From contig CAWIPK010000006.1 of assembly GCA_963837925.1 (NCBI GenBank), positions 1,003,962-1,067,961 of the forward strand: a DNA stretch of 64,000 nucleotides, read 5' to 3'. Under the pieces are notes generated by a model, which ran no database searches, was not told the origin of the DNA, and saw only the letters and a program-made list of their open reading frames with translations. This DNA comes from an uncultured Chloroflexia bacterium. Lineage in GTDB: Bacteria; Chloroflexota; Anaerolineae; CG2-30-64-16. The translations under genes were made by a program, and so were the position numbers. Below, one piece after another: positions 1 through 64,000 of this stretch; the first letter of the stretch is position 1, and each line of letters opens with the position of its first letter.

Positions 1-905
1 TAGACCTGCGCTGGACCGGCTACTTGTTCCTGCTGGATAACGACGCCGACGTTTGCGCATACCAGGCGCAGGTGAGCATGCAGAATGGCCTTGGAGTGCA
101 GTCAGTCATGCTCTCGCATGATGAGGTCGCCCGGATGGTGCCCCTGCTCAACACGGACGACATAATGGGCGGCGCCTACCATGTTCACGACGGGCTGGCC
201 GATCCGAGCGGCGTCGTCCAGGGGTATGCAGCCGGGGCACGCCGGCGAGGCGTTCAACTGCTCACGGGTGTCGAGGTGACCGGGGTACGGGTTCGATCTG
301 GCAAGGTGGCGGGCGTGGAGACCAGCCAGGGCGCCATCGACGCGCCGGTGGTGGTCAATGCCGCGGGTCCGTGGGCTGGCAAGGTGGCGGCGATGGCCGG
401 GGTAGACTTGCCCGTCGTCCCCGTCCGCCGGCAGATCGCGGTGACCACGGCCCTGCCAGCCGTCCCGGCCGATTTTCCATTCGTCATCGATTTCAGCCGT
501 AATCTCTATTTCCACCGCGAAGGGCTCGGCATCCTGACCGGCCAGTCAAACGTGAACGAACCGCCGGGCTTCAACCAGGTGGTCGACCATAGTTGGACCG
601 AGCAGCACCTCGACAATGCCGTCATGCGCTTTCCGTTGCTGGCCAAGGCGGGCCTGCTGCGCGAGTGGGCGGGGCTCTACGAGGTCACGCCCGATGCTCA
701 CCCGGTGATCGACCGGCTGGCAGACCCGCTTGGTCTGTATATCGTGGCCGGTTTCAGCGGTCACGGTTTCATGCACGGGCCGGCGGCCGGACTGCTGATG
801 AGCGAGCTGATCCTGGATGGGCAGGCGAGCAGCCTGGACATTCAACAGCTACGTGCCAGTCGCTTCGCCGAAGGCGACCTGGTCAGGGAGCACAACGTCG
901 TCTAG
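1..905 (+). CDS. FAD-dependent oxidoreductase (DAO family; sarcosine oxidase beta / glycine oxidase-like), C-terminal part; 5' end lies outside the window
   Basis: The ORF is open to the window edge. The translation has the C-terminal substrate domain of DAO-family flavoenzymes (…GAYHVHDGLADPSGVVQGYA…FSGHGFMHGPAAG…). No N-terminal GxGxxG motif is visible, so the gene is truncated. Confidence 0.55.
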   Translation, partial: DLRWTGYLFLLDNDADVCAYQAQVSMQNGLGVQSVMLSHDEVARMVPLLNTDDIMGGAYHVHDGLADPSGVVQGYAAGARRRGVQLLTGVEVTGVRVRSGKVAGVETSQGAIDAPVVVNAAGPWAGKVAAMAGVDLPVVPVRRQIAVTTALPAVPADFPFVIDFSRNLYFHREGLGILTGQSNVNEPPGFNQVVDHSWTEQHLDNAVMRFPLLAKAGLLREWAGLYEVTPDAHPVIDRLADPLGLYIVAGFSGHGFMHGPAAGLLMSELILDGQASSLDIQQLRASRFAEGDLVREHNVV

Positions 906-1006
906 CGACGCCGCCCAACGGCCCGGTTTGACGGCGTGGTCTTTGATCGGGTTGTATTGAAGGCGTTGTATCGAGGGCGATGTTGAGAGATGCAGCGAGG
1001 TAACGC

Positions 1007-2515
1007 ATGGAGATTCGAGTCAAACAGGGCAGCATAACGGATGAAGATGTTGATCTGATCATCGTAAACCTGTTCCGGGGTGTCACCGAGCCGGGTGGGG
1101 CCACCGGGGCAGTCGACGCCGCGCTGGACGCGGCCGTGCGCGACGTGATCTCGGCGGGCGATTTCAGCGGCCAGGCCGGCGAGTCGTTGCTTCTCTACAC
1201 CCGTGGCGCCCTCCCGGCCGCCCGCGTGCTTGTCGTCGGCTTGGGTGCGGCCGACAAGTTCGGGCCGGCTGCGGCGCGGAAGGCGGCGGCCACGGCCGTT
1301 CGCCGTGCGCGCGAGCTGGGCGCGCAGACTGTCGCCAGCGTGGTGCACGGTGCGGGGATAGGCGGGCTCGACCCGGAGGCAGCCGCCCAGATGCTGGCTG
1401 AAGGCACGCTGTTGGGGACCTACCGTTTTCAGGGCTACCGGTCGGAAGTGCCTCCGGACTGGAAGCCTGATCCGGACACATTCAGGGTGGTCGAAGCCAA
1501 TGCTCGGCGCATAGCCGCCTGCCAGAGCGGCGTCGCACGCGGGGTCGCCATCGCACGCGGGGTTCTGCTGGCGCGCGACCTGGTCAACGAGCCGGCCAAC
1601 CACATGACGCCAGCGACCGTTGCCGGCTTGGCCGGCGAACTAGCGGCCAAGCTCGGTCTGCGAATCCAGGTGTTGGATCGGGAGCAGATGGCGGCGCTGG
1701 GCATGGGGATCCTGCTCGCGGTGGCCGCCGAGTCCGAGCAGCCGCCCCAGTTTGTGATCCTGGAGCATAACGCCGGGCGCGAGGACTTGCCGGTCGTGGT
1801 TCTGGCCGGTAAGGGCGTGACGTTCGACTCGGGTGGCATCTCCATCAAGCCGTCGGAGGACATGTGGCGCATGAAGGACGATATGGCCGGTGGCGCGGCG
1901 GTGATCGGCGCCCTGAGCGTCGCTGCCAGGCTGGACCTGCCGCTGCGTGTGGTCGGCCTCGTGCCCCTGGCCGAGAATCTGCCCGGCGGGCGAGCGCAGA
2001 AGCCCGGCGACGTATTTACCGGTATGACGGGCAAGACGATGGAGGTGATCAGCACCGACGCCGAGGGCCGGATGCTGCTGGCCGACACCGTCGCCTACGC
2101 CGGCCGCTTCAAGCCGGCCGCAGTCGTGGACATCGCCACCTTGACGGGGGCCCAGGCAGTGGCTTTGGGCCCGCAAGCAGCCGCGTTTTTTGCCAACGAT
2201 GAGGCGCTGGCTGCGAGGTTGGTCGCGGCAGCGGAGGCATCGGGCGAACGCCTGTGGCGGATGCCGCTCTATGACGAATATGCAGAGGCCGTGCAGAGCC
2301 AGGTGGCCGACGTGAAGAACTCTACCGGGCGCATGGCCGGCATCGGCACGAGCGCCAAGTTCATCGAACACTTCACCGACGGGTACCCCTGGGCGCACAT
2401 TGACATGGCTTCGATGGCCTGGTCCGACGAGGACAAGCCGGCCCAGCCAAAGGGCGCGACCGGCTATGGGGTGCGATTGTTCAGCGCGTTGTTGGAAAGT
2501 TGGGGGCGGCGCTGA
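1007..2515 (+). CDS. pepA: Leucyl aminopeptidase, M17 family
   Basis: 502 aa with the M17 signature region …VISTDAEGRMLLADTVAYA… (NTDAEGRL-like) and LVPLAENLPGGRAQKPGDV. Confidence 0.9.
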   Translation: MEIRVKQGSITDEDVDLIIVNLFRGVTEPGGATGAVDAALDAAVRDVISAGDFSGQAGESLLLYTRGALPAARVLVVGLGAADKFGPAAARKAAATAVRRARELGAQTVASVVHGAGIGGLDPEAAAQMLAEGTLLGTYRFQGYRSEVPPDWKPDPDTFRVVEANARRIAACQSGVARGVAIARGVLLARDLVNEPANHMTPATVAGLAGELAAKLGLRIQVLDREQMAALGMGILLAVAAESEQPPQFVILEHNAGREDLPVVVLAGKGVTFDSGGISIKPSEDMWRMKDDMAGGAAVIGALSVAARLDLPLRVVGLVPLAENLPGGRAQKPGDVFTGMTGKTMEVISTDAEGRMLLADTVAYAGRFKPAAVVDIATLTGAQAVALGPQAAAFFANDEALAARLVAAAEASGERLWRMPLYDEYAEAVQSQVADVKNSTGRMAGIGTSAKFIEHFTDGYPWAHIDMASMAWSDEDKPAQPKGATGYGVRLFSALLESWGRR

Positions 2516-2555
2516 GGCGCTGGACGGGCGCGGCCGGTACCAAGGGCGTCAGGCC

Positions 2556-3089
2556 TCAAGCCAAAGCCGCGCTCCGGCCGCGATGGCTCAACACGTAGGC
2601 CAGGATGCCCGCCAGGGACACTGCCGAGCCAACTGCGGCTGCCCCCAGAACCCAACGCCGATCCATTTCCAGGGAGGACGTCTCTTGCGTGATCCAGCCC
2701 GCAACCCGGTTGGGCAGCGGCTGATCCTCGGGGACGAATGGGGTACGGATCGGGTCGGCGAGGTCCAGCAAGCGCTGGGCCCGCTGGCGCCGCGCCTGCC
2801 TGATCAGGCTCCCGCGCAAAGCACGCCGGTATTCGGCGCGTGGCGCCAGCGGCAGGACCACGGCCGCGATATCTTGCGCCAGCAGGAGCAAGGGAGCGAG
2901 TATCAGGGCAACGTCACCCAGGCTCGCGGGATGCGCTGCCGGCTGCGACCCCGGGGCCCCGCCGGACCGCGGCTTGTCTATGGCTCCCGTCGGGCTTTCC
3001 GGGCGGCCGGACGCGGTGCCAGGGGAGCGGCTATCACGCAAGGCCCGGCTTTGTGCGTCGAGCAAGTCTTCAAGCTGGTAGTCGTTCAT
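2556..3089 (-). CDS. Putative anti-sigma factor / membrane protein downstream of the ECF sigma
   Basis: 177 aa lying immediately 3' of the sigma gene on the same strand. It has a single C-proximal TM helix (WVLGAAAVGSAVSLAGILAYVL) and no recognisable enzymatic motif. The anti-sigma call rests on context only. Confidence 0.35.
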   Translation of the reverse strand: MNDYQLEDLLDAQSRALRDSRSPGTASGRPESPTGAIDKPRSGGAPGSQPAAHPASLGDVALILAPLLLLAQDIAAVVLPLAPRAEYRRALRGSLIRQARRQRAQRLLDLADPIRTPFVPEDQPLPNRVAGWITQETSSLEMDRRWVLGAAAVGSAVSLAGILAYVLSHRGRSAALA

Positions 3090-3140
3090 GGCACGTGTCC
3101 TTCCTCATGGTCGGATGCGCTCTCCGGGCGAGCATCTTCC

Positions 3141-3806
3141 CTACCACCCGCGTGCTTCCAGGTCGGCGCGCAGCGCCTTGAGGGTCCGGAAGTACAGCGA
3201 TTTGATCGAGCTCTCGGTGCGGCCCATCAACCGGCCGATCTCATCATTTGACAGGCAATCGGCAAATTTCAGGATGAGCAGCCGCTGCCGCTCCTCTGGT
3301 TGCCTGCGGATGGCCGCCCACAGGGCGCCGGCTCTCTCCTGGGTTTCCGCTGCCGGTTCAGGCGCATCGGCCGGTTTGCCGAGCAGTTCCTGATCTTCCA
3401 GCGAGGCCGTTTGCCAGCGCTTGCCCGAGCGGTGATGATTGGCGACCAGGTTATGCGCTATGCGATAGAGCCAGGCCGCAAAGGGTGCCCCGCGATCGAC
3501 GTAGCGTGAGATGCTGGCCAGCGCTTGATGGAACGTTCGGGCAGTCAGGTCCTCAGCGTCAGCCTCGTTGCCGACGCGATAGTAAATGTACCTGTAGATG
3601 CGCTCGACGTTGCGCTCATAGAGCTCGCCAAACGCCTCGGCTTCGGTTTTGGCCAACTCGATCAACGCTGGCTCGTCCAGGTCGGCGTATGTGTTTCGCT
3701 TAGACACAGGATCTGGTTTTGACCCCCCGATGCCTGGCAGGATATTTAACACGCGTGTGGATGCGGGGACGCGCTCGGTGTTGGGACGCCCTGATCGTTT
3801 TGTCAA
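3141..3806 (-). CDS. ECF-type sigma-70 family RNA polymerase sigma factor
   Basis: Sigma region 2 (…FGELYERNVERIYRYIYYRVGNEADAEDLTARTF…) and region 4 (…LKFADCLSNDEIGRLMGRTESSIKSLYFRTLKAL…) are present. The track start is TTG; the true start is probably an internal GTG/TTG closer to region 2. Confidence 0.8.
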   Translation of the reverse strand: MTKRSGRPNTERVPASTRVLNILPGIGGSKPDPVSKRNTYADLDEPALIELAKTEAEAFGELYERNVERIYRYIYYRVGNEADAEDLTARTFHQALASISRYVDRGAPFAAWLYRIAHNLVANHHRSGKRWQTASLEDQELLGKPADAPEPAAETQERAGALWAAIRRQPEERQRLLILKFADCLSNDEIGRLMGRTESSIKSLYFRTLKALRADLEARGW

Positions 3807-4648
3807 GATCCGGGGTAGACCGCGGCGCCGATCGTGCCCAGCCCGACGTGAACGCCGACGACGGGACCGAGCACGCAGGTGAAGATGTGCGAGGTCCGGA
3901 ACTCGCTCGAGAGCACCTGGGCTACCTGGGCCGCCTCGTCCGGGACGCCGGCGTGGGTAATGGCCAGTCTCACCTCCGGCCCGCGCGCCTGGACCTCATT
4001 TGACAGCATCTCGAGCATTGTATCCAAGGCCTTACGCCGCGAGCGCGCTCTCCCCACCGGCGCCACCTCACCGCCCTGGATAGCCAACAGAGGCTTGAAA
4101 TTGAGAAGACTGCCGAGGAGGGCCTGGGCTCTGCCAATCCGTCCCCCGCGCTGCAGGTACTCCAGCGTGTCAAGCGCAAACGTAATGTGGATATCGTCGC
4201 GCATCTGCAGCATCTGGGCCACTATCTGTGCGCGCGTCGCACCGGCAGCAGCCATCTCCACACCCCTTTGCACCATTAACCCCAGCCCAACGGACACACT
4301 CAGGGAATCTACCACGTTGACTGGGCGGCCGGGCAGCGCTGCCTGGGCCTGAACGGCAGAGTCGTAGGTGCCACTCAGTTTGCTGGATAGGATGACGGCC
4401 ACGATCTCTTCCCCGGCATCCGTGAGGCGCTCGAATGGCTCGAGAAAATCGGCTGGGCTGCCCTGCGAAGTTGTTGGCAGCGGCTGAGCCTTTGGTAACC
4501 GCTCCCAGAACTGCTCGCGGGTGATCTCGACCTCATCCTTCAGCGCCTCACGCCCGAACACGACACTCAGTGGCACCACGGTCAGCCCTGGATGGTGCGT
4601 GAGCTCGGCTGGGCCTTCGCATGTCGAGTCGGTGAGTATTCTGATCAT
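3803..4648 (-). CDS. DegV family fatty-acid-binding protein
   Basis: The translation MIRILTDSTCEGPAEL…VVPLSVVFG…LSGTYDSA… is typical DegV. The ATG at 4648 (MIRIL) is preceded by a GGGGGAAGAG Shine-Dalgarno, whereas the upstream ATG at 4669 has none. Confidence 0.8.
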   Translation of the reverse strand: MIRILTDSTCEGPAELTHHPGLTVVPLSVVFGREALKDEVEITREQFWERLPKAQPLPTTSQGSPADFLEPFERLTDAGEEIVAVILSSKLSGTYDSAVQAQAALPGRPVNVVDSLSVSVGLGLMVQRGVEMAAAGATRAQIVAQMLQMRDDIHITFALDTLEYLQRGGRIGRAQALLGSLLNFKPLLAIQGGEVAPVGRARSRRKALDTMLEMLSNEVQARGPEVRLAITHAGVPDEAAQVAQVLSSEFRTSHIFTCVLGPVVGVHVGLGTIGAAVYPGS

Positions 4649-4814
4649 GGCTCTTCCCCCTACCCACATGATAATAGTACGGAGAGTGTTTTGTCAATCG
4701 AGGTTTGGCAGCCGCCGTCATTTTATGATACACTGGTGGCTTGTGAGCACAGCGCCAGAGGGAACGGCTCTTTCCCGGGTCGCGCTGATCCCAAGCAAGG
4801 TGGTAGGAAGCGTT

Positions 4815-5648
4815 ATGAGGTGCTCATCTCTCCCGGTCGCGAGGCGTTGCCCGCCGGCGGGACTTTTCCTGCGTGCGGGGCTTACGGTGGTCGTGCTGGC
4901 GCTCATCGCGTTGAGTTCACCCCTGCCGGGCTTGGCCGCTCCCCTCTTGCAGGACCAGCGCCCGGTCATCGCCCAGCCGGATCAGGACGCGGTGGTTAGG
5001 GGAGTGGTCCAGGTAGTGGGTACTGCCACCCACCCCGATTTTCAACGCTATGAGCTCTACTATACGCCCTGGCCGGTGGCCAGTGACAACGCCTGGATTT
5101 TTATCGGTCCTGATGCCCATTATCAGCAGCAACCGCTGGGTGTGTTGGGCACCTGGGATTCGCGCGCGGTTCCCGATGGCTCATACGGTTTGCGGCTGCG
5201 GGTGGTCAGGAAGGACGGCAACTACTCTGACAGCGAGGCGCGCCGTGTGACTGTCGCCAATGTGAGGACGCCGGATACGCCGACGCCGGAAGCATCGCCC
5301 ACCGGAACCCCGGACGGTGAGCCGACGACTGAGTTGCCGACGCTGGAACCGACGGCGACGATTGTCGTTCAACTGCCGGGCCAGAGAACGCCCGCACCTG
5401 GCGCCACTCTGACGGCGACCCTGGAAGCGAGTGCCGGCACCGCGGTGCCCGCGGTCACGCCGATTCTGAGCACGGGGAGCAGCAGCGGAACGGGTCCGGA
5501 TGATAATGCGCCAAGCCTCAACCTGGATCGGGTGGGGTCGACCGCGAAACGTGCAGCCGCCTACACACTCGGTGCTTTTGCCGTCGTCGGCCTGTTCTTT
5601 GGCTTTAAGTCGCTTCTCGTTTGGACGTGGCACAAGGTCAGGCCGTAG
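4815..5648 (+). CDS. Cell-surface protein with a signal peptide, Pro/Thr-rich linker and C-terminal TM anchor
   Basis: The ATG at about 4815 follows GGTAGGAAG and opens an N-terminal signal sequence (…LTVVVLALIALSSPLPGLAAP). A globular domain is followed by a PTPEASPTGTPDGEPTTELPTLEPT linker. The C-terminus is hydrophobic (TLGAFAVVGLFFGF…). The long 5' extension in the track (from 4521) overlaps degV and is rejected. Confidence 0.5.
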   Translation: MRCSSLPVARRCPPAGLFLRAGLTVVVLALIALSSPLPGLAAPLLQDQRPVIAQPDQDAVVRGVVQVVGTATHPDFQRYELYYTPWPVASDNAWIFIGPDAHYQQQPLGVLGTWDSRAVPDGSYGLRLRVVRKDGNYSDSEARRVTVANVRTPDTPTPEASPTGTPDGEPTTELPTLEPTATIVVQLPGQRTPAPGATLTATLEASAGTAVPAVTPILSTGSSSGTGPDDNAPSLNLDRVGSTAKRAAAYTLGAFAVVGLFFGFKSLLVWTWHKVRP

Positions 5649-5730
5649 ACGGAGCGGCTTTTGCTCACCGACAGTTAGCAAGGGGCTGGTCCGCTGGGAC
5701 AGCCCCTTGTGATGTTTGAAGGAAGACGAC

Positions 5731-6375
5731 ATGCAAGCTGTGCGCTCTATTTTTCAGCGCCGCGCGCCTGCCCAGGGCAGCGGGCCGGCGAAGATGATTG
5801 TGGGGTTGGGCAACCCGGGCCCGGAATACGCGCGCAACCGGCACAACGTTGGCTTTCAAGTGGTCGAGCTCTGGGCGCAACGCCACGGGCTGGACTTCGA
5901 CAAGCATCAGAAAAGGGCTCGTCTGGCCATCGGGCGTGTCGAGCTGCCTGGAGGCAAGGCGGAGCGCGTGCTGCTGGCCAAGCCGCTGACTTTCATGAAC
6001 GCGGCCGGCGAATCGATCGGTCCCTTGCGGGCCTTCTACAAGATCGAGGCGGCCGCCATCCTGGTTGTCTCGGATGATCTTGACTTGCCCTTGGGGCGCA
6101 TCCGCTTGCGCTCGGGTGGCGGCGCCGGGGGCCAGAAGGGTGTCAAATCGATCATCCAGCACCTCGGCACAGACGGATTTCCTCGCCTGAGGGTGGGGAT
6201 CGGCCGGCCGCCCGGCAAGATGGATCCGGTCGATTACGTGCTGCAGAATTTCTCGGCGGCGGACGAGGAGACGATGTCAATCGCACACGTTCGGGCGGCC
6301 GATGCCCTTGACGCCTGGCTGGCGCAGGGTATTCACGAAGCGATGAATCAGTTCAACCAGAAAAATGAAACTTAG
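5731..6375 (+). CDS. pth: Peptidyl-tRNA hydrolase
   Basis: The translation contains MIVGLGNPGPEYARNRHNVGF…, the Pth signature. The track start at 5716 is TTG; the ATG at 5731 sits 5 nt after a GAAGGAAG RBS. The N-terminal extension before MIVGLG makes the exact start uncertain. Confidence 0.85.
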   Translation: MQAVRSIFQRRAPAQGSGPAKMIVGLGNPGPEYARNRHNVGFQVVELWAQRHGLDFDKHQKRARLAIGRVELPGGKAERVLLAKPLTFMNAAGESIGPLRAFYKIEAAAILVVSDDLDLPLGRIRLRSGGGAGGQKGVKSIIQHLGTDGFPRLRVGIGRPPGKMDPVDYVLQNFSAADEETMSIAHVRAADALDAWLAQGIHEAMNQFNQKNET

Positions 6376-9300
6376 CGGACTGCTCGACCTGGGCCAAGGC
6401 ATCCCGGGCTACGAAGATTTGCTGGCAGCGCTGAGGGCAGGGGACGGAGTAGCGACGCCGCTAGCGCTTTACCACGCTGCTCGGCCCTACCTGGTCAGCT
6501 TGCTTGCGCGCGCCTTGCAGCGCCCGCTCCTGCTGGTGACGGCGCGCAGCGGCCGGGCCCGGCAGTGGGTGGACGAGTTGCGTATCTGGCTGCCCGACGA
6601 GATCCCGGTGCAACTGTTTGCCGATCCTGATGCTCTGCCCTACGAGCGCATTGCTTGGGCATCAGAGACGCGCCAGCGCCGCCTTGAAGCCTTGGTCGGG
6701 TTGCTGGCCGCCGGCGATACCTCGCGCCGGGGTGAGGTGATGAGCGCCCCGGTCGAGATGATGGGGGCGTCCTCAGGAGTGGCCCCGGTCATCGTCAGCT
6801 CCGCACGCGCCCTCATGCAGGCGACCTTGCCCGTACGTGAGATGCGCGCTGTATTGCGTCCCATCCGTAAGGGACAGCGTTTTGACCTTGACAAGATGCT
6901 GCTGTCTTGGGTGGGGCTGGGCTACGAGAGCATGCCCGTCGTCGAGAGCCCGGGGGAGTTCAGCCGGCGCGGTGGCATCGTAGACGTCTGGCCGCCCAAT
7001 CTGCGGCGGCCCTTGCGCATCGAGCTCTTCGGCGACGAAATCGAGAGCCTGCGCACCTTCGACCCGTCGACTCAGCGCACTCTCATCCAGGTGTCGCAGG
7101 CCTTGATCGGACCGGCCAGCGAGGCCCTCCCGAGGCTGGGTGAACGCGCCGCCGAGGCCCTGCAAGCCCTGGACCTCTCGAACTGCCATCCGCCGGCGCG
7201 CATCGAATTCGAGCGCGAGATCGCGCAGTTGGCAGAAGGCAGCGGCTTTTGCAATCTGGAATGGTATATCCCGTATCTTTACAGCCAGCCGGCCAGCATT
7301 CTCGACTACCTGCCCGGCAACGGTTACTTGTTGCTCGACGACGGGGCCGAGATCGGGGCGACCCTTGCCGATCTGAGCGGCCAGGCCGAACAGGTGGCCC
7401 GCGACCTGGCGACGGCCGGCGATGTTGCGCGCGACCTGCGGGTGCCGTATCTCAGCGCCGATTTGCTGCGCGAGCAGTTCAGCGCGCGCCCGACCCTGCT
7501 GCTCGGTCCAACCACCCTCGAAGGTTGGGGGGCGTCCGCGGCTACCGTCGAGGAGAGCGATTCGGCCGTCACGCAGGCTTTCTCCGCCGGGCCGCGCTAC
7601 GGCGGGCAGGTGCGCAAGGTCACGAGCGACTTGCAGAACAGCCTGGCGGCCGGAGGGCAGATTGTCATGGTCACCCGGCAGGCGACGCGCCTGGCCGAGA
7701 TGCTGGGCGAGGCGGGCTACGCCGTCATGCCGGTCGAGGAACTGACGGCCCCCCCGCCTGCGCTCGCGGTGGTCCAGGGGGTGATGGAAGAGGGCTTCCT
7801 GCTGCGCCGCGATGGCTTCGGCTCAGATTTGTGGTTCTTGACGGACGCTGAACTCTTCGGCTGGGGAAAACCGCGCCCGCGACGCGCCCAAGGGTCGCGC
7901 GCCCTGGCGCCCGAGGTTTTCTTCGCCGACATCACGCCGGGCAACTACGTCGTTCACATGGAACACGGCATCGGGCAATTCCAGGGTCTGATCAAGATGA
8001 GCTTCGAGGGTGTGGAACGGGAGTACCTCCAGCTCGAGTATGCCCAGGGTGATAAGCTGTACGTGCCCGTGCACCAGGCCGACAGGCTTGCCCGTTACGT
8101 CGGAGTCGGCGATGTTGCGCCAGGGCTGCACCGTCTGGGCACTTCCGATTGGGAGCAAGTCAAGGCTCGCACCAAGAAGGCCGTGGCCGAGATCGCCGAC
8201 GATCTGCTCGAGCTCTATGCCGCACGCGAGGTCGTCCAGGGGCACGCCTTCAGCCCTGACGCTCCCTGGCAGGCCGAGCTCGAAGCCAGCTTTCCCTACG
8301 CCGAGACCGAAGACCAGTTGGTGGCGATTGAGGCGGTCAAGCATGATATGGAACAACCGCAGCCGATGGATCGCCTGATCTGCGGCGACGTCGGCTACGG
8401 CAAGACGGAAGTGGCCCTGCGGGCAGCGTTCAAGGCCATCATGGACGACAAACAGGTTGCCGTGCTGGTGCCGACCACGGTTCTTGCGCAGCAACACTTT
8501 ACGAACTTCAGCCGCAGGCTGGCGTCCTTCCCTGTCAACGTCGCCATGCTCTCACGCTTTCAGACTCCCGCCGAGCAAGACAAGACCCTGGAAAGGTTAG
8601 CCAGCGGCAGCGTCGATCTGGTCGTCGGTACGCACCGCCTGCTCAGCAAAGACGTCATTTTCAAAGACCTGGGGCTGCTGATCGTGGACGAAGAGCAGCG
8701 TTTCGGCGTGACTCACAAAGAACGCATCAAGCAGATGCGTACCGAGGTGGACGTGCTCACGCTGACGGCCACGCCGATCCCGCGCACCTTGCACATGAGC
8801 CTGACCGGCGTGCGCGACCTGAGCACCATCGACACCCCGCCGGAGGAACGGCTGCCGATCAAGACCATTGTGGCCGAGTTCGACGAGACCATGATCCGCC
8901 AGGCCATCCTGCGGGAAATCGACCGCAACGGCCAGATCTACTTCGTGCACAACCGTGTTCAGGGCATCGAGCAGATGGCCGCACAGTTGCAGAAGATCGT
9001 GCCAGAGGCGCGCCTGGCAATCGCTCACGGGCAGATGCCGGAGAAAGAGCTTTCGTCGGTCATGCTGGCCTTTGCCGACGGGGAATACGACGTTCTTGTC
9101 TGCACGAGCATCATCGAGAGTGGGCTCGACATACCCAATGTCAACACCATTCTCATCAATCGTGCCGACCAGTTTGGCCTGGCGCAGCTCTACCAGTTGC
9201 GTGGCCGCGTCGGCCGCTCGGCGGTCCGGGCCTATGCTTACCTGGTGGTCGACAAATACAAGACCCTCACCGGCGATGCCCGCCGCCGGCTGGAGGCGAT

Positions 9301-10012
9301 CGAAGAGGCGAGCGAGTTGGGGGCCGGGTTCCGGATTGCCATGCACGACCTGGAGATCCGCGGCGCCGGTGAACTGCTAGGCGCGCGCCAACACGGGCAC
9401 ATCGTCGCCGTCGGCTTCGATCTCTACACCCGTCTGCTGGCCCAGGCAGTGCAAGAGGCGCGTGACGCCGAGCGGGAACAGGCCCGCCGTGACATTGACG
9501 CGCGCCGGGCGCAGACGGGCGCGGCCCTGGCCGGTGAGGCCGCGCCCGCCCAGGATAGGAGCGCTCTGCAGGACCGGTTGACCCCCGCAGTCACTCTCGA
9601 GCTCAACATCCCGGCCAGCCTCCCCGAGGACTACGTGCCGGAAACCGGGCTGCGGCTGCAGCTCTACCGGCGCCTGGCCGGCCTCAACAGTTTGCAGGCC
9701 ATCGAGGACGTGCGACAGGAATTCCTCGATCGCTTTGGCCCGCTACCGGAGGAGGTGGAGAACCTGCTGTTCGTGGTCAAAGTGAAGGTCCTGGCCATCA
9801 CGGCAGGCGTCGAGGTGATCAGCCAGGAAGATACGCAACTGGTTATCAAGAGTGCCCGGCTGGAATCAGCCGACCGGCCCGCCAACCTGCAAGAACGTTT
9901 ACGGGCCAACGACGTGCCGGCGCGCCTGGCCCGCCGCTCAATCTGGCTGCCAATGCGCGAGACGGGCGGCTGGCGCCGCGACCTGCTGGTGACGCTCGAG
10001 TCAATGCGCTGA
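6365..10012 (+). CDS. mfd: Transcription-repair coupling factor
   Basis: 1215 aa with a UvrB-homology N-terminus, RecG-like SF2 helicase motifs (…[16 protein letters not shown]…, …[11 protein letters not shown]…, …QLRGRVGRS…) and a TRCF C-terminal domain. Confidence 0.95.
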
Positions 10013-10047
10013 GCTTCCTCCAGCCCGCAGCACCGGCTGTCGGATCG

Positions 10048-10091
10048 GGACGAGGAGAGGGGGCGATCCTTGTCACCCCCTCTCCTCGTCC
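10048..10091. terminator. Bidirectional terminator-like hairpin between convergent mfd and the epimerase gene
   Basis: A perfect 16-bp GC-rich inverted repeat, GGACGAGGAGAGGGGG / CCCCCTCTCCTCGTCC, with a 12-nt loop starts about 35 nt after the mfd stop. No clear U-tract is present, as is common in high-GC genomes. Confidence 0.55.
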
Positions 10092-10109
10092 TAATCTCGG
10101 CCCAGCACC

Positions 10110-10153
10110 TGTGGGATTGATGTGGGATAAATGTGGGAGAGATGTGGGATATT
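10110..10153. repeat. Four direct repeats of an 11-bp unit, TGTGGGA(T/G)A(W)(W), abutting the epimerase stop codon
   Basis: Read directly from the sequence: tgtgggattga / tgtgggataaa / tgtgggagaga / tgtgggatatt. The 11-bp phasing is exact and the tract is AT-richer than its surroundings. Confidence 0.7.
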
Positions 10154-11122
10154 TCACCCGGACTTGTGCCTGTCGCCGTGCTCAGCTTCCCACTCCCGCG
10201 ACCACGCCACTGCCCGCCGAATGCCCTCTTGCAGCGGGGTGGTGGGGTTATAACCCAGCAGCGAATGGGCCTTGCCGATGTTGGCTACGTAGTGCGTCAC
10301 TTCTCCAACCCGCGATGGCTCGACGAGAATGTGTGGCCGGACCCCGAGTGCCTCGCCGATAAACTCCGCGGCTGCAATCAGCGTGTTGCCCTGCCCGTAT
10401 GCCAGGTTGATGGTGTGGTTCTCGCCGCGCCCGCTGAGGAGCAGGTCGATCCCCTGGCAAATGCCGCCGACGCAATCGTCCACGTAAGTGAAATCCAGCA
10501 CCTTTTCCTTGCCGAACACCGTGACCGGTTCGCCGCAGGCGATTTTGCGCATGAAAAGCGGCAGCACGCGTTCCATCCGCTCGATATCGTTGTCGTAGCG
10601 CCCGTAGACGTTGCTGAAGCGAAATACGAGGTAGCGTAAGCTGAAGCATTGGGCGTAGGAGTAAATCATGGCTTCTCCGGCAATCTTGCTCGCCGAATAG
10701 GGGCTCTCGGTGAAGCTGAAGTCGGCGTGGGACTCCTCCGTGATGTAGCGGTGAATATCGCCGTAGACCTCGCGCGAGCTGCTGAAGATGATCGGCAGAT
10801 GGTTGTGCCGGCAGAATTCCAGCACGTTGTAGGTTATGATCATATTGTCCAGCGCCCGGTCTGGGTGCTGGACCAGCTCGTGCACCTTGGCGTTGGCAGC
10901 CAGGTGTACGACCAGGTCGAGGTCGCGCGGGTACTGGACGGCGCCGATCCCTTTGTCGAAGTCCCGATAGGGCACACTCAGGTCCTGGAGCAAAGTCTGG
11001 ATGTCATCGGTCCAGGTATTGCAGCGCTTGTCAATCCCCACAACGAAATGCCCCTGGCTTTGGAGGGCGAGCGCGAGGTTGGTGCCAATTTGCCCGCTTG
11101 AACCCGTGATCAGAATCCGCAT
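10154..11122 (-). CDS. NAD-dependent epimerase/dehydratase (SDR family nucleotide-sugar enzyme)
   Basis: The translation starts MRILITGSSGQIGTNLALAL… (a GxxGxxG Rossmann motif) and has a YxxxK catalytic region (…YSASKIAGEAM…). Length is 322 aa. Confidence 0.85.
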   Translation of the reverse strand: MRILITGSSGQIGTNLALALQSQGHFVVGIDKRCNTWTDDIQTLLQDLSVPYRDFDKGIGAVQYPRDLDLVVHLAANAKVHELVQHPDRALDNMIITYNVLEFCRHNHLPIIFSSSREVYGDIHRYITEESHADFSFTESPYSASKIAGEAMIYSYAQCFSLRYLVFRFSNVYGRYDNDIERMERVLPLFMRKIACGEPVTVFGKEKVLDFTYVDDCVGGICQGIDLLLSGRGENHTINLAYGQGNTLIAAAEFIGEALGVRPHILVEPSRVGEVTHYVANIGKAHSLLGYNPTTPLQEGIRRAVAWSREWEAEHGDRHKSG

Positions 11123-11277
11123 TTTTCCCTTCTCCGTCTCCCCATCTCCGACTCTACATCAGCCATCGCGCGTCCGGCCGCAGCGAGAGCCGCCTCTGCC
11201 ATGGATCTGCCAGGCGCGAGAAGTGTCCGACGCCGGGAGCCGGAACGCTGTAGTCACGCGCTCAAAGCAGTGACGCT

Positions 11278-12123
11278 TCAGCGTTCCCCCTCGGCATAGC
11301 CGCGACACACCGGCTCCTCGGCCGGCGAGACATACAGGCAGGCCAGCGTCCATCCGCTCGCAAAGCGGGCCGTCACTACGCTTTGCTTCTCGAAGTTGGT
11401 AGCCGGACGTTGGATGCCGAACCAGTCTATGTTGCGGTCGGTCCAATCCAGCCGATAAGGTTCACCTGCATGCCGGCGGAAGTCGCCGACCTCTGCCGAT
11501 TGCAGGGCAGGGGGCAGGTGGCCGCCATCAGGCGCCTGCAGGGCCGACTCGAGCATGCCGTTTGCTTGGGCCAGGGTGGCACGCGCCTCGGGTCCGAGCA
11601 TCGAGAGGCCGCCGGCCATAGCCACGATGAGCAGCAATGAGAGCGGCCAGGGCGACCACGGGCCCGTTTGCCCCAGCTTATCGATCGCCCAGCGCAGCAC
11701 CCACATGGCAGGCACGTTCACCAGCACCACTGGCAGCAGAAACAGCAATGTGATCAGTGCTGTCGAGGCCGAGCCGATCGCGGGCACGCCTTGCAGGCCG
11801 AACACCATACGCAGCCCGAAGGCTAGGCCGCCGGCCAGACTGCTCAGAAGGACGCTGCGCGCGCTGCTGTCAGACCAGGCGGCCATCAACCCCAACGTCC
11901 CGCCCCCGAGGACGCTGAGCAGGATGTCGGCCGTACGCCCCAGTGGCGGCGCGAAGTAGGGGATGCCTGGCATCGCCACGCCATTGGCGACCTGGACCGC
12001 GCCTTCATACGCCAGCCCGAGAGCGCAGCCTAACAGGACGCCGGCCAGGCGCCGGGACCACGCGGCGGTTATGGCCGTCGTGAGCAGATAGGATCGGTCC
12101 CATTCAGCTGGCAACAAACCCAT
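11278..12123 (-). CDS. Hypothetical polytopic membrane protein with a C-terminal soluble domain
   Basis: 281 aa with four or five hydrophobic helices and no recognisable motif. It overlaps the upstream 2H-phosphoesterase gene by 20 nt, which suggests an operon. Confidence 0.45.
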   Translation of the reverse strand: MGLLPAEWDRSYLLTTAITAAWSRRLAGVLLGCALGLAYEGAVQVANGVAMPGIPYFAPPLGRTADILLSVLGGGTLGLMAAWSDSSARSVLLSSLAGGLAFGLRMVFGLQGVPAIGSASTALITLLFLLPVVLVNVPAMWVLRWAIDKLGQTGPWSPWPLSLLLIVAMAGGLSMLGPEARATLAQANGMLESALQAPDGGHLPPALQSAEVGDFRRHAGEPYRLDWTDRNIDWFGIQRPATNFEKQSVVTARFASGWTLACLYVSPAEEPVCRGYAEGER

Positions 12124-12685
12124 CCTCGTCGGCGACTCTCACGCGGGCAGCGCGCCGCCAGGTCGGATCATCCGCTCCGCGCTGCATCAGCCAGACCTCG
12201 GCGATCGGCACGACCTCCACTCCGGCCTGCCATTCGCTCGCTTGCAGTCCGGCCAGTGCAGCCTGAGCCCGGCCGGCATTCAGGCGCATGGCAAGCGTCA
12301 GATGAGGCACGAATCGGGCATGCCGATCGGGACCGAGCGCCTCCAGCAGCACTGCACGCGCCGCCTGCAATTCCGGGGTCAACCCGACGCCGAGGTAAAT
12401 CACCGGGCGGTCGAACGGAGGAAAAGTATGCACCCCGCCCAGCAGCAGGGAAAAGGCCCGCAGGCGTCCCCGCAGCGCCTGCAGCCTTTCGACCAGGCTG
12501 TCGGTCTCGTTCTTCGGCTCGGGTAGCTCACTGCACCGGTACGTCCCCGCCAGCGTCACGTGAGGCGGCGTGATCTGAGCAGTTCGAGGATCCAGGCGTT
12601 CACGAAGCGCCTGGAGGCGCATGGCCGTCTCGCCTTGGGGAAATGCGCCCACGAAGAGCCGGTAGTCGTCGTTCGTGTGGCTCAC
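12104..12685 (-). CDS. 2H phosphoesterase / 2'-5' RNA ligase family protein (LigT/ThpR-like)
   Basis: Two H-x-T/S-x motifs are correctly spaced (…PPHVTLAGTY… and …VPHLTLAMRL…). Length is 193 aa. Confidence 0.75.
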   Translation of the reverse strand: MSHTNDDYRLFVGAFPQGETAMRLQALRERLDPRTAQITPPHVTLAGTYRCSELPEPKNETDSLVERLQALRGRLRAFSLLLGGVHTFPPFDRPVIYLGVGLTPELQAARAVLLEALGPDRHARFVPHLTLAMRLNAGRAQAALAGLQASEWQAGVEVVPIAEVWLMQRGADDPTWRRAARVRVADEDGFVAS

Positions 12686-14079
12686 TTGAGGATGTAGTAG
12701 GTGGCCTTGCGGTCCCCTACCTTCATGATCAAGCCCTGGTCCACCAGATCGGCCAGGTCGCGCCGGATCGTCTCATCGCTCACCTCCGGGACCAACTCGT
12801 GGAATTCTCGGTTGGTGATGCGCCCGTGCTGCGCCAGGTAGGCGAGGGCATGTTCTTGACGCGTGCTCAGGACCCGGTTTCCCCAGCGCGGCGCGGGCTC
12901 GCCGCTCACGATCTCCTCACCGCGCCCCGCGAGGGTCACCCGAAAACCCGCGACCGTCTCCTCAAAGAGCGGAGCGGGAAGCCCTGCTTCGGCCATGGTC
13001 GCCACCATCCGGTCGATGCCGTAGCCCAGTTGCTCAACAAAGCCCATATCGGATAGCACTTGCACGATCGCTTCGTTGCGAGAGAAACGTTCGCTGACCA
13101 GGTTGGCCAGGGTAACGTGCCCGGGCAGGCGCCCCGGACTGTAGATCTCCATGTGGTCGCTGAACATCAGCACCCGGATCCCCTCACCCCGTATAGCGTA
13201 ATCGCGATGGGCGATCGCATTGACGATCGCCTCGCGCACGACGGGCATGGGGTACTCAGTGGTTTCCTCGCGCGTCAGGCCCCGCAGCCGCATTCCCCGG
13301 CGCATGTTTGCCGCTACGAAGGCCTCGGACTGGCGGATCTGCCCGGGCAGCGTCCCCGCGGCCTCCTGGCGCAGGAACTCGTCGCCCATCTGCCGCCCGG
13401 CATAGCGCACCAGGATCACCCGCGCGTGCTGCAGGAACCTTTGAGGCTGGCGCCCGAACAGCAAGATGCCGGCGTAGGTGGGCGCAGGGGCATCTGCGGA
13501 CGGGACCAGGCAACCGCGCGCGACCAGGGCCTTCTGCCACTCGACGCCGGCCAGCCCGTCCACACTTTGCAGGTAGCTCTCGATTTGGTCCGGGTTCAGG
13601 TCATCCGCCGACGCTGCCGGGACGGCACGCGCTTCAAAACCGGCTTCGCTGCGCTGCAGCAGCAAGCTGCTCAGCTCGGTCGTCGTCAAAAGCCGGTTGT
13701 GTGTGCCCGCGCGCGTCAGATAACGCCCGTTCAGCGCATAGGCGTGCGGCAAGCCCGGTGGCACCTGGACCACGCAGACTGCGTTGTCATGCAGCTGCAC
13801 CACCTCGGGCATGGGCAGGATCAACGGCGGGGAAGCCTGCAGCTCGGCTTCTTGCACAGTTGCCTGCTCATGATCGGCATCTTCGATCCCCAGCACGCGC
13901 CCGCTCGGCGATACGCCGATCAGCACGTTCCCGCCGTGGCTGTTGGCCAGCGCCGCCAGGGTCTCGGCCAGCTTTGCCGGGCCCACCTGCGCCGGAAGGA
14001 AGGCGAGCCGGTCGCCGGCGCCGCTGGCGAGCAAGGCTGCCAGGCCGGCCGGGGAAAGGCGAAGACGGGATATGTACAT
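12682..14079 (-). CDS. AlbA_2 (Schlafen-like) + HATPase_c_4 + C-terminal wHTH putative regulator (the family often mislabelled RecG-like)
   Basis: The N-terminus has the AlbA_2 core (…ALANSHGGNVLIGVSPSGRVLGIED…). The central region is HATPase_c_4-like. The C-terminal wHTH reads …LSTRQEHALAYLAQHGRITNREFHELVPEVSDETIRRDLADLVDQGLIMKVG… There is a 4-nt overlap with the ligT-like gene. Confidence 0.7.
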   Translation of the reverse strand: MYISRLRLSPAGLAALLASGAGDRLAFLPAQVGPAKLAETLAALANSHGGNVLIGVSPSGRVLGIEDADHEQATVQEAELQASPPLILPMPEVVQLHDNAVCVVQVPPGLPHAYALNGRYLTRAGTHNRLLTTTELSSLLLQRSEAGFEARAVPAASADDLNPDQIESYLQSVDGLAGVEWQKALVARGCLVPSADAPAPTYAGILLFGRQPQRFLQHARVILVRYAGRQMGDEFLRQEAAGTLPGQIRQSEAFVAANMRRGMRLRGLTREETTEYPMPVVREAIVNAIAHRDYAIRGEGIRVLMFSDHMEIYSPGRLPGHVTLANLVSERFSRNEAIVQVLSDMGFVEQLGYGIDRMVATMAEAGLPAPLFEETVAGFRVTLAGRGEEIVSGEPAPRWGNRVLSTRQEHALAYLAQHGRITNREFHELVPEVSDETIRRDLADLVDQGLIMKVGDRKATYYILK

Positions 14080-14100
14080 GAGGCTGCAGCTACCTGCCGG

Positions 14101-15294
14101 TTAGCGGAGGGTGACGCGGTCGATGCGCCAGTGTATATCGGCGGACTTGAGCCCGTTAGTCAAGCTGACTACCTCCCAGGCCAGTGTGTGCGTGCTTCCG
14201 TTCAGCACCACCGTCGTCGTGATTGGCACCCGAGCTTCGTTCCAGACCCAGGCCTGGTTCGTCAGCGTGTCACTGATCACGCTGCCGGCGCCCGGATAGC
14301 TGCTCAGGGTGGCCGGGTTTTCAACTGAGAGGATGCGCACTTTGTTCCGCTGAGGGTTCATGAGATCCTTCAGCGCGCCGGGAAGGCTGTCGCCGGCTGC
14401 CTGGGTCAAGAAACTATCCCCGGTCGGCGTAACATTGTCGCCGCCGTCGTTGGGGTTGCCGCCGCGTAGGACCGCCACGACCGCGCCCTCGGGATAAGCT
14501 GGGTCGACGGGCAGGTCGAAACAGAAGCCGATGGTAGCCTGGGTCGGGTCCTCGACGAAGTTGAGCGTGTTCGTCGCCGTCCGGCCGTAATAATGCTGCT
14601 CGCAGAGTTGGCTGCGGTCGTCCAGCCGATCGTAGGTGCGGATCGCGGTCAGGGGACGCGAAGCGCTCGGATCGGGCTCCACCTGGACGCGGGCATTGCC
14701 GACAAAGTGGCGCCCGAGGAAGCCCGCATCTTGACCTCCCCAGCGGAACACCGACACGCGGGTGGGGAACGGGCCACTGCTATAGCCAAAAACGGCGATC
14801 TCGGTGACCGAGCACTGAGTGAGATTGGACTGGTAGGCCGGCCAGAAGCCGACCTTCACTTCTGATTCTCCCAGAAAGCCTTGCCCCTTGCCGGGAAAAA
14901 TGTCGGGCAAGAGCCTGTAGGGGTAGAGAGAAGCCGGGCGGAACGGGCTGGCGTTGCCCGGGTTCTGGCGCACCCGGCCCGCCTCGAGGTCGTAAACTGC
15001 CCCGCCGATTGCCCCGGCCGCGACGGGCTTGTCGGGCGCGAAAGCCGGGCTCGGGTTGGTCTGATCGTAGCGATAGAACACCAGCCACTCCGGCTGTCCA
15101 TCGCCGTCATAATCGCAGGGGTAGAACTGTTTGGGCAGCACCGTCCAACGCGAAGGGATGAGTGCCTTGAGGTCAACGGGCAAAGTGACATCCGCCTGCC
15201 CGGCGGTTACGCCCGACACTGTCTGTCCCGAGAAGTAGAAGTAAGCCACCGCCATGGCTGCCAGGATCAGGACGGCCACTAACAGATTCCGCAT
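14101..15294 (-). CDS. N-terminally membrane-anchored extracytoplasmic hypothetical protein
   Basis: The ATG at 15294 (MRNLLVAVLILAAMAVAYFYF…) lies 20 nt after the lon stop. One TM helix is followed by a roughly 370-aa Gly/Pro-rich domain with a DYDGDGQPE calcium-site-like motif. The 5' extension in the track would overlap lon and is rejected. Confidence 0.5.
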   Translation of the reverse strand: MRNLLVAVLILAAMAVAYFYFSGQTVSGVTAGQADVTLPVDLKALIPSRWTVLPKQFYPCDYDGDGQPEWLVFYRYDQTNPSPAFAPDKPVAAGAIGGAVYDLEAGRVRQNPGNASPFRPASLYPYRLLPDIFPGKGQGFLGESEVKVGFWPAYQSNLTQCSVTEIAVFGYSSGPFPTRVSVFRWGGQDAGFLGRHFVGNARVQVEPDPSASRPLTAIRTYDRLDDRSQLCEQHYYGRTATNTLNFVEDPTQATIGFCFDLPVDPAYPEGAVVAVLRGGNPNDGGDNVTPTGDSFLTQAAGDSLPGALKDLMNPQRNKVRILSVENPATLSSYPGAGSVISDTLTNQAWVWNEARVPITTTVVLNGSTHTLAWEVVSLTNGLKSADIHWRIDRVTLR

Positions 15295-15316
15295 GCTGCT
15301 TCCGATGCTTTCCCCG

Positions 15317-17872
15317 CTATTGAGCAGCCTGCCCGTTCTCGATTGGCGTAGCAGGCTCGGGTTGCGAGGCGGGCAGCGGCTTGCGCTTGGAGCGCGTGCG
15401 CTTTGGTTTGGCGGCAACAGCCACGGTCCTGGGCAGCAGCGCGAGCGAGAGAATCTCGTCCATGCGGTCGACCAGGACTAGCTTCAGGTCGTGCCGGATC
15501 TTGCCCGGCACGTCGACCAGGTCCCGCTGATTGCGACGGGGCAGCAGCACGGTCTTCAGGCGTGCCCGGTGCGCCGCGACCACTTTCTCTTTGAGGCCAC
15601 CGATTGGCAGCACCCGCCCACGCAACGTTATCTCGCCGGTCATGGCCAGGTCGTGGCGCAGCGGCCGTTCGCTCAAGGCCGAGATGAGAGCGGCGGCCAT
15701 GGTCACCCCCGCACTGGGACCATCCTTCGGGATGGCTCCTTCGGGCACGTGGATGTGCAGGTCCACCTTGTCGAAGTCTACATCGCCCAACTCGAACTCG
15801 CCGGCATGCGCACGGGCATAGGTCAGCGCGGCCTGCGCCGACTCCTGCATAACCTCCCCCAGTTGCCCCGTTAGCGTCAGGCTGCCTTTACCCAGCATCA
15901 CGGAGACTTCCACCTGCATGACATCGCCGCCGCCTTCGGTCCAGGCCAGGCCGTTCGCGACGCCGATCTGGTCCACCTCTTCCGTGAGCCACTCGGTGAA
16001 TTCAGGCGGCCCCAGGTACTTGTCCATCATGCTCGGCTGGATTCGGCGCGGGATCGACTTGCCCTCGGCCAGGCGTCGGGCGAGCTTGCGGCAGATGTTG
16101 GCGATCGAGCGTTCAAGATTGCGCACTCCGGCTTCATAGGTGTACTCGCGCATCATCGTTCGCAGCGCAGCCGAGGTGAAGGTCACCTGTTCTGGCTTGA
16201 GACCATGCGCCTCCAGTTGGCGCGGCACCAGGAACTTTTGCGCAATAGCCAGTTTTTCGTCCTCGATGTAGCCGGGGAAGTCGATCACTTCCATTCGATC
16301 GCGCAGGGCCGGCGGGATCGGATCCAAGATGTTCGCCGTGGTGATGAACATGACCTTGCTCAGGTCATAGGGCACTTCGAGGTAATGATCGCTGAAGGCG
16401 TGGTTCTGCTCGGGGTCGAGCACTTCCAGCAGGGCCGAGGAAGGGTCGCCGCGGAAGTCGGCGCCCAATTTATCGATCTCGTCGAGCATGAAGAGCGGAT
16501 TGATGGTTCCGGCGTTGTGCATCGTCTGGATGATCCGGCCGGGCAGCGATCCGATGTAGGTCCGGCGATGGCCGCGGATTTCTGCCTCGTCGCGCACGCC
16601 TCCCAGACTCACGCGCACAAACTTGCGCCCAAGCGCGTCGGCGATGGACTTACCAAGGCTGGTCTTGCCGGTCCCGGGCGGGCCGACGAAACACAGGATC
16701 GGGCTTTTCATCTTGTCGGGCGCCAGCTTGCGCACGGCCATGTGCTCCAGGATGCGTTCCTTGATCCTCGGTAGCCCGTAGTGGTTTTGTTCCAGCATCT
16801 CGGCCGCGCGCGGGATGTCGAGATTGTCTTCGGTTGCCTTCGACCAGGGCAAGCCCAGCAGCCAGTCGAGATAGTTGTGGACGACATTTACCTCCGGCGA
16901 CGCTTGTGGCATCGCCGCCAGCCGGTTGATCTCCTTCTCGGCCTTGGACTTTACCTCAGCCGACATCCCGGCGGCCAGGACTTTTTCCCGCAGGTCGGCG
17001 AGGTCACGGATCGCATCGTCCGTCTCGCCAAGCTCGCCCTGGATGATCCGCATCTGCTCGCGCAGGAAGTATTCGCGTTGTGACTTGTCTACCTCTTGCT
17101 GCACCTGATTCTGGATCTGGTCTTCCAGTTCCAGAACGTCCAGCTCCTGGCCCAGAAGGATGCTCAGGCGCTGCAGCCGGACTCCCGCATCGAGCAGCTC
17201 CAGCATTTCCTGCCGCTGCGCCAGCTCGATGTCCAGGACGTGCGCGATGAGGTCGGCCAGGCCCCCGGGTTCCTTTTCGTTCATGGCCGCCACATAAGCG
17301 TCTTCAGGCAGGTTTGGGTTCAGGTCGACGACTTTCTCGAACAGCGCCAGGACGGCCCGCATCAACGCTTCGCCGGCCATGTCATGGCGTTCATCTTCGT
17401 GCAGCGGCACACCCCTCACCCGCAGGTAAGGCTCGCTGCTGATCTTTTCGATTATCCGCACACGCTCGATGCCCTGCACGAGCAAGGTGGTGCTGCCATC
17501 GGGCATGTGGAGCACGCGCCCGATTTCGACCGCCGTGGCTACACTGTACAGGTCAGACAGGTCAGGGTCCAGCACTTCAGGGTCGCGCTGCGCGACTACC
17601 AGCAGCGGCGCGTCCATCGCCTCGGCGGCTTCTACGGCACGGATCGAGCGATCGCGTCCGATAAACAAGGGTGACACCAGGCTGGGGAAGACGACCGTGT
17701 CGCGCAGCGGCAAGACCGGGTATTCGTTCCCCTCCAGGCTTTCTATCTCGACGGGAACGTGCTGCCGGCGCGCGCTGCCCTTACGGTTGCGAGCGCCGTC
17801 GCGCGCGAAAAGATTGAGCATGGACAACTGAGTGTCCATTTTTGTGGCTTGCTCACGACGCAGATGGGCCAA
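15317..17872 (-). CDS. lon: ATP-dependent Lon protease
   Basis: 851 aa with a Lon N-domain, an AAA+ Walker A ([11 protein letters not shown]), a sensor/arginine finger and a C-terminal protease domain with the catalytic S/K region (…[17 protein letters not shown]…). The track start at 17872 is TTG, 4 nt after GGAGG. An alternative ATG lies at 17839. Confidence 0.95.
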
Positions 17873-17934
17873 ATCTCCTCCAGACTGCCTGAAAATCGCT
17901 CATTAGTGTATTACAGGTCTGTGTAAATATCAAC

Positions 17935-17964
17935 TTGTCAAAAGTGTTCTGGCGGTGGCATAAT
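17935..17964 (+). promoter_or_regulatory. Sigma70-like promoter, TTGTCA -18- CATAAT, ending 7 nt before the ATG of the 17972 gene (leaderless transcript likely)
   Basis: Read directly in an AT-rich divergent intergenic region between lon and the 17972 gene. The spacing of -10 to ATG implies a leaderless mRNA. Confidence 0.4.
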
Positions 17965-17971
17965 CCCAAAG

Positions 17972-20896
17972 ATGAGGAGGAATCTCAGACGGCACCTCCC
18001 GGTGCTCCTGGCTTACGTCGGTCTCAGCCTGCTGCTGACCTGGCCGCTGATCTTGCATTTCGGCAGCCGCGTGCCGGGCGATGGTATCGACGACCCCGCC
18101 CTGGCCTGGAACCTCTGGTGGGTGAAGCATTCCCTGGTTGATCAGTTGCAGAACCCCTTTGCGTGCAACTGGCTGTTCTGGCCGGTCGGCATCAACCTGG
18201 CCTTCTATACGCTGACCATACTCAACGGCCTGCTCAGTATCCCGCTTCAACTGGTGCTGGGCACGATCGCCGCCTACAACCTGCTCCTTTTGTTTTCGTT
18301 CGTGCTGGCGGGCTACGGGGCCTTCTTGCTCGGCCTGGCAGCCCTCGGTGGCGAGGGCCGGGCGCGACGCGCAGACGAGGGCGCACAGCACGGCCTGAAG
18401 GGAGCGGACCGGTCCCACTCGTGGTTCGTCCCGGCGGCCTTTCTAGGTGGCTGCCTCTATGCTTTCGCCTCGGCCAAGCTGTTTTACGCGTCGTTGGGCC
18501 AGGCGAATATCGCCAGTTCACAATGGATCCCCTTCGCTGCCTTCTATATCCTGCGGGCCGTCAGACCTTCTGGCCGGCTGCGCGACGCGGCTCTGGCGGC
18601 CTTGTTCCTGATCCTGCAGGCCTACGCCGAGCAGACCTACGCCTCGTTCCTGCTGATCTTCGCCTTGCTCGCCGTCGCCTGGGGCATCACGCGCTCACTT
18701 GAGGCCGGACGCCGGTCCCCGGGCGCGCCGTCGGGTCCGTCGAGGCGCCTGGCCCCACTTGCGCTGCGCCTGGTCTTGCTCGGCGCGGTATCTCTCGCCG
18801 GGATCGCCCCGTTCCTGGCCAATATGCTGCCTGACCTGCGGGCCGAAGGCGACCTTTTCTCGGCCGGCGGCGGTTTCGCCGATCTCTATTCCGCCGATCT
18901 GCTGGGCTTTGTGCTGCCGACCCAACTGCATCCGCTGCTGGGCGGCCTGATCCGCCAGGTGGCCGATGACTCTGCCACCCGCCCGGACGGCAGCCAGTTC
19001 CCGGTCAACAAAGGGCAGCAAATCTATGCCGGCTACGTGGCGCTGCTCCTGTCTGCAGCGGCCCTGCTGTTTGCCGCCCGCCGAGCGCAGAGGCGGCGCG
19101 CGCTCCGCAAGCCGGCGCCATCCGCTCCCTACTGTGCGGCTGAGCCCTGGCCAGGCGCTCCTGCTGCTCTCACTGCCGCCGCAACATTTCCCGGGGTGTG
19201 GTTCTGGTCGATTTCGGCCCTGCTGTTTTTCCTGCTTTGTCTCGGGCCGAGCCTGCGCTTCGACGGACACGACCTGGGCGTCCCCCTGCCTTTTGCTCTG
19301 GTGGCCCAACTGCCGTTCTTGAAGGCTAACCGCTACCCCAGCCGCTACAGCGTGATGTTGTTACTGAGCCTGGCGCCCCTGGTCGCCCTGGGAGTGCGCG
19401 GCATTCTGAGCGCTCGACCCTGGGTGCGCCGGCCCGCACTGAGCGGGTTCACCTATGCATTCCTCGGGGTCCTGCTGCTTCTCGAGCACCTCTCGGTTCC
19501 CTTGCCGCTGTTCGACCTTAGCGTTCCGGCCCTTTACGCACGTGTCGCCCAGACGCCCGGCGATTTCGCACTGCTCGAGCTGCCTCCCGGCTGGCGCAAC
19601 GGCGCGCGGGTGGCCGGTAAGCAGGACATCGTCATCATGCAAGAGCAGTGGTATCAGACGTATCACGGCAAGCGCTTGCTCGGCGGCAACACTTCGCGCA
19701 ACCCTGAGTTCAAGTTCCAATACTTCAGCGAGGATCCCACCCTGGCGCGCTTGATTGGCCAGACCGCTGCCGCCGATCTGCCGCAGCATACCGCCCTGCG
19801 TTCTGCCCTGGCCGCGAGCCCCGTCACGGATGCCGAACGCGCACGCGCCCGCCAGTGGGCCGGTTTCCTGGACCTGCGTTTCGTCATGGTGCACCGCGAT
19901 AAGGTGCCGCCTGCGACCGAGGAACTGCTCCAAGCCCTCCTGCCTGTCAAGCTCGCCGGCAGCGACGGCAGCCTGGCATTGTACGAGCTCCCGGCCGATT
20001 TGCCGGTCGAGCGGGCGTTCGACCTGGCCACCGATCAGGGCAGCCTGGCCCTCGGGGAAGGGTGGTCGCCCCCGCTGCGCCGGTCAGGAAGCGAGAGCGT
20101 CTCCGAAAGCCCGGTATACGCGGAACGCAGTGAGAGCCGCTTGCTGCTGCCCCTGCCGGAGAGCGCGACTTCGATCCGCCTGTTGGCCGGTTCCGAGGTG
20201 GCGGATCAGGCCGTAAGCCTGGTTGTGAACGGGGGTGTCCTGCCCGCCCAGCCGCTGCCGCAGACGACTGGCTGGTTGGCGTTCCCGGTACCTGCCGATC
20301 CGTCCCGCCCCCCGCTCAGCGACGTGCGGTTGCGTTTCGCGGTCCAGGCACCGCCTTCGCAGGTGGCATCGGGGCCTTTTCCGGTCGGGCGGACGGGGTT
20401 GACCTCGTCTGCCTCGCTCCTGGTGCGTAGCGCCGGCCAGGAGACGGGTGATTTCGGGCACATCTATCTTGACGGGGTTGACGTGGCCCTCAACCGGCGT
20501 GGCTTCAACCTGGTGGCGCTCTTTGGCGACGGAGAAGTGCTTGGCTCGGCTGCTTTTGACACCCATGCCGATAGCGAGGCCGGGACCCGCCTGGCGGCCT
20601 GGATCGGCGGCTTGCCCTCGGGTGTGCTGGTCGCCGGGGCCGTCCGTGACGAGGCATCCATGTACCTGGGCGATCAGGCGTTGGTCGCGCTGCGGTCGCT
20701 CGGGGTGCAGGGCGACCTGAGCGGACGCTTCCGCTGGGGACAGGCCTTCATCGGGGCGACCGGGTCAGCACCAGGCACCGCGCTGGAGGCGATTGAAGGA
20801 CTCCGCCCGGCCCAGGTCGGCCTGGGGCTGGCTCTCAACGCCCCATCCGTCGCGGCCGGGGTGGTGCGGGTCGAGATTGGCCCGGCAGGTAATTGA
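17972..20896 (+). CDS. Large polytopic GT-C-like membrane protein with a C-terminal ILEI/PANDER (GG-type) domain
   Basis: 974 aa with about 12 TM helices in the first ~500 aa and a periplasmic soluble region. The last ~130 aa (…GFNLVALFGDGEVLGSAAFDTHADSEAGTRLAAWIGGLPSGVLVAGAVRDEASMYLGDQALVALRSLG…) resemble the FAM3/ILEI/GG fold (compare the FAM3B-like pattern …TGEVL…FD…G…V…Y-DDGAT-L…LG…). Confidence 0.55.
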   Translation: MRRNLRRHLPVLLAYVGLSLLLTWPLILHFGSRVPGDGIDDPALAWNLWWVKHSLVDQLQNPFACNWLFWPVGINLAFYTLTILNGLLSIPLQLVLGTIAAYNLLLLFSFVLAGYGAFLLGLAALGGEGRARRADEGAQHGLKGADRSHSWFVPAAFLGGCLYAFASAKLFYASLGQANIASSQWIPFAAFYILRAVRPSGRLRDAALAALFLILQAYAEQTYASFLLIFALLAVAWGITRSLEAGRRSPGAPSGPSRRLAPLALRLVLLGAVSLAGIAPFLANMLPDLRAEGDLFSAGGGFADLYSADLLGFVLPTQLHPLLGGLIRQVADDSATRPDGSQFPVNKGQQIYAGYVALLLSAAALLFAARRAQRRRALRKPAPSAPYCAAEPWPGAPAALTAAATFPGVWFWSISALLFFLLCLGPSLRFDGHDLGVPLPFALVAQLPFLKANRYPSRYSVMLLLSLAPLVALGVRGILSARPWVRRPALSGFTYAFLGVLLLLEHLSVPLPLFDLSVPALYARVAQTPGDFALLELPPGWRNGARVAGKQDIVIMQEQWYQTYHGKRLLGGNTSRNPEFKFQYFSEDPTLARLIGQTAAADLPQHTALRSALAASPVTDAERARARQWAGFLDLRFVMVHRDKVPPATEELLQALLPVKLAGSDGSLALYELPADLPVERAFDLATDQGSLALGEGWSPPLRRSGSESVSESPVYAERSESRLLLPLPESATSIRLLAGSEVADQAVSLVVNGGVLPAQPLPQTTGWLAFPVPADPSRPPLSDVRLRFAVQAPPSQVASGPFPVGRTGLTSSASLLVRSAGQETGDFGHIYLDGVDVALNRRGFNLVALFGDGEVLGSAAFDTHADSEAGTRLAAWIGGLPSGVLVAGAVRDEASMYLGDQALVALRSLGVQGDLSGRFRWGQAFIGATGSAPGTALEAIEGLRPAQVGLGLALNAPSVAAGVVRVEIGPAGN

Positions 20897-21007
20897 GTTG
20901 CCGTTTATTGGTCGCCATGTTATCATCACTTCACCCTGCGAATTCGACCGGTGTGCCTGGCTCCCATGGGCACGCTCTAGCCCACTACCCGAGCATGAAC
21001 TGGTTCG

Positions 21008-24000
21008 ATGCCTAAGCATTTCTGGCGTGCGTCTATTTGCCTGGTTCTGTTGGTTGGGCTGGTCCTGGCCGCATTTTCTGCGCGTGTACATGCCGCCGCC
21101 GGCCCGGACGAGCTCTGGCAGACCTTTCAGGAAGGCTTGCTTTCGACGAACGTGCTGGCCGTCTTGCCAGCCGCCGACGGCGCCATTTGGTTCGGCACGG
21201 ACCGGGGCGCAACCCGCTATGATGGGGAGTGGCAGACGCTGAGCGGTTTGCCGGCCGGTGAGGTGAGCTCGTTGGCTCAGACCGACGATGGCGCCGTTTG
21301 GTTCGGGGTCGAAACGGGTGGGCTGGCGCGCCGGGCTCCGAACGGCGATTGCTGCCGGGTGTGGACCACCACCGAGGGCCTGCCCAGCGATGATGTCCAG
21401 GCGCTTCTCGTGGCTGGCGACGGCCGGCTGTGGGTCGGCACGGGCAGGGGACTGGTCCACCTGGAGGGAGATCGCCCGGTCATCGAAGCGCAGGCGCCGG
21501 CCGTGCCGGTCTCTGCGCTGGCCGCAGGTCCTGACGGCGGCTTGTGGGTCAGCCTGGCAGGCCGGGGGCTGTGGTATCGGGCTGCCGGCGGCGCCTGGCA
21601 GGCTGTTGAGGAGCGGGAGGCTCCGGGCAGTCCGGCGCATGCTCTGCTGGCTGAGCGGGACGGTGCCTTATGGGCCGGCACGGAGGACGGGCTGAGTTAT
21701 CATAAGGAAGGGGTTTGGAGCCGGCTTCCCCTTCTCGGCGACGAGAGCGGGGTCGCCGTCTACGCCCTGCTGCGCGACGACCAGGGCAGCCTTTGGGTGG
21801 GCACCGACAAAGGCATCTTTGTCAGCCCGGATGGCCTGCCCGGTTCCGCCCTCAAGCGCTTCCGTTCACAAGATGGGTTGGCCAGCGATCATGTGCGCGC
21901 CCTGGCGTTCGACCGGGATGGCGCGCTGTGGGCAGGCACGGTCGCCGGAGCCAGCCGTTATGCCGGCAACGTCTGGCAGCGCGTGCCGGACCCGGCGCTT
22001 GCAGCGGCGCGCATCAATGTCCTGCTGACGGACCGCGCCGGGCACACCTGGGTGGGCACTGAGGCCGACGGGCTGGCGCTGTGGGACGGTCGCGTCTGGC
22101 GGCACTTTGGAGCGGTCGAAGGCCTGAACGAGCGGCGCATCCTGGTCCTGTTCGAGGACGATCGCGGATGGCTATGGGCCGGCACGGGAAGCGGTGTCAG
22201 CTATTACGACGGCGCTGCCTGGCATGCCCTCGGTCCGGCGAACGGATTGCCCGCAGCGCCTGTCTGGTCGATCGCCCAGGACACGGCGAAGGATTTCTGG
22301 ATCGGCACAGACAACGGTTTGGCGCGCGGGACTGCTGCTGCCGGCTTCCGCCCGGTGGCGGAGTTTGGTTCGGTCTGTGTGACCGCTCTTCATTTGGCCC
22401 TGGACGGCTCACTCTGGGCCGGCACAAATCACGATGGCCTGCACCGGCTGCAGGCCGGCGCCTGGCAGCCGGTGCGGACCGGCGGCGCCCGGCCGCGTTT
22501 CACGAGCATCCTGGCCAACGGCATCGCCGAGGATCCAGGCGGATCACTGCTTGTCGCCAGCGCGGACGACGGTCTCTGGCGCTACCTGCCCGGTCCGGCC
22601 GGAGAGGGACAGTGGGAGCCGGTCGAGCTGGCCGCCGGCAGAACAGGACTCTTGGCCCTGGCTTACGCGCAGGGCAGTTTGTGGGTTGGGACGCGTGCCG
22701 GCCTGGCGCGTGCGGACGATCGCTCGTCACAGTGGTACGCCGGGCCGGTGCTGCCGAGCCCGGAAGTCTCGGCGATCGCGCCCGGTGCGGACGCCAGCTT
22801 CTGGCTGGGCACGCCGCAAGGATTGGTGCACTACCGGCCGGAGCGCAGCCTGCCCTGGGTGCGCATCGCCGCCGTTAACCTGGTCGAGGCGCCAGGCGGG
22901 ACGGTGACCCTGCCGGCGGACCAGCCGCTGGCCGTGCGACTGACCGGCGGCCGGGCGGGTGTGCGCCCCGAGAAAGTGAAGTACCTCACCCAGTTGGACG
23001 GTGAGGATCGCGAGCCGAGGGTTTTCTCGGGCGGACTGATCTCGTATGCTGATGTCCGGCTGCTGCCAGGCACCTACCGCCTGCGCGCCTGGGCACGCGA
23101 CGAGGCCTTTAACTATTCGGAGCCGGTCGAGGTGGCCATTACAATCCCCGTCCCAGAACCTCTGGTCGAGCTGCCCGGCGGCCGGCGTCTGCCGGCTGCG
23201 CTTTTCAATGCGGGCCTGGCCCTCGGCGCCGTTGCCTTGGGCATGTTGCTGACCGCGAGCGGACTCACCGTGCGGTCCTACGGGAAAGAGAAAAAGCGCA
23301 GCGCGGCCTCGGCCGCACGCCGCCGGGAAGCGTTCGGTCGCCGCTTCAATCCCTACATCTCCGGGGGGCCCGTGCGCAATCCCGATATGTTTTTCGGGCG
23401 CCACGATCTCTTGCGCCGCATCCTGAATGGGCTGCACCAGAACAGTATCATGATCAGCGGCGAGCGACGTATCGGCAAGACAACCCTGCTCTACCGGCTG
23501 GCAGAGGAGTTGCAGGCGGCGGACGATCCCGAATGGCTCTTCATTCCGGTCATGGTCGACATGGAGGGCACGCCGCAGCAGGAGTTCTTCCATCTGCTGA
23601 TGGAGAACATCTGCGGCGCTCTGCGCGGCGTCCCGCCTGGCGGGACCACTTTGCCGTTGCGCTTCACCTCGGCGCGGGCCGGTAATTATTCGGACCGAGA
23701 CTTCATCGCCGATCTGCGCGTCTTGATCGAGGCGCTGGCACCGGTTGTGGCGCCCCGCACTGCCCGCCTGATCTTGTTGATCGACGAAATGGACGTGATG
23801 AACACCTACGACACGCTCGTCCAGCAGCAATTGCGGCGCATCTTCATGAGCAGTCAGGCTCACAACCTGGGCGCGGTCGTGGCCGGCATCCAGATCAGCA
23901 AGGCCTGGGATCGCGTCGAGAGTCCCTGGTATAACATGTTCAACGAGATCCAGGTGAAGCCCTTCTCCCAGGATGATGCCCGGCGCCTGCTGATCGAGCC

Positions 24001-24193
24001 CATCAGCGGTGTCTATGAGTGGGAAAAGCGGGCCCTCGAGTACGTGCTCGCGCGGGCTGAGGGCCGTCCCTATCGCCTGCAACAGTATGGCCTGCAGGCG
24101 GTCAACCACATGCTGGCCGCGGAGCGGGTGCGCATCACCCTGGCCGACGTGGAGGCTGCGGACGGGCTCGTCGAGCCGGGGCGGACGGACTAG
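21008..24193 (+). CDS. Transmembrane sensor: signal peptide + ~14 Reg_prop beta-propeller repeats + Y_Y_Y domain + 1 TM + cytoplasmic P-loop NTPase (PF01637/AAA-like)
   Basis: The signal peptide is MPKHFWRASICLVLLVGLVLAAFSARVHA. Repeats of the type …DG.LW.GT..GL..Y.G..W… (for example ALLVAGDGRLWVGTGRGLVHLEG and VLFEDDRGWLWAGTGSGVSYYDGAAWHAL) span residues ~45-610. The Y_Y_Y-like region reads …KYLTQLDGED…LISYADVRLLPGTYRLRAWARD… The TM helix is ALFNAGLALGAVALGMLLTASGLTV. The cytoplasmic part carries Walker A (ISGERRIGKTTLLYRL) and Walker B (LILLIDEMDV). Confidence 0.7.
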   Translation: MPKHFWRASICLVLLVGLVLAAFSARVHAAAGPDELWQTFQEGLLSTNVLAVLPAADGAIWFGTDRGATRYDGEWQTLSGLPAGEVSSLAQTDDGAVWFGVETGGLARRAPNGDCCRVWTTTEGLPSDDVQALLVAGDGRLWVGTGRGLVHLEGDRPVIEAQAPAVPVSALAAGPDGGLWVSLAGRGLWYRAAGGAWQAVEEREAPGSPAHALLAERDGALWAGTEDGLSYHKEGVWSRLPLLGDESGVAVYALLRDDQGSLWVGTDKGIFVSPDGLPGSALKRFRSQDGLASDHVRALAFDRDGALWAGTVAGASRYAGNVWQRVPDPALAAARINVLLTDRAGHTWVGTEADGLALWDGRVWRHFGAVEGLNERRILVLFEDDRGWLWAGTGSGVSYYDGAAWHALGPANGLPAAPVWSIAQDTAKDFWIGTDNGLARGTAAAGFRPVAEFGSVCVTALHLALDGSLWAGTNHDGLHRLQAGAWQPVRTGGARPRFTSILANGIAEDPGGSLLVASADDGLWRYLPGPAGEGQWEPVELAAGRTGLLALAYAQGSLWVGTRAGLARADDRSSQWYAGPVLPSPEVSAIAPGADASFWLGTPQGLVHYRPERSLPWVRIAAVNLVEAPGGTVTLPADQPLAVRLTGGRAGVRPEKVKYLTQLDGEDREPRVFSGGLISYADVRLLPGTYRLRAWARDEAFNYSEPVEVAITIPVPEPLVELPGGRRLPAALFNAGLALGAVALGMLLTASGLTVRSYGKEKKRSAASAARRREAFGRRFNPYISGGPVRNPDMFFGRHDLLRRILNGLHQNSIMISGERRIGKTTLLYRLAEELQAADDPEWLFIPVMVDMEGTPQQEFFHLLMENICGALRGVPPGGTTLPLRFTSARAGNYSDRDFIADLRVLIEALAPVVAPRTARLILLIDEMDVMNTYDTLVQQQLRRIFMSSQAHNLGAVVAGIQISKAWDRVESPWYNMFNEIQVKPFSQDDARRLLIEPISGVYEWEKRALEYVLARAEGRPYRLQQYGLQAVNHMLAAERVRITLADVEAADGLVEPGRTD

Positions 24194-24225
24194 CGTTGGC
24201 AAGCGGTCCTTGGCATCGCGGCCCG

Positions 24226-24252
24226 CCGGCCGCGGCGAACCGCCGCGGCCGG
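24226..24252. terminator. Very stable GC hairpin (~12-bp stem, triloop) 33 nt after the sensor gene stop
   Basis: cggccgcggcg-aac-cgccgcggccg, read directly from the sequence. Confidence 0.35.
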
Positions 24253-24364
24253 GCAGCATTGCGCGGAGCGGGCGAAACATCGCCGCCCGCAGCACCGAAC
24301 GGGTCGCCAGATTTGCCGCCGACGCCCGGCCGGCGTTCGGGCCCGGACGGCAGAGAGGAACAGA

Positions 24365-25642
24365 GTGCGTAATCCTTACGTGACCGGCCCTTTCGTCACG
24401 GGACGCAAGTTCTATGGCCGCAAGGAACTGATCGACTATCTGCTTCAGGGCGAGAACCCGGCCTGCTGGGTGATCGGCAATCGGCGCATCGGCAAGACTT
24501 CTTTGTTGCGCCAGTTGGAGCAACTGGCGCTCGGCGAACCGGCCCTCATGCCCTTGTTTTGGGATATGCAGGGCAGCGATTCGTATGAGCGTTTGGGGCA
24601 GTACCTGGCGGACGCGGTCAGCGAGCATGGCGAACGGCTCCAGTGCCTGACCGTACCGCCTGCCTCCCTCAGCCAGGAAGACCCGGCCGCGCTCCTGGCC
24701 GATCTGCGACGGGCCGCGGCCAGGGCCGGACGCGAGATCCTCCTGTTGTGCGATGAACCCGAAGCGCTCATCAAGATCACCCGCGCCGAGCCGGAGGCGA
24801 TGCAGCGGCTGCATCGCGAACTGACGGGGGGGGCAGGCTTGCGGGTGGTCGTGGCCTCCACGCAGGGCATATATGAGTTGCACGACGTATGCGTGGGCTG
24901 GCCCACGTCGTCGTTCCTTTCGGGTTTTGATGTGTCCCGCACGATGGGCGGGCTGGACACACCCAGCGCGCAGGCATTGATCATACAGGAACAGAGCACC
25001 AAGCCCCTCCAGGTGGCGCCGGATGTGATCGAGACGATCAGCGACTGCACCAACAACCATCCCTACATGATCCAACAGCTTTGCTCGCGTCTGTTCAACA
25101 AGGAGGGTTGGCTGCGGCCGATCGCCGCCGACGACCTCGAAGTCGACCCGGTTCTACGTGGGTTTTTCAGCATGGACTACCACTCCCTGACGCGGCCCGA
25201 GAGGCGGGTTGTGCGTGCGGCGCAGCGCAGCGGGGCAACCGCCGAGCAGGACCTCATTCAGGCCAGTGGTTGTGAGCCCGCTGAGGCGCACCGCCGGATA
25301 CGCAACCTGGAGCGTCTCGGGTATCTTCGCTGCATCTACGGGCGCTATACGATCGGCAATCAGTTCCTTGCTAACTGGCTGGCTGAAGAGCCGGTCAGCG
25401 CGGACGAGGCGCCCGCCCCCGTCTCAGACGCCGCTCTGCAGACCGCACTGGCGAATCGGCAGGAGCAAGAGGCCGGCCTTTTGCGCGCACAGCTCAACGC
25501 CCGGCGTGCACGCCTCGTCGAGCTCGAGGCGGTCCGGGCACGTGACTTGCTTGATGTTTCGCCCAAGGTACTGGCCGAGGTCGAAGAGTTACAGATAGGG
25601 ATCGGCGACCTGCGCCGGCTGCTCGACGAGGCCGTGACCTGA
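24365..25642 (+). CDS. Soluble paralogous P-loop NTPase (PF01637-like) with C-terminal winged-helix and coiled-coil
   Basis: A GTG start follows a GAGAGGAA RBS. The N-terminus FYGRKELIDYLLQGENPACWVIGNRRIGKTSLLRQL parallels the FFGRHDLLRRILNGLHQNSIMISGERRIGKTTLLYRL of the upstream gene. Walker B is EILLLCDEPE. The C-terminal HTH-like segment reads …LTRPERRVVRAAQRSGATAEQDLIQASGCEPAEAHRRIRNLERLGYL… and is followed by a predicted coiled coil. Confidence 0.65.
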   Translation: MRNPYVTGPFVTGRKFYGRKELIDYLLQGENPACWVIGNRRIGKTSLLRQLEQLALGEPALMPLFWDMQGSDSYERLGQYLADAVSEHGERLQCLTVPPASLSQEDPAALLADLRRAAARAGREILLLCDEPEALIKITRAEPEAMQRLHRELTGGAGLRVVVASTQGIYELHDVCVGWPTSSFLSGFDVSRTMGGLDTPSAQALIIQEQSTKPLQVAPDVIETISDCTNNHPYMIQQLCSRLFNKEGWLRPIAADDLEVDPVLRGFFSMDYHSLTRPERRVVRAAQRSGATAEQDLIQASGCEPAEAHRRIRNLERLGYLRCIYGRYTIGNQFLANWLAEEPVSADEAPAPVSDAALQTALANRQEQEAGLLRAQLNARRARLVELEAVRARDLLDVSPKVLAEVEELQIGIGDLRRLLDEAVT

Positions 25643-25704
25643 CGCGTCCGGCCTGACAGCCTCCGGTCGCTCGGATCAGTTATGACGAGGGAGGACAAAA
25701 GCGA

Positions 25705-26817
25705 TTGGCGACAAACCAAGACATCCCGCTCGTCGACCTGCAGGTCCAGTATGCAGGCCTGCGCGTGGAGATCGACGGTGCGATCCGGCGGGTGATCGAT
25801 AACGCCAGCTTCATCATGGGACCCGAGGTGCAGGACTTTGAGGCGGCCTTCGCACGCTATGTGGGGGTGAGCGAAGCGGTGGGTGTGGCCTCGGGCAGCG
25901 CGGCCCTGCAGTTGGCGCTGCTTGCCTGCGGCATCGGACCCGGCGACGAGGTCATCACTACCCCACACACCTTCTTCGCTACCGCCGAGGCCATCTCGCA
26001 AGTCGGTGCTACCCCGGTATTTGCCGATATTCAGCCAGACACGTACAATCTTGACCCGGAACGGGTGGAGCAGGCAATCACCCGGCGCACGCGGGCGATC
26101 ATGCCCGTGCACCTGTACGGTCAGACGGCCGACATGCGCGAGATTGTGGCCCTGGCCAGGCGCCATGGGCTGCGGGTGATCGAGGATGCGGCCCAAGCGC
26201 ACGGCGCCACCCACTACGGGCAGCGGGCCGGAGGTATCGGCGACCTGGCTTGTTTCAGCTTTTTTCCGAGCAAGAACCTGGGCTGCTATGGGGATGGTGG
26301 CATGGTCACGACGGCCGACCCGGATCTCGCTGCACACCTGCGACGGCTGCGCGACCACGGGCGTACGAGCAAGTATGAGCATGCAGAGGTGGGTTGGGGC
26401 GCACGCCTGGATAGCCTTCAGGCGGCCATCCTGGGCGCCAAGCTGCCGCACCTCGAGGAATGGAATACATGCCGGCGGGCAGCCGCGCTGCGCTATAACG
26501 CGCTGCTGGCCGGCTGCGGGGTAGTGACGCCGGCGGAGCGCCCGTACAACTGCCACGTCTACTATTGCTATGTGATCCGCGCGCCCAAACGCGACCGGTT
26601 GTTCGTAGAGTTGACCGCCCGAGGCATCGGCGCCGGGATTCACTATCCGATCCCCCTGCACTTGCAGCCGGCCTACAGAGCGCTGGGGTGGCTGCCCGGA
26701 GCTTTCCCCGTCAGCGAAGCCGCGGCGGACGGTGTGCTCTCGCTGCCGATGTATGCGGAAATAACGCCGGAGCAGCAGGCCCTCGTTGCCTCGGCGATCA
26801 AGGCCTGTGTGGGGTAA
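25705..26817 (+). CDS. DegT/DnrJ/EryC1/StrS family PLP-dependent sugar aminotransferase (ArnB-like)
   Basis: 370 aa with …DVQYAGLRVEIDGAIRRVIDNASFIMGPEV… and a PLP-lysine region (…FFPSKNLGCYGDGGMVTT…). Confidence 0.9.
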   Translation: MATNQDIPLVDLQVQYAGLRVEIDGAIRRVIDNASFIMGPEVQDFEAAFARYVGVSEAVGVASGSAALQLALLACGIGPGDEVITTPHTFFATAEAISQVGATPVFADIQPDTYNLDPERVEQAITRRTRAIMPVHLYGQTADMREIVALARRHGLRVIEDAAQAHGATHYGQRAGGIGDLACFSFFPSKNLGCYGDGGMVTTADPDLAAHLRRLRDHGRTSKYEHAEVGWGARLDSLQAAILGAKLPHLEEWNTCRRAAALRYNALLAGCGVVTPAERPYNCHVYYCYVIRAPKRDRLFVELTARGIGAGIHYPIPLHLQPAYRALGWLPGAFPVSEAAADGVLSLPMYAEITPEQQALVASAIKACVG

Positions 26818-26819
26818 GC

Positions 26820-27812
26820 ATGTCCCTTGTCCTGTCTGTCCTGGTTCCGGCCCGTAACGAAGCCGAGAACGTGCCGGAGCTGGTCGCGCGCGTCGGGAAT
26901 GCTTTCGGTGAACTCGGGCTGGATCCTGACTGCGCCGAGCTCCTGCTGGTGAACGACGGTTCGACGGACGGCACCGGCGCGATCGCCGAAGAGTTGTGTG
27001 GGCCGTACCCTTTTCTGCGCGTCATTCACCATCGGCGTAACCTCGGCCTGACGGCTGCGCTCTCGACCGGGTTCCGGCTGGTCCGCGGCGACCTGGTCCT
27101 GTTCCTGCCTGCCGATCTGGAATCCGACCCTGAGGCCGACATTCCGTTGCTCGTCGGCAAGCTGCGCGAGGGTTACGATGTGGTCGCGGGCTGGCGGCAG
27201 GGCCGCAAAGAGGGCAAGGTGCTGGCCTCGGGCATCTACAATACGGTCTCCCGCCGGCTGTTCGGGCTCACGGTCCACGACATGAACTGGATCAAGGGCT
27301 TCCGGCGCGAGGTGATCGAGGACTTGCCGCCGCTGCGCTCGGACTGGCATCGTTTCTTGCTGCACATCGCCGCTCACGAGGGCTACCGGATCGGCGAAGT
27401 GCCGACCGACTGGCACAAGCGGCGCGCCGGGCGCTCGCACTATGGCCTCGGTCGGATTCCCATTTCCTTGCTCGACGTGCTGGTGGTCTGGTTCTTGCTC
27501 ACCTTCAGCCGCGCCCCGATGCGCTTCTTCGGCGGCCTGGGTTTGGGCGCTCTGGTGGCCAGTGCTCTCACCTACGCCTGGCTGATGTCGCTCTGGCTAA
27601 GCAGCGCCACCCAGAAGCGGCCCGTCTTCCTCTTCGCGGGCGGACTTGCGATCGCCGGCCTGCTGCTGTTTCTGATCGGCTTCCTGGCCGAGTTGATCGT
27701 GAACCAGGGCGAACGGCTGGCCGAGCTTGAGCGCAGCGCCCGTGCAGAAGGCCGTCTCGGTCGAGGCAGCGGACCGGGCACCAGGACGCGCGAACGCGGC
27801 GACCCGTTATGA
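26820..27812 (+). CDS. GT2 polyprenyl-phosphate glycosyltransferase (DPM1/GtrB/ArnC-like) with two C-terminal TM helices
   Basis: The ATG is at 26820, directly after the upstream stop. The translation is MSLVLSVLVPARNEAENVPELV…LLVNDGSTDGTGAIA…, a GT-A DxD-type fold. The C-terminal TM pair is typical of the lipid-carrier-loading GT2 subfamily. The 5' extension in the track is rejected. Confidence 0.85.
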   Translation: MSLVLSVLVPARNEAENVPELVARVGNAFGELGLDPDCAELLLVNDGSTDGTGAIAEELCGPYPFLRVIHHRRNLGLTAALSTGFRLVRGDLVLFLPADLESDPEADIPLLVGKLREGYDVVAGWRQGRKEGKVLASGIYNTVSRRLFGLTVHDMNWIKGFRREVIEDLPPLRSDWHRFLLHIAAHEGYRIGEVPTDWHKRRAGRSHYGLGRIPISLLDVLVVWFLLTFSRAPMRFFGGLGLGALVASALTYAWLMSLWLSSATQKRPVFLFAGGLAIAGLLLFLIGFLAELIVNQGERLAELERSARAEGRLGRGSGPGTRTRERGDPL

Positions 27813-30526
27813 CGCCAGCTCGTCGGGCAGCGAACCGGGCGGCGCCCGATGTCTCTCTCAAAGCGCCTCGCGCCGCCGGTCAGCCGGCCGGCTGGTTGCT
27901 CGCGCTCCTCATAGTGGGCTTTTCCCTGTGGTTCTCCTGCTACAGCATCCGTCTGCACGACGCGCACCTGACCTACAAGGCCGACCTGGGCCAGATGGAC
28001 CTTGCCATCTGGAACACCGCCCACGGGCGCTTCTTGCAAGAGACCAGAGACGCTTCCATAAGCACGCGCCTCACCGATCACTTCGAGCCGATTTTCGCTT
28101 TGATCGCGCCGATCTACTGGCTTTGGGACGACGTGCGAGCGCTGCTCATCCTGCAGGCCGTCTGTCTCGCTCTCGGCGCCTGGCCCATCTATCTGCTGGC
28201 ACGGCGCAGGCTGATGGCAGCCAGGCAGGGGGACGGGGCACCGTGGGGCGCCCTCGCGTTCGCAGCGGCCTATTTGTCCGTACCCGCGCTCGAAGCACCG
28301 CTGGTCAGCGACTTTCACGCCCTGCCTCTGGCCGTGCCGCTGATCGGCTGGGCATTCTGGACGATCGAACGGGGGCAGTGGCGCCGCTTCGTCCTCGCGG
28401 CGCTCCTGTTGGCGAGCGTTCAGGAAGGCATGGCCCTGCTGACGGCCACGCTGGGTCTGTACGCGGCCGCGCGGATGTCCCGCGCACTCCAGCAGGGCAC
28501 GGGCGGAAAGCCGGACGCGGTGGGGGAGTTGAATCATCAGACAGGGCCCTGGCCGGGGGTGTTGGTGGGAGCCGCGGTTTGCCTCCTCGGCCTGGCCTGG
28601 TTTTACGTCGCGACGTTCCTGATCATCCCGCGCTTCGCTGCCCAGGCTTATGGTCTGCAAGGCTCACCGTACGCGGCGCGCTTCGGCGCCCTCGGCGACG
28701 GCTTCGCCGGCGTGCTCAGGACGATCGTCACGCGGCCCGTGCTTGTGCTGCGCACCCTGGCGGAGCCGCTGCGCCTGCAATACCTGGTCGGGCTGTTAGC
28801 CCCGACGGCTTTCCTGGCGCTCCTGGCGCCCGACATCCTCTTCGTCGGTTTGCCGCTGCTGCTCGCGAACCTGTTGAGCGACTTCCCGCTGCAGTATTCC
28901 GGCGAGCTGCACTACTCGGCGCCCCTGGTTCCCTGTTTCGTCATCGCCGGCATAATTGGGCTCACGCGTCTGCTGACCTGGCTGGGCCCGGGTCAGGCCA
29001 CCTCACGTGTGCCTCGCCTGGCTCGCCCCAGCTCGTTCCGGTTCGCGAAGCTTGCCGCCACGGCAGGCGTTGCTCTCGTCTTGATCGGCGCAATGGCTGA
29101 CCATGCCTGGGCCGGCTACACGCCGCTCGGCCGGGGATACTGGCGCCGGACGCCGGGAGGTTGGCCCCCGGTGACCGCGCACGATCGCTTGCTGGCACGT
29201 TTCAGTGGTGAGATTCCGCGCGCTGCCGCCCTGAGCACTACCCCGGACTTGTGGCCGCATCTCAGCCACCGCGTGGCCATCTATCAGTTCCCAATCGTCT
29301 CCAGTGCCGACTGGGCCTTGGTGGATGTGTCGGGCGACACGAACCGGCACCCGGCCGACATTCAGAGGGCCGTCCATGACCTGCTCGCCGGCGGCTGGGG
29401 GGTCGCCGACGCGGCCGACGGCTATATGCTGTTGCAGAGGGGCGGCGGAGCAGCGGCACTGCCGGACGCGTTCTATGATTTCGCACGCGCTGGGTCTGCC
29501 CAGCCGGAGCACCGGCTCGACGTGGCTTTCGTCGACAAGAATGGCGTGCCCCTCGTCAGGTTGCTCGGCTACGACGTGATCGACGATCCGAAATGGCGGC
29601 AGACGGGCTTCCGCTTCTACTGGCAGGCTCTGGCGCCGCTGTCTGGGGACGCAAGCATTCTGCTCCAGGTGGTCGGGCCGGACGGCACCCTCGTCGACGA
29701 CACGACGCAGCGCCCGATGCCCGCCCTGGCCTGGTATCCGCCCGCCCTCTGGCGGCCCGGCGAAACGGTGGTGACCGAGAAGCCGGGCTGGTACCTGCCG
29801 GCGATATGGGCGCCGCTTTTGACGGTGTCGACGCACGGCGTGCCCCTGGGCCCCGACCTATCGGAAGGCAAGCTCACCGCGCCGCCCGGCAGGGACGGCT
29901 CCGACACGGGAACTACGGCCTTCGAGGATGGGCGGGCTCTGTCTGTCTCCGCCAGTCAGCTGCTCCTGCCCGCCTGGACGCGCCGGGATGGGCGCCTGGT
30001 CGCCTGGCAGGGGCCGGCGACATCTCAGTCGCAGGCGGCGTTGTTTGAGGCCGACGGTTGGGGGGCCCGCTTGGCGGCCTATCGCGCGCCGGGCCGCGCG
30101 GCTCCGGGCAGCGCTTTGCCCGTCCTTCTGCGTTGGCAGGCACTGGACGGTGTCCAGGCCGAGCGAGACTACACGGTCTTCTTGCACTTGCGGGATGCCG
30201 CGGGGCAAACGGTGGCGAACGCCGATGCCACGCCGACCTGGTTCGTCTCTCGCCCGACCTCGACTTGGTCCCGCCCGGACGGCTTGCCGTTTGTGACCTG
30301 GGATGCCCACAGCCTGACGCTGCCCGGCGCCCTGCCCACCGGGCGCTACAGCCTTGTCGCAGGTCTCTACGACTGGCAGAGCGGCCGGCGCGTGGCGCTG
30401 GTGGGGCCAGACGGGAACGATGGCGGCGACGAATACGTCCTTGGATACGTGGAGATCGATCCGCGCGCCGTGCCGCAGCCCGACCTGGCCTGCTTGATGG
30501 CGCAGGAAGCCTGCGCCTCTCAGTAG
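27809..30526 (+). CDS. GT-C-like polytopic membrane protein (DUF2079-like N-terminal half) with a long duplicated extracytoplasmic C-terminal module
   Basis: 905 aa. The first ~480 aa hold about 10 TM helices with conserved …YKADLGQMDLAIWNTAHGRF…DHFEPIFALIAPIYWLW…, recalled as DUF2079-like. The C-terminal 420 aa contain two copies of a ~110-aa module also found at the C-terminus of the next gene. Confidence 0.5.
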   Translation: MTPARRAANRAAPDVSLKAPRAAGQPAGWLLALLIVGFSLWFSCYSIRLHDAHLTYKADLGQMDLAIWNTAHGRFLQETRDASISTRLTDHFEPIFALIAPIYWLWDDVRALLILQAVCLALGAWPIYLLARRRLMAARQGDGAPWGALAFAAAYLSVPALEAPLVSDFHALPLAVPLIGWAFWTIERGQWRRFVLAALLLASVQEGMALLTATLGLYAAARMSRALQQGTGGKPDAVGELNHQTGPWPGVLVGAAVCLLGLAWFYVATFLIIPRFAAQAYGLQGSPYAARFGALGDGFAGVLRTIVTRPVLVLRTLAEPLRLQYLVGLLAPTAFLALLAPDILFVGLPLLLANLLSDFPLQYSGELHYSAPLVPCFVIAGIIGLTRLLTWLGPGQATSRVPRLARPSSFRFAKLAATAGVALVLIGAMADHAWAGYTPLGRGYWRRTPGGWPPVTAHDRLLARFSGEIPRAAALSTTPDLWPHLSHRVAIYQFPIVSSADWALVDVSGDTNRHPADIQRAVHDLLAGGWGVADAADGYMLLQRGGGAAALPDAFYDFARAGSAQPEHRLDVAFVDKNGVPLVRLLGYDVIDDPKWRQTGFRFYWQALAPLSGDASILLQVVGPDGTLVDDTTQRPMPALAWYPPALWRPGETVVTEKPGWYLPAIWAPLLTVSTHGVPLGPDLSEGKLTAPPGRDGSDTGTTAFEDGRALSVSASQLLLPAWTRRDGRLVAWQGPATSQSQAALFEADGWGARLAAYRAPGRAAPGSALPVLLRWQALDGVQAERDYTVFLHLRDAAGQTVANADATPTWFVSRPTSTWSRPDGLPFVTWDAHSLTLPGALPTGRYSLVAGLYDWQSGRRVALVGPDGNDGGDEYVLGYVEIDPRAVPQPDLACLMAQEACASQ

Positions 30527-30539
30527 GGCTTGGCGCCTG

Positions 30540-32603
30540 ATGTCAGGGACTGATAGGGATAGAAGGACAAAGGACCGGCAAACCTTGGCGACTGGCCTGA
30601 ACCGACGGCTCGCTTACCCGCTTCTTCTGGCGCTCATACTGCTCGCCTTCGGTCTGCGCGTCTACCACCTGAGCGCCCAGAGCCTTTGGTACGATGAGGC
30701 TGTCACGGCGCAGGTGGCCTCGCGCGGCCTGGTCGAGTTGACGCGTTGGACGGCGGACGACATCCAGCCCCCGCTCTACTACTACCTGGTCGCCGGCTGG
30801 ACGCGCCTGGCCGGGCAAGGCGAGTGGGCCTTGCGCTTTCCCTCGGTCTTCTTCGGCGTGCTGACGGTGCCGCTTCTGGCGGTGCTGGCCGGCCGTCTTT
30901 TCGCCAGGCGTCGAGGCGCAGGCGGGGTTCCATTGGCGGCAGCCTTGCTGGGCGCGCTTTCTCCGGCTTACGTGTACTACGCTCAGGAAGCGCGCATGTA
31001 CACCCAGCTTGTCTTCCTGGGTTCGCTGACCGGCTATGCCCTCCTGCGTGCCGCCGACGCGCGCGAGCAGAGGAAGGCGCGCGGCTGGTGGCTCGCGTTC
31101 GTGCTCGCCGCGGCGGCGACTCTCTACACCCACTACTTTGGCGTGTTCCTTCTGTTGGCCTACGGCGTCTGCGCGCTGGTGACCTGGCTCATCCGCAGCC
31201 CGTTGCTGGATGGGCGACCGGGAAGGCGCCTGGTGGGCCGGGCAGCCCTGGCCGGCCTGGCAGTGTTCGCTCTTTATCTGCCCTGGCTGCCGTCGATGCT
31301 CAGGCGTTACGGCCTCGACCGCAGCTACTGGCAGGGCAGTCTGAAGCTTGGCGAGGCGCTGCGCCACGTTGCCATCAGCTTCACCGCCGGAGCGCCCGAG
31401 ACCGCGCAGGAAGGCGCGGCCGTGGGACTGCTGCCCTGGTTTGGCCTGGCCCTCGGCATAGCAGTCCTGGCGCTCCTGTTGTCGCCGGGAGGTCGAGGCC
31501 GCTCGACCGGCCGGACGTGGCACGTCCTGGCCGTGCTCGCGCTGCCGGTGATCGCGGTCCTGGCCCTCGCCTCCCGCTCGCCCAAATTCAACGCGCGTTA
31601 CCTGCTGATGGTGTCGCCGGCCTATCTGCTGCTGCTGGCCGGAGGGGCCGGCGCGCTGCTGAACTGGGGGAGTGGCGAGTGGCCGGCCGCCAGCGCGGCC
31701 CGCCGGCTCGCGCGCTGGCGCGCCGCCCCGCACATCCTCGGTCCTTGCCTGGCGATAGCCGTACTTGCCCTGCCTGCCGGCGTTAGCTATCGCAGCCTGC
31801 ACAATTGGTTCGCGGACCAGGCTTTCACCAAGGCGCAGTGGCGGGAAATGGTCGGAGGTGTCACCCGGCGCATGGCGCCAGATGATGCCGTCGTATTGGT
31901 ATCTGGCCATGCTTACCCGGCCTGGGAGTACTACGCGCCCTCCGTCCCAGCGCTTCGCCTGCCTGACATGGACGTGCTGGACGTGACCCGCGTGCTGGGA
32001 TTCGACGTCGCGACGCAGCTCGGTCCGGCCCTGGCCGGTAAGTCCGGCGTGTGGTTGGTGGAGTGGCAGGCCGATACGGTGGACCCGATGGGCGTTGTAC
32101 CCTACTTGCTGGACCGGGCCGGGACGGAGGTCCCGTTCGATCGGGGTTACTGGGGCTTGCAAGTGCGGCACTGGCAGTTGCGTCCTGCTGCGCAGTACCT
32201 GGCCCTGCCTCAGCCGGAACACCCGCAAGCGGCCGATTTGGGCCATCGGTTGGCACTGGTAGGGTGGGATGAACCGCGCGACGGGCAGATTGCCGTTTAC
32301 TGGCGGGCGCTGCAAAGCCTGGATCGTGACTACCAGGTCTCGCTGCGGGCGGAAGACCTGGCAGGCAACGAAATACTCGGTCATGGCTGGGACGGCCGGC
32401 CGGCAAGCTACGAATACCCGGCCACGCGTTGGCGTGCAGGCGAGGTCATCTTCGGACGCTACCCGCTGCCCGCCGGGCTTCCGGCCGGCGGCTACTACGT
32501 CGCCCTGACCGTCTATGATTCCAGCGAGCCGTCGGGCCTCGACGTGATGGATGTCGCGGGCAATCCGGCCGGCAAACGCGTGCGGTTGGGGCCGCTGCGG
32601 TGA
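30540..32603 (+). CDS. GT-C glycosyltransferase of the ArnT/PMT (GT39/GT83-like) family
   Basis: The N-terminal polytopic domain carries the family hallmark …SLWYDEAVTAQVASRGLVELTRWTADDIQPPLYYYLVAGWTRLAGQGEWALRFPSVFFGVLTVPLL…, which matches the periplasmic loop 1 motif of ArnT/PMT enzymes. The C-terminal ~120 aa are one copy of the module shared with 27809..30526. Confidence 0.7.
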   Translation: MSGTDRDRRTKDRQTLATGLNRRLAYPLLLALILLAFGLRVYHLSAQSLWYDEAVTAQVASRGLVELTRWTADDIQPPLYYYLVAGWTRLAGQGEWALRFPSVFFGVLTVPLLAVLAGRLFARRRGAGGVPLAAALLGALSPAYVYYAQEARMYTQLVFLGSLTGYALLRAADAREQRKARGWWLAFVLAAAATLYTHYFGVFLLLAYGVCALVTWLIRSPLLDGRPGRRLVGRAALAGLAVFALYLPWLPSMLRRYGLDRSYWQGSLKLGEALRHVAISFTAGAPETAQEGAAVGLLPWFGLALGIAVLALLLSPGGRGRSTGRTWHVLAVLALPVIAVLALASRSPKFNARYLLMVSPAYLLLLAGGAGALLNWGSGEWPAASAARRLARWRAAPHILGPCLAIAVLALPAGVSYRSLHNWFADQAFTKAQWREMVGGVTRRMAPDDAVVLVSGHAYPAWEYYAPSVPALRLPDMDVLDVTRVLGFDVATQLGPALAGKSGVWLVEWQADTVDPMGVVPYLLDRAGTEVPFDRGYWGLQVRHWQLRPAAQYLALPQPEHPQAADLGHRLALVGWDEPRDGQIAVYWRALQSLDRDYQVSLRAEDLAGNEILGHGWDGRPASYEYPATRWRAGEVIFGRYPLPAGLPAGGYYVALTVYDSSEPSGLDVMDVAGNPAGKRVRLGPLR

Positions 32604-32769
32604 AGCCGTCACGCGGCACGAAGCCTGCCTGCTTTGACGATGCGTCGCCGATTTGATACACTGCCCTGGCCGGTTCGCCTTGGCCGGTTCTGCGCCGCAG
32701 AACCGCTCCCGCCTTTCCACTCTCGCGAGGCCGGCCGCCCGCCGATTTTCCTTACCTGGAGGCTACTCA

Positions 32770-34089
32770 GTGCCGGTACGAGCCCGGTGGTTGATCTTTG
32801 CCCTGTCGCTGCTGGCCGTAATGCTGTTTGCCGCCGGCTGTTCCTATCTGCGGCCTTTACTGAGCGGCGTGCGGGTCACGCCGGCGCTGATCTCCCCCAA
32901 TGCCGACGGTACCGACGACGTGACGCACATCTATTACTCGGTTGGCCGGGCCGCCAGCGTCTCGATTTACCTGATCGATGCTGGCGGAGGCCGGCACTAC
33001 TTTCGTCGGGACCAACGTCGATCGCCAGGCAAATACGACGTCTATTGGGGAGGGGTGATCACCGATCCGCAGATGCGCGCGGTGGCAGGTGGCCAGGAAT
33101 CGGTGACTAGCCAGGTGCTGCCTGATGGCATTTATACCTGGGTAATTGAAGCCACGGACGATGGCGGCCACAGCCAGCAGGAGCAGGGTCAGATCACGCT
33201 CGAGGCGGCCGACACCAGCCTGCCTGACCTGCTGGACTTCTCGGTGACCCCACGGGAGTTCACGCCAAACCAGGACGGGATCGGCGACCGCGTGACGATC
33301 GCCTACACGCTGGCCAAGAAAGCCGAGCGCGTTCAAGTATTCCTCGTGCAGCCAGGACGCGAGGCGGCGGGCGCGGACTTGCGCTATCCGATCGCCGAGG
33401 ACCCCACGGCCACGGCCTCCGAACCGAACGACGTGGGTTACCATTCCTACACCTACGACGGTGGGGTCGATCTCAATGCCGAGCCACCCCCGGACGGCAA
33501 CTACGTGATCAAAGCCGAGGCTGAGGACCGCGCCGGTAACCGCGTGGTCGTATCCTCAACCCTGACCATCCGAGAGGGTGGCAAGCCGCGCGCCGACGTG
33601 GCCGGTGGACAGATCAATTGGCAGGCTGGGCAAAGCGCCCAGGTCGCGGTTCCCCTGGGGCAGACCCTCTGCCTGACTGCCACGGTCATCAATATCGGTC
33701 CGGTGCCCATCCGCACGGCCGGTCCCTGGCCGGGCCAGCTCTACAAGTTCGGTGAGAACAGCAACACTCTGGCCCAGGCCGCAAACCAGCCGTCGTGGTA
33801 TCAACAGCAGGGTGCTTGGCGTTTCGGCATCAACTTTGACACCACCGGCGTCGACTTTCCGTTCCGTTGGGCAATCGGCCGCAAAGAGGACCTGGAAGCA
33901 AGGCAGGTCGACGGCGAAACGCAATATTACCTGTTGCCGGGCCATCGCGGCCAGGTGTCGGGCTGCATCTTGTTCGATCGGGTGCCGCCGGTCGGGACCC
34001 AGTTTTGGTGGGGCGGATTGCTCCACGAGGGCGTCGAGGTCGCCAACGACCAGGTGGATCGCATCCAAGTACTAGTGGGCGCGCCCTGA
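32770..34089 (+). CDS. Secreted/lipoprotein-like protein with two FlgD-Ig-like (…SPN.DG..D…) domains
   Basis: A GTG at about 32770 lies 7 nt after GGAGG. The signal and possible lipobox read …LLAVMLFAAGC… Repeats ISPNADGTDDVTHIYYSV and FTPNQDGIGDRVTIAYTL match the FSPNGDGVND motif of FlgD Ig-like domains. The start is uncertain; the track gives 32653. Confidence 0.5.
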   Translation: MPVRARWLIFALSLLAVMLFAAGCSYLRPLLSGVRVTPALISPNADGTDDVTHIYYSVGRAASVSIYLIDAGGGRHYFRRDQRRSPGKYDVYWGGVITDPQMRAVAGGQESVTSQVLPDGIYTWVIEATDDGGHSQQEQGQITLEAADTSLPDLLDFSVTPREFTPNQDGIGDRVTIAYTLAKKAERVQVFLVQPGREAAGADLRYPIAEDPTATASEPNDVGYHSYTYDGGVDLNAEPPPDGNYVIKAEAEDRAGNRVVVSSTLTIREGGKPRADVAGGQINWQAGQSAQVAVPLGQTLCLTATVINIGPVPIRTAGPWPGQLYKFGENSNTLAQAANQPSWYQQQGAWRFGINFDTTGVDFPFRWAIGRKEDLEARQVDGETQYYLLPGHRGQVSGCILFDRVPPVGTQFWWGGLLHEGVEVANDQVDRIQVLVGAP

Positions 34090-34090
34090 C

Positions 34091-35137
34091 ATGCCAGCTC
34101 CCGGCCTTGCCGTCATCGTCGTCAGCTACAACACGCGCTTGCTCACGCGCGCCTGCCTGCGCGCGACTTTCGCCGGTCTGGCCCTCAGCCCGGAACTCGA
34201 GGCCACCGTCTGGGTGGTTGACAATGCTTCGACGGATGGCAGCCCGGAGATGGTCGCGCTGGAGTTCCCCCAGGCCAGGCTGATCAAGAGCCCGTCGAAT
34301 TGTGGCTTCGCCGGCGGCAACAACCTGGCGCTCCAGACGCTCGGTTTCGCTTCCCAGTTGGCGCGCGGGACGGGGGATGGCCGACCGGTGCGTATCCCGC
34401 CCATCGGTGTGCCGTCGCCCCGCCCGCCTGACCTCGTCCTGCTGCTGAATTCAGATGCCGAGCCCGTGGGCGATGCGATTGGGCAGATGGCGCGTTTCCT
34501 GTTGGCCCACCCGGAGGCCGGTGGCGCAGGCGCCCGCCTATGCTATCCCGACGGCCGCTTTCAGCACGGTGCTTTTCGTTTCCCCGGCCTGTTCCAACTC
34601 TGGTTTGATTTGTTCATCCCGCGGCCGCGGCGGCTGCTCGACTCGCGCTTGAACGGGCGCTACGCGCGCGCGGCCTACGATGCCGGGAGGCCGTTTGCGG
34701 TTGATTTTGTATTGGGTGCCGCGCTGATGGCACGCCGCGAGGCCGTCCAGGCAGCCGGGCTGCTTGACGAAGGCTACTTCATGTATGCCGAGGAGGTGGA
34801 CTGGTGCTGGCGAATGCAGCGGGCCGGCTGGCACTTCCACTGCGTTCCCACGGCCCAGGTGATCCACCACGGCGGCGCCAGCACGCAGCAGTTTCGCGCC
34901 CGTTCGATGCTGGACCTCTGGCGCAGCCGGCAGCGGCTATACGTCCGTTTTTATGGCCCGGCGCGGCGCCGGCTGTCGTCGCAAATCGTACGCCTCGGGA
35001 TGGCTGCCGAGGTTCGGCGCACGCGCGCTGCGCACACGCGGGGCGAAATCGGCGCGGCCGAGGCGGACGAGCGCTGCGCTGCTGCCCGCCGGGTGGCGGA
35101 GATGTTCCGTACCGGGGTTGAGGGAGAGTCAAATTGA
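34091..35137 (+). CDS. Glycosyltransferase family 2
   Basis: The translation reads …LAVIVVSYNTRLLTRACL…WVVDNASTDGS…LLNSDAEP… and has the GT-A fold DxD/DAE motifs. Confidence 0.85.
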   Translation: MPAPGLAVIVVSYNTRLLTRACLRATFAGLALSPELEATVWVVDNASTDGSPEMVALEFPQARLIKSPSNCGFAGGNNLALQTLGFASQLARGTGDGRPVRIPPIGVPSPRPPDLVLLLNSDAEPVGDAIGQMARFLLAHPEAGGAGARLCYPDGRFQHGAFRFPGLFQLWFDLFIPRPRRLLDSRLNGRYARAAYDAGRPFAVDFVLGAALMARREAVQAAGLLDEGYFMYAEEVDWCWRMQRAGWHFHCVPTAQVIHHGGASTQQFRARSMLDLWRSRQRLYVRFYGPARRRLSSQIVRLGMAAEVRRTRAAHTRGEIGAAEADERCAAARRVAEMFRTGVEGESN

Positions 35138-35913
35138 GCCAAGTGGATGCGAGCCCGATTCCGCCTGAGCCCGTGAAACTGGCGGCCGTGGTCCTCACCA
35201 AGAATGTGGCCCAGCACATCGGTCCGTGCCTGGCCACGCTGTCATTCGCGGACACCGTCGTCGTGTCTGACTCGTTCAGCGACGATGGGACGGTGGAACG
35301 TGCCCGAGCGGGTGGCGCTTACGTCATGCAGCGTCCTTTCGATAACTTCGCCGGGCAGCGAAACGCCGCCCTGGAGGCCATCAACGCCGAATGGGTCTTC
35401 TTCGTGGATGCTGATGAGCGCATCACCCCGGAGTTGGCCGCGGAAGTGCGCCAGGTCATCTCCGAACGGGCGGAGGTGGGTTGGTGGGTACCCCGGCACA
35501 ACTACATTGCCGGCCAACGCGTGCGTTACGGCGGATTCTATCCCGATTATCAGCTGCGCTTGCTGCGGCGGGAACGGGCCCACTATGACCCGAACCGGCC
35601 GGTTCACGAGGTGGTGTTGCTGGACGGGCCAGACGGCCGGCTGCAAAACGTTATGATCCACTACAACTACGACAGTTGGGCCCAATTCCGCGCCAAACAA
35701 CTGCGCTACGCCCGCTATGAGGCCGACATTCTGCGCGCTCGAGGCGTCAAGCCCTGGCCGCACAAGTTCGTCCGTCCAGGGCTGCGCGAATTCTGGCGCC
35801 GCTACGTGTCGCTGCAAGGCTATAAAGACGGTTGGCTGGGGTTGAAGCTGGCGATTTTGCTCGGGCACTACTATGGCTTTATGCCACACTGGTATCTCGT
35901 GCGCCCAGCCTGA
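35134..35913 (+). CDS. Glycosyltransferase family 2 (LPS-core WaaE/KdtX-like subfamily)
   Basis: The translation reads …LAAVVLTKNVAQHIGPCLATLSFADTVVVSDSFSDDGTVERAR…VFFVDADERI… There is a 4-nt overlap with the upstream GT2. Confidence 0.8.
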   Translation: MSQVDASPIPPEPVKLAAVVLTKNVAQHIGPCLATLSFADTVVVSDSFSDDGTVERARAGGAYVMQRPFDNFAGQRNAALEAINAEWVFFVDADERITPELAAEVRQVISERAEVGWWVPRHNYIAGQRVRYGGFYPDYQLRLLRRERAHYDPNRPVHEVVLLDGPDGRLQNVMIHYNYDSWAQFRAKQLRYARYEADILRARGVKPWPHKFVRPGLREFWRRYVSLQGYKDGWLGLKLAILLGHYYGFMPHWYLVRPA

Positions 35914-36033
35914 ACGCCGCTGTCGCCTGATCTGGCCGGCGTTCGGCCCGGCCCCGCTTATTACCAGAGCGTCTTCGACCCGAGTTCGCGACCTTCTTGC
36001 GTGGCTTGCCAGACTCCGAAACGCCGCCGCGCG

Positions 36034-36534
36034 TTAGCGTCCCTCTGGTTTGTCGTCGTCAGCCGGCAAGCTCAAGCGCAAGCGCTTGAGGATAGCAGGC
36101 AGACCGGCCCGTATCATGCTGTCCAGCAGGTCCGCCGTCCGCACGTACCCCTCGCGTGGGCCTCCAAATGGGTCGGAGATATCGCTGTTGCGCCCGGACA
36201 TTTCGGTGAGCAGGAACACCTTGCCGAGGTGCTGGGGAGCGAGATAGAAGAGCGAGCGACGGTGCGCCTCTTCCATCACAAGAATAATGTCGGCTTCTGC
36301 CAGGAGCTCGGCGCTCACGGGAAGCGAACGGTGGTCGTCGAGCGACACGTTGCGCTCTGCCAGCACGGCGACCGCCAGCCGGCTAGCGCCCTGGCCTTCC
36401 TGGGCGAAGACCCCGGCGGATTTCACCTCGACCTCCCCGGCCAGACCGAGGGTGGCCAGACGACCGCGCAGCAAGGCGGCGGCCATCGGGGAGCGACAAA
36501 TGTTGGCGGTGCAAACGATTAGGATGTGCTTCAC
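36034..36534 (-). CDS. Low-molecular-weight protein tyrosine phosphatase
   Basis: The translation starts MKHILIVCTANICRSPMAAALLRG…, which contains the C-X5-R P-loop, and has a conserved DP motif near …DISDPFGG…. Confidence 0.85.
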   Translation of the reverse strand: MKHILIVCTANICRSPMAAALLRGRLATLGLAGEVEVKSAGVFAQEGQGASRLAVAVLAERNVSLDDHRSLPVSAELLAEADIILVMEEAHRRSLFYLAPQHLGKVFLLTEMSGRNSDISDPFGGPREGYVRTADLLDSMIRAGLPAILKRLRLSLPADDDKPEGR

Positions 36535-36553
36535 GGGGCCTTCTCATCTGGTC

Positions 36554-36600
36554 CTGGCGAGAAGAGACCGGGTTCCAGTCTCTGGGGAGGCGTGGGGAAC
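36554..36600. terminator. Perfect 14-bp inverted repeat hairpin downstream of hpf
   Basis: AGAGACCGGGTTCC-(19-nt loop)-GGAACCCGGTCTCT, read directly from the sequence. Confidence 0.45.
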
Positions 36601-36686
36601 CCGGTCTCTGTAGAGCCAACGATCGCTGCAGTGGGAGAGGGGCTCTAAGACCGGCCGAGCGAACTGCGCCGCGGCCGGCTGCCGGT

Positions 36687-37241
36687 TCAGTCCGTTTCCG
36701 GCTGGATCAGCCCGTAATCGCCGCTGCGTCGCCGGTAAACCACGTTGATCTGATTCTGGTTGAGATTAAAGAACACGTAGAAGTCGTGCCCCAGGAGTTC
36801 CATCTGGTCGACGGCCTCTTCCTCATCCATCGGGATCATCGCAAAACGCTTCACGCGGGAGATGCGTGACTCTTCTTCGCCTTCCTCTTCTTCTACCGCC
36901 TCGAGATTGGCCCCTGGAGCCTCTCCATTGCCGCCGATTCGCTTGTTCCAGCGTTTACCTTTGTAGTGGTCGATCTGCCGTTGCATTTTGTCGAGCACGG
37001 CGTCGATCGAGGCGAACATATCGGACGAGGCCTCTTCTGCTCGTAGGATAGCCTGTTTGGTGCGCAAGGTTACCTGGGCCACCTGGCGGTCTTTCGCAGC
37101 TCGGGTATTCTCCACAGAGAGTTCCACTCGGGCATCGGTGATGGTCGGCAGGTAACGGTCGAGCCGGCCGACCTTTTTCTCTACGTACTGCTGCAGCGAG
37201 TCAGTGACTTCGAGATTCTTGCCCGTAACTGTGAGTTGCAT
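36687..37241 (-). CDS. hpf: Ribosome hibernation promoting factor, long form
   Basis: The translation starts MQLTVTGKNLEVTDSLQQYVEKKVGRLDRYL… and carries the C-terminal dimerisation domain of long HPFs. Length is 184 aa. Confidence 0.9.
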   Translation of the reverse strand: MQLTVTGKNLEVTDSLQQYVEKKVGRLDRYLPTITDARVELSVENTRAAKDRQVAQVTLRTKQAILRAEEASSDMFASIDAVLDKMQRQIDHYKGKRWNKRIGGNGEAPGANLEAVEEEEGEEESRISRVKRFAMIPMDEEEAVDQMELLGHDFYVFFNLNQNQINVVYRRRSGDYGLIQPETD

Positions 37242-37401
37242 GGCTGCGTCTCCTTTCGACGATGTGGGTTCGATCTCCGCCCACTCTATCCTGTGTCATT
37301 CTAGCGTTCAGGGTATCAAAAGTCAACCGCTTTTCCTGGCAGTCGGCTTCCGAAGCCACGAGATCCTGATGTAGTCCGCCCTGCTCGGCCCGACTATCGG
37401 G

Positions 37402-38184
37402 CTAGGTGAGATCGATGCCATCCGGGCCGTTGCCCCAGACGCGGCGGGCCACGGTGAACCCTTGCACGTGCGTTGCGCCGGCCGCTCGTAGGGTCGCCGC
37501 GCAGGCCTCCAGGGTGGCGCCGGTGGTGCAGACATCATCTACCAGGACGACGGCGAGCGCCGGCAGGTTCCGGTGGCAGACGAAGGCGCCGCTGACGTTC
37601 TCTCTCCGTTCGCGGCGATTGAGGTGTGTCTGCGGGTGGGTGGCCCGCTCGCGTACTAACAGGTCTTCTGCCACCGCTACTCCAACCACCTTGCCCAGGC
37701 CGGCTGCCAGCAGCGCAGACTGATTGTAGCCGCGCTCGGAGATACGGCTGACGTGCAGTGGAACGGGGACGATCAGGTCGGCCGAAAGGCCGGCGCTGTG
37801 CCAGGCGGTGATCAGTCGCGCTGTCAGGGGCGCGACCAGGGCGCGGCGGTTCCGGTACTTGAACTCGTGGATCGCGCCGCGCAGGGGAGGCGCAAAGGCG
37901 GCACTGGAGAGGACACCGTCGAGGGCCGATGGCGTGCGGCGGCAGACAGAACAAAGCCCGTAGGGGACACCCGGACGACCACAGCGCGTGCAGGCCGGCT
38001 GCTCGAGGGACACGACTCGCTCCTGGCAAGCATCGCAGAACAGGGCGCCCAGGCGGCCGCATCCGGCACAGCGCGGCGGATAGACCAAATCCAGTAAGGC
38101 ACGCCCGGCCTGCCGGAGCCGGGCCGGCCAGAGGGTGGCGTTCAGCGTGCTCCGATCAGTCCTTGCACTGTCGTCACGATCCAC
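37402..38184 (-). CDS. comF: ComF family protein (double zinc-ribbon + phosphoribosyltransferase fold)
   Basis: The translation has …PPRCAGCGRLGALFCDACQERV…CTRCGRPG… and a PRTase motif …VVLVDDVCTTGATLEA… The track start is GTG at 38184. The true start is probably a downstream TTG/CTG (about 38140), which would clear the small pilin-like ORF. Confidence 0.7.
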   Translation of the reverse strand: MDRDDSARTDRSTLNATLWPARLRQAGRALLDLVYPPRCAGCGRLGALFCDACQERVVSLEQPACTRCGRPGVPYGLCSVCRRTPSALDGVLSSAAFAPPLRGAIHEFKYRNRRALVAPLTARLITAWHSAGLSADLIVPVPLHVSRISERGYNQSALLAAGLGKVVGVAVAEDLLVRERATHPQTHLNRRERRENVSGAFVCHRNLPALAVVLVDDVCTTGATLEACAATLRAAGATHVQGFTVARRVWGNGPDGIDLT

Positions 38185-38294
38185 ATGCGGAGGTCATCGC
38201 CGACGATCAGCAAGATCGCCAGGACGACAATAGCGATCAGAACTATGATGAGCGCCAACTCGATCAGGCTAGCGCTTGAACCTTGGTTATGCAT
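38142..38294 (-). CDS. Unannotated small ORF (50 aa) resembling a Flp/Fap-family type IVb prepilin
   Basis: An ATG lies 13 nt after GAGGAGG. The translation is MHNQGSSASLIELALIIVLIAIVVLAILLIVGDDLRMWIVTTVQGLIGAR: a short polar leader, then G-x4-E(L/Y) followed by a ~22-aa hydrophobic helix, the Flp pattern G/xxxxEY. It is absent from the ORF track because it is under 60 aa. Coordinates are approximate. Confidence 0.4.
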   Translation of the reverse strand: MHNQGSSASLIELALIIVLIAIVVLAILLIVGDDLRMWIVTTVQGLIGAR

Positions 38295-38528
38295 TGCGTG
38301 TGCGGGGCCTCCTCACGCGATCACGGGGTTGACAAAGCGTAGCAAGCCTTCTCAGTCAGGTGTGGCTGATTCTAGCACACTATGCCGGTGCCGACAAAGC
38401 GAGGCGGTGTCGAGGAGTTGGCTCGGTGGCCGGCCAGGCCGAAGGGATTGCCGGACTGCGGGGTTGGCATGTATAATCAGCCTGTTCGTGAACCGAACCA
38501 GCTTTCTGGCGCTAGGGAGGCGTTTGTC

Positions 38529-39233
38529 ATGCGGCCTGTTGCACGGCTTACTGAATTGAACAAAGTAGACCAGGTGGTGGATTTGCTCAAAGCCCGCCTG
38601 GCCGACATTGCGGAGGGCTTGAGGGAGCCGGCTGCACTACGCTCCGCCCGGGCGGCCCTGGCCGAGGCTGAAGCCGAAGTCGCCGCCCTGCACATTCGCT
38701 TACAGGATTGCGAGCTGCGCCAGAAAACGGCAGAGGCGAAACTGGCGCGTGATGAGAAGCGTCTGTACGGGGGCAAGGTTCAGGCCCCAAAGGAGCTCCA
38801 GGATCTGCAGGCCGAGGTGGGACAATCACGCCGGCAGCGGAGCCAGGCCGAGGACGAGTTGTTGGAGGTCATGGTCGCCGCCGAGGCGGCCGAGGAGAAG
38901 CGGGCAGCGGCCCAAACGACGCTCGATGCCCTGGATGCGGAGTGGCAAGCCCGCCAGGTTGAGCTGCGGGCAGAGGGAGCCAAGCTGAAGAAACGCCTGG
39001 AGACCGAGACGGCTCGCCAGGCGGCAACGCGCGCGCGGGCGCCGGCCCAACTCCTACCCATGTATGACACCCTCCGGGCGCGCAAGAACGGCCGGGCGGT
39101 GGCCACATTGCTCGACAACGAGGTCTGCAGCGAGTGCAAAGTCGCGGTGTCGCCGACGAAGGCTGTTGCCTTGCGAGACGGTGACGAGCTCGTATATTGC
39201 GAGAACTGCGGCCGGTTGCTCTTCGGCGAATGA
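38529..39233 (+). CDS. Zinc-ribbon domain protein (COG1579/zf-RING_7-like) with a long coiled coil
   Basis: The start is probably MRPVARLTELNKVDQ… (38529). The protein is coiled-coil rich and its C-terminus reads …VCSECKVAVSPTKAVALRDGDELVYCENCGRLLF. Confidence 0.65.
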   Translation: MRPVARLTELNKVDQVVDLLKARLADIAEGLREPAALRSARAALAEAEAEVAALHIRLQDCELRQKTAEAKLARDEKRLYGGKVQAPKELQDLQAEVGQSRRQRSQAEDELLEVMVAAEAAEEKRAAAQTTLDALDAEWQARQVELRAEGAKLKKRLETETARQAATRARAPAQLLPMYDTLRARKNGRAVATLLDNEVCSECKVAVSPTKAVALRDGDELVYCENCGRLLFGE

Positions 39234-39313
39234 TCCTCAACCGGCACGCCCGATCAGGTAAGAGCAGCGTGCAGGCAGCCGGCCTCCGGCTGTCTGCATA
39301 GCACCTCAGGCCC

Positions 39314-39586
39314 TCATAGCCCAACCTGGCGGAACAGCGACTGCACGATCTGCAGCAGGAACAAAGCAACGATCGGCGACAGGTCGAGGCCGCCCATGTT
39401 CGGCATCAGCCGGCGGATCGGATCCAGGATGGGCGCCACAATGCTGTGCACCGCGCTCAAGATTTCGAACACCCAGTTAGGCAGGCGCAACCGGGCCACC
39501 ACCAGCCAGCTTCCGATCACATCGACCAGTATCAAAACATATAGAATAGTGAATACGCTGTCGATGATAGTGCCAATTAAGCTCAC
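39314..39586 (-). CDS. yggT: YggT family membrane protein
   Basis: A GTG start at 39586 overlaps the proC stop as GTGA, which implies translational coupling. The translation …LIGTIIDSVFTILYVLILVDVIGSWLVV… fits the YGGT family. Confidence 0.65.
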   Translation of the reverse strand: MSLIGTIIDSVFTILYVLILVDVIGSWLVVARLRLPNWVFEILSAVHSIVAPILDPIRRLMPNMGGLDLSPIVALFLLQIVQSLFRQVGL

Positions 39587-40407
39587 TTGTCTTCCATCTC
39601 CCCCAAGGCTTTTGATCTTTGATAGGCTGCCCACACCGCCTTGGAAATGACAGTGCGTAGGCCGCCCTTCTCCAACTGATACAGGGCCGCAGCGGAAGTC
39701 CCGCCGGGCGAAGTGACCCGATTGCGCAGTTCGGTCGGGTGGAGCCCCGTTTCGCGCGCCATTGCGGCAGCCCCCTCAATAGTCTGCACGACCAGTTCGG
39801 TCGCGACGCGGCGGCTGAAGCCCATGTGCACGCCAGCATCGATCAGCGCTTCCATGAACAGGAAGACGTAGGCCGGACCGGTGCCGCTCAGGGCAGTCGC
39901 CATGTCCAGGTAGCCCTCATCCCCGACGTAGATCTCCTTGCCCAGCGCGCCCAGGATCGCCTGGGCCTGCCGGCGAGCGTGTTCGTCCACGCGTCCGGTC
40001 GCCGTCCACACGGTCATTCCCAGCCCGATCTGTGCCGGCGTGTTCGGCATGGCGCGCACGATCGCTTCGGCGCCCAGGTCTCGTTGAATGATCTTGATAT
40101 TCATGCCGGCCACGATGCTGATCACGAGCGTCTCGGGCGCCAGACAGGCCTTGATCTCCGCCATGACCCGGGGCAAAATCTGCGGCTTTACGCTAAGAAT
40201 GACGATGCGCCCTTCTGCCGCGGCCCGCGAGTTGTCCGTCGTCGTGTGCACGCCATACCGACCATGCAGCTCCTGGCCGCGCTCGGCGCGCGGTCCGCTG
40301 GCGGTGATCTGGGACGGCTCGATCAACTTGTGAGCGACGATGCCTTTAACCATGGCCTCGGCCATGGCGCCGGAGCCAATGAAGCTCAGGGTAGTGCCGG
40401 TTAGCAT
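39583..40407 (-). CDS. proC: Pyrroline-5-carboxylate reductase
   Basis: The translation starts MLTGTTLSFIGSGAMAEAMVKGIV…, a Rossmann fold, and has …GGTSAAALYQLEKGGLRT… near the C-terminus. Confidence 0.9.
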   Translation of the reverse strand: MLTGTTLSFIGSGAMAEAMVKGIVAHKLIEPSQITASGPRAERGQELHGRYGVHTTTDNSRAAAEGRIVILSVKPQILPRVMAEIKACLAPETLVISIVAGMNIKIIQRDLGAEAIVRAMPNTPAQIGLGMTVWTATGRVDEHARRQAQAILGALGKEIYVGDEGYLDMATALSGTGPAYVFLFMEALIDAGVHMGFSRRVATELVVQTIEGAAAMARETGLHPTELRNRVTSPGGTSAAALYQLEKGGLRTVISKAVWAAYQRSKALGEMEDK

Positions 40408-40414
40408 GGGACTC

Positions 40415-41200
40415 CTACTTTATTTTGCAGGATGCGCGCTCGCCGAAAATGGCGCGCCCGATCCGCACGATAGTTGCGCCCTCTTCGATGGCAATCGCAA
40501 AATCGTCGCTCATGCCCATCGAAAGGTGACGCCAATCTGCCTCGGGGAAATGACCGGCCAGCTCAAACAGCAGGCCACGCAGCGCTGCGAACACGGGGCG
40601 CACCTCCTCCGGATCACCGGCCTGAGGCGCCACCGTCATCAGGCCTTGCAGTCGCAGCGCCGGCAAGCCCAGAATACTCTCGACCGCTGCAGGCAGGTCG
40701 GCCGGTGCAAAGCCGAACTTGCTCGCCTCCGCCGCAACGTTGACCTCGAGCAGGATCGGCAGGACACGGCCGCTCTCGGCGCAGAAGCTGCTGAGGCGGC
40801 GGGCGAGTTTCACGCTGTCCACCGAGTGCAGCAGTGCCGCCCACGGCAGCACCTGGCCGGCTTTCCGGCTCTGCAGATGGCCGATCATGTGCCACTCCGG
40901 CAGCACGGCCGCACTGCCCAGCCTTTCCCGCAGCCGGCTCTCAACCTCAATCGTCTTGGGCAGGGCCTCTTCGACCCGATTCTCGCCGAACGCATGCAGG
41001 CCGGCCTCGTAGGCCGCCACTACCGCTTCGGCAGGGTGCTCTTTGGTGACAGCCAGGAGAGTGACGTCGGCTGCCTGGCGCCCCGCACGCCCGGCGGCCG
41101 CGGCTATCTGCTCGCGCAGCGCGCCGATACGCTCGATTAGCTCGGGGCCGGAGAGCGCCTCGGCTCCTGTCGGAACACCTGCATCCATTAAGTTTGCCAT
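40415..41200 (-). CDS. yggS: YggS-family PLP homeostasis protein (PLPBP)
   Basis: The translation has …LLAVTKEHPAEAVVAAYEAGLHAFGENRVEEA…, an alanine-racemase-N-like single domain. Confidence 0.85.
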   Translation of the reverse strand: MANLMDAGVPTGAEALSGPELIERIGALREQIAAAAGRAGRQAADVTLLAVTKEHPAEAVVAAYEAGLHAFGENRVEEALPKTIEVESRLRERLGSAAVLPEWHMIGHLQSRKAGQVLPWAALLHSVDSVKLARRLSSFCAESGRVLPILLEVNVAAEASKFGFAPADLPAAVESILGLPALRLQGLMTVAPQAGDPEEVRPVFAALRGLLFELAGHFPEADWRHLSMGMSDDFAIAIEEGATIVRIGRAIFGERASCKIK

Positions 41201-41225
41201 AGTCGCGCACGCGGACCCAAATCGA

Positions 41226-42011
41226 TCACTCGCATAGCTCCATTATAGCCCCAAAGTGCCCGGTCCGCCCATGCTCAGCGCGGTGTGAGTAGAAGTCTGC
41301 CGTGTGGCAGGCCGTGCACAGCTCGGCCGTCTCGATCTGGCGCACCCCTTCCGCGCTAAGCCAGCGCCGGTTGGCGGCCCATAGGTCAAAATGGCGCCGG
41401 CCCGATGGGCGCCCGGGTAGCAAGTCTTCCGGCTGGGCGAAAGCCGTCCGCACCGCCGCTTCGACCTCGGCGCCGACTTCGTAGCAGCAGGGGCCGATGC
41501 TCGGTCCGATCGCCGCCAGCAGGTCCGCCGGGTGGCTACCGTAGGCCCGAGCCATTGCCGCGAGCGCGCTCTTGACGATTCCCTTCACCGTCCCGCGCCA
41601 ACCGCTGTGGATCACCGCGATCGCCCTGTGTAGCGGATCGTAGATCAGGACCGGGGTGCAGTCGGCATAGCGCAGCAGGAGCGGCACGCCCGGACAGTCG
41701 GTCATCAGTGCATCGTAACCGGCGCAAATACGGCCGCGGTCGCTCTCATCCACCCGGCACACGTTGGCTGTGTGGCGCTGATTGGGACTGACCACGTGCC
41801 CGCGCGGCACGCCGAGCGTCGCGCATACGCGGCGCATGTTTTCGTCGACGGCCGCCGGGTCGTCACCCAGACCGTTGCTGATATTGAGCGTGTGGTACGG
41901 GGCCGCGCTAACGCCGCCGTGACGGGTGGTCACCGCATGGCGCAGCTCGCTGAAAGCCTCCAGCGTCGGGAAGGTGTAGTAGGCCAGGCTGTCCGGTTGA
42001 TGACGATCCAA
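41226..42011 (-). CDS. pgeF: Peptidoglycan editing factor / purine nucleoside phosphorylase YfiH family
   Basis: The translation has …LNISNGLGDDPAAV… and …AVIHSGWRGTVKGIV… with the conserved H/C/H zinc-site residues. Confidence 0.85.
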   Translation of the reverse strand: MDRHQPDSLAYYTFPTLEAFSELRHAVTTRHGGVSAAPYHTLNISNGLGDDPAAVDENMRRVCATLGVPRGHVVSPNQRHTANVCRVDESDRGRICAGYDALMTDCPGVPLLLRYADCTPVLIYDPLHRAIAVIHSGWRGTVKGIVKSALAAMARAYGSHPADLLAAIGPSIGPCCYEVGAEVEAAVRTAFAQPEDLLPGRPSGRRHFDLWAANRRWLSAEGVRQIETAELCTACHTADFYSHRAEHGRTGHFGAIMELCE

Positions 42012-42101
42012 GAGAACCTCGATGAAATGCCTGTGCAGTGCGCTCCGGCAGGCAACCGGCGCCGTGAACCCACCGCGGGAGGCCTCGCGGGGCGGACGTT
42101 G

Positions 42102-43808
42102 TCAGGACGGCGATTCGCATTCATCCGCCGCAACGGACGCACCATCCTGAGCGCGCAGGCTGAAATCGCAAATCGACCAGGGCAGGAAGTCGCCGCGAGC
42201 ACGTTCACCGACGAAATCTGCAGCCTGAAGGCCATGACGGGCCAGGGCATCATGGAAAGCCCGGATGCTGTGCTCGGGCATGTCGAGCAGGACCGGGGCC
42301 AGCCGCCGGTCGCCGCGTGCCAACACTGCCTGCACCTCGGCCCAGCCGGGCGAGTCAGCGTGCACGGCCACCTGGTGTCTACCCAGTGCGCGTTTGAGCG
42401 AGTTCTGCCGGGCTTGCATGGTCCTGACCGGGGTCATGGCCACCCGTTCGAAAGATGTGTGGGCTTTGGGCACGAACGGCGTCGCGTTGATGGCGATGTT
42501 GCGCCGGAACAGCGACTTGGCCCGCAGGGTCAGGTCGACGATGGCCTGAATATCTTCATCGGTCTCGCCAGGATGGCCGATCATGAAGTACAGCTTGAGC
42601 TGCGGAAATGCCAGGCTCTGCGCCAGCTCAACCGCGCCCAACAGATCGTCGTCGCTCTGGCGCTTATTGATGAACTGGCGCAGGCGCTGGCTGCCGGCCT
42701 CGGGGGCGATGGTCAACGTCTGGGTGCCGCTCGCGGCCATGGCCCTGACGAGGGGCACGCTGATCGGGTCCGTCCGCATGGAGCTGACGCTGATGCGCGC
42801 CCCCATCGACTGCAGCTCGTCCGCCAGCTGGTCGATGTGGCTATGGTCGGACACCGCCGCCGATACCAGCCCGATACCCAATCCGTCCGTCCCACTATCG
42901 CCGCCGGTCGCCGGCCGGTCAGCGCGCCGCCGTCCTGCTGCGCCACTCCCGGACTTGCCCGTCAGCCGAGCGCCGGCAAAGGACGAGGAGGCCAGCGCCC
43001 CTCGCGCCCAGCCCAGGATGCGTTCCAGGGGCTGTTCGCGTGCCGGCCGATAGGCCGCGCCCGCCAGGCAGAAGCGGCAACCTCTCCCGCAGCCGCGTGC
43101 GATCTCTATCAGGTGCATGCCGCCGAATTCAGTATCCGGGGTATACAGGCTGGAGACTGGTTCGAGGCGTTCGACGTCCTTGACCCATAGCCGGCGCACC
43201 CGGCGTCCGCCGTTGGCGGGCAGGACGAGAGAGGGCACGTAGAAGCCGGGCAGCGCGTCCAATGCCTCCAACAGGCGCGCGCGGGGTTCTTCCCGGCCCT
43301 CATACAGTAGCGCGGCGAGCGGCTCCACGATCTCCTCGGCCTCGCCGATGATCATCGCGTCAAAAAACGGTGCCAGGGGTTCGGGGTTCATCGTAATCCC
43401 CGGCCCACCGGCGATCAAGAGCGGCCAAGCTTGCTCCGCGCGACGGTCGCGGGCAAGCGGAGGCATCCCTGCCTGCTTGAGCATCGCCACGAGGTTGAAA
43501 TAGTCCATCTCATACGAGACGGTGAAGGCCCAGACATCGAAGGCCGCCAGGTCGGTGCCCGATTCGAGTGAGAGCAGCGGCACATCGGCAGCCGCGCCCG
43601 CCTGGTCCCAGAAGGCGCGCTCGCAAACCACGTCGGGAAGGCGGTTGAAGGCACGATACAGGATCTGCAGGGCCAGGCTGGACATACCGACATAGTATGT
43701 ATTTGGGAAAGCCAGGGCGATCCGCAGCTTGCCTCCATGATCTTTGTAGACCGTCCCGGTCTCGCGGTTCAGCACGTCCCGGCCGGCCGCGATCTGTTTC
43801 CACGTCAA
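42102..43808 (-). CDS. Radical SAM protein with an N-terminal B12-binding-like domain (TIGR03960-like)
   Basis: The translation has …IEIARGCGRGCRFCLAG…, a CxxxCxxC cluster motif, and an N-terminal …KLRIALAFPNTYYVGMSSLALQILY…. Confidence 0.75.
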   Translation of the reverse strand: MTWKQIAAGRDVLNRETGTVYKDHGGKLRIALAFPNTYYVGMSSLALQILYRAFNRLPDVVCERAFWDQAGAAADVPLLSLESGTDLAAFDVWAFTVSYEMDYFNLVAMLKQAGMPPLARDRRAEQAWPLLIAGGPGITMNPEPLAPFFDAMIIGEAEEIVEPLAALLYEGREEPRARLLEALDALPGFYVPSLVLPANGGRRVRRLWVKDVERLEPVSSLYTPDTEFGGMHLIEIARGCGRGCRFCLAGAAYRPAREQPLERILGWARGALASSSFAGARLTGKSGSGAAGRRRADRPATGGDSGTDGLGIGLVSAAVSDHSHIDQLADELQSMGARISVSSMRTDPISVPLVRAMAASGTQTLTIAPEAGSQRLRQFINKRQSDDDLLGAVELAQSLAFPQLKLYFMIGHPGETDEDIQAIVDLTLRAKSLFRRNIAINATPFVPKAHTSFERVAMTPVRTMQARQNSLKRALGRHQVAVHADSPGWAEVQAVLARGDRRLAPVLLDMPEHSIRAFHDALARHGLQAADFVGERARGDFLPWSICDFSLRAQDGASVAADECESPS

Positions 43809-44473
43809 GGTAACTTAACTCTCCAAACTTCCAGTTGCCGGCGCCAGGCGTCCGGGAACCAGCCCAAGTCCTCGAGCGTCGTGACCACCATCGAGCTGGC
43901 CTCGCGCACCGCATACCACACTCTCAAGGGCAGGTAGATCCGGTTTGTCTCGGTGCTGGTCGGGCTCGTCACAACCTGCACGCCCGCGTTCCTAAAGTAC
44001 CAGCGAGCCCGGAAAACGTGCAGCGGATGGCTAACCAGGATCGCCTGTTTCCAGCCGTTTTCGGCCATCACCGCTGCGGCCGCCCGAGCGTCTTCGGCGG
44101 TATTGGCCGTCCCGTCGGCGAGAAACACGCGCTCCGGTGGCACTCCCTGTGCCACGGCATTCTTGCGACAGACCGCCGCGGCCGAGAGGCGCTCGTTCTT
44201 GAACCCACCGCTGCAAATGATAGACGGCGCGTAACCCTCGCGCCAGAGCGCCACCGCGTGCCCGGTACGGTTGACCAGGTCAGAGCCCGGCTGTCCATCA
44301 GGCTCAACCCGTGCCCCCAGAACCACGATCACGTCGGCCGAACGGACGTCGTCCTGCTGGCCGAGACGATCGACCTGCCACGCCAGCAGGGCGAGGCCGG
44401 CTATGCTGCACAGGGCAGTCCCGGCCAGGAGCATAGCCGCGCCGCGCACCAGGCGCCGAAACAAGCGCTTCAT
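43805..44473 (-). CDS. DUF218 (YdcF/SanA/ElyC-like) domain protein with an N-terminal TM anchor
   Basis: The ATG is at 44473 (MKRLFRRLVRGAAMLLAGTALCSIAGLALLAW). The DUF218 core reads …VIVVLGARVEPDG…IICSGG…VSHPLHVFRA… The 5' extension in the track is rejected. Confidence 0.65.
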   Translation of the reverse strand: MKRLFRRLVRGAAMLLAGTALCSIAGLALLAWQVDRLGQQDDVRSADVIVVLGARVEPDGQPGSDLVNRTGHAVALWREGYAPSIICSGGFKNERLSAAAVCRKNAVAQGVPPERVFLADGTANTAEDARAAAAVMAENGWKQAILVSHPLHVFRARWYFRNAGVQVVTSPTSTETNRIYLPLRVWYAVREASSMVVTTLEDLGWFPDAWRRQLEVWRVKLP

Positions 44474-44692
44474 GGAGAGGAAGTATAACACAGGCAGCGA
44501 ATTCGATCCTAGGGGCAACGCAAGAACCACCCTGATTTTCCGGTAATTGGGGGACAAATTGAGCCTGAACCTACACAAATACCGGCCAGCGGGGGTCAAT
44601 GTTTGCGCCAGATTCAGGCTCAATGCCTGTGGCCTCGGAACGCAGTACCTCCGACAGATTACGGCTAAGGAGCGCGTCTGAAACGTGCGGCC

Positions 44693-47600
44693 TCAGCACT
44701 CACTGTAGCCGCAGACGTAGCACTTGCGGCAGCCCTCGGTCGGGATGAAGGCGGCCTGGCCGCAGTCTGGGCATAGGTCGCCGATCGGCCGCTCGCTGAT
44801 CGGCAGGACAAGCTGCTCGGCCGGGGGCTCGGCGGGCGGCGAGGCCGGCTCCTCAGGCACCTGGTCGTCCACGTAGCTCCGGTGGCCCTGATAGACTGTG
44901 GCTCCGTCGTCGTCCTCGTCATCCGACCCGGGTTCGTAATCGCTGCGCAGATGCTCACGCAGGACCTGGGCGACCGCATCGGGCAGTGAGCGGACACGCT
45001 TGGCGCCGAAGCCCAGCGTGCGCCCGCCGCCGATGCCGGCCATCTGGTCGATCACTTGTTTCAGCCTCTCCACCGTGTCGAGTGGAGAGGGCAAGCGCAG
45101 GATCAGCGAGATCAGCCGCCCCACCGCCTCCGAGACCGCCGCCACGTCGCTCCCGGCCTTGCCCACGTTGAGGAAGACCTCGAACGGTTTCTCGTCGCCG
45201 TTAACGTTTACCGTGACGAAAGCCGTGCCGAGCGGGGTCTCCTTGCGGTAGGTGACGCCGTGCAGCGCGGCGGGGCGCGGGCGTTTGACGGCTGGGAGCG
45301 GAGGCAGGGCGGCGGGCGCGTGTGCCGGGGCCGGCTGCGGCACTGGCATCGACCTGGCCAGGCTGGGTGGCGCTTTCTCCGTTATGGTCGCGGAGGTATT
45401 GCCGTTCGCAGCCATCGCGACCGAGCCCGGCTGAACGGTTTCGTGTGGCCCCGTTCCGTTCCCGTGGCCGGCCGTCGCTTGCTCCGCCTTCTGTTCCGCG
45501 GTAGCCCTGGTTTCCAACACCACTTCGTGCCGGCTGCCGGTCACATAAACGGTCAGGCCTTTGCAACCCAGGCGCCAGGCGAGCTCGTACGCCTGCTTGA
45601 CGTCCTCGACACTGGCTGTGGACGGGAAATTGATCGTGTTGTGATTGCCCAGGCCATTGGCGATAAAGGAGTGCGAGCCGGGAACGCTCAGATCGAAGAC
45701 CTCGGCGAAGCTGGGCTCGATGGCTTCCACGTCCAGGTAGATGCGATCCGGCCGGTCTTGAGCGAAAAACGCCTGCGCGTACGGATCGGGTCTATCGCCA
45801 AAGTGCTGATAGAGCGTCCTTGCCAGTCCTCGATCAAGCCGATGTGACTGCAGCGTGTTGACGCGCGCCCGCTGGTATTGCTGAGTCTGCTCACCATACA
45901 GACTGCGCAACGAGCGGTCCGAGGCCTGCTGCATACGTTGTAGCAACTCCGTCAGCGGCTGGGGCAGTAACTCGGTATAGGTGAAGAGGCGGTGTCGCCG
46001 CCCGCTATCTCGCTGGCCCATACGCTCCGTTTTCCAGCTTTCATCGAACTCGATCAGCCTTCCCAGGCGTTCGAGCGCGCTGCCGGCCACAGTTAGCGCC
46101 CAGGCGTGCTCCTGGGATCGATGGAGGCGCGAGGTGATTCCAAAATTCAGGAACAGGACTTGCAGTTGTTGGAGCAGCGCCCGGCTGGCCAGGCCGATGC
46201 CGAACATCCGGCCATCCTGCGTCATGTAACTATCGAGGAACAGCCCACGCAGGAAAGAGATCATCTCCGTCCGGCTCGCCCGCAGAATGCAGCTCGGGAT
46301 GATCTTGTTGCGCGCTCCGGCCTCCATCCCCAGGTCGGCCAGGAGCCAGTTGCGCACATGGCGAGAGTTAACCTGCAGGGTGTAGACGCTCTCTCGGCGC
46401 ATGTCCTTGCAGATGTGTGAGGACTTGCCGAAGACCCGCTGGAATGACTCTCCAAGTCGCTCGAGCAGCTCCCGGTCGCCGTTAGTGATGTAGACGCCGT
46501 TGCGGGTGAGCGCGCCCTCCGAGGTGATGCAGCCCAGGATGTATGCCAGTTCGCTCGACATCACTTCTGGGAAGGAGATGTCCTTGGAGTTCGTTAGCCG
46601 TTCCTGGCAGTAACACGGCAAGGGCTGACCGGCCGGCCCAAACACCTGCTGGTTGCTGTAGAGGACGGCAGTGTCGCCAACTTTTAGCTCATCCAACCGC
46701 AGGAATTGGACTGAGCCGTCCGCGGCCAGCACCTGGATGCGGTGATTGGGCGTCCCTTCTACATGGTAGCCGTAGGACAGCCGGACGCGCCGTGTTTCGC
46801 GCATACCGCCGTAGTAGAAGGCTTCGCTTTTTTCAGTGCCGACCGGCGTCACGATCTCCAGGCCCAGCGGTTCGAACTGGTCAGGCAGGCGCAACTCGGA
46901 CAACTCTGCGATGGGCCGAAGCCCCTGGGCAGTCAGCACCAGGGTGTCGCCGGTAACACACTTGCTGATCGAGTTATCGACAAACGCCTGGATGGCGGCT
47001 TGCATGCGGACGTGCTCTTCGGCGCTGATGTCCTGCGCGACGACGAAGACGCGGCGGACCTCGGGCGGCACCAGGCTAACGTCCTGGCAACTGCCGGTCG
47101 AGCTGACTTGCTCGCTGATGGCCTCACGGGCTGCCTTGTCCAGCCCGGCTCGCTCGAGGGCCGCCTCGAACAGCGGGCTGGTATAGGTGAGCCTGAGATC
47201 CTGGTCCCGCTCCTTGACCGTGCGGGTGTACGCCAGGGCAAATACAGGCTCGCAGCCGTAGCCTTCGCAGCCTGCCACCGTACCGATGGTGCCAGTCGGC
47301 GCAACCGTGGTCTGGGCGGCGTTACGGATACCGTGCTCCTTGATCCCGGCCACAATTGCCGCCCAGTCGAGCGCCGGCCGTCCCCAGTCATGCGAGAAGG
47401 CTGCTAACGGGACCGGCGGCTGCCACTTGAGGTCCTGCGGATCGTAGATGCTGCCCTTGATCGCCTGGAACGGACCGCGCTCGCGGGCGAGCTCGACACT
47501 GGTGGCCATCGAATGGTAGCGGATGAACTCGGTCAGCTGCGCAGCCAGTTCCTGGCCCTCCGCCGAGCCATAGCGCACGCCCACCCGGTACATCAGGTCG

Positions 47601-48730
47601 CCCAGGCCCATCATGCCGAGGCCGATGCGCCGGCAGCGCAGGGCCGCCTCTTCCAGCTGCGGCACTGCCGGGACGTACTTGTTGGCGTCCACGACATTGT
47701 CCAGGAAGCGGGTACAGGCGACCGCGCTCTCGCGCAGTTTCTCCCAGTCGACGTACCCTTCGGGGGTGACATGCTGGGCCAGGTTGATCGAGCCGAGGCA
47801 GCAGTTCTCGCCCGGACCCAGCCACTGTTCGCCGCACGGATTTGTGGCTTCTAGCACATAAAGGTTCGGCACCGGATTGGCGCGGTTGGCCGCATCCAGG
47901 AACAGGGCGCCCGGCTCGCCGTTGCGGTGGGCATAGGTGACCAGCTTGTCGAACAGATCGCGCGCGCGGACCGTCCGCCAGACCGTGCCATCACGTGGGT
48001 TCACCAGCGGGAAGTCGGCGTCGGCCTCGACGGCTTGCATGAAGGCGTCCGTTATGCCGACCGAGATGTTGAAGTTGCTTATCTGCCCTTCGCGCGCCTT
48101 GCAGGCGATGAACTCTTCGATGTCGGGATGGTCGACGCGCAGCACGCCCATATTGGCGCCGCGCCTCGTCCCCCCTTGGGCCACCTCGCCGAAAGCGGCG
48201 TCGTAGACGCGCAGGAAACCCACCGGGCCGCTGGCAACGCCGGCGCTTTTGCCGACCCGGTCACCTCTTGGCCGCAGGCGCGAGAAGGCAAAACCGTTGC
48301 CGCCCCCTGTCTGCTGGATCAGGGCGGCGTCGCGCAGGGTCTGAAAGATTCCGTCCGGCTCCTTACCCAGGTCGTCGGAGATGGCCAGCACAAAGCAGGC
48401 CGCTAATTGGCCGAGCGGGGTGCCGGCGCCGGTGAAAGTGGGGGAGTTGGGGAAAAAGCGCAGGCTGGTCAGCAAGCCGTAGAAAAACTCCTCGGTGCTC
48501 GCAACGTCGTAGCCATAGGCCGCGTCTGGCTGGGCTACTGTGTGGGCCACCCGGCGAAACATGCCTTCGATGCTCTCGATCGGCTCGCTTTCCGGGCCCC
48601 GGCGCAGGTAACGCTTCTCCAGGACCTTGCGGCCGTTCTCGGAGATCTCAATCTCGGCTGGCGGCCGGATGGCCGGCTGGAATGGTTTGACGGCGTGGTC
48701 GATCATGAGTGGAACCTCTCCAATCAACAA
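44693..48730 (-). CDS. nrdJ: Adenosylcobalamin-dependent (class II) ribonucleotide reductase containing an in-frame intein
   Basis: The active-site region reads …[25 protein letters not shown]… The C-terminal region is NrdJ-like with a terminal CPDCG…CRKCYVCG zinc ribbon. The extein is about 904 aa, and the 441-aa insertion is flanked by the conserved NSISK|TIN motif. Confidence 0.9.
45638..46960 (-). mobile_element. Intein (441 aa) with a LAGLIDADG homing-endonuclease core, inserted in nrdJ
   Basis: The N-terminal splice block is [13 protein letters not shown] (Cys1). The TxxH block is [19 protein letters not shown]-like motifs are [13 protein letters not shown] and [14 protein letters not shown]. 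The C-terminal block is [21 protein letters not shown] followed by Thr(+1). Borders were computed by residue counting from the track start (residues 591-1031). Confidence 0.8.
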
Positions 48731-48763
48731 ATCCTCGTAGCGACAAATCGTCAGGGCAAATTA

Positions 48764-49213
48764 TCAGTTGTGTTCGGACATAAGGCGCACCAGCTCGCGC
48801 TGCAGCGCCTCGACGTCTGCCAGCTCCAGGTAGACGATGGCGAAACGAATGTAGGCCAGCGGGTCCAACTCTTTGAGTTTCTCCAGTACCATCTGCCCGA
48901 TCACCTCGCTCTTGACCTCGGCCCGACCAAGGCTGAAGAGGTGCTCCTCGATCTGGCCGACAACCCGCTCGATGTCGGCCATCGCGATCGGACGCTTGGC
49001 GCACGCGATGCGCAAGCCCTCCAGAAGTTTGTTGCGATCGAAAGGCTCACGCCGCCCGTCGCGCTTCACGATGAGCAGCGCCTCCGAGATCTGCTCGTAG
49101 GTGGTGAAGCGCTTTCGACAGGTCTGGCACTCACGGCGCCGGCGGATGGACTCGGCGGTGGCGCGAGTGTCGACCACCCGAGAATCGGGATGACCGCAAT
49201 AAGGACAAAGCAT
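48764..49213 (-). CDS. nrdR: Transcriptional repressor NrdR
   Basis: The translation starts MLCPYCGHPDSRVVDTRATAESIRRRRECQTCRKRFTTYE…, a zinc ribbon plus ATP-cone. It ends 33 nt upstream of nrdJ. Confidence 0.9.
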   Translation of the reverse strand: MLCPYCGHPDSRVVDTRATAESIRRRRECQTCRKRFTTYEQISEALLIVKRDGRREPFDRNKLLEGLRIACAKRPIAMADIERVVGQIEEHLFSLGRAEVKSEVIGQMVLEKLKELDPLAYIRFAIVYLELADVEALQRELVRLMSEHN

Positions 49214-49624
49214 GGCAGAATCACCTTACCCCGTTGCCCGGGATCACAGACTCGAGGCGGCATACATCGGTGAACGACCCAGAAGTGCTGGTGCTGTGCC
49301 GGCGACGGCGAGGCGGAAACAGCGGCTGCCGGCCGGCTCCTCACTGGCTCTGGTCCGGTGCTTCAGCGCATGCTACTACGGGTAGTATACAAGGACCGGA
49401 AAAGTGCCATATGTAGGGGAGCCACCGGTCAACGGAGTTTACCACAAGAACCGGGGGTTGGCAAGGGGTCAAATCGTTTCGCCGGAATAACTTTAAGGTC
49501 GGAAAATCGCGAGGCCGGGGTGCACACGCCTCTCGGGAACGCCTGTTCCTTGTCGTCCCGAGAGGCAGGCAACGCGAAGACATCCAACGCGCGCGGGGCT
49601 TGTTGGCCTCACAGATGAGCTCAA

Positions 49625-49666
49625 TACCTCTCAGGTGGGCCTGCTCCATGCGCACCCGAGAGGTAT
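49625..49666. terminator. Hairpin directly downstream of ftsZ (ATACCTCTCAGGTG…CACCCGAGAGGTAT), with a sequence-related second hairpin at about 49529-49565
   Basis: Two hairpins share the core CCTCTC(R)GG/CC(Y)GAGAGG. The first ends about 12 nt after the ftsZ stop. Confidence 0.4.
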
Positions 49667-49677
49667 TGTAGCAGATT

Positions 49678-50751
49678 TCAGCGGGCTCGGCGCAAGAAGG
49701 CCGGGATATCCAGATCGTCCCGGTCGAAGGTGCGCTTCGGGAACTCGATGGTCTTCGCCTCTTCCGGGGTTGGGACCTTCTGTTCTTTTATCGCCTCGAA
49801 GCCCGTGGCGATGACTGTGATGCGGACCTCGTCCTTCAGCTCAGGATCGATGACCGCACCGAAGATGATGTTGGCATCCGGATCGGCAGTACGGCGGATG
49901 ATCTCCGCCGCCTCGTTGACCTCGTAAAGGCTGAGATCCGGTCCACCGGTGACGTTGAACAAGATGCCCTGCGCGCCCTCGATGCTCACGTCGAGCAGAG
50001 CGCTGTGGATGGCTTGTTCAGCCGCGTTCTGCGCGCGGTTGTCACCGCTGGCCCTACCGATCGCCATCAGTGCCGATCCACCCTCGTTCATGATACTGCG
50101 TACGTCGGCGAAGTCCAGGTTGATCAGGCCCGGGATGGTGATCAACTCGGAAATGCCCTGGATGCCCTGGCGCAGCACGTCATCGGCCATTCGGAAAGCT
50201 TGCTGGATGCTGGCCTTCTTGTCCACAACCTGCAATAGCCGGTCGTTGGGGATGACGATGAGCGTGTCCACGCCTTCGCGCAGTCGGGCGATGCCTTCAT
50301 CGGCACACTTGCGGCGTTTGGCGCCTTCAAAGGTGAAGGGCTTGGTAACGACGCCGATGGTCAGCGCGCCGGTGTCCTTGGCCAGCTTGGCGACCACGGG
50401 AGCCGCGCCCGTCCCTGTGCCGCCACCCATGCCTGCCGTCACGAAGACCATGTCGGCGCTCTTGAGCATGGCCTTGATCTCCTCACTCGACTCCTGGGCT
50501 GCTTTCTCGCCGGTCTCGGGGTGCCCACCCGAGCCGAGGCCCTTGGTGAGCTTGTCGCCGATGCGCATCCGCTGCGGCGCCTGTGCCAGCATCAGTGCCT
50601 GCGCGTCGGTGTTCACTGCGATGAACTCGACGCCCTGGATGCCTTCCTCGATCATGCGATTGACGGCGTTCGAGCCACCGCCGCCGATGCCCAGCACCTT
50701 GATTTGCGCCGGATTTTCCACAAAGGCTGTTTGGGGTGATCTAGAATTCAT
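49678..50751 (-). CDS. ftsZ: Cell division GTPase FtsZ
   Basis: The translation contains [13 protein letters not shown], the GGGTGTG tubulin signature (…[13 protein letters not shown]…), and a C-terminal …[10 protein letters not shown] tail. Confidence 0.97.
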
Positions 50752-50788
50752 TCTGCCCTCTCCTATCGTCCCACGTGGGGATCAGTCA

Positions 50789-52021
50789 CTAAGCCGAGAC
50801 GGGTAACAACGCGCGTAGCCATTTCATGACGCGGTCCAGAAAACGTGAGGTGGGTGGGGGCGCAACGCGGTGCACGCTGCCTCGCCGCAACCCCCATTGC
50901 AGCAGTCCAACTGCCGTCGCGTAATCCGGACTGGTCACGTCTACGACCGACGGAATGCCGTTGCTGGGTCGGCCGACCCGCACCGGCCACTGTAACCGGG
51001 CCCGGCTCAGATCGGCCAGGCCTGACAATTGAGCCACGCCGCCGGTCAGGACAATCCCGGCTGGCAGCAGGCCATCGTACCCACTTCGCTTGACCTCGCG
51101 CAAGATAAGGTCCACCAGTTCATCGGCGCGCGCATGGAGGATCTCCGCCAACAGACGGCAGCTGACGGTCTGCTGTCCTTCTTGCCCGAAGGCTCCGCTC
51201 CGCACCTCCGCATCTTCGGGTACCTGTTCGGGCAACACGTGACCGAACTGAATCATGAGCGCTTCCGCCTTGTTGTAGGGCATACGCAGCCCCAAGGCCA
51301 CGTCCTTCACAAAGTGCTCGCCTGCCAGGTCCATCACGACCGTATGCCAGGGAGCGGCGTCCAAGTAGATAGCGACGTCAGACGTGCCGCCGCCGATGTC
51401 TACCAGTGCCACGCCGAGCTGGCGCTCGTCGTCGGTCAGCACTGCTTCGGCGGACGCCAGCGGCTGCAGGACCAGGTCGTCGATGGCCACGCCGTTGCCT
51501 TGTACGCAGTTGACCAGGTTGGTCACCGCCGAGGTAGTGCCTGTTACGATGCTCGCGTCCACCTCCAGCCGGTAGCCGAACATCCCGACCGGGTCCTGGA
51601 TGCCCTTCTGGTCGTCGACGCAGTACGTGCGCGGTACGGCATGAATGATCTCGCGGCTGTGGGGCAGGGCGATGTTGCGTGCCTGTTCCAGCGCACGGTT
51701 GACGTCCTCTTTGGTGATCCTGCGGCCCGCTGTGCGTCCGACGGCCACCACTCCCTTGCTGCCAATAGCATTGATGTGACTGCCGGCGATGCCGACGTAT
51801 GCTGTTTGCAGCGTCTGGCCGGCAGATTGCTCGGCCTGATCGATGGCCTGGCCAATTACTGCGGTGGCATCAGCAGCATTGATGACCACGCCGCGGCGCA
51901 ATCCCTGCGCGGGCGTGCGACCGGCGCCAATGATACGCAGGTTGTTCTGGTCGTCGATGGTGCCGATCAGTGCCACGACCTTTGTGGTGCCGACATCCAG
52001 GCCACAAATCAGCTCGCTCAC
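50789..52021 (-). CDS. ftsA: Cell division protein FtsA
   Basis: Actin-like ATPase: …GLDVGTTKVVALIG… and …VDIGGGTSDVAIY… Length is 410 aa. Confidence 0.95.
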   Translation of the reverse strand: MSELICGLDVGTTKVVALIGTIDDQNNLRIIGAGRTPAQGLRRGVVINAADATAVIGQAIDQAEQSAGQTLQTAYVGIAGSHINAIGSKGVVAVGRTAGRRITKEDVNRALEQARNIALPHSREIIHAVPRTYCVDDQKGIQDPVGMFGYRLEVDASIVTGTTSAVTNLVNCVQGNGVAIDDLVLQPLASAEAVLTDDERQLGVALVDIGGGTSDVAIYLDAAPWHTVVMDLAGEHFVKDVALGLRMPYNKAEALMIQFGHVLPEQVPEDAEVRSGAFGQEGQQTVSCRLLAEILHARADELVDLILREVKRSGYDGLLPAGIVLTGGVAQLSGLADLSRARLQWPVRVGRPSNGIPSVVDVTSPDYATAVGLLQWGLRRGSVHRVAPPPTSRFLDRVMKWLRALLPVSA

Positions 52022-52085
52022 GTTTGCCTCAGCTTCATTAGTTTATCAACCACACAAAACGCCGACTGCCGAACCATTGTCTGGC

Positions 52086-53018
52086 CTAACGCAGATAAGC
52101 ATTGCCGTCCACTCGCAGGTCCACCACCTTGGGCGCCGCCTCACGTGAGGCAATCTGGACCTGCACGGACTGCAGTAGATCCAGCTTGGCGGCGACGTTG
52201 CCCTGGCTGCCCAGGTAGACCGTGTAACCATCCGGTGACTGGAATGTCAAACCCTCCTGTGCTCCATAATCGATTGTTGTCAGGTCCGGCATCCCGGCAT
52301 GCAGCGCCTGCAGGTCTGCCAGGACCTGTGCGCGCAGTTCCCCCTGGTCAGTGCTCGCCACGCCTTCTGGGTCGATCAGCAGTAGTGGCGGTTCGCTGCC
52401 CGCTTGCGGCAACCGCGTGCCATCAGCCGCGAACCAGGTTGTCATGCTGATCGTCTGTACGGCCACCAATGGCTCGCGCTCCTGAACTTCAATTGTGACC
52501 GTACTAGGCAGCGCCATGCTAACGTGAGCATCGGCGATCCCGGGCAGATCCATCACCCGAGCGGCAGCCAGGTTGGGCCGTACCCAGAAGATGTGCTGCT
52601 TGTCGATCTGGCTGGCCGCATAGATCTCGGCAGCCGGCACCCGCCGGTTGCCCTGGATCTGCGCCGAATAGACATAAAACTGCTCGCGGGTCAAAAACTC
52701 CAGCAAGGCGAACGTTGCTGCCACCAGGAGCGGCAGCATGAGCAGACGACGCCAGGGCACATGGGCTGTTGCGGCCTTGCGTGGGGCCGCACGCACGGCC
52801 GCCTTGGGTGTCTGGGGGCGGGGCCTTCGCTCGGTGAGGCGGCGCTCCAGTTGACCCAGGCGTGCGCGCAGACTCAGTTGCTGATTGCTTTGCACCTTCC
52901 TGCGCTTGCGCGCCGGCGGCTGCTGCCAGCGCGGCGGCTGCGCGCTGTCGGCCGGTATAGCGGATTTGGTTCTGCCTCGTCGATTACCTGGCATCGTGCC
53001 ACCGGTCATTGCGCTCAC
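52086..53018 (-). CDS. ftsQ: Cell division protein FtsQ/DivIB (POTRA domain)
   Basis: A basic cytoplasmic N-terminus is followed by one TM helix (LLMLPLLVAATFALL) and a POTRA-like region (…VYSAQIQGNRRVPAAEIYAASQID…). Confidence 0.8.
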   Translation of the reverse strand: MSAMTGGTMPGNRRGRTKSAIPADSAQPPRWQQPPARKRRKVQSNQQLSLRARLGQLERRLTERRPRPQTPKAAVRAAPRKAATAHVPWRRLLMLPLLVAATFALLEFLTREQFYVYSAQIQGNRRVPAAEIYAASQIDKQHIFWVRPNLAAARVMDLPGIADAHVSMALPSTVTIEVQEREPLVAVQTISMTTWFAADGTRLPQAGSEPPLLLIDPEGVASTDQGELRAQVLADLQALHAGMPDLTTIDYGAQEGLTFQSPDGYTVYLGSQGNVAAKLDLLQSVQVQIASREAAPKVVDLRVDGNAYLR

Positions 53019-53065
53019 TCTGGCTCACGCCCATCGCGTGACTGGTCTGCAAGTCGAAACGCTCA

Positions 53066-54187
53066 TCACTTGAGGAGCGGCGTGCTGTCGTAGGTGACCT
53101 GCGAGCGAGAGCGGTCGGCGTGACGCTCGAGGGCCAGATCGATCAGGCGATCCACCAGGTCGGAATAGGAGATGCCGCTCGCCTCCCACAGTTTTGGGTA
53201 CATGCTGATGGCCGTGAAGCCGGGCATGGTGTTGATCTCGTTCAGGAACAGCTGGCCCGTGCTGCCGTTCAGCAAAAAGTCCACCCGGGCCAGCCCGGAA
53301 CAGTCGAGCGCCAGGAAGGCCCGCACGGCCAGTTCGCGTACTTGGGCAGCGACTGCGGCCGGGATGGGTGCCGGGATGACCAACTGCGAATCGCCGTCCA
53401 GGTACTTGGCGGCGTAGTCGTAAAACTCACGGTCGGGTACTACTTCGCCGGGCACGGACGCGGTTGGCTCGTCATTGCCCAGAACGCTGCACTCAATCTC
53501 GCGCGCTTGCGGGACGGTTTGCTCGACGAGCAGCTTGCGGTCGTAGCGGGCCGCTTCCGCCAAGGCATCACGCAGTTCGGCCTGGTCATGCGCCTTCCTG
53601 ATGCCGATGCTCGAACCCAGATTGGCCGGCTTGATGAACATTGGGTAGGGCAGCAGACCCTCAATGCGCGCCATTGCGCCGCTCGGATTTGCCTCCCAGT
53701 CCCGGCGCTTGAGGGCCACGTACCGCGTCTGGGGCAGGTAATGGGCGGCAAACGCGTCCTTGGCTGCGATCTTGTCCATGCCGAGCGCGCTGCCGAGCAC
53801 TCCGCTGCCCACATACGGGATGCCGGCGATGTCCAGCAGACCCTGAATGGTACCGTCCTCTCCAAACGGACCGTGCAAGACGGGGAAAATGACGTCCAAC
53901 GGGGGAAAGGCCGCCCCGGTCGCGCCCGGCACGAGCTCGCGGCCGCTACTGCTCGGCATCGCTCCTTCGTCGGGGCAATCCTGACCATCCAGGAGGCGCG
54001 CCATTGGGTCGCCGCTCAGAATCCAACGGCCGCTCTGGGTGATGCCCAGGGGCACCACCTCGTACTTATCCCCGGGAAGCGCAGCCATGATCGAGCGAGC
54101 CGAAGCGAGCGAAACCTGGTGTTCGCCAGAACGACCGCCGAAGATCACACCAATACGCAGTTTACGTTTCATGTGCCGCCCACTCAC
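53066..54187 (-). CDS. ddl: D-alanine--D-alanine ligase
   Basis: The translation has …[22 protein letters not shown]… and ATP-grasp motifs (…GKIAAKDAF…, …LFLNEINTMPGFT…). Confidence 0.93.
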   Translation of the reverse strand: MSGRHMKRKLRIGVIFGGRSGEHQVSLASARSIMAALPGDKYEVVPLGITQSGRWILSGDPMARLLDGQDCPDEGAMPSSSGRELVPGATGAAFPPLDVIFPVLHGPFGEDGTIQGLLDIAGIPYVGSGVLGSALGMDKIAAKDAFAAHYLPQTRYVALKRRDWEANPSGAMARIEGLLPYPMFIKPANLGSSIGIRKAHDQAELRDALAEAARYDRKLLVEQTVPQAREIECSVLGNDEPTASVPGEVVPDREFYDYAAKYLDGDSQLVIPAPIPAAVAAQVRELAVRAFLALDCSGLARVDFLLNGSTGQLFLNEINTMPGFTAISMYPKLWEASGISYSDLVDRLIDLALERHADRSRSQVTYDSTPLLK

Positions 54188-55187
54188 CCAAGAAGAGGAT
54201 CTCCGGGGTCAACTGCACCCCGAACTGCTGCTCGACACGCCGGCGCGTCAGGTCGATGAGCGCCATGACGTCGGCCGCGCACGCGGTGCCGGTGTTGACG
54301 ATGAAGTTGGCGTGGCGCGGCGAGATCTGCGCCCCACCGATCTGGTGTCCTTTGAGACCGGCGGCTTCTACCAGGCGGCCGGCGTGGTCGCCCGGTGGGT
54401 TGCGGAAGACGCTGCCCGCGCTGGGCTCAACGGGTTGGGTGGCCCGCCGCCGGGCCAGGTTCGCTTCAGCCCGCGCCGCCATCGCGCTCGCGTCGCCCGA
54501 CCCCAGCTCGAAGCCCGCCTGCAAGACCACTGGCCGCGGCTCACTCTTGGTGGCCAGCTCGCGTTTCAGCAGGCTATCGCGATAGCTGTACTGCAGCTCC
54601 GCCGGGCTGCAATATACCTGGCCGCGGCCCGGATAGGCGACCAGTGCCCAGGCGAGATCGGCTGCCATGTCGCAACCATGCGCGCCCGCGTTGCCGATCA
54701 CCGCCCCTCCGACGGTGCCGGGCACGCTCACCGCCCACTCCAGCCCTGTCAGGCCTTGCCGGATCGACCACCGTGCCAGGCCGGCGAGGGGCGCCCCCGA
54801 ATCGGCAATGACTTGAGCTGCCCCAGTCCGGCCGGGGGCACCCGCGGGAGGCTCTCCAAGCCGCATCTCGCGACAGCCGTTGCCAATCACCAGGCCGCGC
54901 AGCCCTGCATCGGCAACCAGGACATTGCTGCCACCGCCCAATACCGTGCATGGGATGCCGCGGGCGGCCGCCAGCTCGGCCAGCGCGCTGAGCAGAGCAA
55001 CGCTGTCCACCGGCGCATAAAGATCGGCTGGGCCGCCAATGTGGAAAGTGGTATGGCGGGCCAACGGCTCGTGCACGATCGGTTTCGCGCCCAGGCTCGT
55101 CGCGGCCGTCGCCAACGCCTCCAGGGCGGACTGGCCGGGGCCAGACCGTTCGAAGCCGGGGGCCGGCGTCAGTCGATCGGCATTCAT
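54162..55187 (-). CDS. murB: UDP-N-acetylenolpyruvoylglucosamine reductase
   Basis: FAD-binding: …[18 protein letters not shown]… and …[10 protein letters not shown]…. Confidence 0.9.
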
Positions 55188-56593
55188 GTGTGCGATCCAT
55201 TCTCCCGCTCGCGCAGGGCAGCGAGCACGAACTGGCCGACCTGGTTGCCGTCGCCGGCGCTGAGGGTGATCACTACGTCCTCTGCCTCGACGTGTTCCAG
55301 CAGATACTGTGTGGCAGCCGCGATGCTGCCGGTATAGCGCGCACCGGGGTGGTACATCCGATCGAGCAGCATCCGGCTGTGCATGCCCAGGTCCTGCTTC
55401 TCGCGGGCAGGATAAATATCCAGCACCAGGACCTGGTTGGCATCGTCGAAACTGTGAGCGAAGTCGTCGAGCAGCGCTTTCGTGCGGCTGTACGTGTGCG
55501 GCTGAAAGACCGCCCAGATCCGGCGGGTCCCGAAGCGCAGCCGGGCCGCTGCGAGGGTGGCCTGGATCTCGGTGGGATGATGGCCGTAGTCGTCGATGAC
55601 CGTTACTCCCGCCGCATGGCCGATCACTTCGAAGCGCCGGCCCGTGCCTCGAAAGTCACGCAAGGCATGCGCCGCACGCTCTGGCGCAATGCCGAACCAT
55701 TCGGCGACTGCGATGGCGGCCAAGGCATTACGCACATTGTGCCGGCCGGGCACAGACAGAGAAAGCTCCGCGACTTGCCGGTCGCCATGCCAGATGCTCG
55801 CGTCCATGCCTCCGAACAGGTTCGGCGCCAGGGAGCGAGCCTGGTAATCGGCCTCGGCCGCAAGCCCGTAGGTGTGCAGGGTCACCCCAGGCTGGACCGC
55901 CTCACGCAGCGCCATGGCGCCCGCATCGTCTGCACAGATTACCAGGTGGCCGCGTTCCGGTAGCTGCCCGACAAAGGTCCGGAAGGCATCCGCGAAAGCC
56001 TTCGGCGATGGGTAGCAGTCGACATGGTCCCATTCGACGTTGGTGACTACCGCGCTTTCGAGCACCAGCCCCAGGAACATGCGGTCGTACTCATCCGCTT
56101 CGATCACGAATGGTCCTTGCCCGGCCCGTGCCGAGATGAAGGTGCTCGGCATGCCTTCGCCTGGCCCAACCGCCAGTCGCCCGCCGATGATGAAACTCGG
56201 GTCGAAGCCCAGGCGCCAGAGGATGATGGCGACCATGCTTGTGGTCGTCGTCTTGCCGTGGCTGCCGGCTACGCCGACGCCATGCCGATCGGCCATGAAC
56301 TGGCCGAGGAAATCGGCGCGTTTGACCACCCGGATGCCGGCCGCTCGTGCGGCTACCACTTCCGGATTCTCGGCGCTGACCGCAGACGAGATCAGCACCA
56401 GGTCCGCCCCGCTGATATTCTGGGCCCGATGACTGCCATAAATGGTCGCGCCCTGCGCGGCCAACTCGGCTGTCACCTCGTTGGGCCGCTGGTCGGAGCC
56501 CGATACCGCATATCCCATCTCCAGTAACAACGTGGCGATGGCCGATAGACCGGTCCCCGCGATACCGACCAGGTGAACGTGGATCTGCGCCAT
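55184..56593 (-). CDS. murC: UDP-N-acetylmuramate--L-alanine ligase
   Basis: The translation has …HVHLVGIAGTGLSAIATLL…GYAVSGSD… and a Mur ligase P-loop (VAGSHGKTTTTSMV). Confidence 0.93.
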   Translation of the reverse strand: MAQIHVHLVGIAGTGLSAIATLLLEMGYAVSGSDQRPNEVTAELAAQGATIYGSHRAQNISGADLVLISSAVSAENPEVVAARAAGIRVVKRADFLGQFMADRHGVGVAGSHGKTTTTSMVAIILWRLGFDPSFIIGGRLAVGPGEGMPSTFISARAGQGPFVIEADEYDRMFLGLVLESAVVTNVEWDHVDCYPSPKAFADAFRTFVGQLPERGHLVICADDAGAMALREAVQPGVTLHTYGLAAEADYQARSLAPNLFGGMDASIWHGDRQVAELSLSVPGRHNVRNALAAIAVAEWFGIAPERAAHALRDFRGTGRRFEVIGHAAGVTVIDDYGHHPTEIQATLAAARLRFGTRRIWAVFQPHTYSRTKALLDDFAHSFDDANQVLVLDIYPAREKQDLGMHSRMLLDRMYHPGARYTGSIAAATQYLLEHVEAEDVVITLSAGDGNQVGQFVLAALRERENGSHT

Positions 56594-57157
56594 TTACTTC
56601 CAAACCCTTATGATCAGCATGATCACGACCAGTGCGACCAGATAGCGCCAGTCCAGGATCTCCGGCGGCAACAACTTCGACAATGCAAGATACAGGGGGT
56701 CGTAGTTGCAGCACACCGGGATGAAGGGCCAGTCGGCCTGGGCCAAGTAATACCAGATGCTCCCGGCGAACAACCAGCCGTTCAGCAGGCCGGCCAACAA
56801 GCCCAATGTGCCGCTGGCACCTGCCGTCGGAAAAACGAGTGTTGCTCCTTGATATGTGATAAAAGCGACCACAATCAGAAACAGCGCGTATATGATTGCT
56901 CGGGTTGCCAACTGCGCCGCCGGATCAGGCCCGGCGATAAAGGCCAGGACTCTGTCGCGCGCCCCTGGCGCCAGATGATCGATCAACTGCAGGATCAGCA
57001 GAGCGATCAGCAGCATGACGGTTACGCCAATCTCTCGGCTGAAACCGCGCACCGCGCCGACAACGCCGAAGATCACCACGATCAACAGGAACAGGATCTC
57101 AACGGGTGCCATTGCGGCCCGATCTCCCTGCCCGACGGCTGCCACTGAGAAGTGCAA
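56594..57157 (-). CDS. CvpA-family-like small membrane protein
   Basis: About 4 TM helices. The N-terminal …ILFLLIVVIFGVVGAVRGFSREIGV… resembles CvpA (…LIRGFVREA…). It shares GLLNGWLF and PVCC motifs with its neighbour. The start is probably internal (MAPVEILF). Confidence 0.5.
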   Translation of the reverse strand: MHFSVAAVGQGDRAAMAPVEILFLLIVVIFGVVGAVRGFSREIGVTVMLLIALLILQLIDHLAPGARDRVLAFIAGPDPAAQLATRAIIYALFLIVVAFITYQGATLVFPTAGASGTLGLLAGLLNGWLFAGSIWYYLAQADWPFIPVCCNYDPLYLALSKLLPPEILDWRYLVALVVIMLIIRVWK

Positions 57158-57797
57158 TCAGGATGAAGATAGCGATGATCGACATCACAATCAGGGCCAA
57201 GGTCGTCTCGCTCGCGTTCTGAATGCTGCTGACCAGCTCCGCGATCACATTGCCATTTGAGGCCGGCAAGCAGCACGGGACTGGACCGGCCTGTAGTTGC
57301 TCACTAAGGCCGAACGGCAGCGGCAAGAGAGCTGCACTGGCTGGGAAGATCGAATCCAGCAGATATGCTCCCAATAGGTAACCATTGAGCAGGCCAAAGA
57401 CGAATCCCCAGCCAGACGTCGGGCCGCGCAGCAGGAAACGCTCGCTGCGCCCAAGCCAGATGGCAATCAGTATCAAGACCAACACGACCAGCAGCAGTTC
57501 GAGACCGGGCGAGTTCGGATCGATCAGCCGCGGCGAGTCGATATCCGCGAAAACGTTGTTGATCGCCGCCGATCTATCGGCCGAACTCAGGGCCTGCAGA
57601 CCTCCGTTCAGCACAAACAGGATGCCGATATAGATCCCGTTGATCAGCTTGGCCAGCGATCCACCCGCGCGTGCGACCAGCAGCAGGCCGAAGAGGATCA
57701 CCAGCGTCAAAAAGATGGTGGCCCTCAGGCCGTGCAGGTAACCGAGAATTGCGAAGGTGGCCATGAAGATGGCCAGTGCGATTAACGTGACAAGCAT
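57099..57797 (-). CDS. CvpA-family-like membrane protein, paralogue of 56594..57157
   Basis: About 5 TM helices. It shares the motifs …GLLNGYLLG… and …PVPCCLPA… with the neighbouring gene. Confidence 0.45.
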   Translation of the reverse strand: MLVTLIALAIFMATFAILGYLHGLRATIFLTLVILFGLLLVARAGGSLAKLINGIYIGILFVLNGGLQALSSADRSAAINNVFADIDSPRLIDPNSPGLELLLVVLVLILIAIWLGRSERFLLRGPTSGWGFVFGLLNGYLLGAYLLDSIFPASAALLPLPFGLSEQLQAGPVPCCLPASNGNVIAELVSSIQNASETTLALIVMSIIAIFILIALLSGSRRAGRSGRNGTR

Positions 57798-57877
57798 GCG
57801 TCCTCAAAGTGCGCTGCATGGCCGAGGGCGTCCGCTGTGTCTGCTGCAGCTCCGACGGACCCGGCACCAGAATCTCG

Positions 57878-59116
57878 CTATTCGTCGTCCCGCGCTCTGT
57901 GCCTGGCCAAACGCGCCAGTTCCCGCACGATGTTGTCTGCCGCGTCCCGACGGGCCACCGCGGCTGCGCCGCAGCCCAGCCTGGCCAGCCTGGCGGGATC
58001 GTTTAGCAAGTCCACGATCGTCGGCGCCAGATCGCGGCCCAGGTGCCGGTCTTCCAGGACGATCGCGGCCGAACGCTCGGCCAGATAGGCGGCGTTGGCT
58101 TCCTGGTGCTGCCCGGCGTACGGATAAGGCACCAAGATGCTGGCCAGGCCGACCGCCGGGAACTCCCCGAGGGTCGAGGCACCTGCCCGGGCGATCACCA
58201 GATCGGCTGCCGCCAGTGCCTGCACCATCTCCTCATGCAGGTAAGCGAACGCATGGTAGCGCTCTCGCAAAGATACCGGCAGCGCCGCTGCAGCCTGCGA
58301 GACCTGTGGCCAGTCTAGCTGTCCGCTGATGTGCACGACCTGGCAGCGTGGCAGGAGAACCGGCAGGGCGTCCACCAACGCCTGGTTGATGCTGCGCGCG
58401 CCCCGGCTGCCACCGAAGGCCAGGAGCACCGGGGGTTCCGGCGCGAGACCGAGAGCCAGACGGGCTGTATGTTTGTCGGTCTGTAAAAGTTCTGGGCGGA
58501 CCGGGTAACCGGTCACCACCGCCTTGCGGCCGAAGTAGTGGGCGACCTCCGGAAAAGAGACTGCCACTCGGGCCGCCAGCCGAGCGGTCAGGCGGACTGC
58601 CAGGCCGGGCGTCAGGTCTGGCAGATAAATCACGAGCGGCACGTGAGCTCGCCAGGCTGCCCAGGCGACCGGGACGGTCACATAGCCGCCGGAGATCAGC
58701 GCGACGTCCGGCCGATAGTCACGCATGAGGGCTGCGCACTGCCCGGCGCCCCTTACCATGCGGACCAGGTTACCTAAGATGCGCGAGGGCGCTTGCCCTC
58801 GGATTTGCCCGGTTTCGATCGGGCAAAATGGGATGCCGGCCCTTGAGGCCAGGGTCTTCTCGATGCCGCCTGCCTCGCCGGCGTACTGCCACTGCCACGT
58901 TCCGCCGGCGGCTGCGCCCGTCTCCGGACTTACTCCTGCCCCGTCCGGGCCGTTAGCGGCGGCGAAAGATGCGGAGCCACTTCCTTCTGACGGTCCGCTT
59001 CCGCGGTTTTTGGTCGGCGGGTAACGGCCGGCTGCCTCTCGCCGCATCGCGCTGGCTACTGCCAGCAGTGGCACCACGTGGCCGGCGGTGCCGCCACCCG
59101 AAAAGATAATTCGCAT
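57878..59116 (-). CDS. murG: UDP-N-acetylglucosamine--N-acetylmuramyl-(pentapeptide) pyrophosphoryl-undecaprenol N-acetylglucosamine transferase
   Basis: The start is probably MRIIFSGGGTAGHVVPLLAVA… (about 59116; the track start at 59203 is upstream). A C-terminal GT-B domain is present. There is an atypical ~40-aa Gly/Ser/Ala-rich insertion after the first conserved block. Confidence 0.85.
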   Translation of the reverse strand: MRIIFSGGGTAGHVVPLLAVASAMRREAAGRYPPTKNRGSGPSEGSGSASFAAANGPDGAGVSPETGAAAGGTWQWQYAGEAGGIEKTLASRAGIPFCPIETGQIRGQAPSRILGNLVRMVRGAGQCAALMRDYRPDVALISGGYVTVPVAWAAWRAHVPLVIYLPDLTPGLAVRLTARLAARVAVSFPEVAHYFGRKAVVTGYPVRPELLQTDKHTARLALGLAPEPPVLLAFGGSRGARSINQALVDALPVLLPRCQVVHISGQLDWPQVSQAAAALPVSLRERYHAFAYLHEEMVQALAAADLVIARAGASTLGEFPAVGLASILVPYPYAGQHQEANAAYLAERSAAIVLEDRHLGRDLAPTIVDLLNDPARLARLGCGAAAVARRDAADNIVRELARLARHRARDDE

Positions 59117-60368
59117 AGCCTGATGCCCTCTGCGGAGAAGCACGCGATATGTTGAGCAGCAACCCGATTGAGGCCAGGCAGGCAACCATCGCCGAGCCTC
59201 CATAACTCATGAACGGCAGAGGCACGCCGGTGGCCGGGATCAGTGCCAACGAAGTGCCGATATGGATCAACGCCTGCACGATCAGCCAAACCGTCACGCC
59301 GATCGCCGCCAGGCTTCCAAACTGATCGGGGGCCCTGAGCGCTATGCCCAGCCCACGATAGGCGAGCAGCGCATACAAGACGACCACGCCCAATGTGCCG
59401 ACGAAACTGAGGTCCGCACCGATATTGGCAAACAGGTAGTCGCTCCACAGCAGCGGAACACGCGTCTTGCCCAATATGTTCGAAGCGTTTGTGCCAATCC
59501 CGCCGCCGCGCTTGATGATCTCCATCGCCTGTGCCGCGACGTATGGTGCCTTGGTCGGATCGCCCAGGTAGGCCCACCAGTCCTGTACACGCTGCGCCCC
59601 GTAGCCCCAACGCCACATCAGCAGCGCCAGCACGCCGACCGCAATCAGCGCCGTGAAGGCGAGCTGCTTGGCACTGCCGCCGCCGACGAAGAACATCGTG
59701 ACCCCGGTCACCAGGATGATGATCGTGATGCTGAAGCTGTGCTCCAGGACGATCAAGCCGGCGATGATGCCCATCAGCACGGCAAAGGGGAACAGCCCGC
59801 CCTGAACGTTGGCCAACTGGTTTCGTTTTGACGCCACCCAGGCCGCCACGTAGATGACCACCGCCAGCTTGGCAATCTCGCTCGGCTGAACCGAGCCGTG
59901 AAACAGGGTGCGCCTGGCGCCCAGCAGGTCTTCGCCGACGAACAGCACTACGACCAGGAGAGCCATCGTCACGAGCATGATCGGGATGGCTAAACGCCGC
60001 CACCAGGCATAGGGGACGTAGACGGTGCCGACCAGGACCACCAACCCGACCCCGATGATGGCAATCTGCTTGACGAAATAGCGGGTCTCGTAGAGGGCCA
60101 GGGAGGCGCTGTAGACCATGGCCAATCCCAGGACTATCAAGGTCGCCACAATGCCGATCAGCGGGTAGTCGAGCGCGCCCGAGGCCGGCCGAACATGTGC
60201 CGCTGTCTCTGCGGCAGGTGGTGTGGGCCGATTGGCTGTGGCCGGCGCAGGCCGCCGCTTGCTGGGTCGCGAGGGAACGGCAACCACAGCCGCGCGACGG
60301 GGAGACGCGCTCCGCTTGGCCACACTCTTGGTGCGCTCCTCAGGCTCGCGTCTCGCGAAAGCGATCAT
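58953..60368 (-). CDS. ftsW: SEDS-family peptidoglycan glycosyltransferase FtsW
   Basis: About 10 TM helices with SEDS motifs (…QPSEIAKLAVVIYVAAW… and …GGSAMVACLASIGLLLNISR). A long Arg-rich C-terminal tail overlaps the murG 5' region by about 160 nt. Confidence 0.88.
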   Translation of the reverse strand: MIAFARREPEERTKSVAKRSASPRRAAVVAVPSRPSKRRPAPATANRPTPPAAETAAHVRPASGALDYPLIGIVATLIVLGLAMVYSASLALYETRYFVKQIAIIGVGLVVLVGTVYVPYAWWRRLAIPIMLVTMALLVVVLFVGEDLLGARRTLFHGSVQPSEIAKLAVVIYVAAWVASKRNQLANVQGGLFPFAVLMGIIAGLIVLEHSFSITIIILVTGVTMFFVGGGSAKQLAFTALIAVGVLALLMWRWGYGAQRVQDWWAYLGDPTKAPYVAAQAMEIIKRGGGIGTNASNILGKTRVPLLWSDYLFANIGADLSFVGTLGVVVLYALLAYRGLGIALRAPDQFGSLAAIGVTVWLIVQALIHIGTSLALIPATGVPLPFMSYGGSAMVACLASIGLLLNISRASPQRASGYANYLFGWRHRRPRGATAGSSQRDAARGSRPLPADQKPRKRTVRRKWLRIFRRR

Positions 60369-61822
60369 GGCAGCGCCTCCACAAGCTTTCTGAAGTGCTG
60401 CCCGCGGGCGACGAAGTCCTGGTACGCGTCGAAGCTGGTCCCGCCGGGGGACAAGAGGACCACGTCCCCCGGCCGCGCGATACGGCCGGCCGCCGCCACT
60501 GCCCCTTCCAGATCAGAGCAGCGCGTCACGCCAAGTCCCTGGTTAGCGACGACGTCCCCCTGGGCCGTCAGCGCGGCCGCGATCAACCCCGCAGCCTCGC
60601 CGAACAGCACGACGTGGCGGGCCTTCTCTCCGGCAATCGCAGCGAATTCCTCCCAAGGCAAATGCTTGTCGCGCCCGCCAGCCAGCAGAACGATCGGCTC
60701 GGCAAAGGACTCGAGCGCCGCGATCGCGCGCTCGGGAGTGGTGGCGATCGAGTCGTTGACCCAGAGCACCCCGGCCCGTTCACGGACGATTTCTAGACGG
60801 TGTTCCACCCCTGCAAAGCTCGTCGCAACACTGGTCATTGCCGCCCCGCCCGCACCGGCGGCCCCGGCCAGGCAGCAGGCGGCGAGCACGTTCGCAACGT
60901 TGTGCCGGCCACGCAGACGGATGTCGCTGATGCGGCAGATCCGGAGGTCGGCCTGTCCGGACCGCCGCCAGATCAGCGCGTCGTCGCACACGAAGGCGCC
61001 CTCCTCGACCGAGTCCACCAGGCTGAAGCCCAGGCAGCTAGCGCGCAAGGGAAAGCAGACTTCCGCCTGGCCAGGTCCTTCCGCTACCCGGCAGCGGCCG
61101 GTGAGCAGCCAGGGCCTGGTATAAGGATCGTCGGCGTTCAAGACGCAGATGTCGCCCGGCTCTTGAAATCGCAGGATGTTGGCTTTGGCCGCGGCGTAGT
61201 GGCTCATCGACGGGTGACGGTCGAGGTGATTAGGCGTGACGTTAAGGAGCGCAGCGATCGCCGGACTGCGGCTAAACAGCTCCAGTTGAAAGCTGGACAG
61301 TTCCATGACCGCCTTGTCGCCTGGCCCGAAGGAGCCCAGCCGATCGATTAGCGGCAAGCCGATATTGCCGCCGACGTGGACGGTGAAACCCGCGGCTTGC
61401 AGCATCAGCCCCACCAGCGTCGTGGTCGTCGTTTTTCCCGCCGATCCGGTGATGCCGATAAGGGGCGCGGGACAATGTCGCAGCGTCAGGTCGCCGTCGT
61501 TGGTCAGCGCAATGCCTCGCCGCGCGGCGGCCTGCACGATCGGCTGAGCCGGTGACACACCCCCACTCAGGCACAATAAGTCGGTTTGGTCCAGCAGCGC
61601 CAGAGGGTGGCCGCCAAACACGAAGGCGGGCAGCGGCCGGCCCGCCCCGGCGGCATACTCGGACATCTCCCGGCGCGCCCCGGCCAATTCCTCGGCTGAG
61701 CGCAGATCGCTGAAGGTGACCCGGGCGCCGGCTGCGCTGAAGAAGCGGCCCACGGCCAGTCCCTGGCGCGCCATGCCCAGGATCGTCACCTTCAAATCCG
61801 CGTAGCCGTTGCGCGCTTTCAT
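60365..61822 (-). CDS. murD: UDP-N-acetylmuramoylalanine--D-glutamate ligase
   Basis: The translation has …KVTILGMARQGLAVGRFF… and a Mur ligase P-loop (GITGSAGKTTTTTLVG). The likely ATG is at 61822, giving an ATGA overlap with the upstream ORF; the track start is 61834. Confidence 0.9.
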   Translation of the reverse strand: MKARNGYADLKVTILGMARQGLAVGRFFSAAGARVTFSDLRSAEELAGARREMSEYAAGAGRPLPAFVFGGHPLALLDQTDLLCLSGGVSPAQPIVQAAARRGIALTNDGDLTLRHCPAPLIGITGSAGKTTTTTLVGLMLQAAGFTVHVGGNIGLPLIDRLGSFGPGDKAVMELSSFQLELFSRSPAIAALLNVTPNHLDRHPSMSHYAAAKANILRFQEPGDICVLNADDPYTRPWLLTGRCRVAEGPGQAEVCFPLRASCLGFSLVDSVEEGAFVCDDALIWRRSGQADLRICRISDIRLRGRHNVANVLAACCLAGAAGAGGAAMTSVATSFAGVEHRLEIVRERAGVLWVNDSIATTPERAIAALESFAEPIVLLAGGRDKHLPWEEFAAIAGEKARHVVLFGEAAGLIAAALTAQGDVVANQGLGVTRCSDLEGAVAAAGRIARPGDVVLLSPGGTSFDAYQDFVARGQHFRKLVEALP

Positions 61823-62295
61823 AGAACCGCCCATGCGTTCGGTCCCGGCGCCCCGCAGCGCCCGATCAGGGCAGCTTCAGCGCTCGCGGCCGTAGCGCTA
61901 TCCACCGTCCAATTGTGGTAACTGATTCGCACGACTGTCCCATCCTCGATCAGCGTGCCGTCGCCGCCCGACGCCAATCCACGGTCCTCGACCTCGATGA
62001 CCAGCGTGTGTACCCGTCCCTCTTCGGCCGAAAGCGGCTCGCTGCCGGCGGCCAGCGCATCGCAGATATCGCAGACGGCCCGGTAGGCGATCTCGATGGC
62101 CCCTGCCTCGTCACCCTCGGCCAGCGCGCGGTTCAGCTGCGCGCCGAGGGCTGCGTCGAGCAGGATGCGGCCCTGGTCCGGGAAGTCTTCGTGGTCGAGC
62201 TCCAGATAGACTTCTTGGCGGCCGCGAACGCCAGGCGCGCCCTGCTCGCCGAACATCTCGTCCGGAGCCGGGAGCAGAGCCTGGAAGTCTGTCAT
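61819..62295 (-). CDS. Acidic hypothetical protein (158 aa) inserted between mraY and murD
   Basis: An ATG at about 62295 (MTDFQALLPAPDEMFGEQ…) lies 20 nt after the mraY stop. GC3 is high and the protein is very acidic, with no recognisable motif. The 5' extension in the track overlaps mraY and is rejected. Confidence 0.45.
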   Translation of the reverse strand: MTDFQALLPAPDEMFGEQGAPGVRGRQEVYLELDHEDFPDQGRILLDAALGAQLNRALAEGDEAGAIEIAYRAVCDICDALAAGSEPLSAEEGRVHTLVIEVEDRGLASGGDGTLIEDGTVVRISYHNWTVDSATAASAEAALIGRCGAPGPNAWAVL

Positions 62296-62315
62296 CTGGT
62301 CCACTTTACCTCGTC

Positions 62316-63386
62316 CTACAGCAAGGCCAGGGCGATGCCCAACATGCCGGACAGGATCGCAATCAGGAAGAAACGTTGTGAGACGTGTGTCTCTGACCAC
62401 CCGAGCAATTCGAAATGGTAGTGCAATGGCGCCATCTTGAAGATGCGTTTGCCCTTGCCGGTCCGCCGCCTGGTCCACTTGAAATACCCCACCTGCAAGA
62501 CGTCCGACAGCGCCTCGGCCACGAAGACTGCTCCCACGATCGGCAGCAGCAGCCACTGCCCGGTCATGAGGGCGACCGCGGCCAAGGTCGCTCCAAGCGC
62601 CAGGGCGCCGGTGTCGCCCATGAACAGGGCGGCGGGATACGAGTTGTACCACAGGAAGGCGAACAGCGCGCCGACCATCGTGAAACAGAACGACATCAGC
62701 GGGTACTGCCCTTGCAGATAGGCAATTACGCCATAGGCTGCGAACGCCACGGCGGTTGTCGAGCCGGCCAGCCCGTCCAGACCGTCCGTCAGGTTCACGG
62801 CGTTCGATTCGGCGATTATGACGAACATGGCCAGCGGAATGTAGATCAGCCCCAGGTTGATCTTGTCCTTGATCCCGGGCACGGCCACGCTGTGCAGGTC
62901 GAGAAAATAGTAGAGGCCCAGTGCGGTCGCCAGGGCCAGGATGAATTGGTACGAGGCTTTAATCTTGGCCAGCATTCCCTGGCCGTCGCCTCGCTTGCCG
63001 CGCACGCCCGCCACATCGTCGATCGCGCCCAGGTACCCGAATGCCACCAGGACCAGCAGTGGCACCAGTATCGATTTGCCGATCAGCGGGCTGCCCTCAG
63101 AGAACCTGAACAGCTTCAACACCGCCTTGCCCCAGCCCACGCCGCTGAGCAAGTTCGCAAGATTAAGCACCACCGTGACCAGGAAGACCGGGACGAGGAT
63201 CATGATCCCGCCCATCGTCGGCGTTCCCACCTTGCCCTGGTGTTCACCTGGCTCCTCGATATGGATTTGCTTGCCCATCCGGTGGCGTTTGAGCTCGTTG
63301 ATGAGCGGACGACCCCAGATGACTGCCAGCAAAAAGGATATTGAGGCCAGTGTCAGCGCAAAAGACATGGGTGCTTCCTGGAACAT
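62316..63386 (-). CDS. mraY: Phospho-N-acetylmuramoyl-pentapeptide transferase
   Basis: 10 TM helices with conserved …GTPTMGG… and …NLTDGLDGLA… motifs. Confidence 0.95.
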   Translation of the reverse strand: MFQEAPMSFALTLASISFLLAVIWGRPLINELKRHRMGKQIHIEEPGEHQGKVGTPTMGGIMILVPVFLVTVVLNLANLLSGVGWGKAVLKLFRFSEGSPLIGKSILVPLLVLVAFGYLGAIDDVAGVRGKRGDGQGMLAKIKASYQFILALATALGLYYFLDLHSVAVPGIKDKINLGLIYIPLAMFVIIAESNAVNLTDGLDGLAGSTTAVAFAAYGVIAYLQGQYPLMSFCFTMVGALFAFLWYNSYPAALFMGDTGALALGATLAAVALMTGQWLLLPIVGAVFVAEALSDVLQVGYFKWTRRRTGKGKRIFKMAPLHYHFELLGWSETHVSQRFFLIAILSGMLGIALALL

Positions 63387-63398
63387 TGCTTCAGGCTT

Positions 63399-64000
63399 TC
63401 ATTCATGATACCGAGCAAGCGCATCGACTATGTGCTCCATCGCCAGCCCCCGCGAGCCTTTGACAAGAACAATGTCGCCGGGTTGGATCAGTCCCTGCAG
63501 CAAGGCCAGGGCATCCTCGTTGGTTTCGAGCGCATAAACGTCGGCGGCGTCCATTCCCTCGGCCAGGGCTTCATCGGCGATCCAACGAGCTCGCCGGCCG
63601 ACAGTGATCAATTTGCCCCGCGCTCGCTTGTGAACTCGGACTGCGGCTTCGGCGGAGGGGTGGCGTGTGGCCCTGCCCGCCTCGTCGCCGTTGCCACGCG
63701 CGGAGGGGGTCAGGATCTGAGCCGCTCGCCCACCTACCACGCGGTGGCCTTCTTCTTCGTACTTGCCCAGTTCGAGCATGTCGCCGAGCACGACCACGCA
63801 GCGGTGCTCCGAATTGGCGATGTCGTCCAGCAAATTGAGCGCGGCCAGCATCGAAGCCGGGCTCGCATTGTACGTGTCGTCGATCAAGGTCGAATCGCGC
63901 AGGCCACGCGTCACCATCAGGCGGAGCTGGCCCCTGCTTTCCTGCAAACCAGTGATGATCTCGGCCCAACTCAGGCCTTCGACGAGGCCCACGGCTGCGC
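63399..64000 (-). CDS. murF: UDP-N-acetylmuramoyl-tripeptide--D-alanyl-D-alanine ligase, C-terminal part (5' end outside the window)
   Basis: The MurF C-terminal domain reads …VVVLGDMLELG…HRVVG…LVKGSRGLAMEHIV… The ORF is open to the window edge. Confidence 0.85.
   Translation of the reverse strand, partial: AAVGLVEGLSWAEIITGLQESRGQLRLMVTRGLRDSTLIDDTYNASPASMLAALNLLDDIANSEHRCVVVLGDMLELGKYEEEGHRVVGGRAAQILTPSARGNGDEAGRATRHPSAEAAVRVHKRARGKLITVGRRARWIADEALAEGMDAADVYALETNEDALALLQGLIQPGDIVLVKGSRGLAMEHIVDALARYHE

Follow-up and report, generated by a model that had tools for sequence, protein, structure and literature searches.

The extracytoplasmic sensors of the hybrid two-component systems (HTCS) of Bacteroides, such as BT4663 (PDB 4a2l) and BT4673 (3va6/3ott), are composed of two Reg_prop propellers, an Ig-like domain of the Y_Y_Y type and one transmembrane (TM) helix, and they are continued by HisKA, HATPase_c, receiver and AraC domains. 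To our knowledge, there is no proof of glycan specificity for Reg_prop sensors outside Bacteroides. As for the ATPases, the archaeal PF01637 proteins (PAB2304, 2qen; SSO1545, 2fna), for which we know of no characterised function, share with ORC/Cdc6 a winged-helix domain; ORC/Cdc6 also has the FGR(E)xE-type and GxP motifs of STAND ATPases. The STAND ATPases that regulate transcription, i.e., MalT and the AfsR/LAL-type proteins, combine a nucleotide-dependent oligomerisation switch with a sensor; STAND proteins are soluble and consist of one chain, their sensors being C-terminal repeats and DNA binding being left to a separate LuxR or SARP domain, and MalT is also controlled from the membrane, by MalK. 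In the case of ToxR and CadC, which are membrane-bound one-component regulators, the DNA-binding domain resides in the membrane protein itself and there is no ATPase. Lastly, the available part of one report (PMC4098917) describes ExeA/GspA as an AAA_22-type membrane ATPase with one TM helix, an extracytoplasmic domain binding peptidoglycan and a second protein, ExeB, and assigns to ExeA a role in helping the assembly of the type II secretin.

The locus described here was found in a window of 64,000 nucleotides from the genome of an uncultured Chloroflexia bacterium (Table 1). Its central gene encodes a real, uncharacterised bacterial surface receptor, which resembles a sugar sensor outside and an ATP-driven switch inside; a gene for the identical 1061-aa product is already called on a public contig of 1.34 Mb. 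The layout that an earlier note had read in this gene (signal peptide, Reg_prop propellers, single TM helix and P-loop ATPase) was the same in Pfam, hydropathy and the AF2 model. At the N-terminus, a hydrophobic 19-mer (aa 9-27, KD 2.34) precedes the predicted cleavage site. The Reg_prop model matched the whole protein with E = 5e-47 and the ectodomain alone with E = 1.4e-50, with nine stretches each significant independently. The count of about 14 blades was also confirmed, as W-x-G-T...G-L repeats occur 14 times in aa 61-606 with a period of 37-45 aa (typically ~41), which, judging from the sequence, would be enough for two seven-bladed propellers. In the PDB, the ectodomain matched solved HTCS sensor domains from Bacteroides (3v9f, 4e-24; 4a2l, 8e-22; 3va6/3ott, 1e-16).

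Table 1. Coordinates of the sensor gene, its domains and the neighbouring genes in the 64,000-nucleotide window.
Feature	Position	Strand	Basis or remark
Multi-TM GT-C-like protein with C-terminal ILEI/POMGnT1-stem-like domain	17972..20896	+	Pfam ILEI 2e-13
Sensor-ATPase gene	21008..24193	+	ATG-started ORF, 1061 aa plus stop; type I membrane receptor
Predicted signal peptide, aa 1-29	21008..21094	+	Cleavage after VHA (SARVHA, then AAG); hydropathy only
14 Reg_prop blades, aa ~35-612	21110..22843	+	Pfam Reg_prop; blade-motif count; PDB matches
Ig-like beta-sandwich segment, aa ~613-720	22844..23167	+	Y_Y_Y match below threshold
Single TM helix, aa ~729-755	23192..23272	+	Hydropathy; followed by a basic juxtamembrane helix
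C-terminal AAA+ ATPase output module, aa 780-1061	23345..24190	+	Base and lid, without winged-helix domain
Walker A GERRIGKTT, aa 818-826	23459..23485	+	G, K and T invariant in A1 and A3
Walker B LLIDEMD, aa 923-929	23774..23794	+	D926 and E927 invariant in A1
Perfect hairpin, 12-bp stem	24226..24252	+	In the 171-nt sensor-partner spacer; no T-run after it
Partner gene, paralogous soluble ATPase, 425 aa	24365..25642	+	Winged-helix domain and C-terminal helical hairpin
DegT-family nucleotide-sugar aminotransferase	25705..26817	+	Pfam 4e-124; PDB sugar aminotransferases including ArnB
ArnC/GtrB-type polyprenyl-phosphate glycosyltransferase	26565..27812	+	Pfam GT2; C-terminal TM helices
Two GT-C-type membrane glycosyltransferase-like genes	27809..32603	+	Pfam; multiple TM segments

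The Y_Y_Y domain, which had been claimed as well, stood only in part. In the sensor itself, and differently from the HTCS, a 181-aa fragment fell short of the Pfam cut-off (16.6 versus 26.6 bits; E = 0.007), and the segment gave a single, weak match to an Ig domain among PDB sequences; however, for several relatives of full length (30-35% identity; P0184, P0205, P0212, P0214 and P0216) a PF07495 match is precomputed. On the cytoplasmic side of the TM helix there is a strongly basic stretch (RSYGKEKKR), and the AF2 model places a helix at aa 751-778.

Whereas the HTCS proceed into HisKA, HATPase_c, receiver and AraC domains, the protein encoded here proceeds into an AAA+ ATPase accompanied by a separate partner. 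In agreement with the absence of kinase and receiver domains proposed in the earlier note, Pfam disclosed no HisKA, HATPase_c or Response_reg in the whole protein and its fragments, and HisKA plus HATPase_c, receiver and AraC-type HTH gave no match at E <= 10 on the cytoplasmic fragment. The ATPase starts 24 residues past the TM helix and has the alpha/beta base, helical lid and Walker A and B motifs of AAA+ proteins, both of the latter, which the earlier note had already read, being intact. FFGRHDLL (aa 795-802) and EGRPYRL (aa 1018-1024), both conserved in A1 and A3, correspond to two motifs of STAND proteins, the FGR(E)xE-type one ahead of Walker A and the GxP of the helical domain; the PF01637 and ORC/Cdc6 proteins likewise have an FGR preceding Walker A and a G-x-P in the lid. 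Two further motifs, NPY..G.PV and the W..ESPWYN.F insert, belong to the family itself.

ATPase_2 (PF01637) reached 33.6 bits on the isolated domain and 29.2 on the whole protein (cut-off 33.2), and AAA_22 reached 30.9 and 27.5, respectively (cut-off 27), being the sole ATPase model above its cut-off on the whole protein. On the isolated domain, AAA_16 and the STAND models were below their cut-offs (nSTAND1, 24.2 versus 27.1; NACHT, 18.5 versus 26.7; nSTAND6, 16.2 versus 27.7). The closest structural matches are PAB2304, a member of PF01637, and ORC/Cdc6. The sensor stops ~37 aa past the GRP lid motif, with only helices up to the C-terminus in the AF2 model, and its ATPase consists of a nucleotide-binding domain and a lid, the sensing part being N-terminal and extracellular and an effector domain being absent. 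With its base and lid, the sensor ATPase belongs to the AAA+ modules of the PF01637/ORC-Cdc6 type, and the missing winged-helix domain keeps it from being a full STAND ATPase. The "STAND-like" of the earlier label is correct only in part. Nothing in the sensor-partner data suggests a replication role like that of ORC/Cdc6.

The winged helix missing from the membrane-tethered module is found in the product of the next gene, which the earlier note had rightly described as an NTPase with a winged helix. This partner carries invariant Walker A (GNRRIGKTS, aa 38-46) and Walker B (LLLCDEPE, aa 126-133) motifs, a winged-helix domain at aa ~277-331, in the position that it occupies in ORC and PAB2304, and a helical hairpin at aa 355-424. 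The sensor module and the partner are paralogues (hhalign 99.2%, E = 6e-20 over 245 columns). The winged helix matched the IclR, MarR and DeoR HTH models of Pfam weakly, always below threshold, and it may not bind DNA, because in STAND/PF01637 proteins this position is taken by a structural winged-helix domain. With respect to MalT, to which it is similar in the combination of a sensor, a putative nucleotide-dependent switch and a winged helix, the system differs in that its sensor is N-terminal and extracellular, its functions are split over two paralogous ATPases, and its STAND Pfam scores are sub-threshold.

The survey of the neighbourhood proposed in the earlier note revealed that 67 of the 74 informative species-level loci have the partner downstream of the sensor on the same strand (the other 7 lack it there); it lies within 150 nt in 57 of those 67 and overlaps the sensor stop codon in several. 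The pairing is kept where the remaining context differs (L004), and also across different types of input, i.e., with TPR (L009) and with REC (L006) in place of the propellers.

The architecture is not rare; it belongs to a large Chloroflexota family. More than 100 protein clusters are made up of full-length relatives, with 30-77% identity; the search with the ATPase module retrieved 364 representatives (E <= 1e-30), and the module is encoded in no fewer than 341 species genomes, for the most part of Anaerolineae and Caldilineae. PF01637 was matched at E <= 1e-4 in 55 of 65 family members (top 5e-14). The module is always C-terminal, on a fixed short tether from the TM helix: the distance from the TM end to Walker A has a median of 51 aa (IQR 50-55) in the 112 of 135 family members with a TM helix, and that from Walker A to the protein end has a median of 242 aa. 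At the N-terminus, the module is joined to Reg_prop, TPR (20/65), REC (4) or GAF (3), as well as to Y_Y_Y, Big_7, FG-GAP and CarboxypepD_reg domains; the REC versions retain the acidic pocket, the phospho-acceptor Asp and the Thr/Ser and Lys residues. As it is found behind TPR, GAF, Ig-like or phospho-receiver inputs alike, the module acts as a portable signalling output.

The genes surrounding the pair constitute a glycan-assembly locus, as had been recognised, comprising the ILEI multi-TM protein, DegT, the ArnC-like GT2, a DUF2079 gene (27809-30526), a PMT_2 gene (30540-32603) and two more GT2 genes. The ILEI protein has at least ~10 hydrophobic segments within aa 1-520 and matches the POMGnT1 stem in the PDB (5ggj); the ArnC-like protein has TM segments at aa 294-379, with ArnC as its top PDB match (3e-25), followed by DPMS and GtrB. 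The locus is carbohydrate-related, like those of the HTCS, but it belongs to a Chloroflexota host and its genes are biosynthetic rather than those of a catabolic PUL. Among 80 loci, the ILEI GT-C gene is upstream of the pair in 31 and DegT and the ArnC-like GT2 are present in 36 each; this Arn-like set is kept in ~40% of the loci, while more than half are without glycan genes. The REC variant also adjoins an orthologue of the ILEI GT-C gene (39% identity).

The association of a sensor ATPase with a winged-helix sister ATPase suggests an unstudied route of transmembrane signalling. We infer, with somewhat less than even confidence, that the two proteins sense envelope glycans and, through ATP-dependent assembly, control glycan genes. 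A cell-envelope or environmental glycan, an input that the gene context makes plausible, would bind the ectodomains and shift their arrangement; the shift would travel via the TM and juxtamembrane helix and might alter how the AAA+ modules held at the membrane self-associate in a nucleotide-dependent manner; these could in turn recruit the paralogous partner, assemble together with it or release it. The winged helix of this partner would switch the transcription of the adjoining envelope-glycosylation genes, the putative target being an Arn-like route with a sugar aminotransferase, an ArnC-like lipid-carrier glycosyltransferase and GT-C transferases. Such a system would be similar to ToxR/CadC in signalling across the membrane without phosphotransfer and ending in a winged-helix fold, although here the fold is on a separate soluble ATPase. 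It is also possible, although rather doubtful, that the sensor ATPase and its winged-helix paralogue represent a previously unrecognised class of signal transduction, in which two paralogous AAA+ modules, assembling in a nucleotide-dependent manner, would carry a signal from the input to the genome or to an effector and which Chloroflexota would use for monitoring the envelope and tuning an Arn-like amino-sugar route. If this were true, signalling would do without phosphotransfer, proteolysis or second messengers, and an extracellular propeller, TPR, GAF or a phospho-receiver might serve as input. In the literature searched, no characterised system with this architecture was found, as the earlier note had supposed, and NCBIfam has no model for either protein.

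The same pair can be interpreted in a non-transcriptional way, which appears unlikely: receptor and partner would form a membrane-bound ATPase assembly organising or gating the glycosylation machinery (GT-C, GT2 or flippase), where the winged helix would be just a structural part of the nucleotide switch and the hairpin a protein-docking arm. The partner's sub-threshold HTH matches are consistent with this interpretation, and a simple k-mer search upstream of the sensor, ILEI or DegT genes revealed no operator-like conserved palindrome, only promoter-like hexamers. The ATPase module sits 12-30 residues off the membrane and the pair is tightly linked to membrane glycosyltransferase genes; however, it is also found without nearby glycan genes (L004 and the L049-L070 group), and REC and GAF have been swapped in as inputs, as in signalling proteins. 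The precedent would be the ExeA-peptidoglycan-ExeB system, as outlined in the available part of PMC4098917, which shares with the sensor its general layout, AAA_22 (the one model clearing its cut-off on the whole protein) and an extracytoplasmic domain that, in the sensor, is likely glycan-binding. Nevertheless, the topology is reversed, with ExeA having its ATPase at the cytoplasmic N-terminus and its peptidoglycan-binding domain at the C-terminus. The ectodomain is also a different one (Pfam PG_binding models gave no match on the sensor), the partner is a paralogous ATPase instead of ExeB, and the context is not that of a secretion system.

A role in conflict or defence is very improbable. 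A STAND-like NTPase would sense an extracellular phage or competitor and respond through the partner, as the Avs/NLR-type proteins do inside the cell, and the PADLOC models of the candidate systems PDC-S01 and PDC-S27 indeed matched weakly, in the P-loop region only (E ~1e-3 with the sensor, 1.6e-5 with the partner), together with nSTAND1 and nSTAND6. Yet every STAND and PADLOC score is under its family threshold, neither protein contains an effector domain (nuclease, TIR, protease or pore-former), and the pair is syntenic beside Lon and glycan genes across Anaerolineae, in a neighbourhood devoid of defence genes.

Even less credit can be given to a polysaccharide co-polymerase/BY-kinase of the Wzc type (background on BY-kinases in the available part of PMC9800525), whose autophosphorylation would set chain length and export and whose split kinase would be the soluble paralogue. 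The layout is superficially alike, with an ectodomain, a TM helix, a cytoplasmic P-loop, a glycan locus and a second P-loop protein, but there is a cleaved signal peptide and one TM helix instead of two flanking ones, the C-terminus of the sensor (…VEAADGLVEPGRTD) has no tyrosine cluster, and Pfam gave no Wzz or BY-kinase match. The idea is largely refuted because the ATPase fold is AAA+ (2qen, ORC/Cdc6, TnsC) and not of the MinD/SIMIBI class. As for a decayed hybrid sensor kinase without its kinase, or a mis-assembled propeller-ATPase fusion, the breaking of the gene into two or three ORFs in some long-read assemblies (L007, L008) looks like frameshift errors of those assemblies, and this explanation, whose probability is negligible, is refuted by the conservation of the architecture, which is unbroken at ~1050-1170 aa across the more than 100 protein clusters and in dozens of species genomes, with invariant Walker motifs and a fixed spacing from the TM helix to Walker A.

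The propeller module is joined to several other outputs. The statement of the earlier note that it always feeds a histidine kinase does not hold, as other relatives have Reg_prop/Y_Y_Y fused to SpoIIE phosphatase (P0225), GGDEF (P0236), CHAT (P0233) or TPR (P0240), and GGDEF proteins bearing Reg_prop and Y_Y_Y have been published for Xanthomonas (PMC6637768).

The sensor gene (see the table below) encodes a product whose identical 1061-aa counterpart is found, as a called gene without a name, on a public 1.34-Mb contig. The hydropathy analysis disclosed a signal-like N-terminal segment (aa 9-27, followed by VHA/AAG) and a single transmembrane (TM) helix (aa ~729-755) followed by RSYGKEKKR…; from these two elements and the orientation of the helix, it is therefore predicted that the propellers lie outside and the C-terminus inside the cell. 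The ectodomain matched the Pfam model Reg_prop with E = 5e-47 when the whole protein was searched and with 1.4e-50 when it was searched alone, nine stretches being individually significant, and a motif count placed fourteen W-x-G-T…G-L blades between aa 61 and 606, with a spacing of 37-45 residues, which is enough for two seven-bladed propellers. In the PDB, it directly matches the periplasmic sensor domains of the Bacteroides hybrid two-component systems (HTCS), i.e., 3v9f (4e-24), 4a2l (8e-22), and 3va6/3ott (1e-16), with PorZ as a further, weak match; on these sequence grounds, the ectodomain can be assigned to the HTCS sensor modules. The stretch that links the propellers to the membrane (aa ~613-720) can be regarded as an Ig-like, probably Y_Y_Y-type domain: it reaches no more than 16.6 bits with the Y_Y_Y model of Pfam (cut-off 26.6), its sole PDB sequence match is a weak one to an Ig domain, and the precomputed PF07495 assignment is present in several full-length relatives (30-35% identity). 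Of what had been read from the DNA alone in the earlier note, the signal peptide (from hydropathy), the roughly 14 Reg_prop blades, the TM helix, and the Walker A and B motifs were all recovered, whereas for the Y_Y_Y domain the Ig-like segment stands and the family name remains below its threshold.

Features of the sensor-partner locus and of the sensor protein
Feature	Position	Strand	Details
ILEI GT-C protein gene	17972-20896	+	974 aa
Sensor ORF	21008..24193	+	ATG start, 1061 codons
Walker A GERRIGKTT	aa 818-826		within the sensor's C-terminal 280 residues
Walker B LLIDEMD	aa 923-929		within the sensor's C-terminal 280 residues
Inverted repeat	24226-24252		12 bp, perfect, GC-rich, 3-nt loop
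Partner gene	24365..25642	+	425 aa

Bacteroides HTCS carry kinase, receiver, and AraC domains; the sensor described here, unlike them, is not an HTCS as a whole, because all three were tested and are absent. In agreement with the earlier note, no kinase, HATPase, or receiver model of Pfam matched it even at E <= 10, and a missed domain of this kind was discarded after a rescan of the cytoplasmic fragment at the same threshold, which returned P-loop families only. The note's premise of a module that "always" feeds a histidine kinase is instead wrong: in relatives of the sensor, the propellers are joined also to SpoIIE, GGDEF, CHAT, and TPR domains; Reg_prop/Y_Y_Y-GGDEF proteins, for example, have been described in Xanthomonas (PMC6637768).

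When the isolated cytoplasmic domain was compared with Pfam, ATPase_2 (PF01637) barely reached its cut-off (33.6 vs. 33.2) and AAA_22 passed it (30.9 vs. 27), while AAA_16, nSTAND1, NACHT, and nSTAND6 all remained under theirs. A confident AlphaFold2 (AF2) model, built with 45 homologues (pLDDT 86.5, pTM 0.79), shows, in this order, a juxtamembrane helix, a five-stranded alpha/beta base, and a helical lid, after which the chain ends. On the basis of these scores and of the modelled base-plus-lid arrangement, the domain is assigned to the AAA+ modules of the PF01637/initiator kind. The suggestion of a P-loop NTPase was thus correct, and that of a STAND-like one only in part: the FGR and GxP motifs of STAND proteins are shared by the sensor ATPase, but the winged-helix domain and the remaining STAND layout are lacking, so that, by the criteria tested, it is not a STAND protein.

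The gene located downstream of the sensor encodes a soluble ATPase (hereafter, the partner) whose N-terminus displays the signature NPY..G…F.GR…G.RRIGKT[ST]LL..L, common to the sensor module. Since, in addition, the sensor-family and partner-family profiles match each other with 99.2% probability (E = 6e-20, 245 columns over base and lid), with BLASTP also detecting the homology, the two sequences can be considered paralogues. Across the family of the partner, both Walker motifs (A and B) are invariant. The AF2 model of the partner (pLDDT 89.6) predicts, after the lid, a winged-helix domain of three helices and two strands (aa ~277-331) and, in the C-terminal part, a long helical hairpin (aa 355-424), i.e., the two parts that the sensor does not possess. 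The partner matches the IclR, MarR, and DeoR HTH models, in all cases under threshold, and some members of its family bear the automatic JGI label "DNA-binding Lrp family transcriptional regulator".

The linkage between the two genes was counted in those loci, 74 of the best 80 at the species level, whose sequence extends for 1.5 kb or more past the sensor gene. A partner homologue, corresponding to the downstream NTPase-wHTH gene of the earlier note, follows on the same strand in 67/74 of them; in 57 loci it lies within 150 nt of the sensor gene, and in several it overlaps the sensor stop codon. The pair is co-encoded and often translationally coupled, even though the seven informative loci devoid of a downstream partner indicate that the latter is not obligatory in cis. 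The pairing is kept amid a wholly different context on a Caldilineaceae chromosome (loci L004/L005, 36% identity) and outlasts the change of the input domain: in locus L009, a TPR-TM-ATPase gene overlaps that of a partner homologue of 467 aa (32% identity, E = 4e-41), and in locus L006, a receiver-ATPase gene overlaps another one (38% identity). In several Caldilineae/Amarolinea-type loci (L024-L027, L055, L060, and L069), 0.5-1.7 kb separate the two genes; a third component was sought in the gaps of 1.1-1.7 kb and rejected, the inserts being unrelated genes, namely an opposite-strand PLP enzyme of Cys/Met metabolism in L024 and an ORF without a Pfam match in L060. In the window, the 171-nt spacer contains, 33 nt past the sensor stop, an inverted repeat without a T-run, which might act in attenuation or in RNA stability or be a repeat element. 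A 782-aa antisense ORF (22727-25075, minus strand) also runs over sensor and partner; it was treated as non-coding, because long spurious ORFs are expected at 65-68% GC.

The full-length architecture is abundant, with more than 100 clusters among the best 120 matches (30-77% identity, 93-100% coverage), which derive from MAGs of Anaerolineae, Caldilineae, and further Chloroflexota and are annotated at most as "ligand-binding sensor domain-containing protein", "AAA family ATPase", or "hypothetical"; the architecture is therefore not rare. When one genome was scanned for each GTDB species, the ATPase module itself was found at no fewer than 341 loci. The best 80 of these are nearly all from Anaerolineae or Caldilineae, including Ca. 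Amarolinea aalborgensis, Ca. Caldilinea saccharophila, and Litorilinea, with a few from KSB1, Calditrichia, and one gammaproteobacterial MAG. With the module alone as the query, an exhaustive search by HMMER retrieved 364 representatives (50% identity) at E <= 1e-30. In these proteins it invariably occupies the C-terminus, the chain ending a median of 242 aa after Walker A; a hydrophobic helix precedes Walker A in 112 of 135 proteins, and the median distance between the two is 51 aa (IQR 50-55). The N-termini, on the other hand, vary: Reg_prop propellers, TPR arrays (20 of the 65 shorter members), CarboxypepD_reg with Y_Y_Y, Big_7, FG-GAP, a GAF form with three TM helices, and soluble forms bearing the receiver domain of response regulators, which keep the acidic pocket, the phospho-acceptor Asp, the Thr/Ser, and the Lys. 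This arrangement, in which the C-terminal module stays constant while the sensory or receiver domains ahead of it are exchanged, is the hallmark of a signalling output domain.

Two peculiar cases were observed among the relatives. In P0063, a metagenome protein of 467 aa, an apparent receiver-type domain (listed by Pfam as PF00072) is located between Walker A and Walker B (columns ~290-440 of its alignment, A4) rather than at the N-terminus. In two long-read metagenome assemblies (L007, 4565-7452, and L008, 3767-7197), the sensor is split into two or three ORFs, separating the Reg_prop part from the Y_Y_Y-ATPase part; these splits are most likely assembly frameshift errors, and splits of this type explain many of the "short" matches of 300-500 aa.

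As the earlier note had stated, the pair is embedded in a glycan-assembly locus. Upstream lies a protein in which roughly ten or more TM segments are followed, at the C-terminus, by an ILEI/POMGnT1-stem-like domain of carbohydrate-binding type. Its multi-TM N-terminal half has no Pfam or NCBIfam match and appears to be a GT-C-type family not yet described; the protein accompanies the ATPase pair in the propeller variant as well as in the receiver variant. The downstream genes encode a DegT sugar aminotransferase, a GT2 that bears TM helices at its C-terminus and has ArnC, DPMS, and GtrB as its best solved relatives, and, further on, two GT-C-type proteins (DUF2079 and PMT_2) and more GT2 enzymes. 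By analogy with the known roles of these families, the set would constitute an Arn- or Gtr-type pathway, in which an amino sugar would be made, loaded on a polyprenyl phosphate, and transferred outside the membrane. Of the best 80 loci, 31 contain the ILEI GT-C, 36 DegT, and 36 the ArnC-like GT2, and the receiver-ATPase of L006 adjoins an ILEI GT-C orthologue (39% identity over its whole length); the association with this glycan route is thus frequent and crosses input types, but is not universal. In L006, a cNMP_binding protein (5216-5977) is encoded between the ILEI GT-C and receiver-ATPase genes, which hints at a cyclic-nucleotide input in this variant.

What is established is an HTCS-like type I receptor with a membrane-proximal AAA+ base-plus-lid and intact catalytic motifs, a co-encoded winged-helix/hairpin paralogue, a modular swapping of inputs, and a frequent linkage to genes of envelope glycosylation. 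We tentatively favour a scheme in which a ligand acts, through the two ATPases, on the transcription of the glycan genes: its binding would rearrange the ectodomains and shift the tethered AAA+ modules to another ATP-dependent state of assembly; the modules would in turn recruit, co-assemble with, or release the partner, whose winged helix would set the transcription of the flanking genes. Analogues of such a scheme are the co-assembly of ORC-Cdc6 and the control of the STAND regulator MalT at the membrane. An 8-mer enrichment (8-mers merged with their reverse complements) on 80 sensor, 26 ILEI, and 42 DegT upstream regions disclosed no conserved operator for the winged helix, only promoter-like TTGACA and TGGCATAAT words, and gives no support either way for an operator. 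The main rival, somewhat less probable, is an action of the sensor-partner assembly directly on the membrane glycosylation machinery, as that of ExeA for the secretin, with a purely structural winged helix. The remaining readings are unlikely, i.e., an artefact, a BY-kinase analogous to Wzc (rejected on fold, tail sequence, and topology), and a defence system (only P-loop-local PADLOC matches, with neither an effector domain nor a defence neighbourhood).

Full-text literature searches returned no description of Reg_prop-ATPase or REC-ATPase_2 proteins (REC, receiver domain), and the family is not mentioned in the available parts of a STAND survey (Nature 2026, PMC13581612) or of an archaeal TCS census (PMC5847659). 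NCBIfam has no model for either sensor or partner. Within the literature searched, the earlier note's view that the architecture is not recognisable from any characterised system is supported. The finding is real and wider than had been thought, the unit of interest being the conserved ATPase pair behind many sensors; its singularity is, on the other hand, lower than claimed, the architecture being common among Chloroflexota and the kinase premise wrong. The ATPase is placed in the PF01637/AAA+ initiator-like group, and the system as a whole is best regarded as a membrane-spanning signal-transduction ATPase that is divided between two paralogues and accepts interchangeable inputs.

The schemes under which signalling across the bacterial membrane is commonly grouped are few, i.e., histidine kinases, Ser/Thr kinases, anti-sigma factors, chemoreceptors, cyclic-nucleotide enzymes, and ToxR-like regulators. 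To these, a widespread receptor family based on an AAA+ switch and a winged-helix paralogous ATPase would, if true, add another scheme; on the present evidence, which is computational throughout, there is an appreciable, though less than even, chance that the pair is a distinct one. Since receiver, GAF, and TPR proteins share the output module, its understanding would provide an annotation for hundreds of proteins now called "AAA family ATPase" or "hypothetical". To our knowledge, almost nothing is known about the regulation of envelope glycosylation in filamentous Chloroflexota, Ca. Amarolinea and Ca. Caldilinea of wastewater among them, and the finding represents a testable handle on its control.

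Some further features of the window can be mentioned. Two genes on the minus strand adjoin Lon, one for a protein combining SLFN_AlbA_2, HATPase_c_4, and HTH_DeoR domains (12682-14079) and one for a 438-aa protein without a Pfam match (14101-15417); one or both of them are found again, together with Lon, upstream of the sensor cassette in relatives, with a protein of ~390 aa in loci L001-L003 and an SLFN_AlbA_2 protein in L002-L003. The gene for the large subunit of ribonucleotide reductase (44693-48730, minus strand) is split by a LAGLIDADG homing-endonuclease intein, and its product also carries a C-terminal TSCPD domain.

Follow-up and report, generated by a model that had tools for sequence, protein, structure and literature searches.

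The window, a stretch of 64,000 nucleotides from an uncultured Chloroflexia bacterium, carries on its minus strand a gene for a ribonucleotide reductase (RNR) whose coding frame is interrupted by a long insert. The longest open reading frame (ORF) of the region (44693..48730) spans 1345 aa when counted from its first in-frame TTG (48730). This count, given in the original prediction, stands, but the true protein probably starts at the ATG at 48706 (MIDHAVKPF), which would yield a precursor of 1337 aa. We prefer this start because a GGAGAGG lies just upstream, and because the N-terminus matches that of the closest homologue (protein P0054; gene L001). The following features of the gene are used below:

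44693..48706, minus strand: nrdJ precursor gene, probably 1337 aa (TIGR02504, PF02867, PF00317, PF12637; start placed from P0054 and the GGAGAGG Shine-Dalgarno sequence)
46961..48706, minus strand: N-extein, 582 aa from the ATG, with TNPCGE (aligns with 1xje up to ISK; 87.9% nucleotide identity to the intein-free L001)
45638..46960, minus strand: intein, 441 aa (1323 bp), Cys1 to His440-Asn441 (curated models, homologues, AlphaFold2 model, Foldseek)
44693..45637, minus strand: C-extein, from Thr+1 to the stop codon (1xje alignment; PF12637 at ORF residues 1161-1261; translation)

By homology, the host protein is NrdJ, the class II adenosylcobalamin (B12)-dependent RNR, as had been predicted. 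The extein scores 623 bits with the NrdJ equivalog model TIGR02504 (cut-off 400) and also matches PF02867 (E = 6e-123), PF00317 and the TSCPD domain PF12637. The catalytic TNPCGE, with the NPCGE thiyl-radical loop, is present at residue 289, and the Thermotoga maritima NrdJ (1xje) aligns to the insert-free extein with E = 1.5e-106. In the translation, the C-extein comprises the last part of the RNR barrel, a linker of low complexity, the TSCPD domain and a C-terminal CxxC...CxxC ribbon.

The insert is in frame, and its coordinates and length in the original prediction agree exactly with the ORF translation. It opens with CVTGDTLVL at ORF residue 591 and closes with GLGNHN at residue 1031, followed by Thr+1 (residues 583-1023 of the 1337-aa precursor). 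It thus begins with Cys1, ends with His440-Asn441 and sits between the Lys and the Thr of DNSISK|TINFP, where the bar marks the insertion point; the predicted disruption of NSISK-TIN, the initial Cys and the Thr at +1 can all be read directly from the translation.

Around the gene, scanning the entire window with Rfam returned no matches, and thus neither a cobalamin riboswitch nor another RNA element beside nrdJ. A search for promoters and terminators found one weak promoter-like site upstream of nrdR and no terminators. Two short palindromes, CATATG and GTATAC, also lie upstream of nrdR. NrdR boxes are expected at a spacing of about 31-32 bp; since the centres of this pair are 23 bp apart, we do not claim them as such.

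Boundaries and domains of the insert

Comparison with intein-free genes indicates that excision is clean to the codon. Joining the flanks of the insert gives GTCGATAACTCGATCAGCAAGACGATCAATTTCCCGTCCACA, and the resulting extein aligns with the 1xje segment YVDNNISKTINMPQSATVDDV without a gap across the DNSISK-TIN junction. The closest homologue, P0054, is an intein-free protein of 908 aa with 86% amino acid identity. Its gene is 88% identical to that of the window upstream of the insert and 81% downstream; in length the two differ by precisely 1323 bp, and in the 120 bases that flank the junction they agree at 101. Most of the best 120 NrdJ homologues are likewise intein-free, with lengths of 830-908 aa. 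The 4-kb frame of the window gene is open throughout, and the intein is poorer in GC (0.612, GC3 0.769) than the extein (0.665, GC3 0.832). Unclean excision and missing blocks A and G had been named beforehand as evidence that would speak against an intein; instead we found an exact gain of 1323 bp and both blocks in place.

Within the insert we delimited the following features:

46646..46960, minus strand: N-terminal splicing (HINT) subdomain, aa 1-105 (TIGR01445; only beta-strand in the model, aa 7-101; Mxe GyrA match)
46934..46960, minus strand: block A, within the N-terminal HINT subdomain
46742..46753, minus strand: block B, TPNH (TxxH conserved in relatives)
46085..46561, minus strand: LAGLIDADG endonuclease core, aa 134-292 (two stretches of PF14528; model fold; I-DmoI match)
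46514..46549, minus strand: LAGLIDADG motif 1 (block C), with the catalytic E148 in ...ITSEG
46229..46255, minus strand: LAGLIDADG motif 2 (block E), FLRGLFLDS, with the catalytic D243
45758..46084, minus strand: helical extension, aa 293-401, seven helices (AlphaFold2 model; YQRARVN conserved in relatives)
45638..45757, minus strand: C-terminal splicing subdomain, aa 402-441, with blocks F and G (TIGR01443; residue conservation)

The three profile models named in the original prediction all score above their cut-offs: TIGR01445 (intein N-terminal) with 36.4 bits against 24.5 over aa 1-75, TIGR01443 (intein C-terminal) with 21.4 against 15.6 over aa 420-441, and PF14528 (LAGLIDADG_3) with 43.3 against 22.5 in two stretches. 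PF14890 (Intein_splicing) matches as well, over aa 46-441 (39.9 bits, cut-off 35.8), and homologous inserts reach E = 3e-198, far beyond chance. The residues used in splicing are in place: Cys1 in block A, T70-P-N-H73 in block B, Asp423 and His430 in block F, and His440 and Asn441 in block G (ANGLGNHN), followed by Thr+1, so that blocks A, B, F and G are all canonical. In an alignment of 44 sequences, V421, D423, V426, P427, F432, A434, N435, G436, H440 and N441 are conserved in at least 90%; the TxxH of block B is kept in relatives, and C1, E148 and D243 are likewise conserved.

The predicted structure suggests the same division. An AlphaFold2 model built from the 44-sequence alignment reached a mean pLDDT of 93.5 and a pTM of 0.92. 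In this model, the beta-rich segments aa 7-101 (N-terminal) and aa 406-440 (C-terminal) together form a HINT fold, and an alpha-beta-beta-alpha-beta-beta-alpha pattern occurring twice (core aa 136-292) gives the pseudo-symmetric LAGLIDADG fold. The helices of aa 293-401, with pLDDT mostly above 85 and falling to 65 at aa 321-330, are presumed to be an extra DNA-binding or support region. The first Foldseek matches in the PDB are inteins bearing an endonuclease, namely TliVMA (best, 7qss, E = 6e-26, TM 0.68), PI-TkoII, PhoVMA, PI-PfuI and PI-SceI. HINT-only proteins match too (Mxe GyrA 1am2, rmsd 1.7 A; the Ssp DnaB mini-intein; PhoCDC21-1), as do the free LAGLIDADG enzymes I-DmoI (TM 0.65-0.75) and I-Tsp061I (TM 0.68). 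Searching the PDB by sequence points the same way, with a weak but significant match to 7qsu and 7qss.

Given these data, we are highly confident in reading the element as a class 1 intein of canonical form that carries a nested LAGLIDADG homing endonuclease and interrupts the NrdJ motif DNSISK|TIN between its Lys and its Thr. The full intein with endonuclease proposed originally is thus borne out as an architecture by the curated models and the predicted fold. The two LAGLIDADG-like motifs proposed with it are both found as strings, but the second is one residue short and has Ser where a Gly normally closes the motif. In the alignments of both HMMER and MAFFT, a one-residue gap brings Asp243 into register with the catalytic Asp. 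Block E reads FLRGLF-LD[SGA][YF]M in the NrdJ clade and the canonical FLRGLFDxDG, with one residue more, in the next-closest inteins; the shortening is found across the clade and is therefore no lesion specific to the window copy.

The same three parts, namely a HINT splicing domain split in two, an endonuclease with two LAGLIDADG motifs and accessory regions, make up TliVMA and PhoVMA (7qss, 7qsu, 7qst), PI-TkoII (2cw7), PI-PfuI (1dq3) and PI-SceI (1vde). These match the window model with Foldseek E-values of 6e-26 to 3e-11 and TM up to 0.68 at 12-19% sequence identity. Activity has been shown for these inteins and is predicted for that of the window. The host protein or the site differs in all of them; PI-PfuI resides in the Pyrococcus RNR, and the Pyrococcus NrdJ model NF006207 aligns with the window extein continuously through the site, and is therefore without an intein at this position.

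Relatives at the same site and their spread

Inteins are frequent in this host protein: RNR ranks second among bacterial intein hosts, with 211 inteins, and Chloroflexi and Acidobacteria are among the host phyla (PMC4760082). The catalogue of RNR intein alleles includes rir1-b, -g, -k, -l and -m, and an uncultured Chloroflexi bacterium carries some of these (PMC4071816); residue-level positions for the rir1 alleles were not found in the RNR-intein literature searched.

A word-indexed protein search returned 23 relatives of the window intein with 38-74% identity (P0001-P0023). All those with checkable extein flanks lie in NrdJ at the ISK|T site, and inteins 47-74% identical to ours occupy this site in other NrdJ proteins. 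The best match in the protein collection is 74% identical over part of the window intein and 70% over 95% of it. Among genomes (one per GTDB species), 36 species carry relatives of 406-448 aa with 42-66% identity, 66% being the best match among GTDB species representatives, and none has an internal stop. All 36 conform to DN[SA][IL]SK|C...HN|T[ICVS]N; 33 measure 441-448 aa, three are shorter (406-419 aa), and there is no mini-intein. All but one of these genomes are Chloroflexota or unclassified (35 of 36), the exception being a Chloracidobacterium; their labels include Anaerolineae/Anaerolineales, Ardenticatenales, Caldilineales, Aggregatilineaceae, Chloroflexus sp., Chloroflexia, unclassified Chloroflexota and one unclassified bacterium. 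They belong to the RNR ("RIR1") inteins that bacteria and archaea have at ISK|T, the closest known systems. Those of NrdJ (L002-L037; P0096, P0118, P0001-P0023) share with the window copy the ISK|T site, a length of 406-448 aa, blocks A, B, C, E, F and G, and the helical extension with YQRARVN, at 42-74% identity. NCBI labels fragments of such relatives "LAGLIDADG family homing endonuclease". The window intein is therefore a well-known kind of selfish element, which dozens of related bacteria carry at ISK|T: as a sequence it appears to be new (at most 74% identical to anything found), while its type and site were already known.

Separately, close NrdJ relatives contain unrelated inteins at approximately residues 112, 179-200 and 299 (TNP|CGE), and some carry at least two.

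The divergence of intein and extein is discordant among relatives, indicating horizontal spread. The Chloracidobacterium intein (L027) is 59% identical to that of the window, with an extein identity of only about 31% over residues 301-590; in L007, the intein is 62% identical, the C-extein 45% and the N-extein about 31%, the latter in a local alignment of just 29 aa. L032 shows the opposite, with 79% identity in the extein and 49% in the intein. This discordance, the intein-free closest extein and the dip in GC and GC3 form the signature expected of a homing element undergoing gain, loss and transfer among nrdJ alleles. With no database intein more than 74% identical, the divergence gives no sign of very recent homing. 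A search for a phage or plasmid vector found none, the best phage match (27%) being in a RecA or helicase gene. The junction of the intein-free L001 differs from that of the window (Ser TCT versus AGC; Ile to Ala at +2). We rejected the idea that these differences protect L001 from the endonuclease, because the intein-bearing alleles of the 36 genomes vary at these positions in the same way (wobble, TCN/AGY).

At greater distance, an exhaustive HMMER search of 1.84 billion representative sequences yielded 5006 relatives with E <= 1e-3, of which 170 reach E <= 1e-30. The next tier of full-length matches has 25-37% identity and falls into three groups by flank:

group 1: the homologous site of other RNR lineages, ...[AS][IV]SK|T[IV]N.P
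group 2: various ATPases, at the GK|T of their Walker A motif
group 3: other RNR sites, QGG|TRRGA and PTG|T

For the hosts PhoH (GTGK|TY) and RecA (GPESSGK|TT), the indexed search and the genome scan agree; both proteins are among the top 15 hosts of bacterial inteins (PMC4760082). These P-loop inteins (PhoH, RecA and other ATPases) are the closest in sequence after those of the RNR ISK|T site, with 25-34% identity over the full length. They share with the window intein the Lys at -1 and the Thr at +1, a block A of the form C[VI]xxD[TS]LVLT, and blocks F and G of the form VYDLTVPGSHSFxANGFxNHN, but they reside in other proteins and have the canonical FLRGLFDxDG where the NrdJ clade has FLRGLF-LD[SGA]. 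One could imagine a single lineage of NrdJ ISK|T and P-loop GK|T inteins hopping between unrelated hosts by way of the Lys(-1)/Thr(+1) context, which would have acquired the shortened motif 2 on entering RNR and thereby retargeted its endonuclease. We regard this scenario as quite doubtful; if true, it would provide a concrete and traceable case of ectopic intein transfer accompanied by an altered nuclease.

Predicted activities and alternative explanations

The splicing steps that we propose are modelled on the established intein pathway. The 1337-aa precursor would be translated, and Cys1 would undergo an N-S acyl shift assisted by Thr70 and His73 of block B. The hydroxyl of Thr+1 would then attack the thioester to give a branched intermediate, and Asn441 would cyclise with the help of His440, releasing the intein. 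An O-N shift would restore the peptide bond, leaving an active NrdJ of about 896 aa. Judging from the intact catalytic residues, the fold and the comparative data, the intein very probably splices. Once free, the 441-aa intein would be a monomeric two-motif LAGLIDADG enzyme with E148 and D243 as catalytic residues, expected to cut intein-free nrdJ at ...GATAACTCGATCAGCAAG|ACGATCAATTTCCC...; repair would then copy the intein into the break (homing). The same lines of evidence incline us, with only moderate confidence, to think that the endonuclease of the window intein is currently active.

The shortened motif 2 and its Ser for Gly could lower or abolish nuclease activity. The intein may then be competent for splicing with an inactive or decaying endonuclease, late in the homing cycle, and persist solely through vertical descent, since losing it imprecisely would inactivate an essential gene. 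This is suggested by the non-canonical FLRGLF-LDS, together with the lack of any relative more than 74% identical, and hence of any trace of recent transfer, and of a phage vector among the matches. We nonetheless consider it unlikely, if well within the range of the plausible. D243 is invariant in the 44 sequences, and position 148 is nearly so, every aligned sequence with a residue there having Glu or Asp; since the clade as a whole closes motif 2 with Ser, Gly or Ala, the Ser of the window counts as tolerated variation. Moreover, all 36 genomic relatives are free of stops, with only the three shorter copies and no mini-inteins, which, along with the conservation of both catalytic residues, argues indirectly that the endonuclease is under selection, and the discordance between intein and extein implies transfers within the clade.

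Two other explanations concern the host gene. Regulatory roles have been proposed for inteins clustered at functional sites (PMC4760082, PMC4513877); moreover, the motif split by the window intein is strictly conserved and belongs to the rate-limiting enzyme of dNTP synthesis, and the site is occupied in many species. It could thus be a domesticated switch that senses the environment and delays the maturation of NrdJ, rather than a purely selfish element. This we find highly improbable: P0054 and most of the best 120 homologues do without the intein, which argues against a required function, and we identified no sequence feature pointing to such a role, for instance a Cys pair placed to trap Cys1. 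It is scarcely credible, in turn, that we are dealing with an insertion unable to splice or with a pseudogene, either a dead intein disrupting nrdJ or an assembly chimera. Although three metagenomic relatives on long contigs (P0008, P0009, P0014) are truncated or frameshifted inside the intein, the window copy keeps an open frame with all nucleophiles and assisting residues, its junctions are exact to the codon, and its high GC3 (0.77) is consistent with a translated gene.

An intein that very probably splices, with a putative homing endonuclease conserved across its clade, is the explanation that we retain. For annotation, nrdJ should be described as the gene of a precursor that contains an intein and matures to about 896 aa, neither as a 1345-aa enzyme nor with a separate "homing endonuclease" gene. 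The understanding of inteins is unchanged, RNR being known as rich in inteins and the site being occupied in dozens of public genomes. The locus adds a naturally diverged Cys1/Thr+1 intein and a LAGLIDADG scaffold whose target, about 40 bp long, can be predicted, for protein engineering and nuclease mining. Finally, the suggested use of the intein as a strain marker holds at the level of lineages: because the closest relative lacks it, its presence or absence is a usable lineage marker in Chloroflexota.

Genomic setting of the intein-bearing nrdJ

The genes around nrdJ, the class II ribonucleotide reductase (RNR) gene that carries the intein, are ordinary chromosomal housekeeping genes, in a window with a GC content of 65%. 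Upstream of nrdR we recognized ftsZ, identified by translation alone; further neighbours are mfd/TRCF, lon, and genes for a DUF2079 membrane protein and a PMT-family glycosyltransferase. The following features were located:

6365..10012 (+), surrounding genes covered
15317..17872 (-), surrounding genes covered
42102..43808, radical SAM gene
43805..44623, DUF218 gene
44693..45500 (-), C-terminal third of NrdJ (RNR barrel, linker, TSCPD, acidic stretch and CPDC...CRKC, in that order)
48764..49213 (-), nrdR, encoding a Zn-ribbon and ATP-cone (PF22811 and PF03477)
49464..49436 (-), weak sigma-70-like site, within 49214..49470, upstream of nrdR
49678..50751 and onward (-), surrounding genes covered

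The position of nrdR, immediately 5' of nrdJ and approximately 55 bp before its probable ATG (48706), suggests that the two genes form one operon. Two short palindromes are found upstream of nrdR, CATATG near 49410 and GTATAC near 49388, and their centre-to-centre distance of 23 bp differs from the usual spacing of NrdR boxes.

In NrdJ itself, the RNR barrel is followed by a low-complexity, Ala/Pro-rich linker of about 90 aa, then by the TSCPD domain (PF12637), an acidic SDDEDDD stretch and a terminal zinc-ribbon-like CPDC...CRKC motif, all of which are kept in relatives.

Inteins in related NrdJ genes

Neither the NrdJ nor the intein of the window occurs in the collections searched: the best match was 86% identical for the extein, and for the intein 74% along part of its length, or 66% when GTDB species representatives are considered. 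The source is accordingly a lineage that these collections do not include, probably one of the Chloroflexota. In many related NrdJ genes there are two to four inteins (genomic loci L027, L008, L025, L004 and L007; protein matches P0091, P0171, P0177 and P0178), located at approximately residue 112, QGG|TRRGA, TNP|CGE and ISK|T (bars mark insertion points), with N-extein ORFs of 1413-1914 aa in the five loci. In the window gene ISK|T is the sole occupied site, and no second intein was seen among the nine ORFs scanned in the window.

P0011 (458 aa, from a 4084-bp Logan contig) is a 47% identical relative in which Cys1 (GLAPETLVLT), the TxxH block (AVGQ) and the HN at the end are all missing; apparently it is an ORF derived from an intein whose splicing residues have been lost, and it would be either free-standing or degenerate. 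On long metagenomic contigs (P0008, 38 kb; P0009, 27 kb; P0014, 34 kb), the protein calls for some intein-bearing nrdJ genes are truncated or frameshifted and start or stop inside the intein. Errors in assembly or sequencing could explain this, as could genuine decay of the genes.

Relatives outside ribonucleotide reductases

The nearest non-RNR relatives of the intein share 25-34% identity with it (P0024-P0044; L043-L051; P0203, P0214, P0247 and others), and all of these interrupt a Walker A P-loop between its Lys and its Thr, in PhoH (GTGK|TY), RecA (GPESSGK|TT) and other ATPases. The residues flanking these P-loop inteins, -1 Lys and +1 Thr, are those that flank the NrdJ intein at ISK|T.
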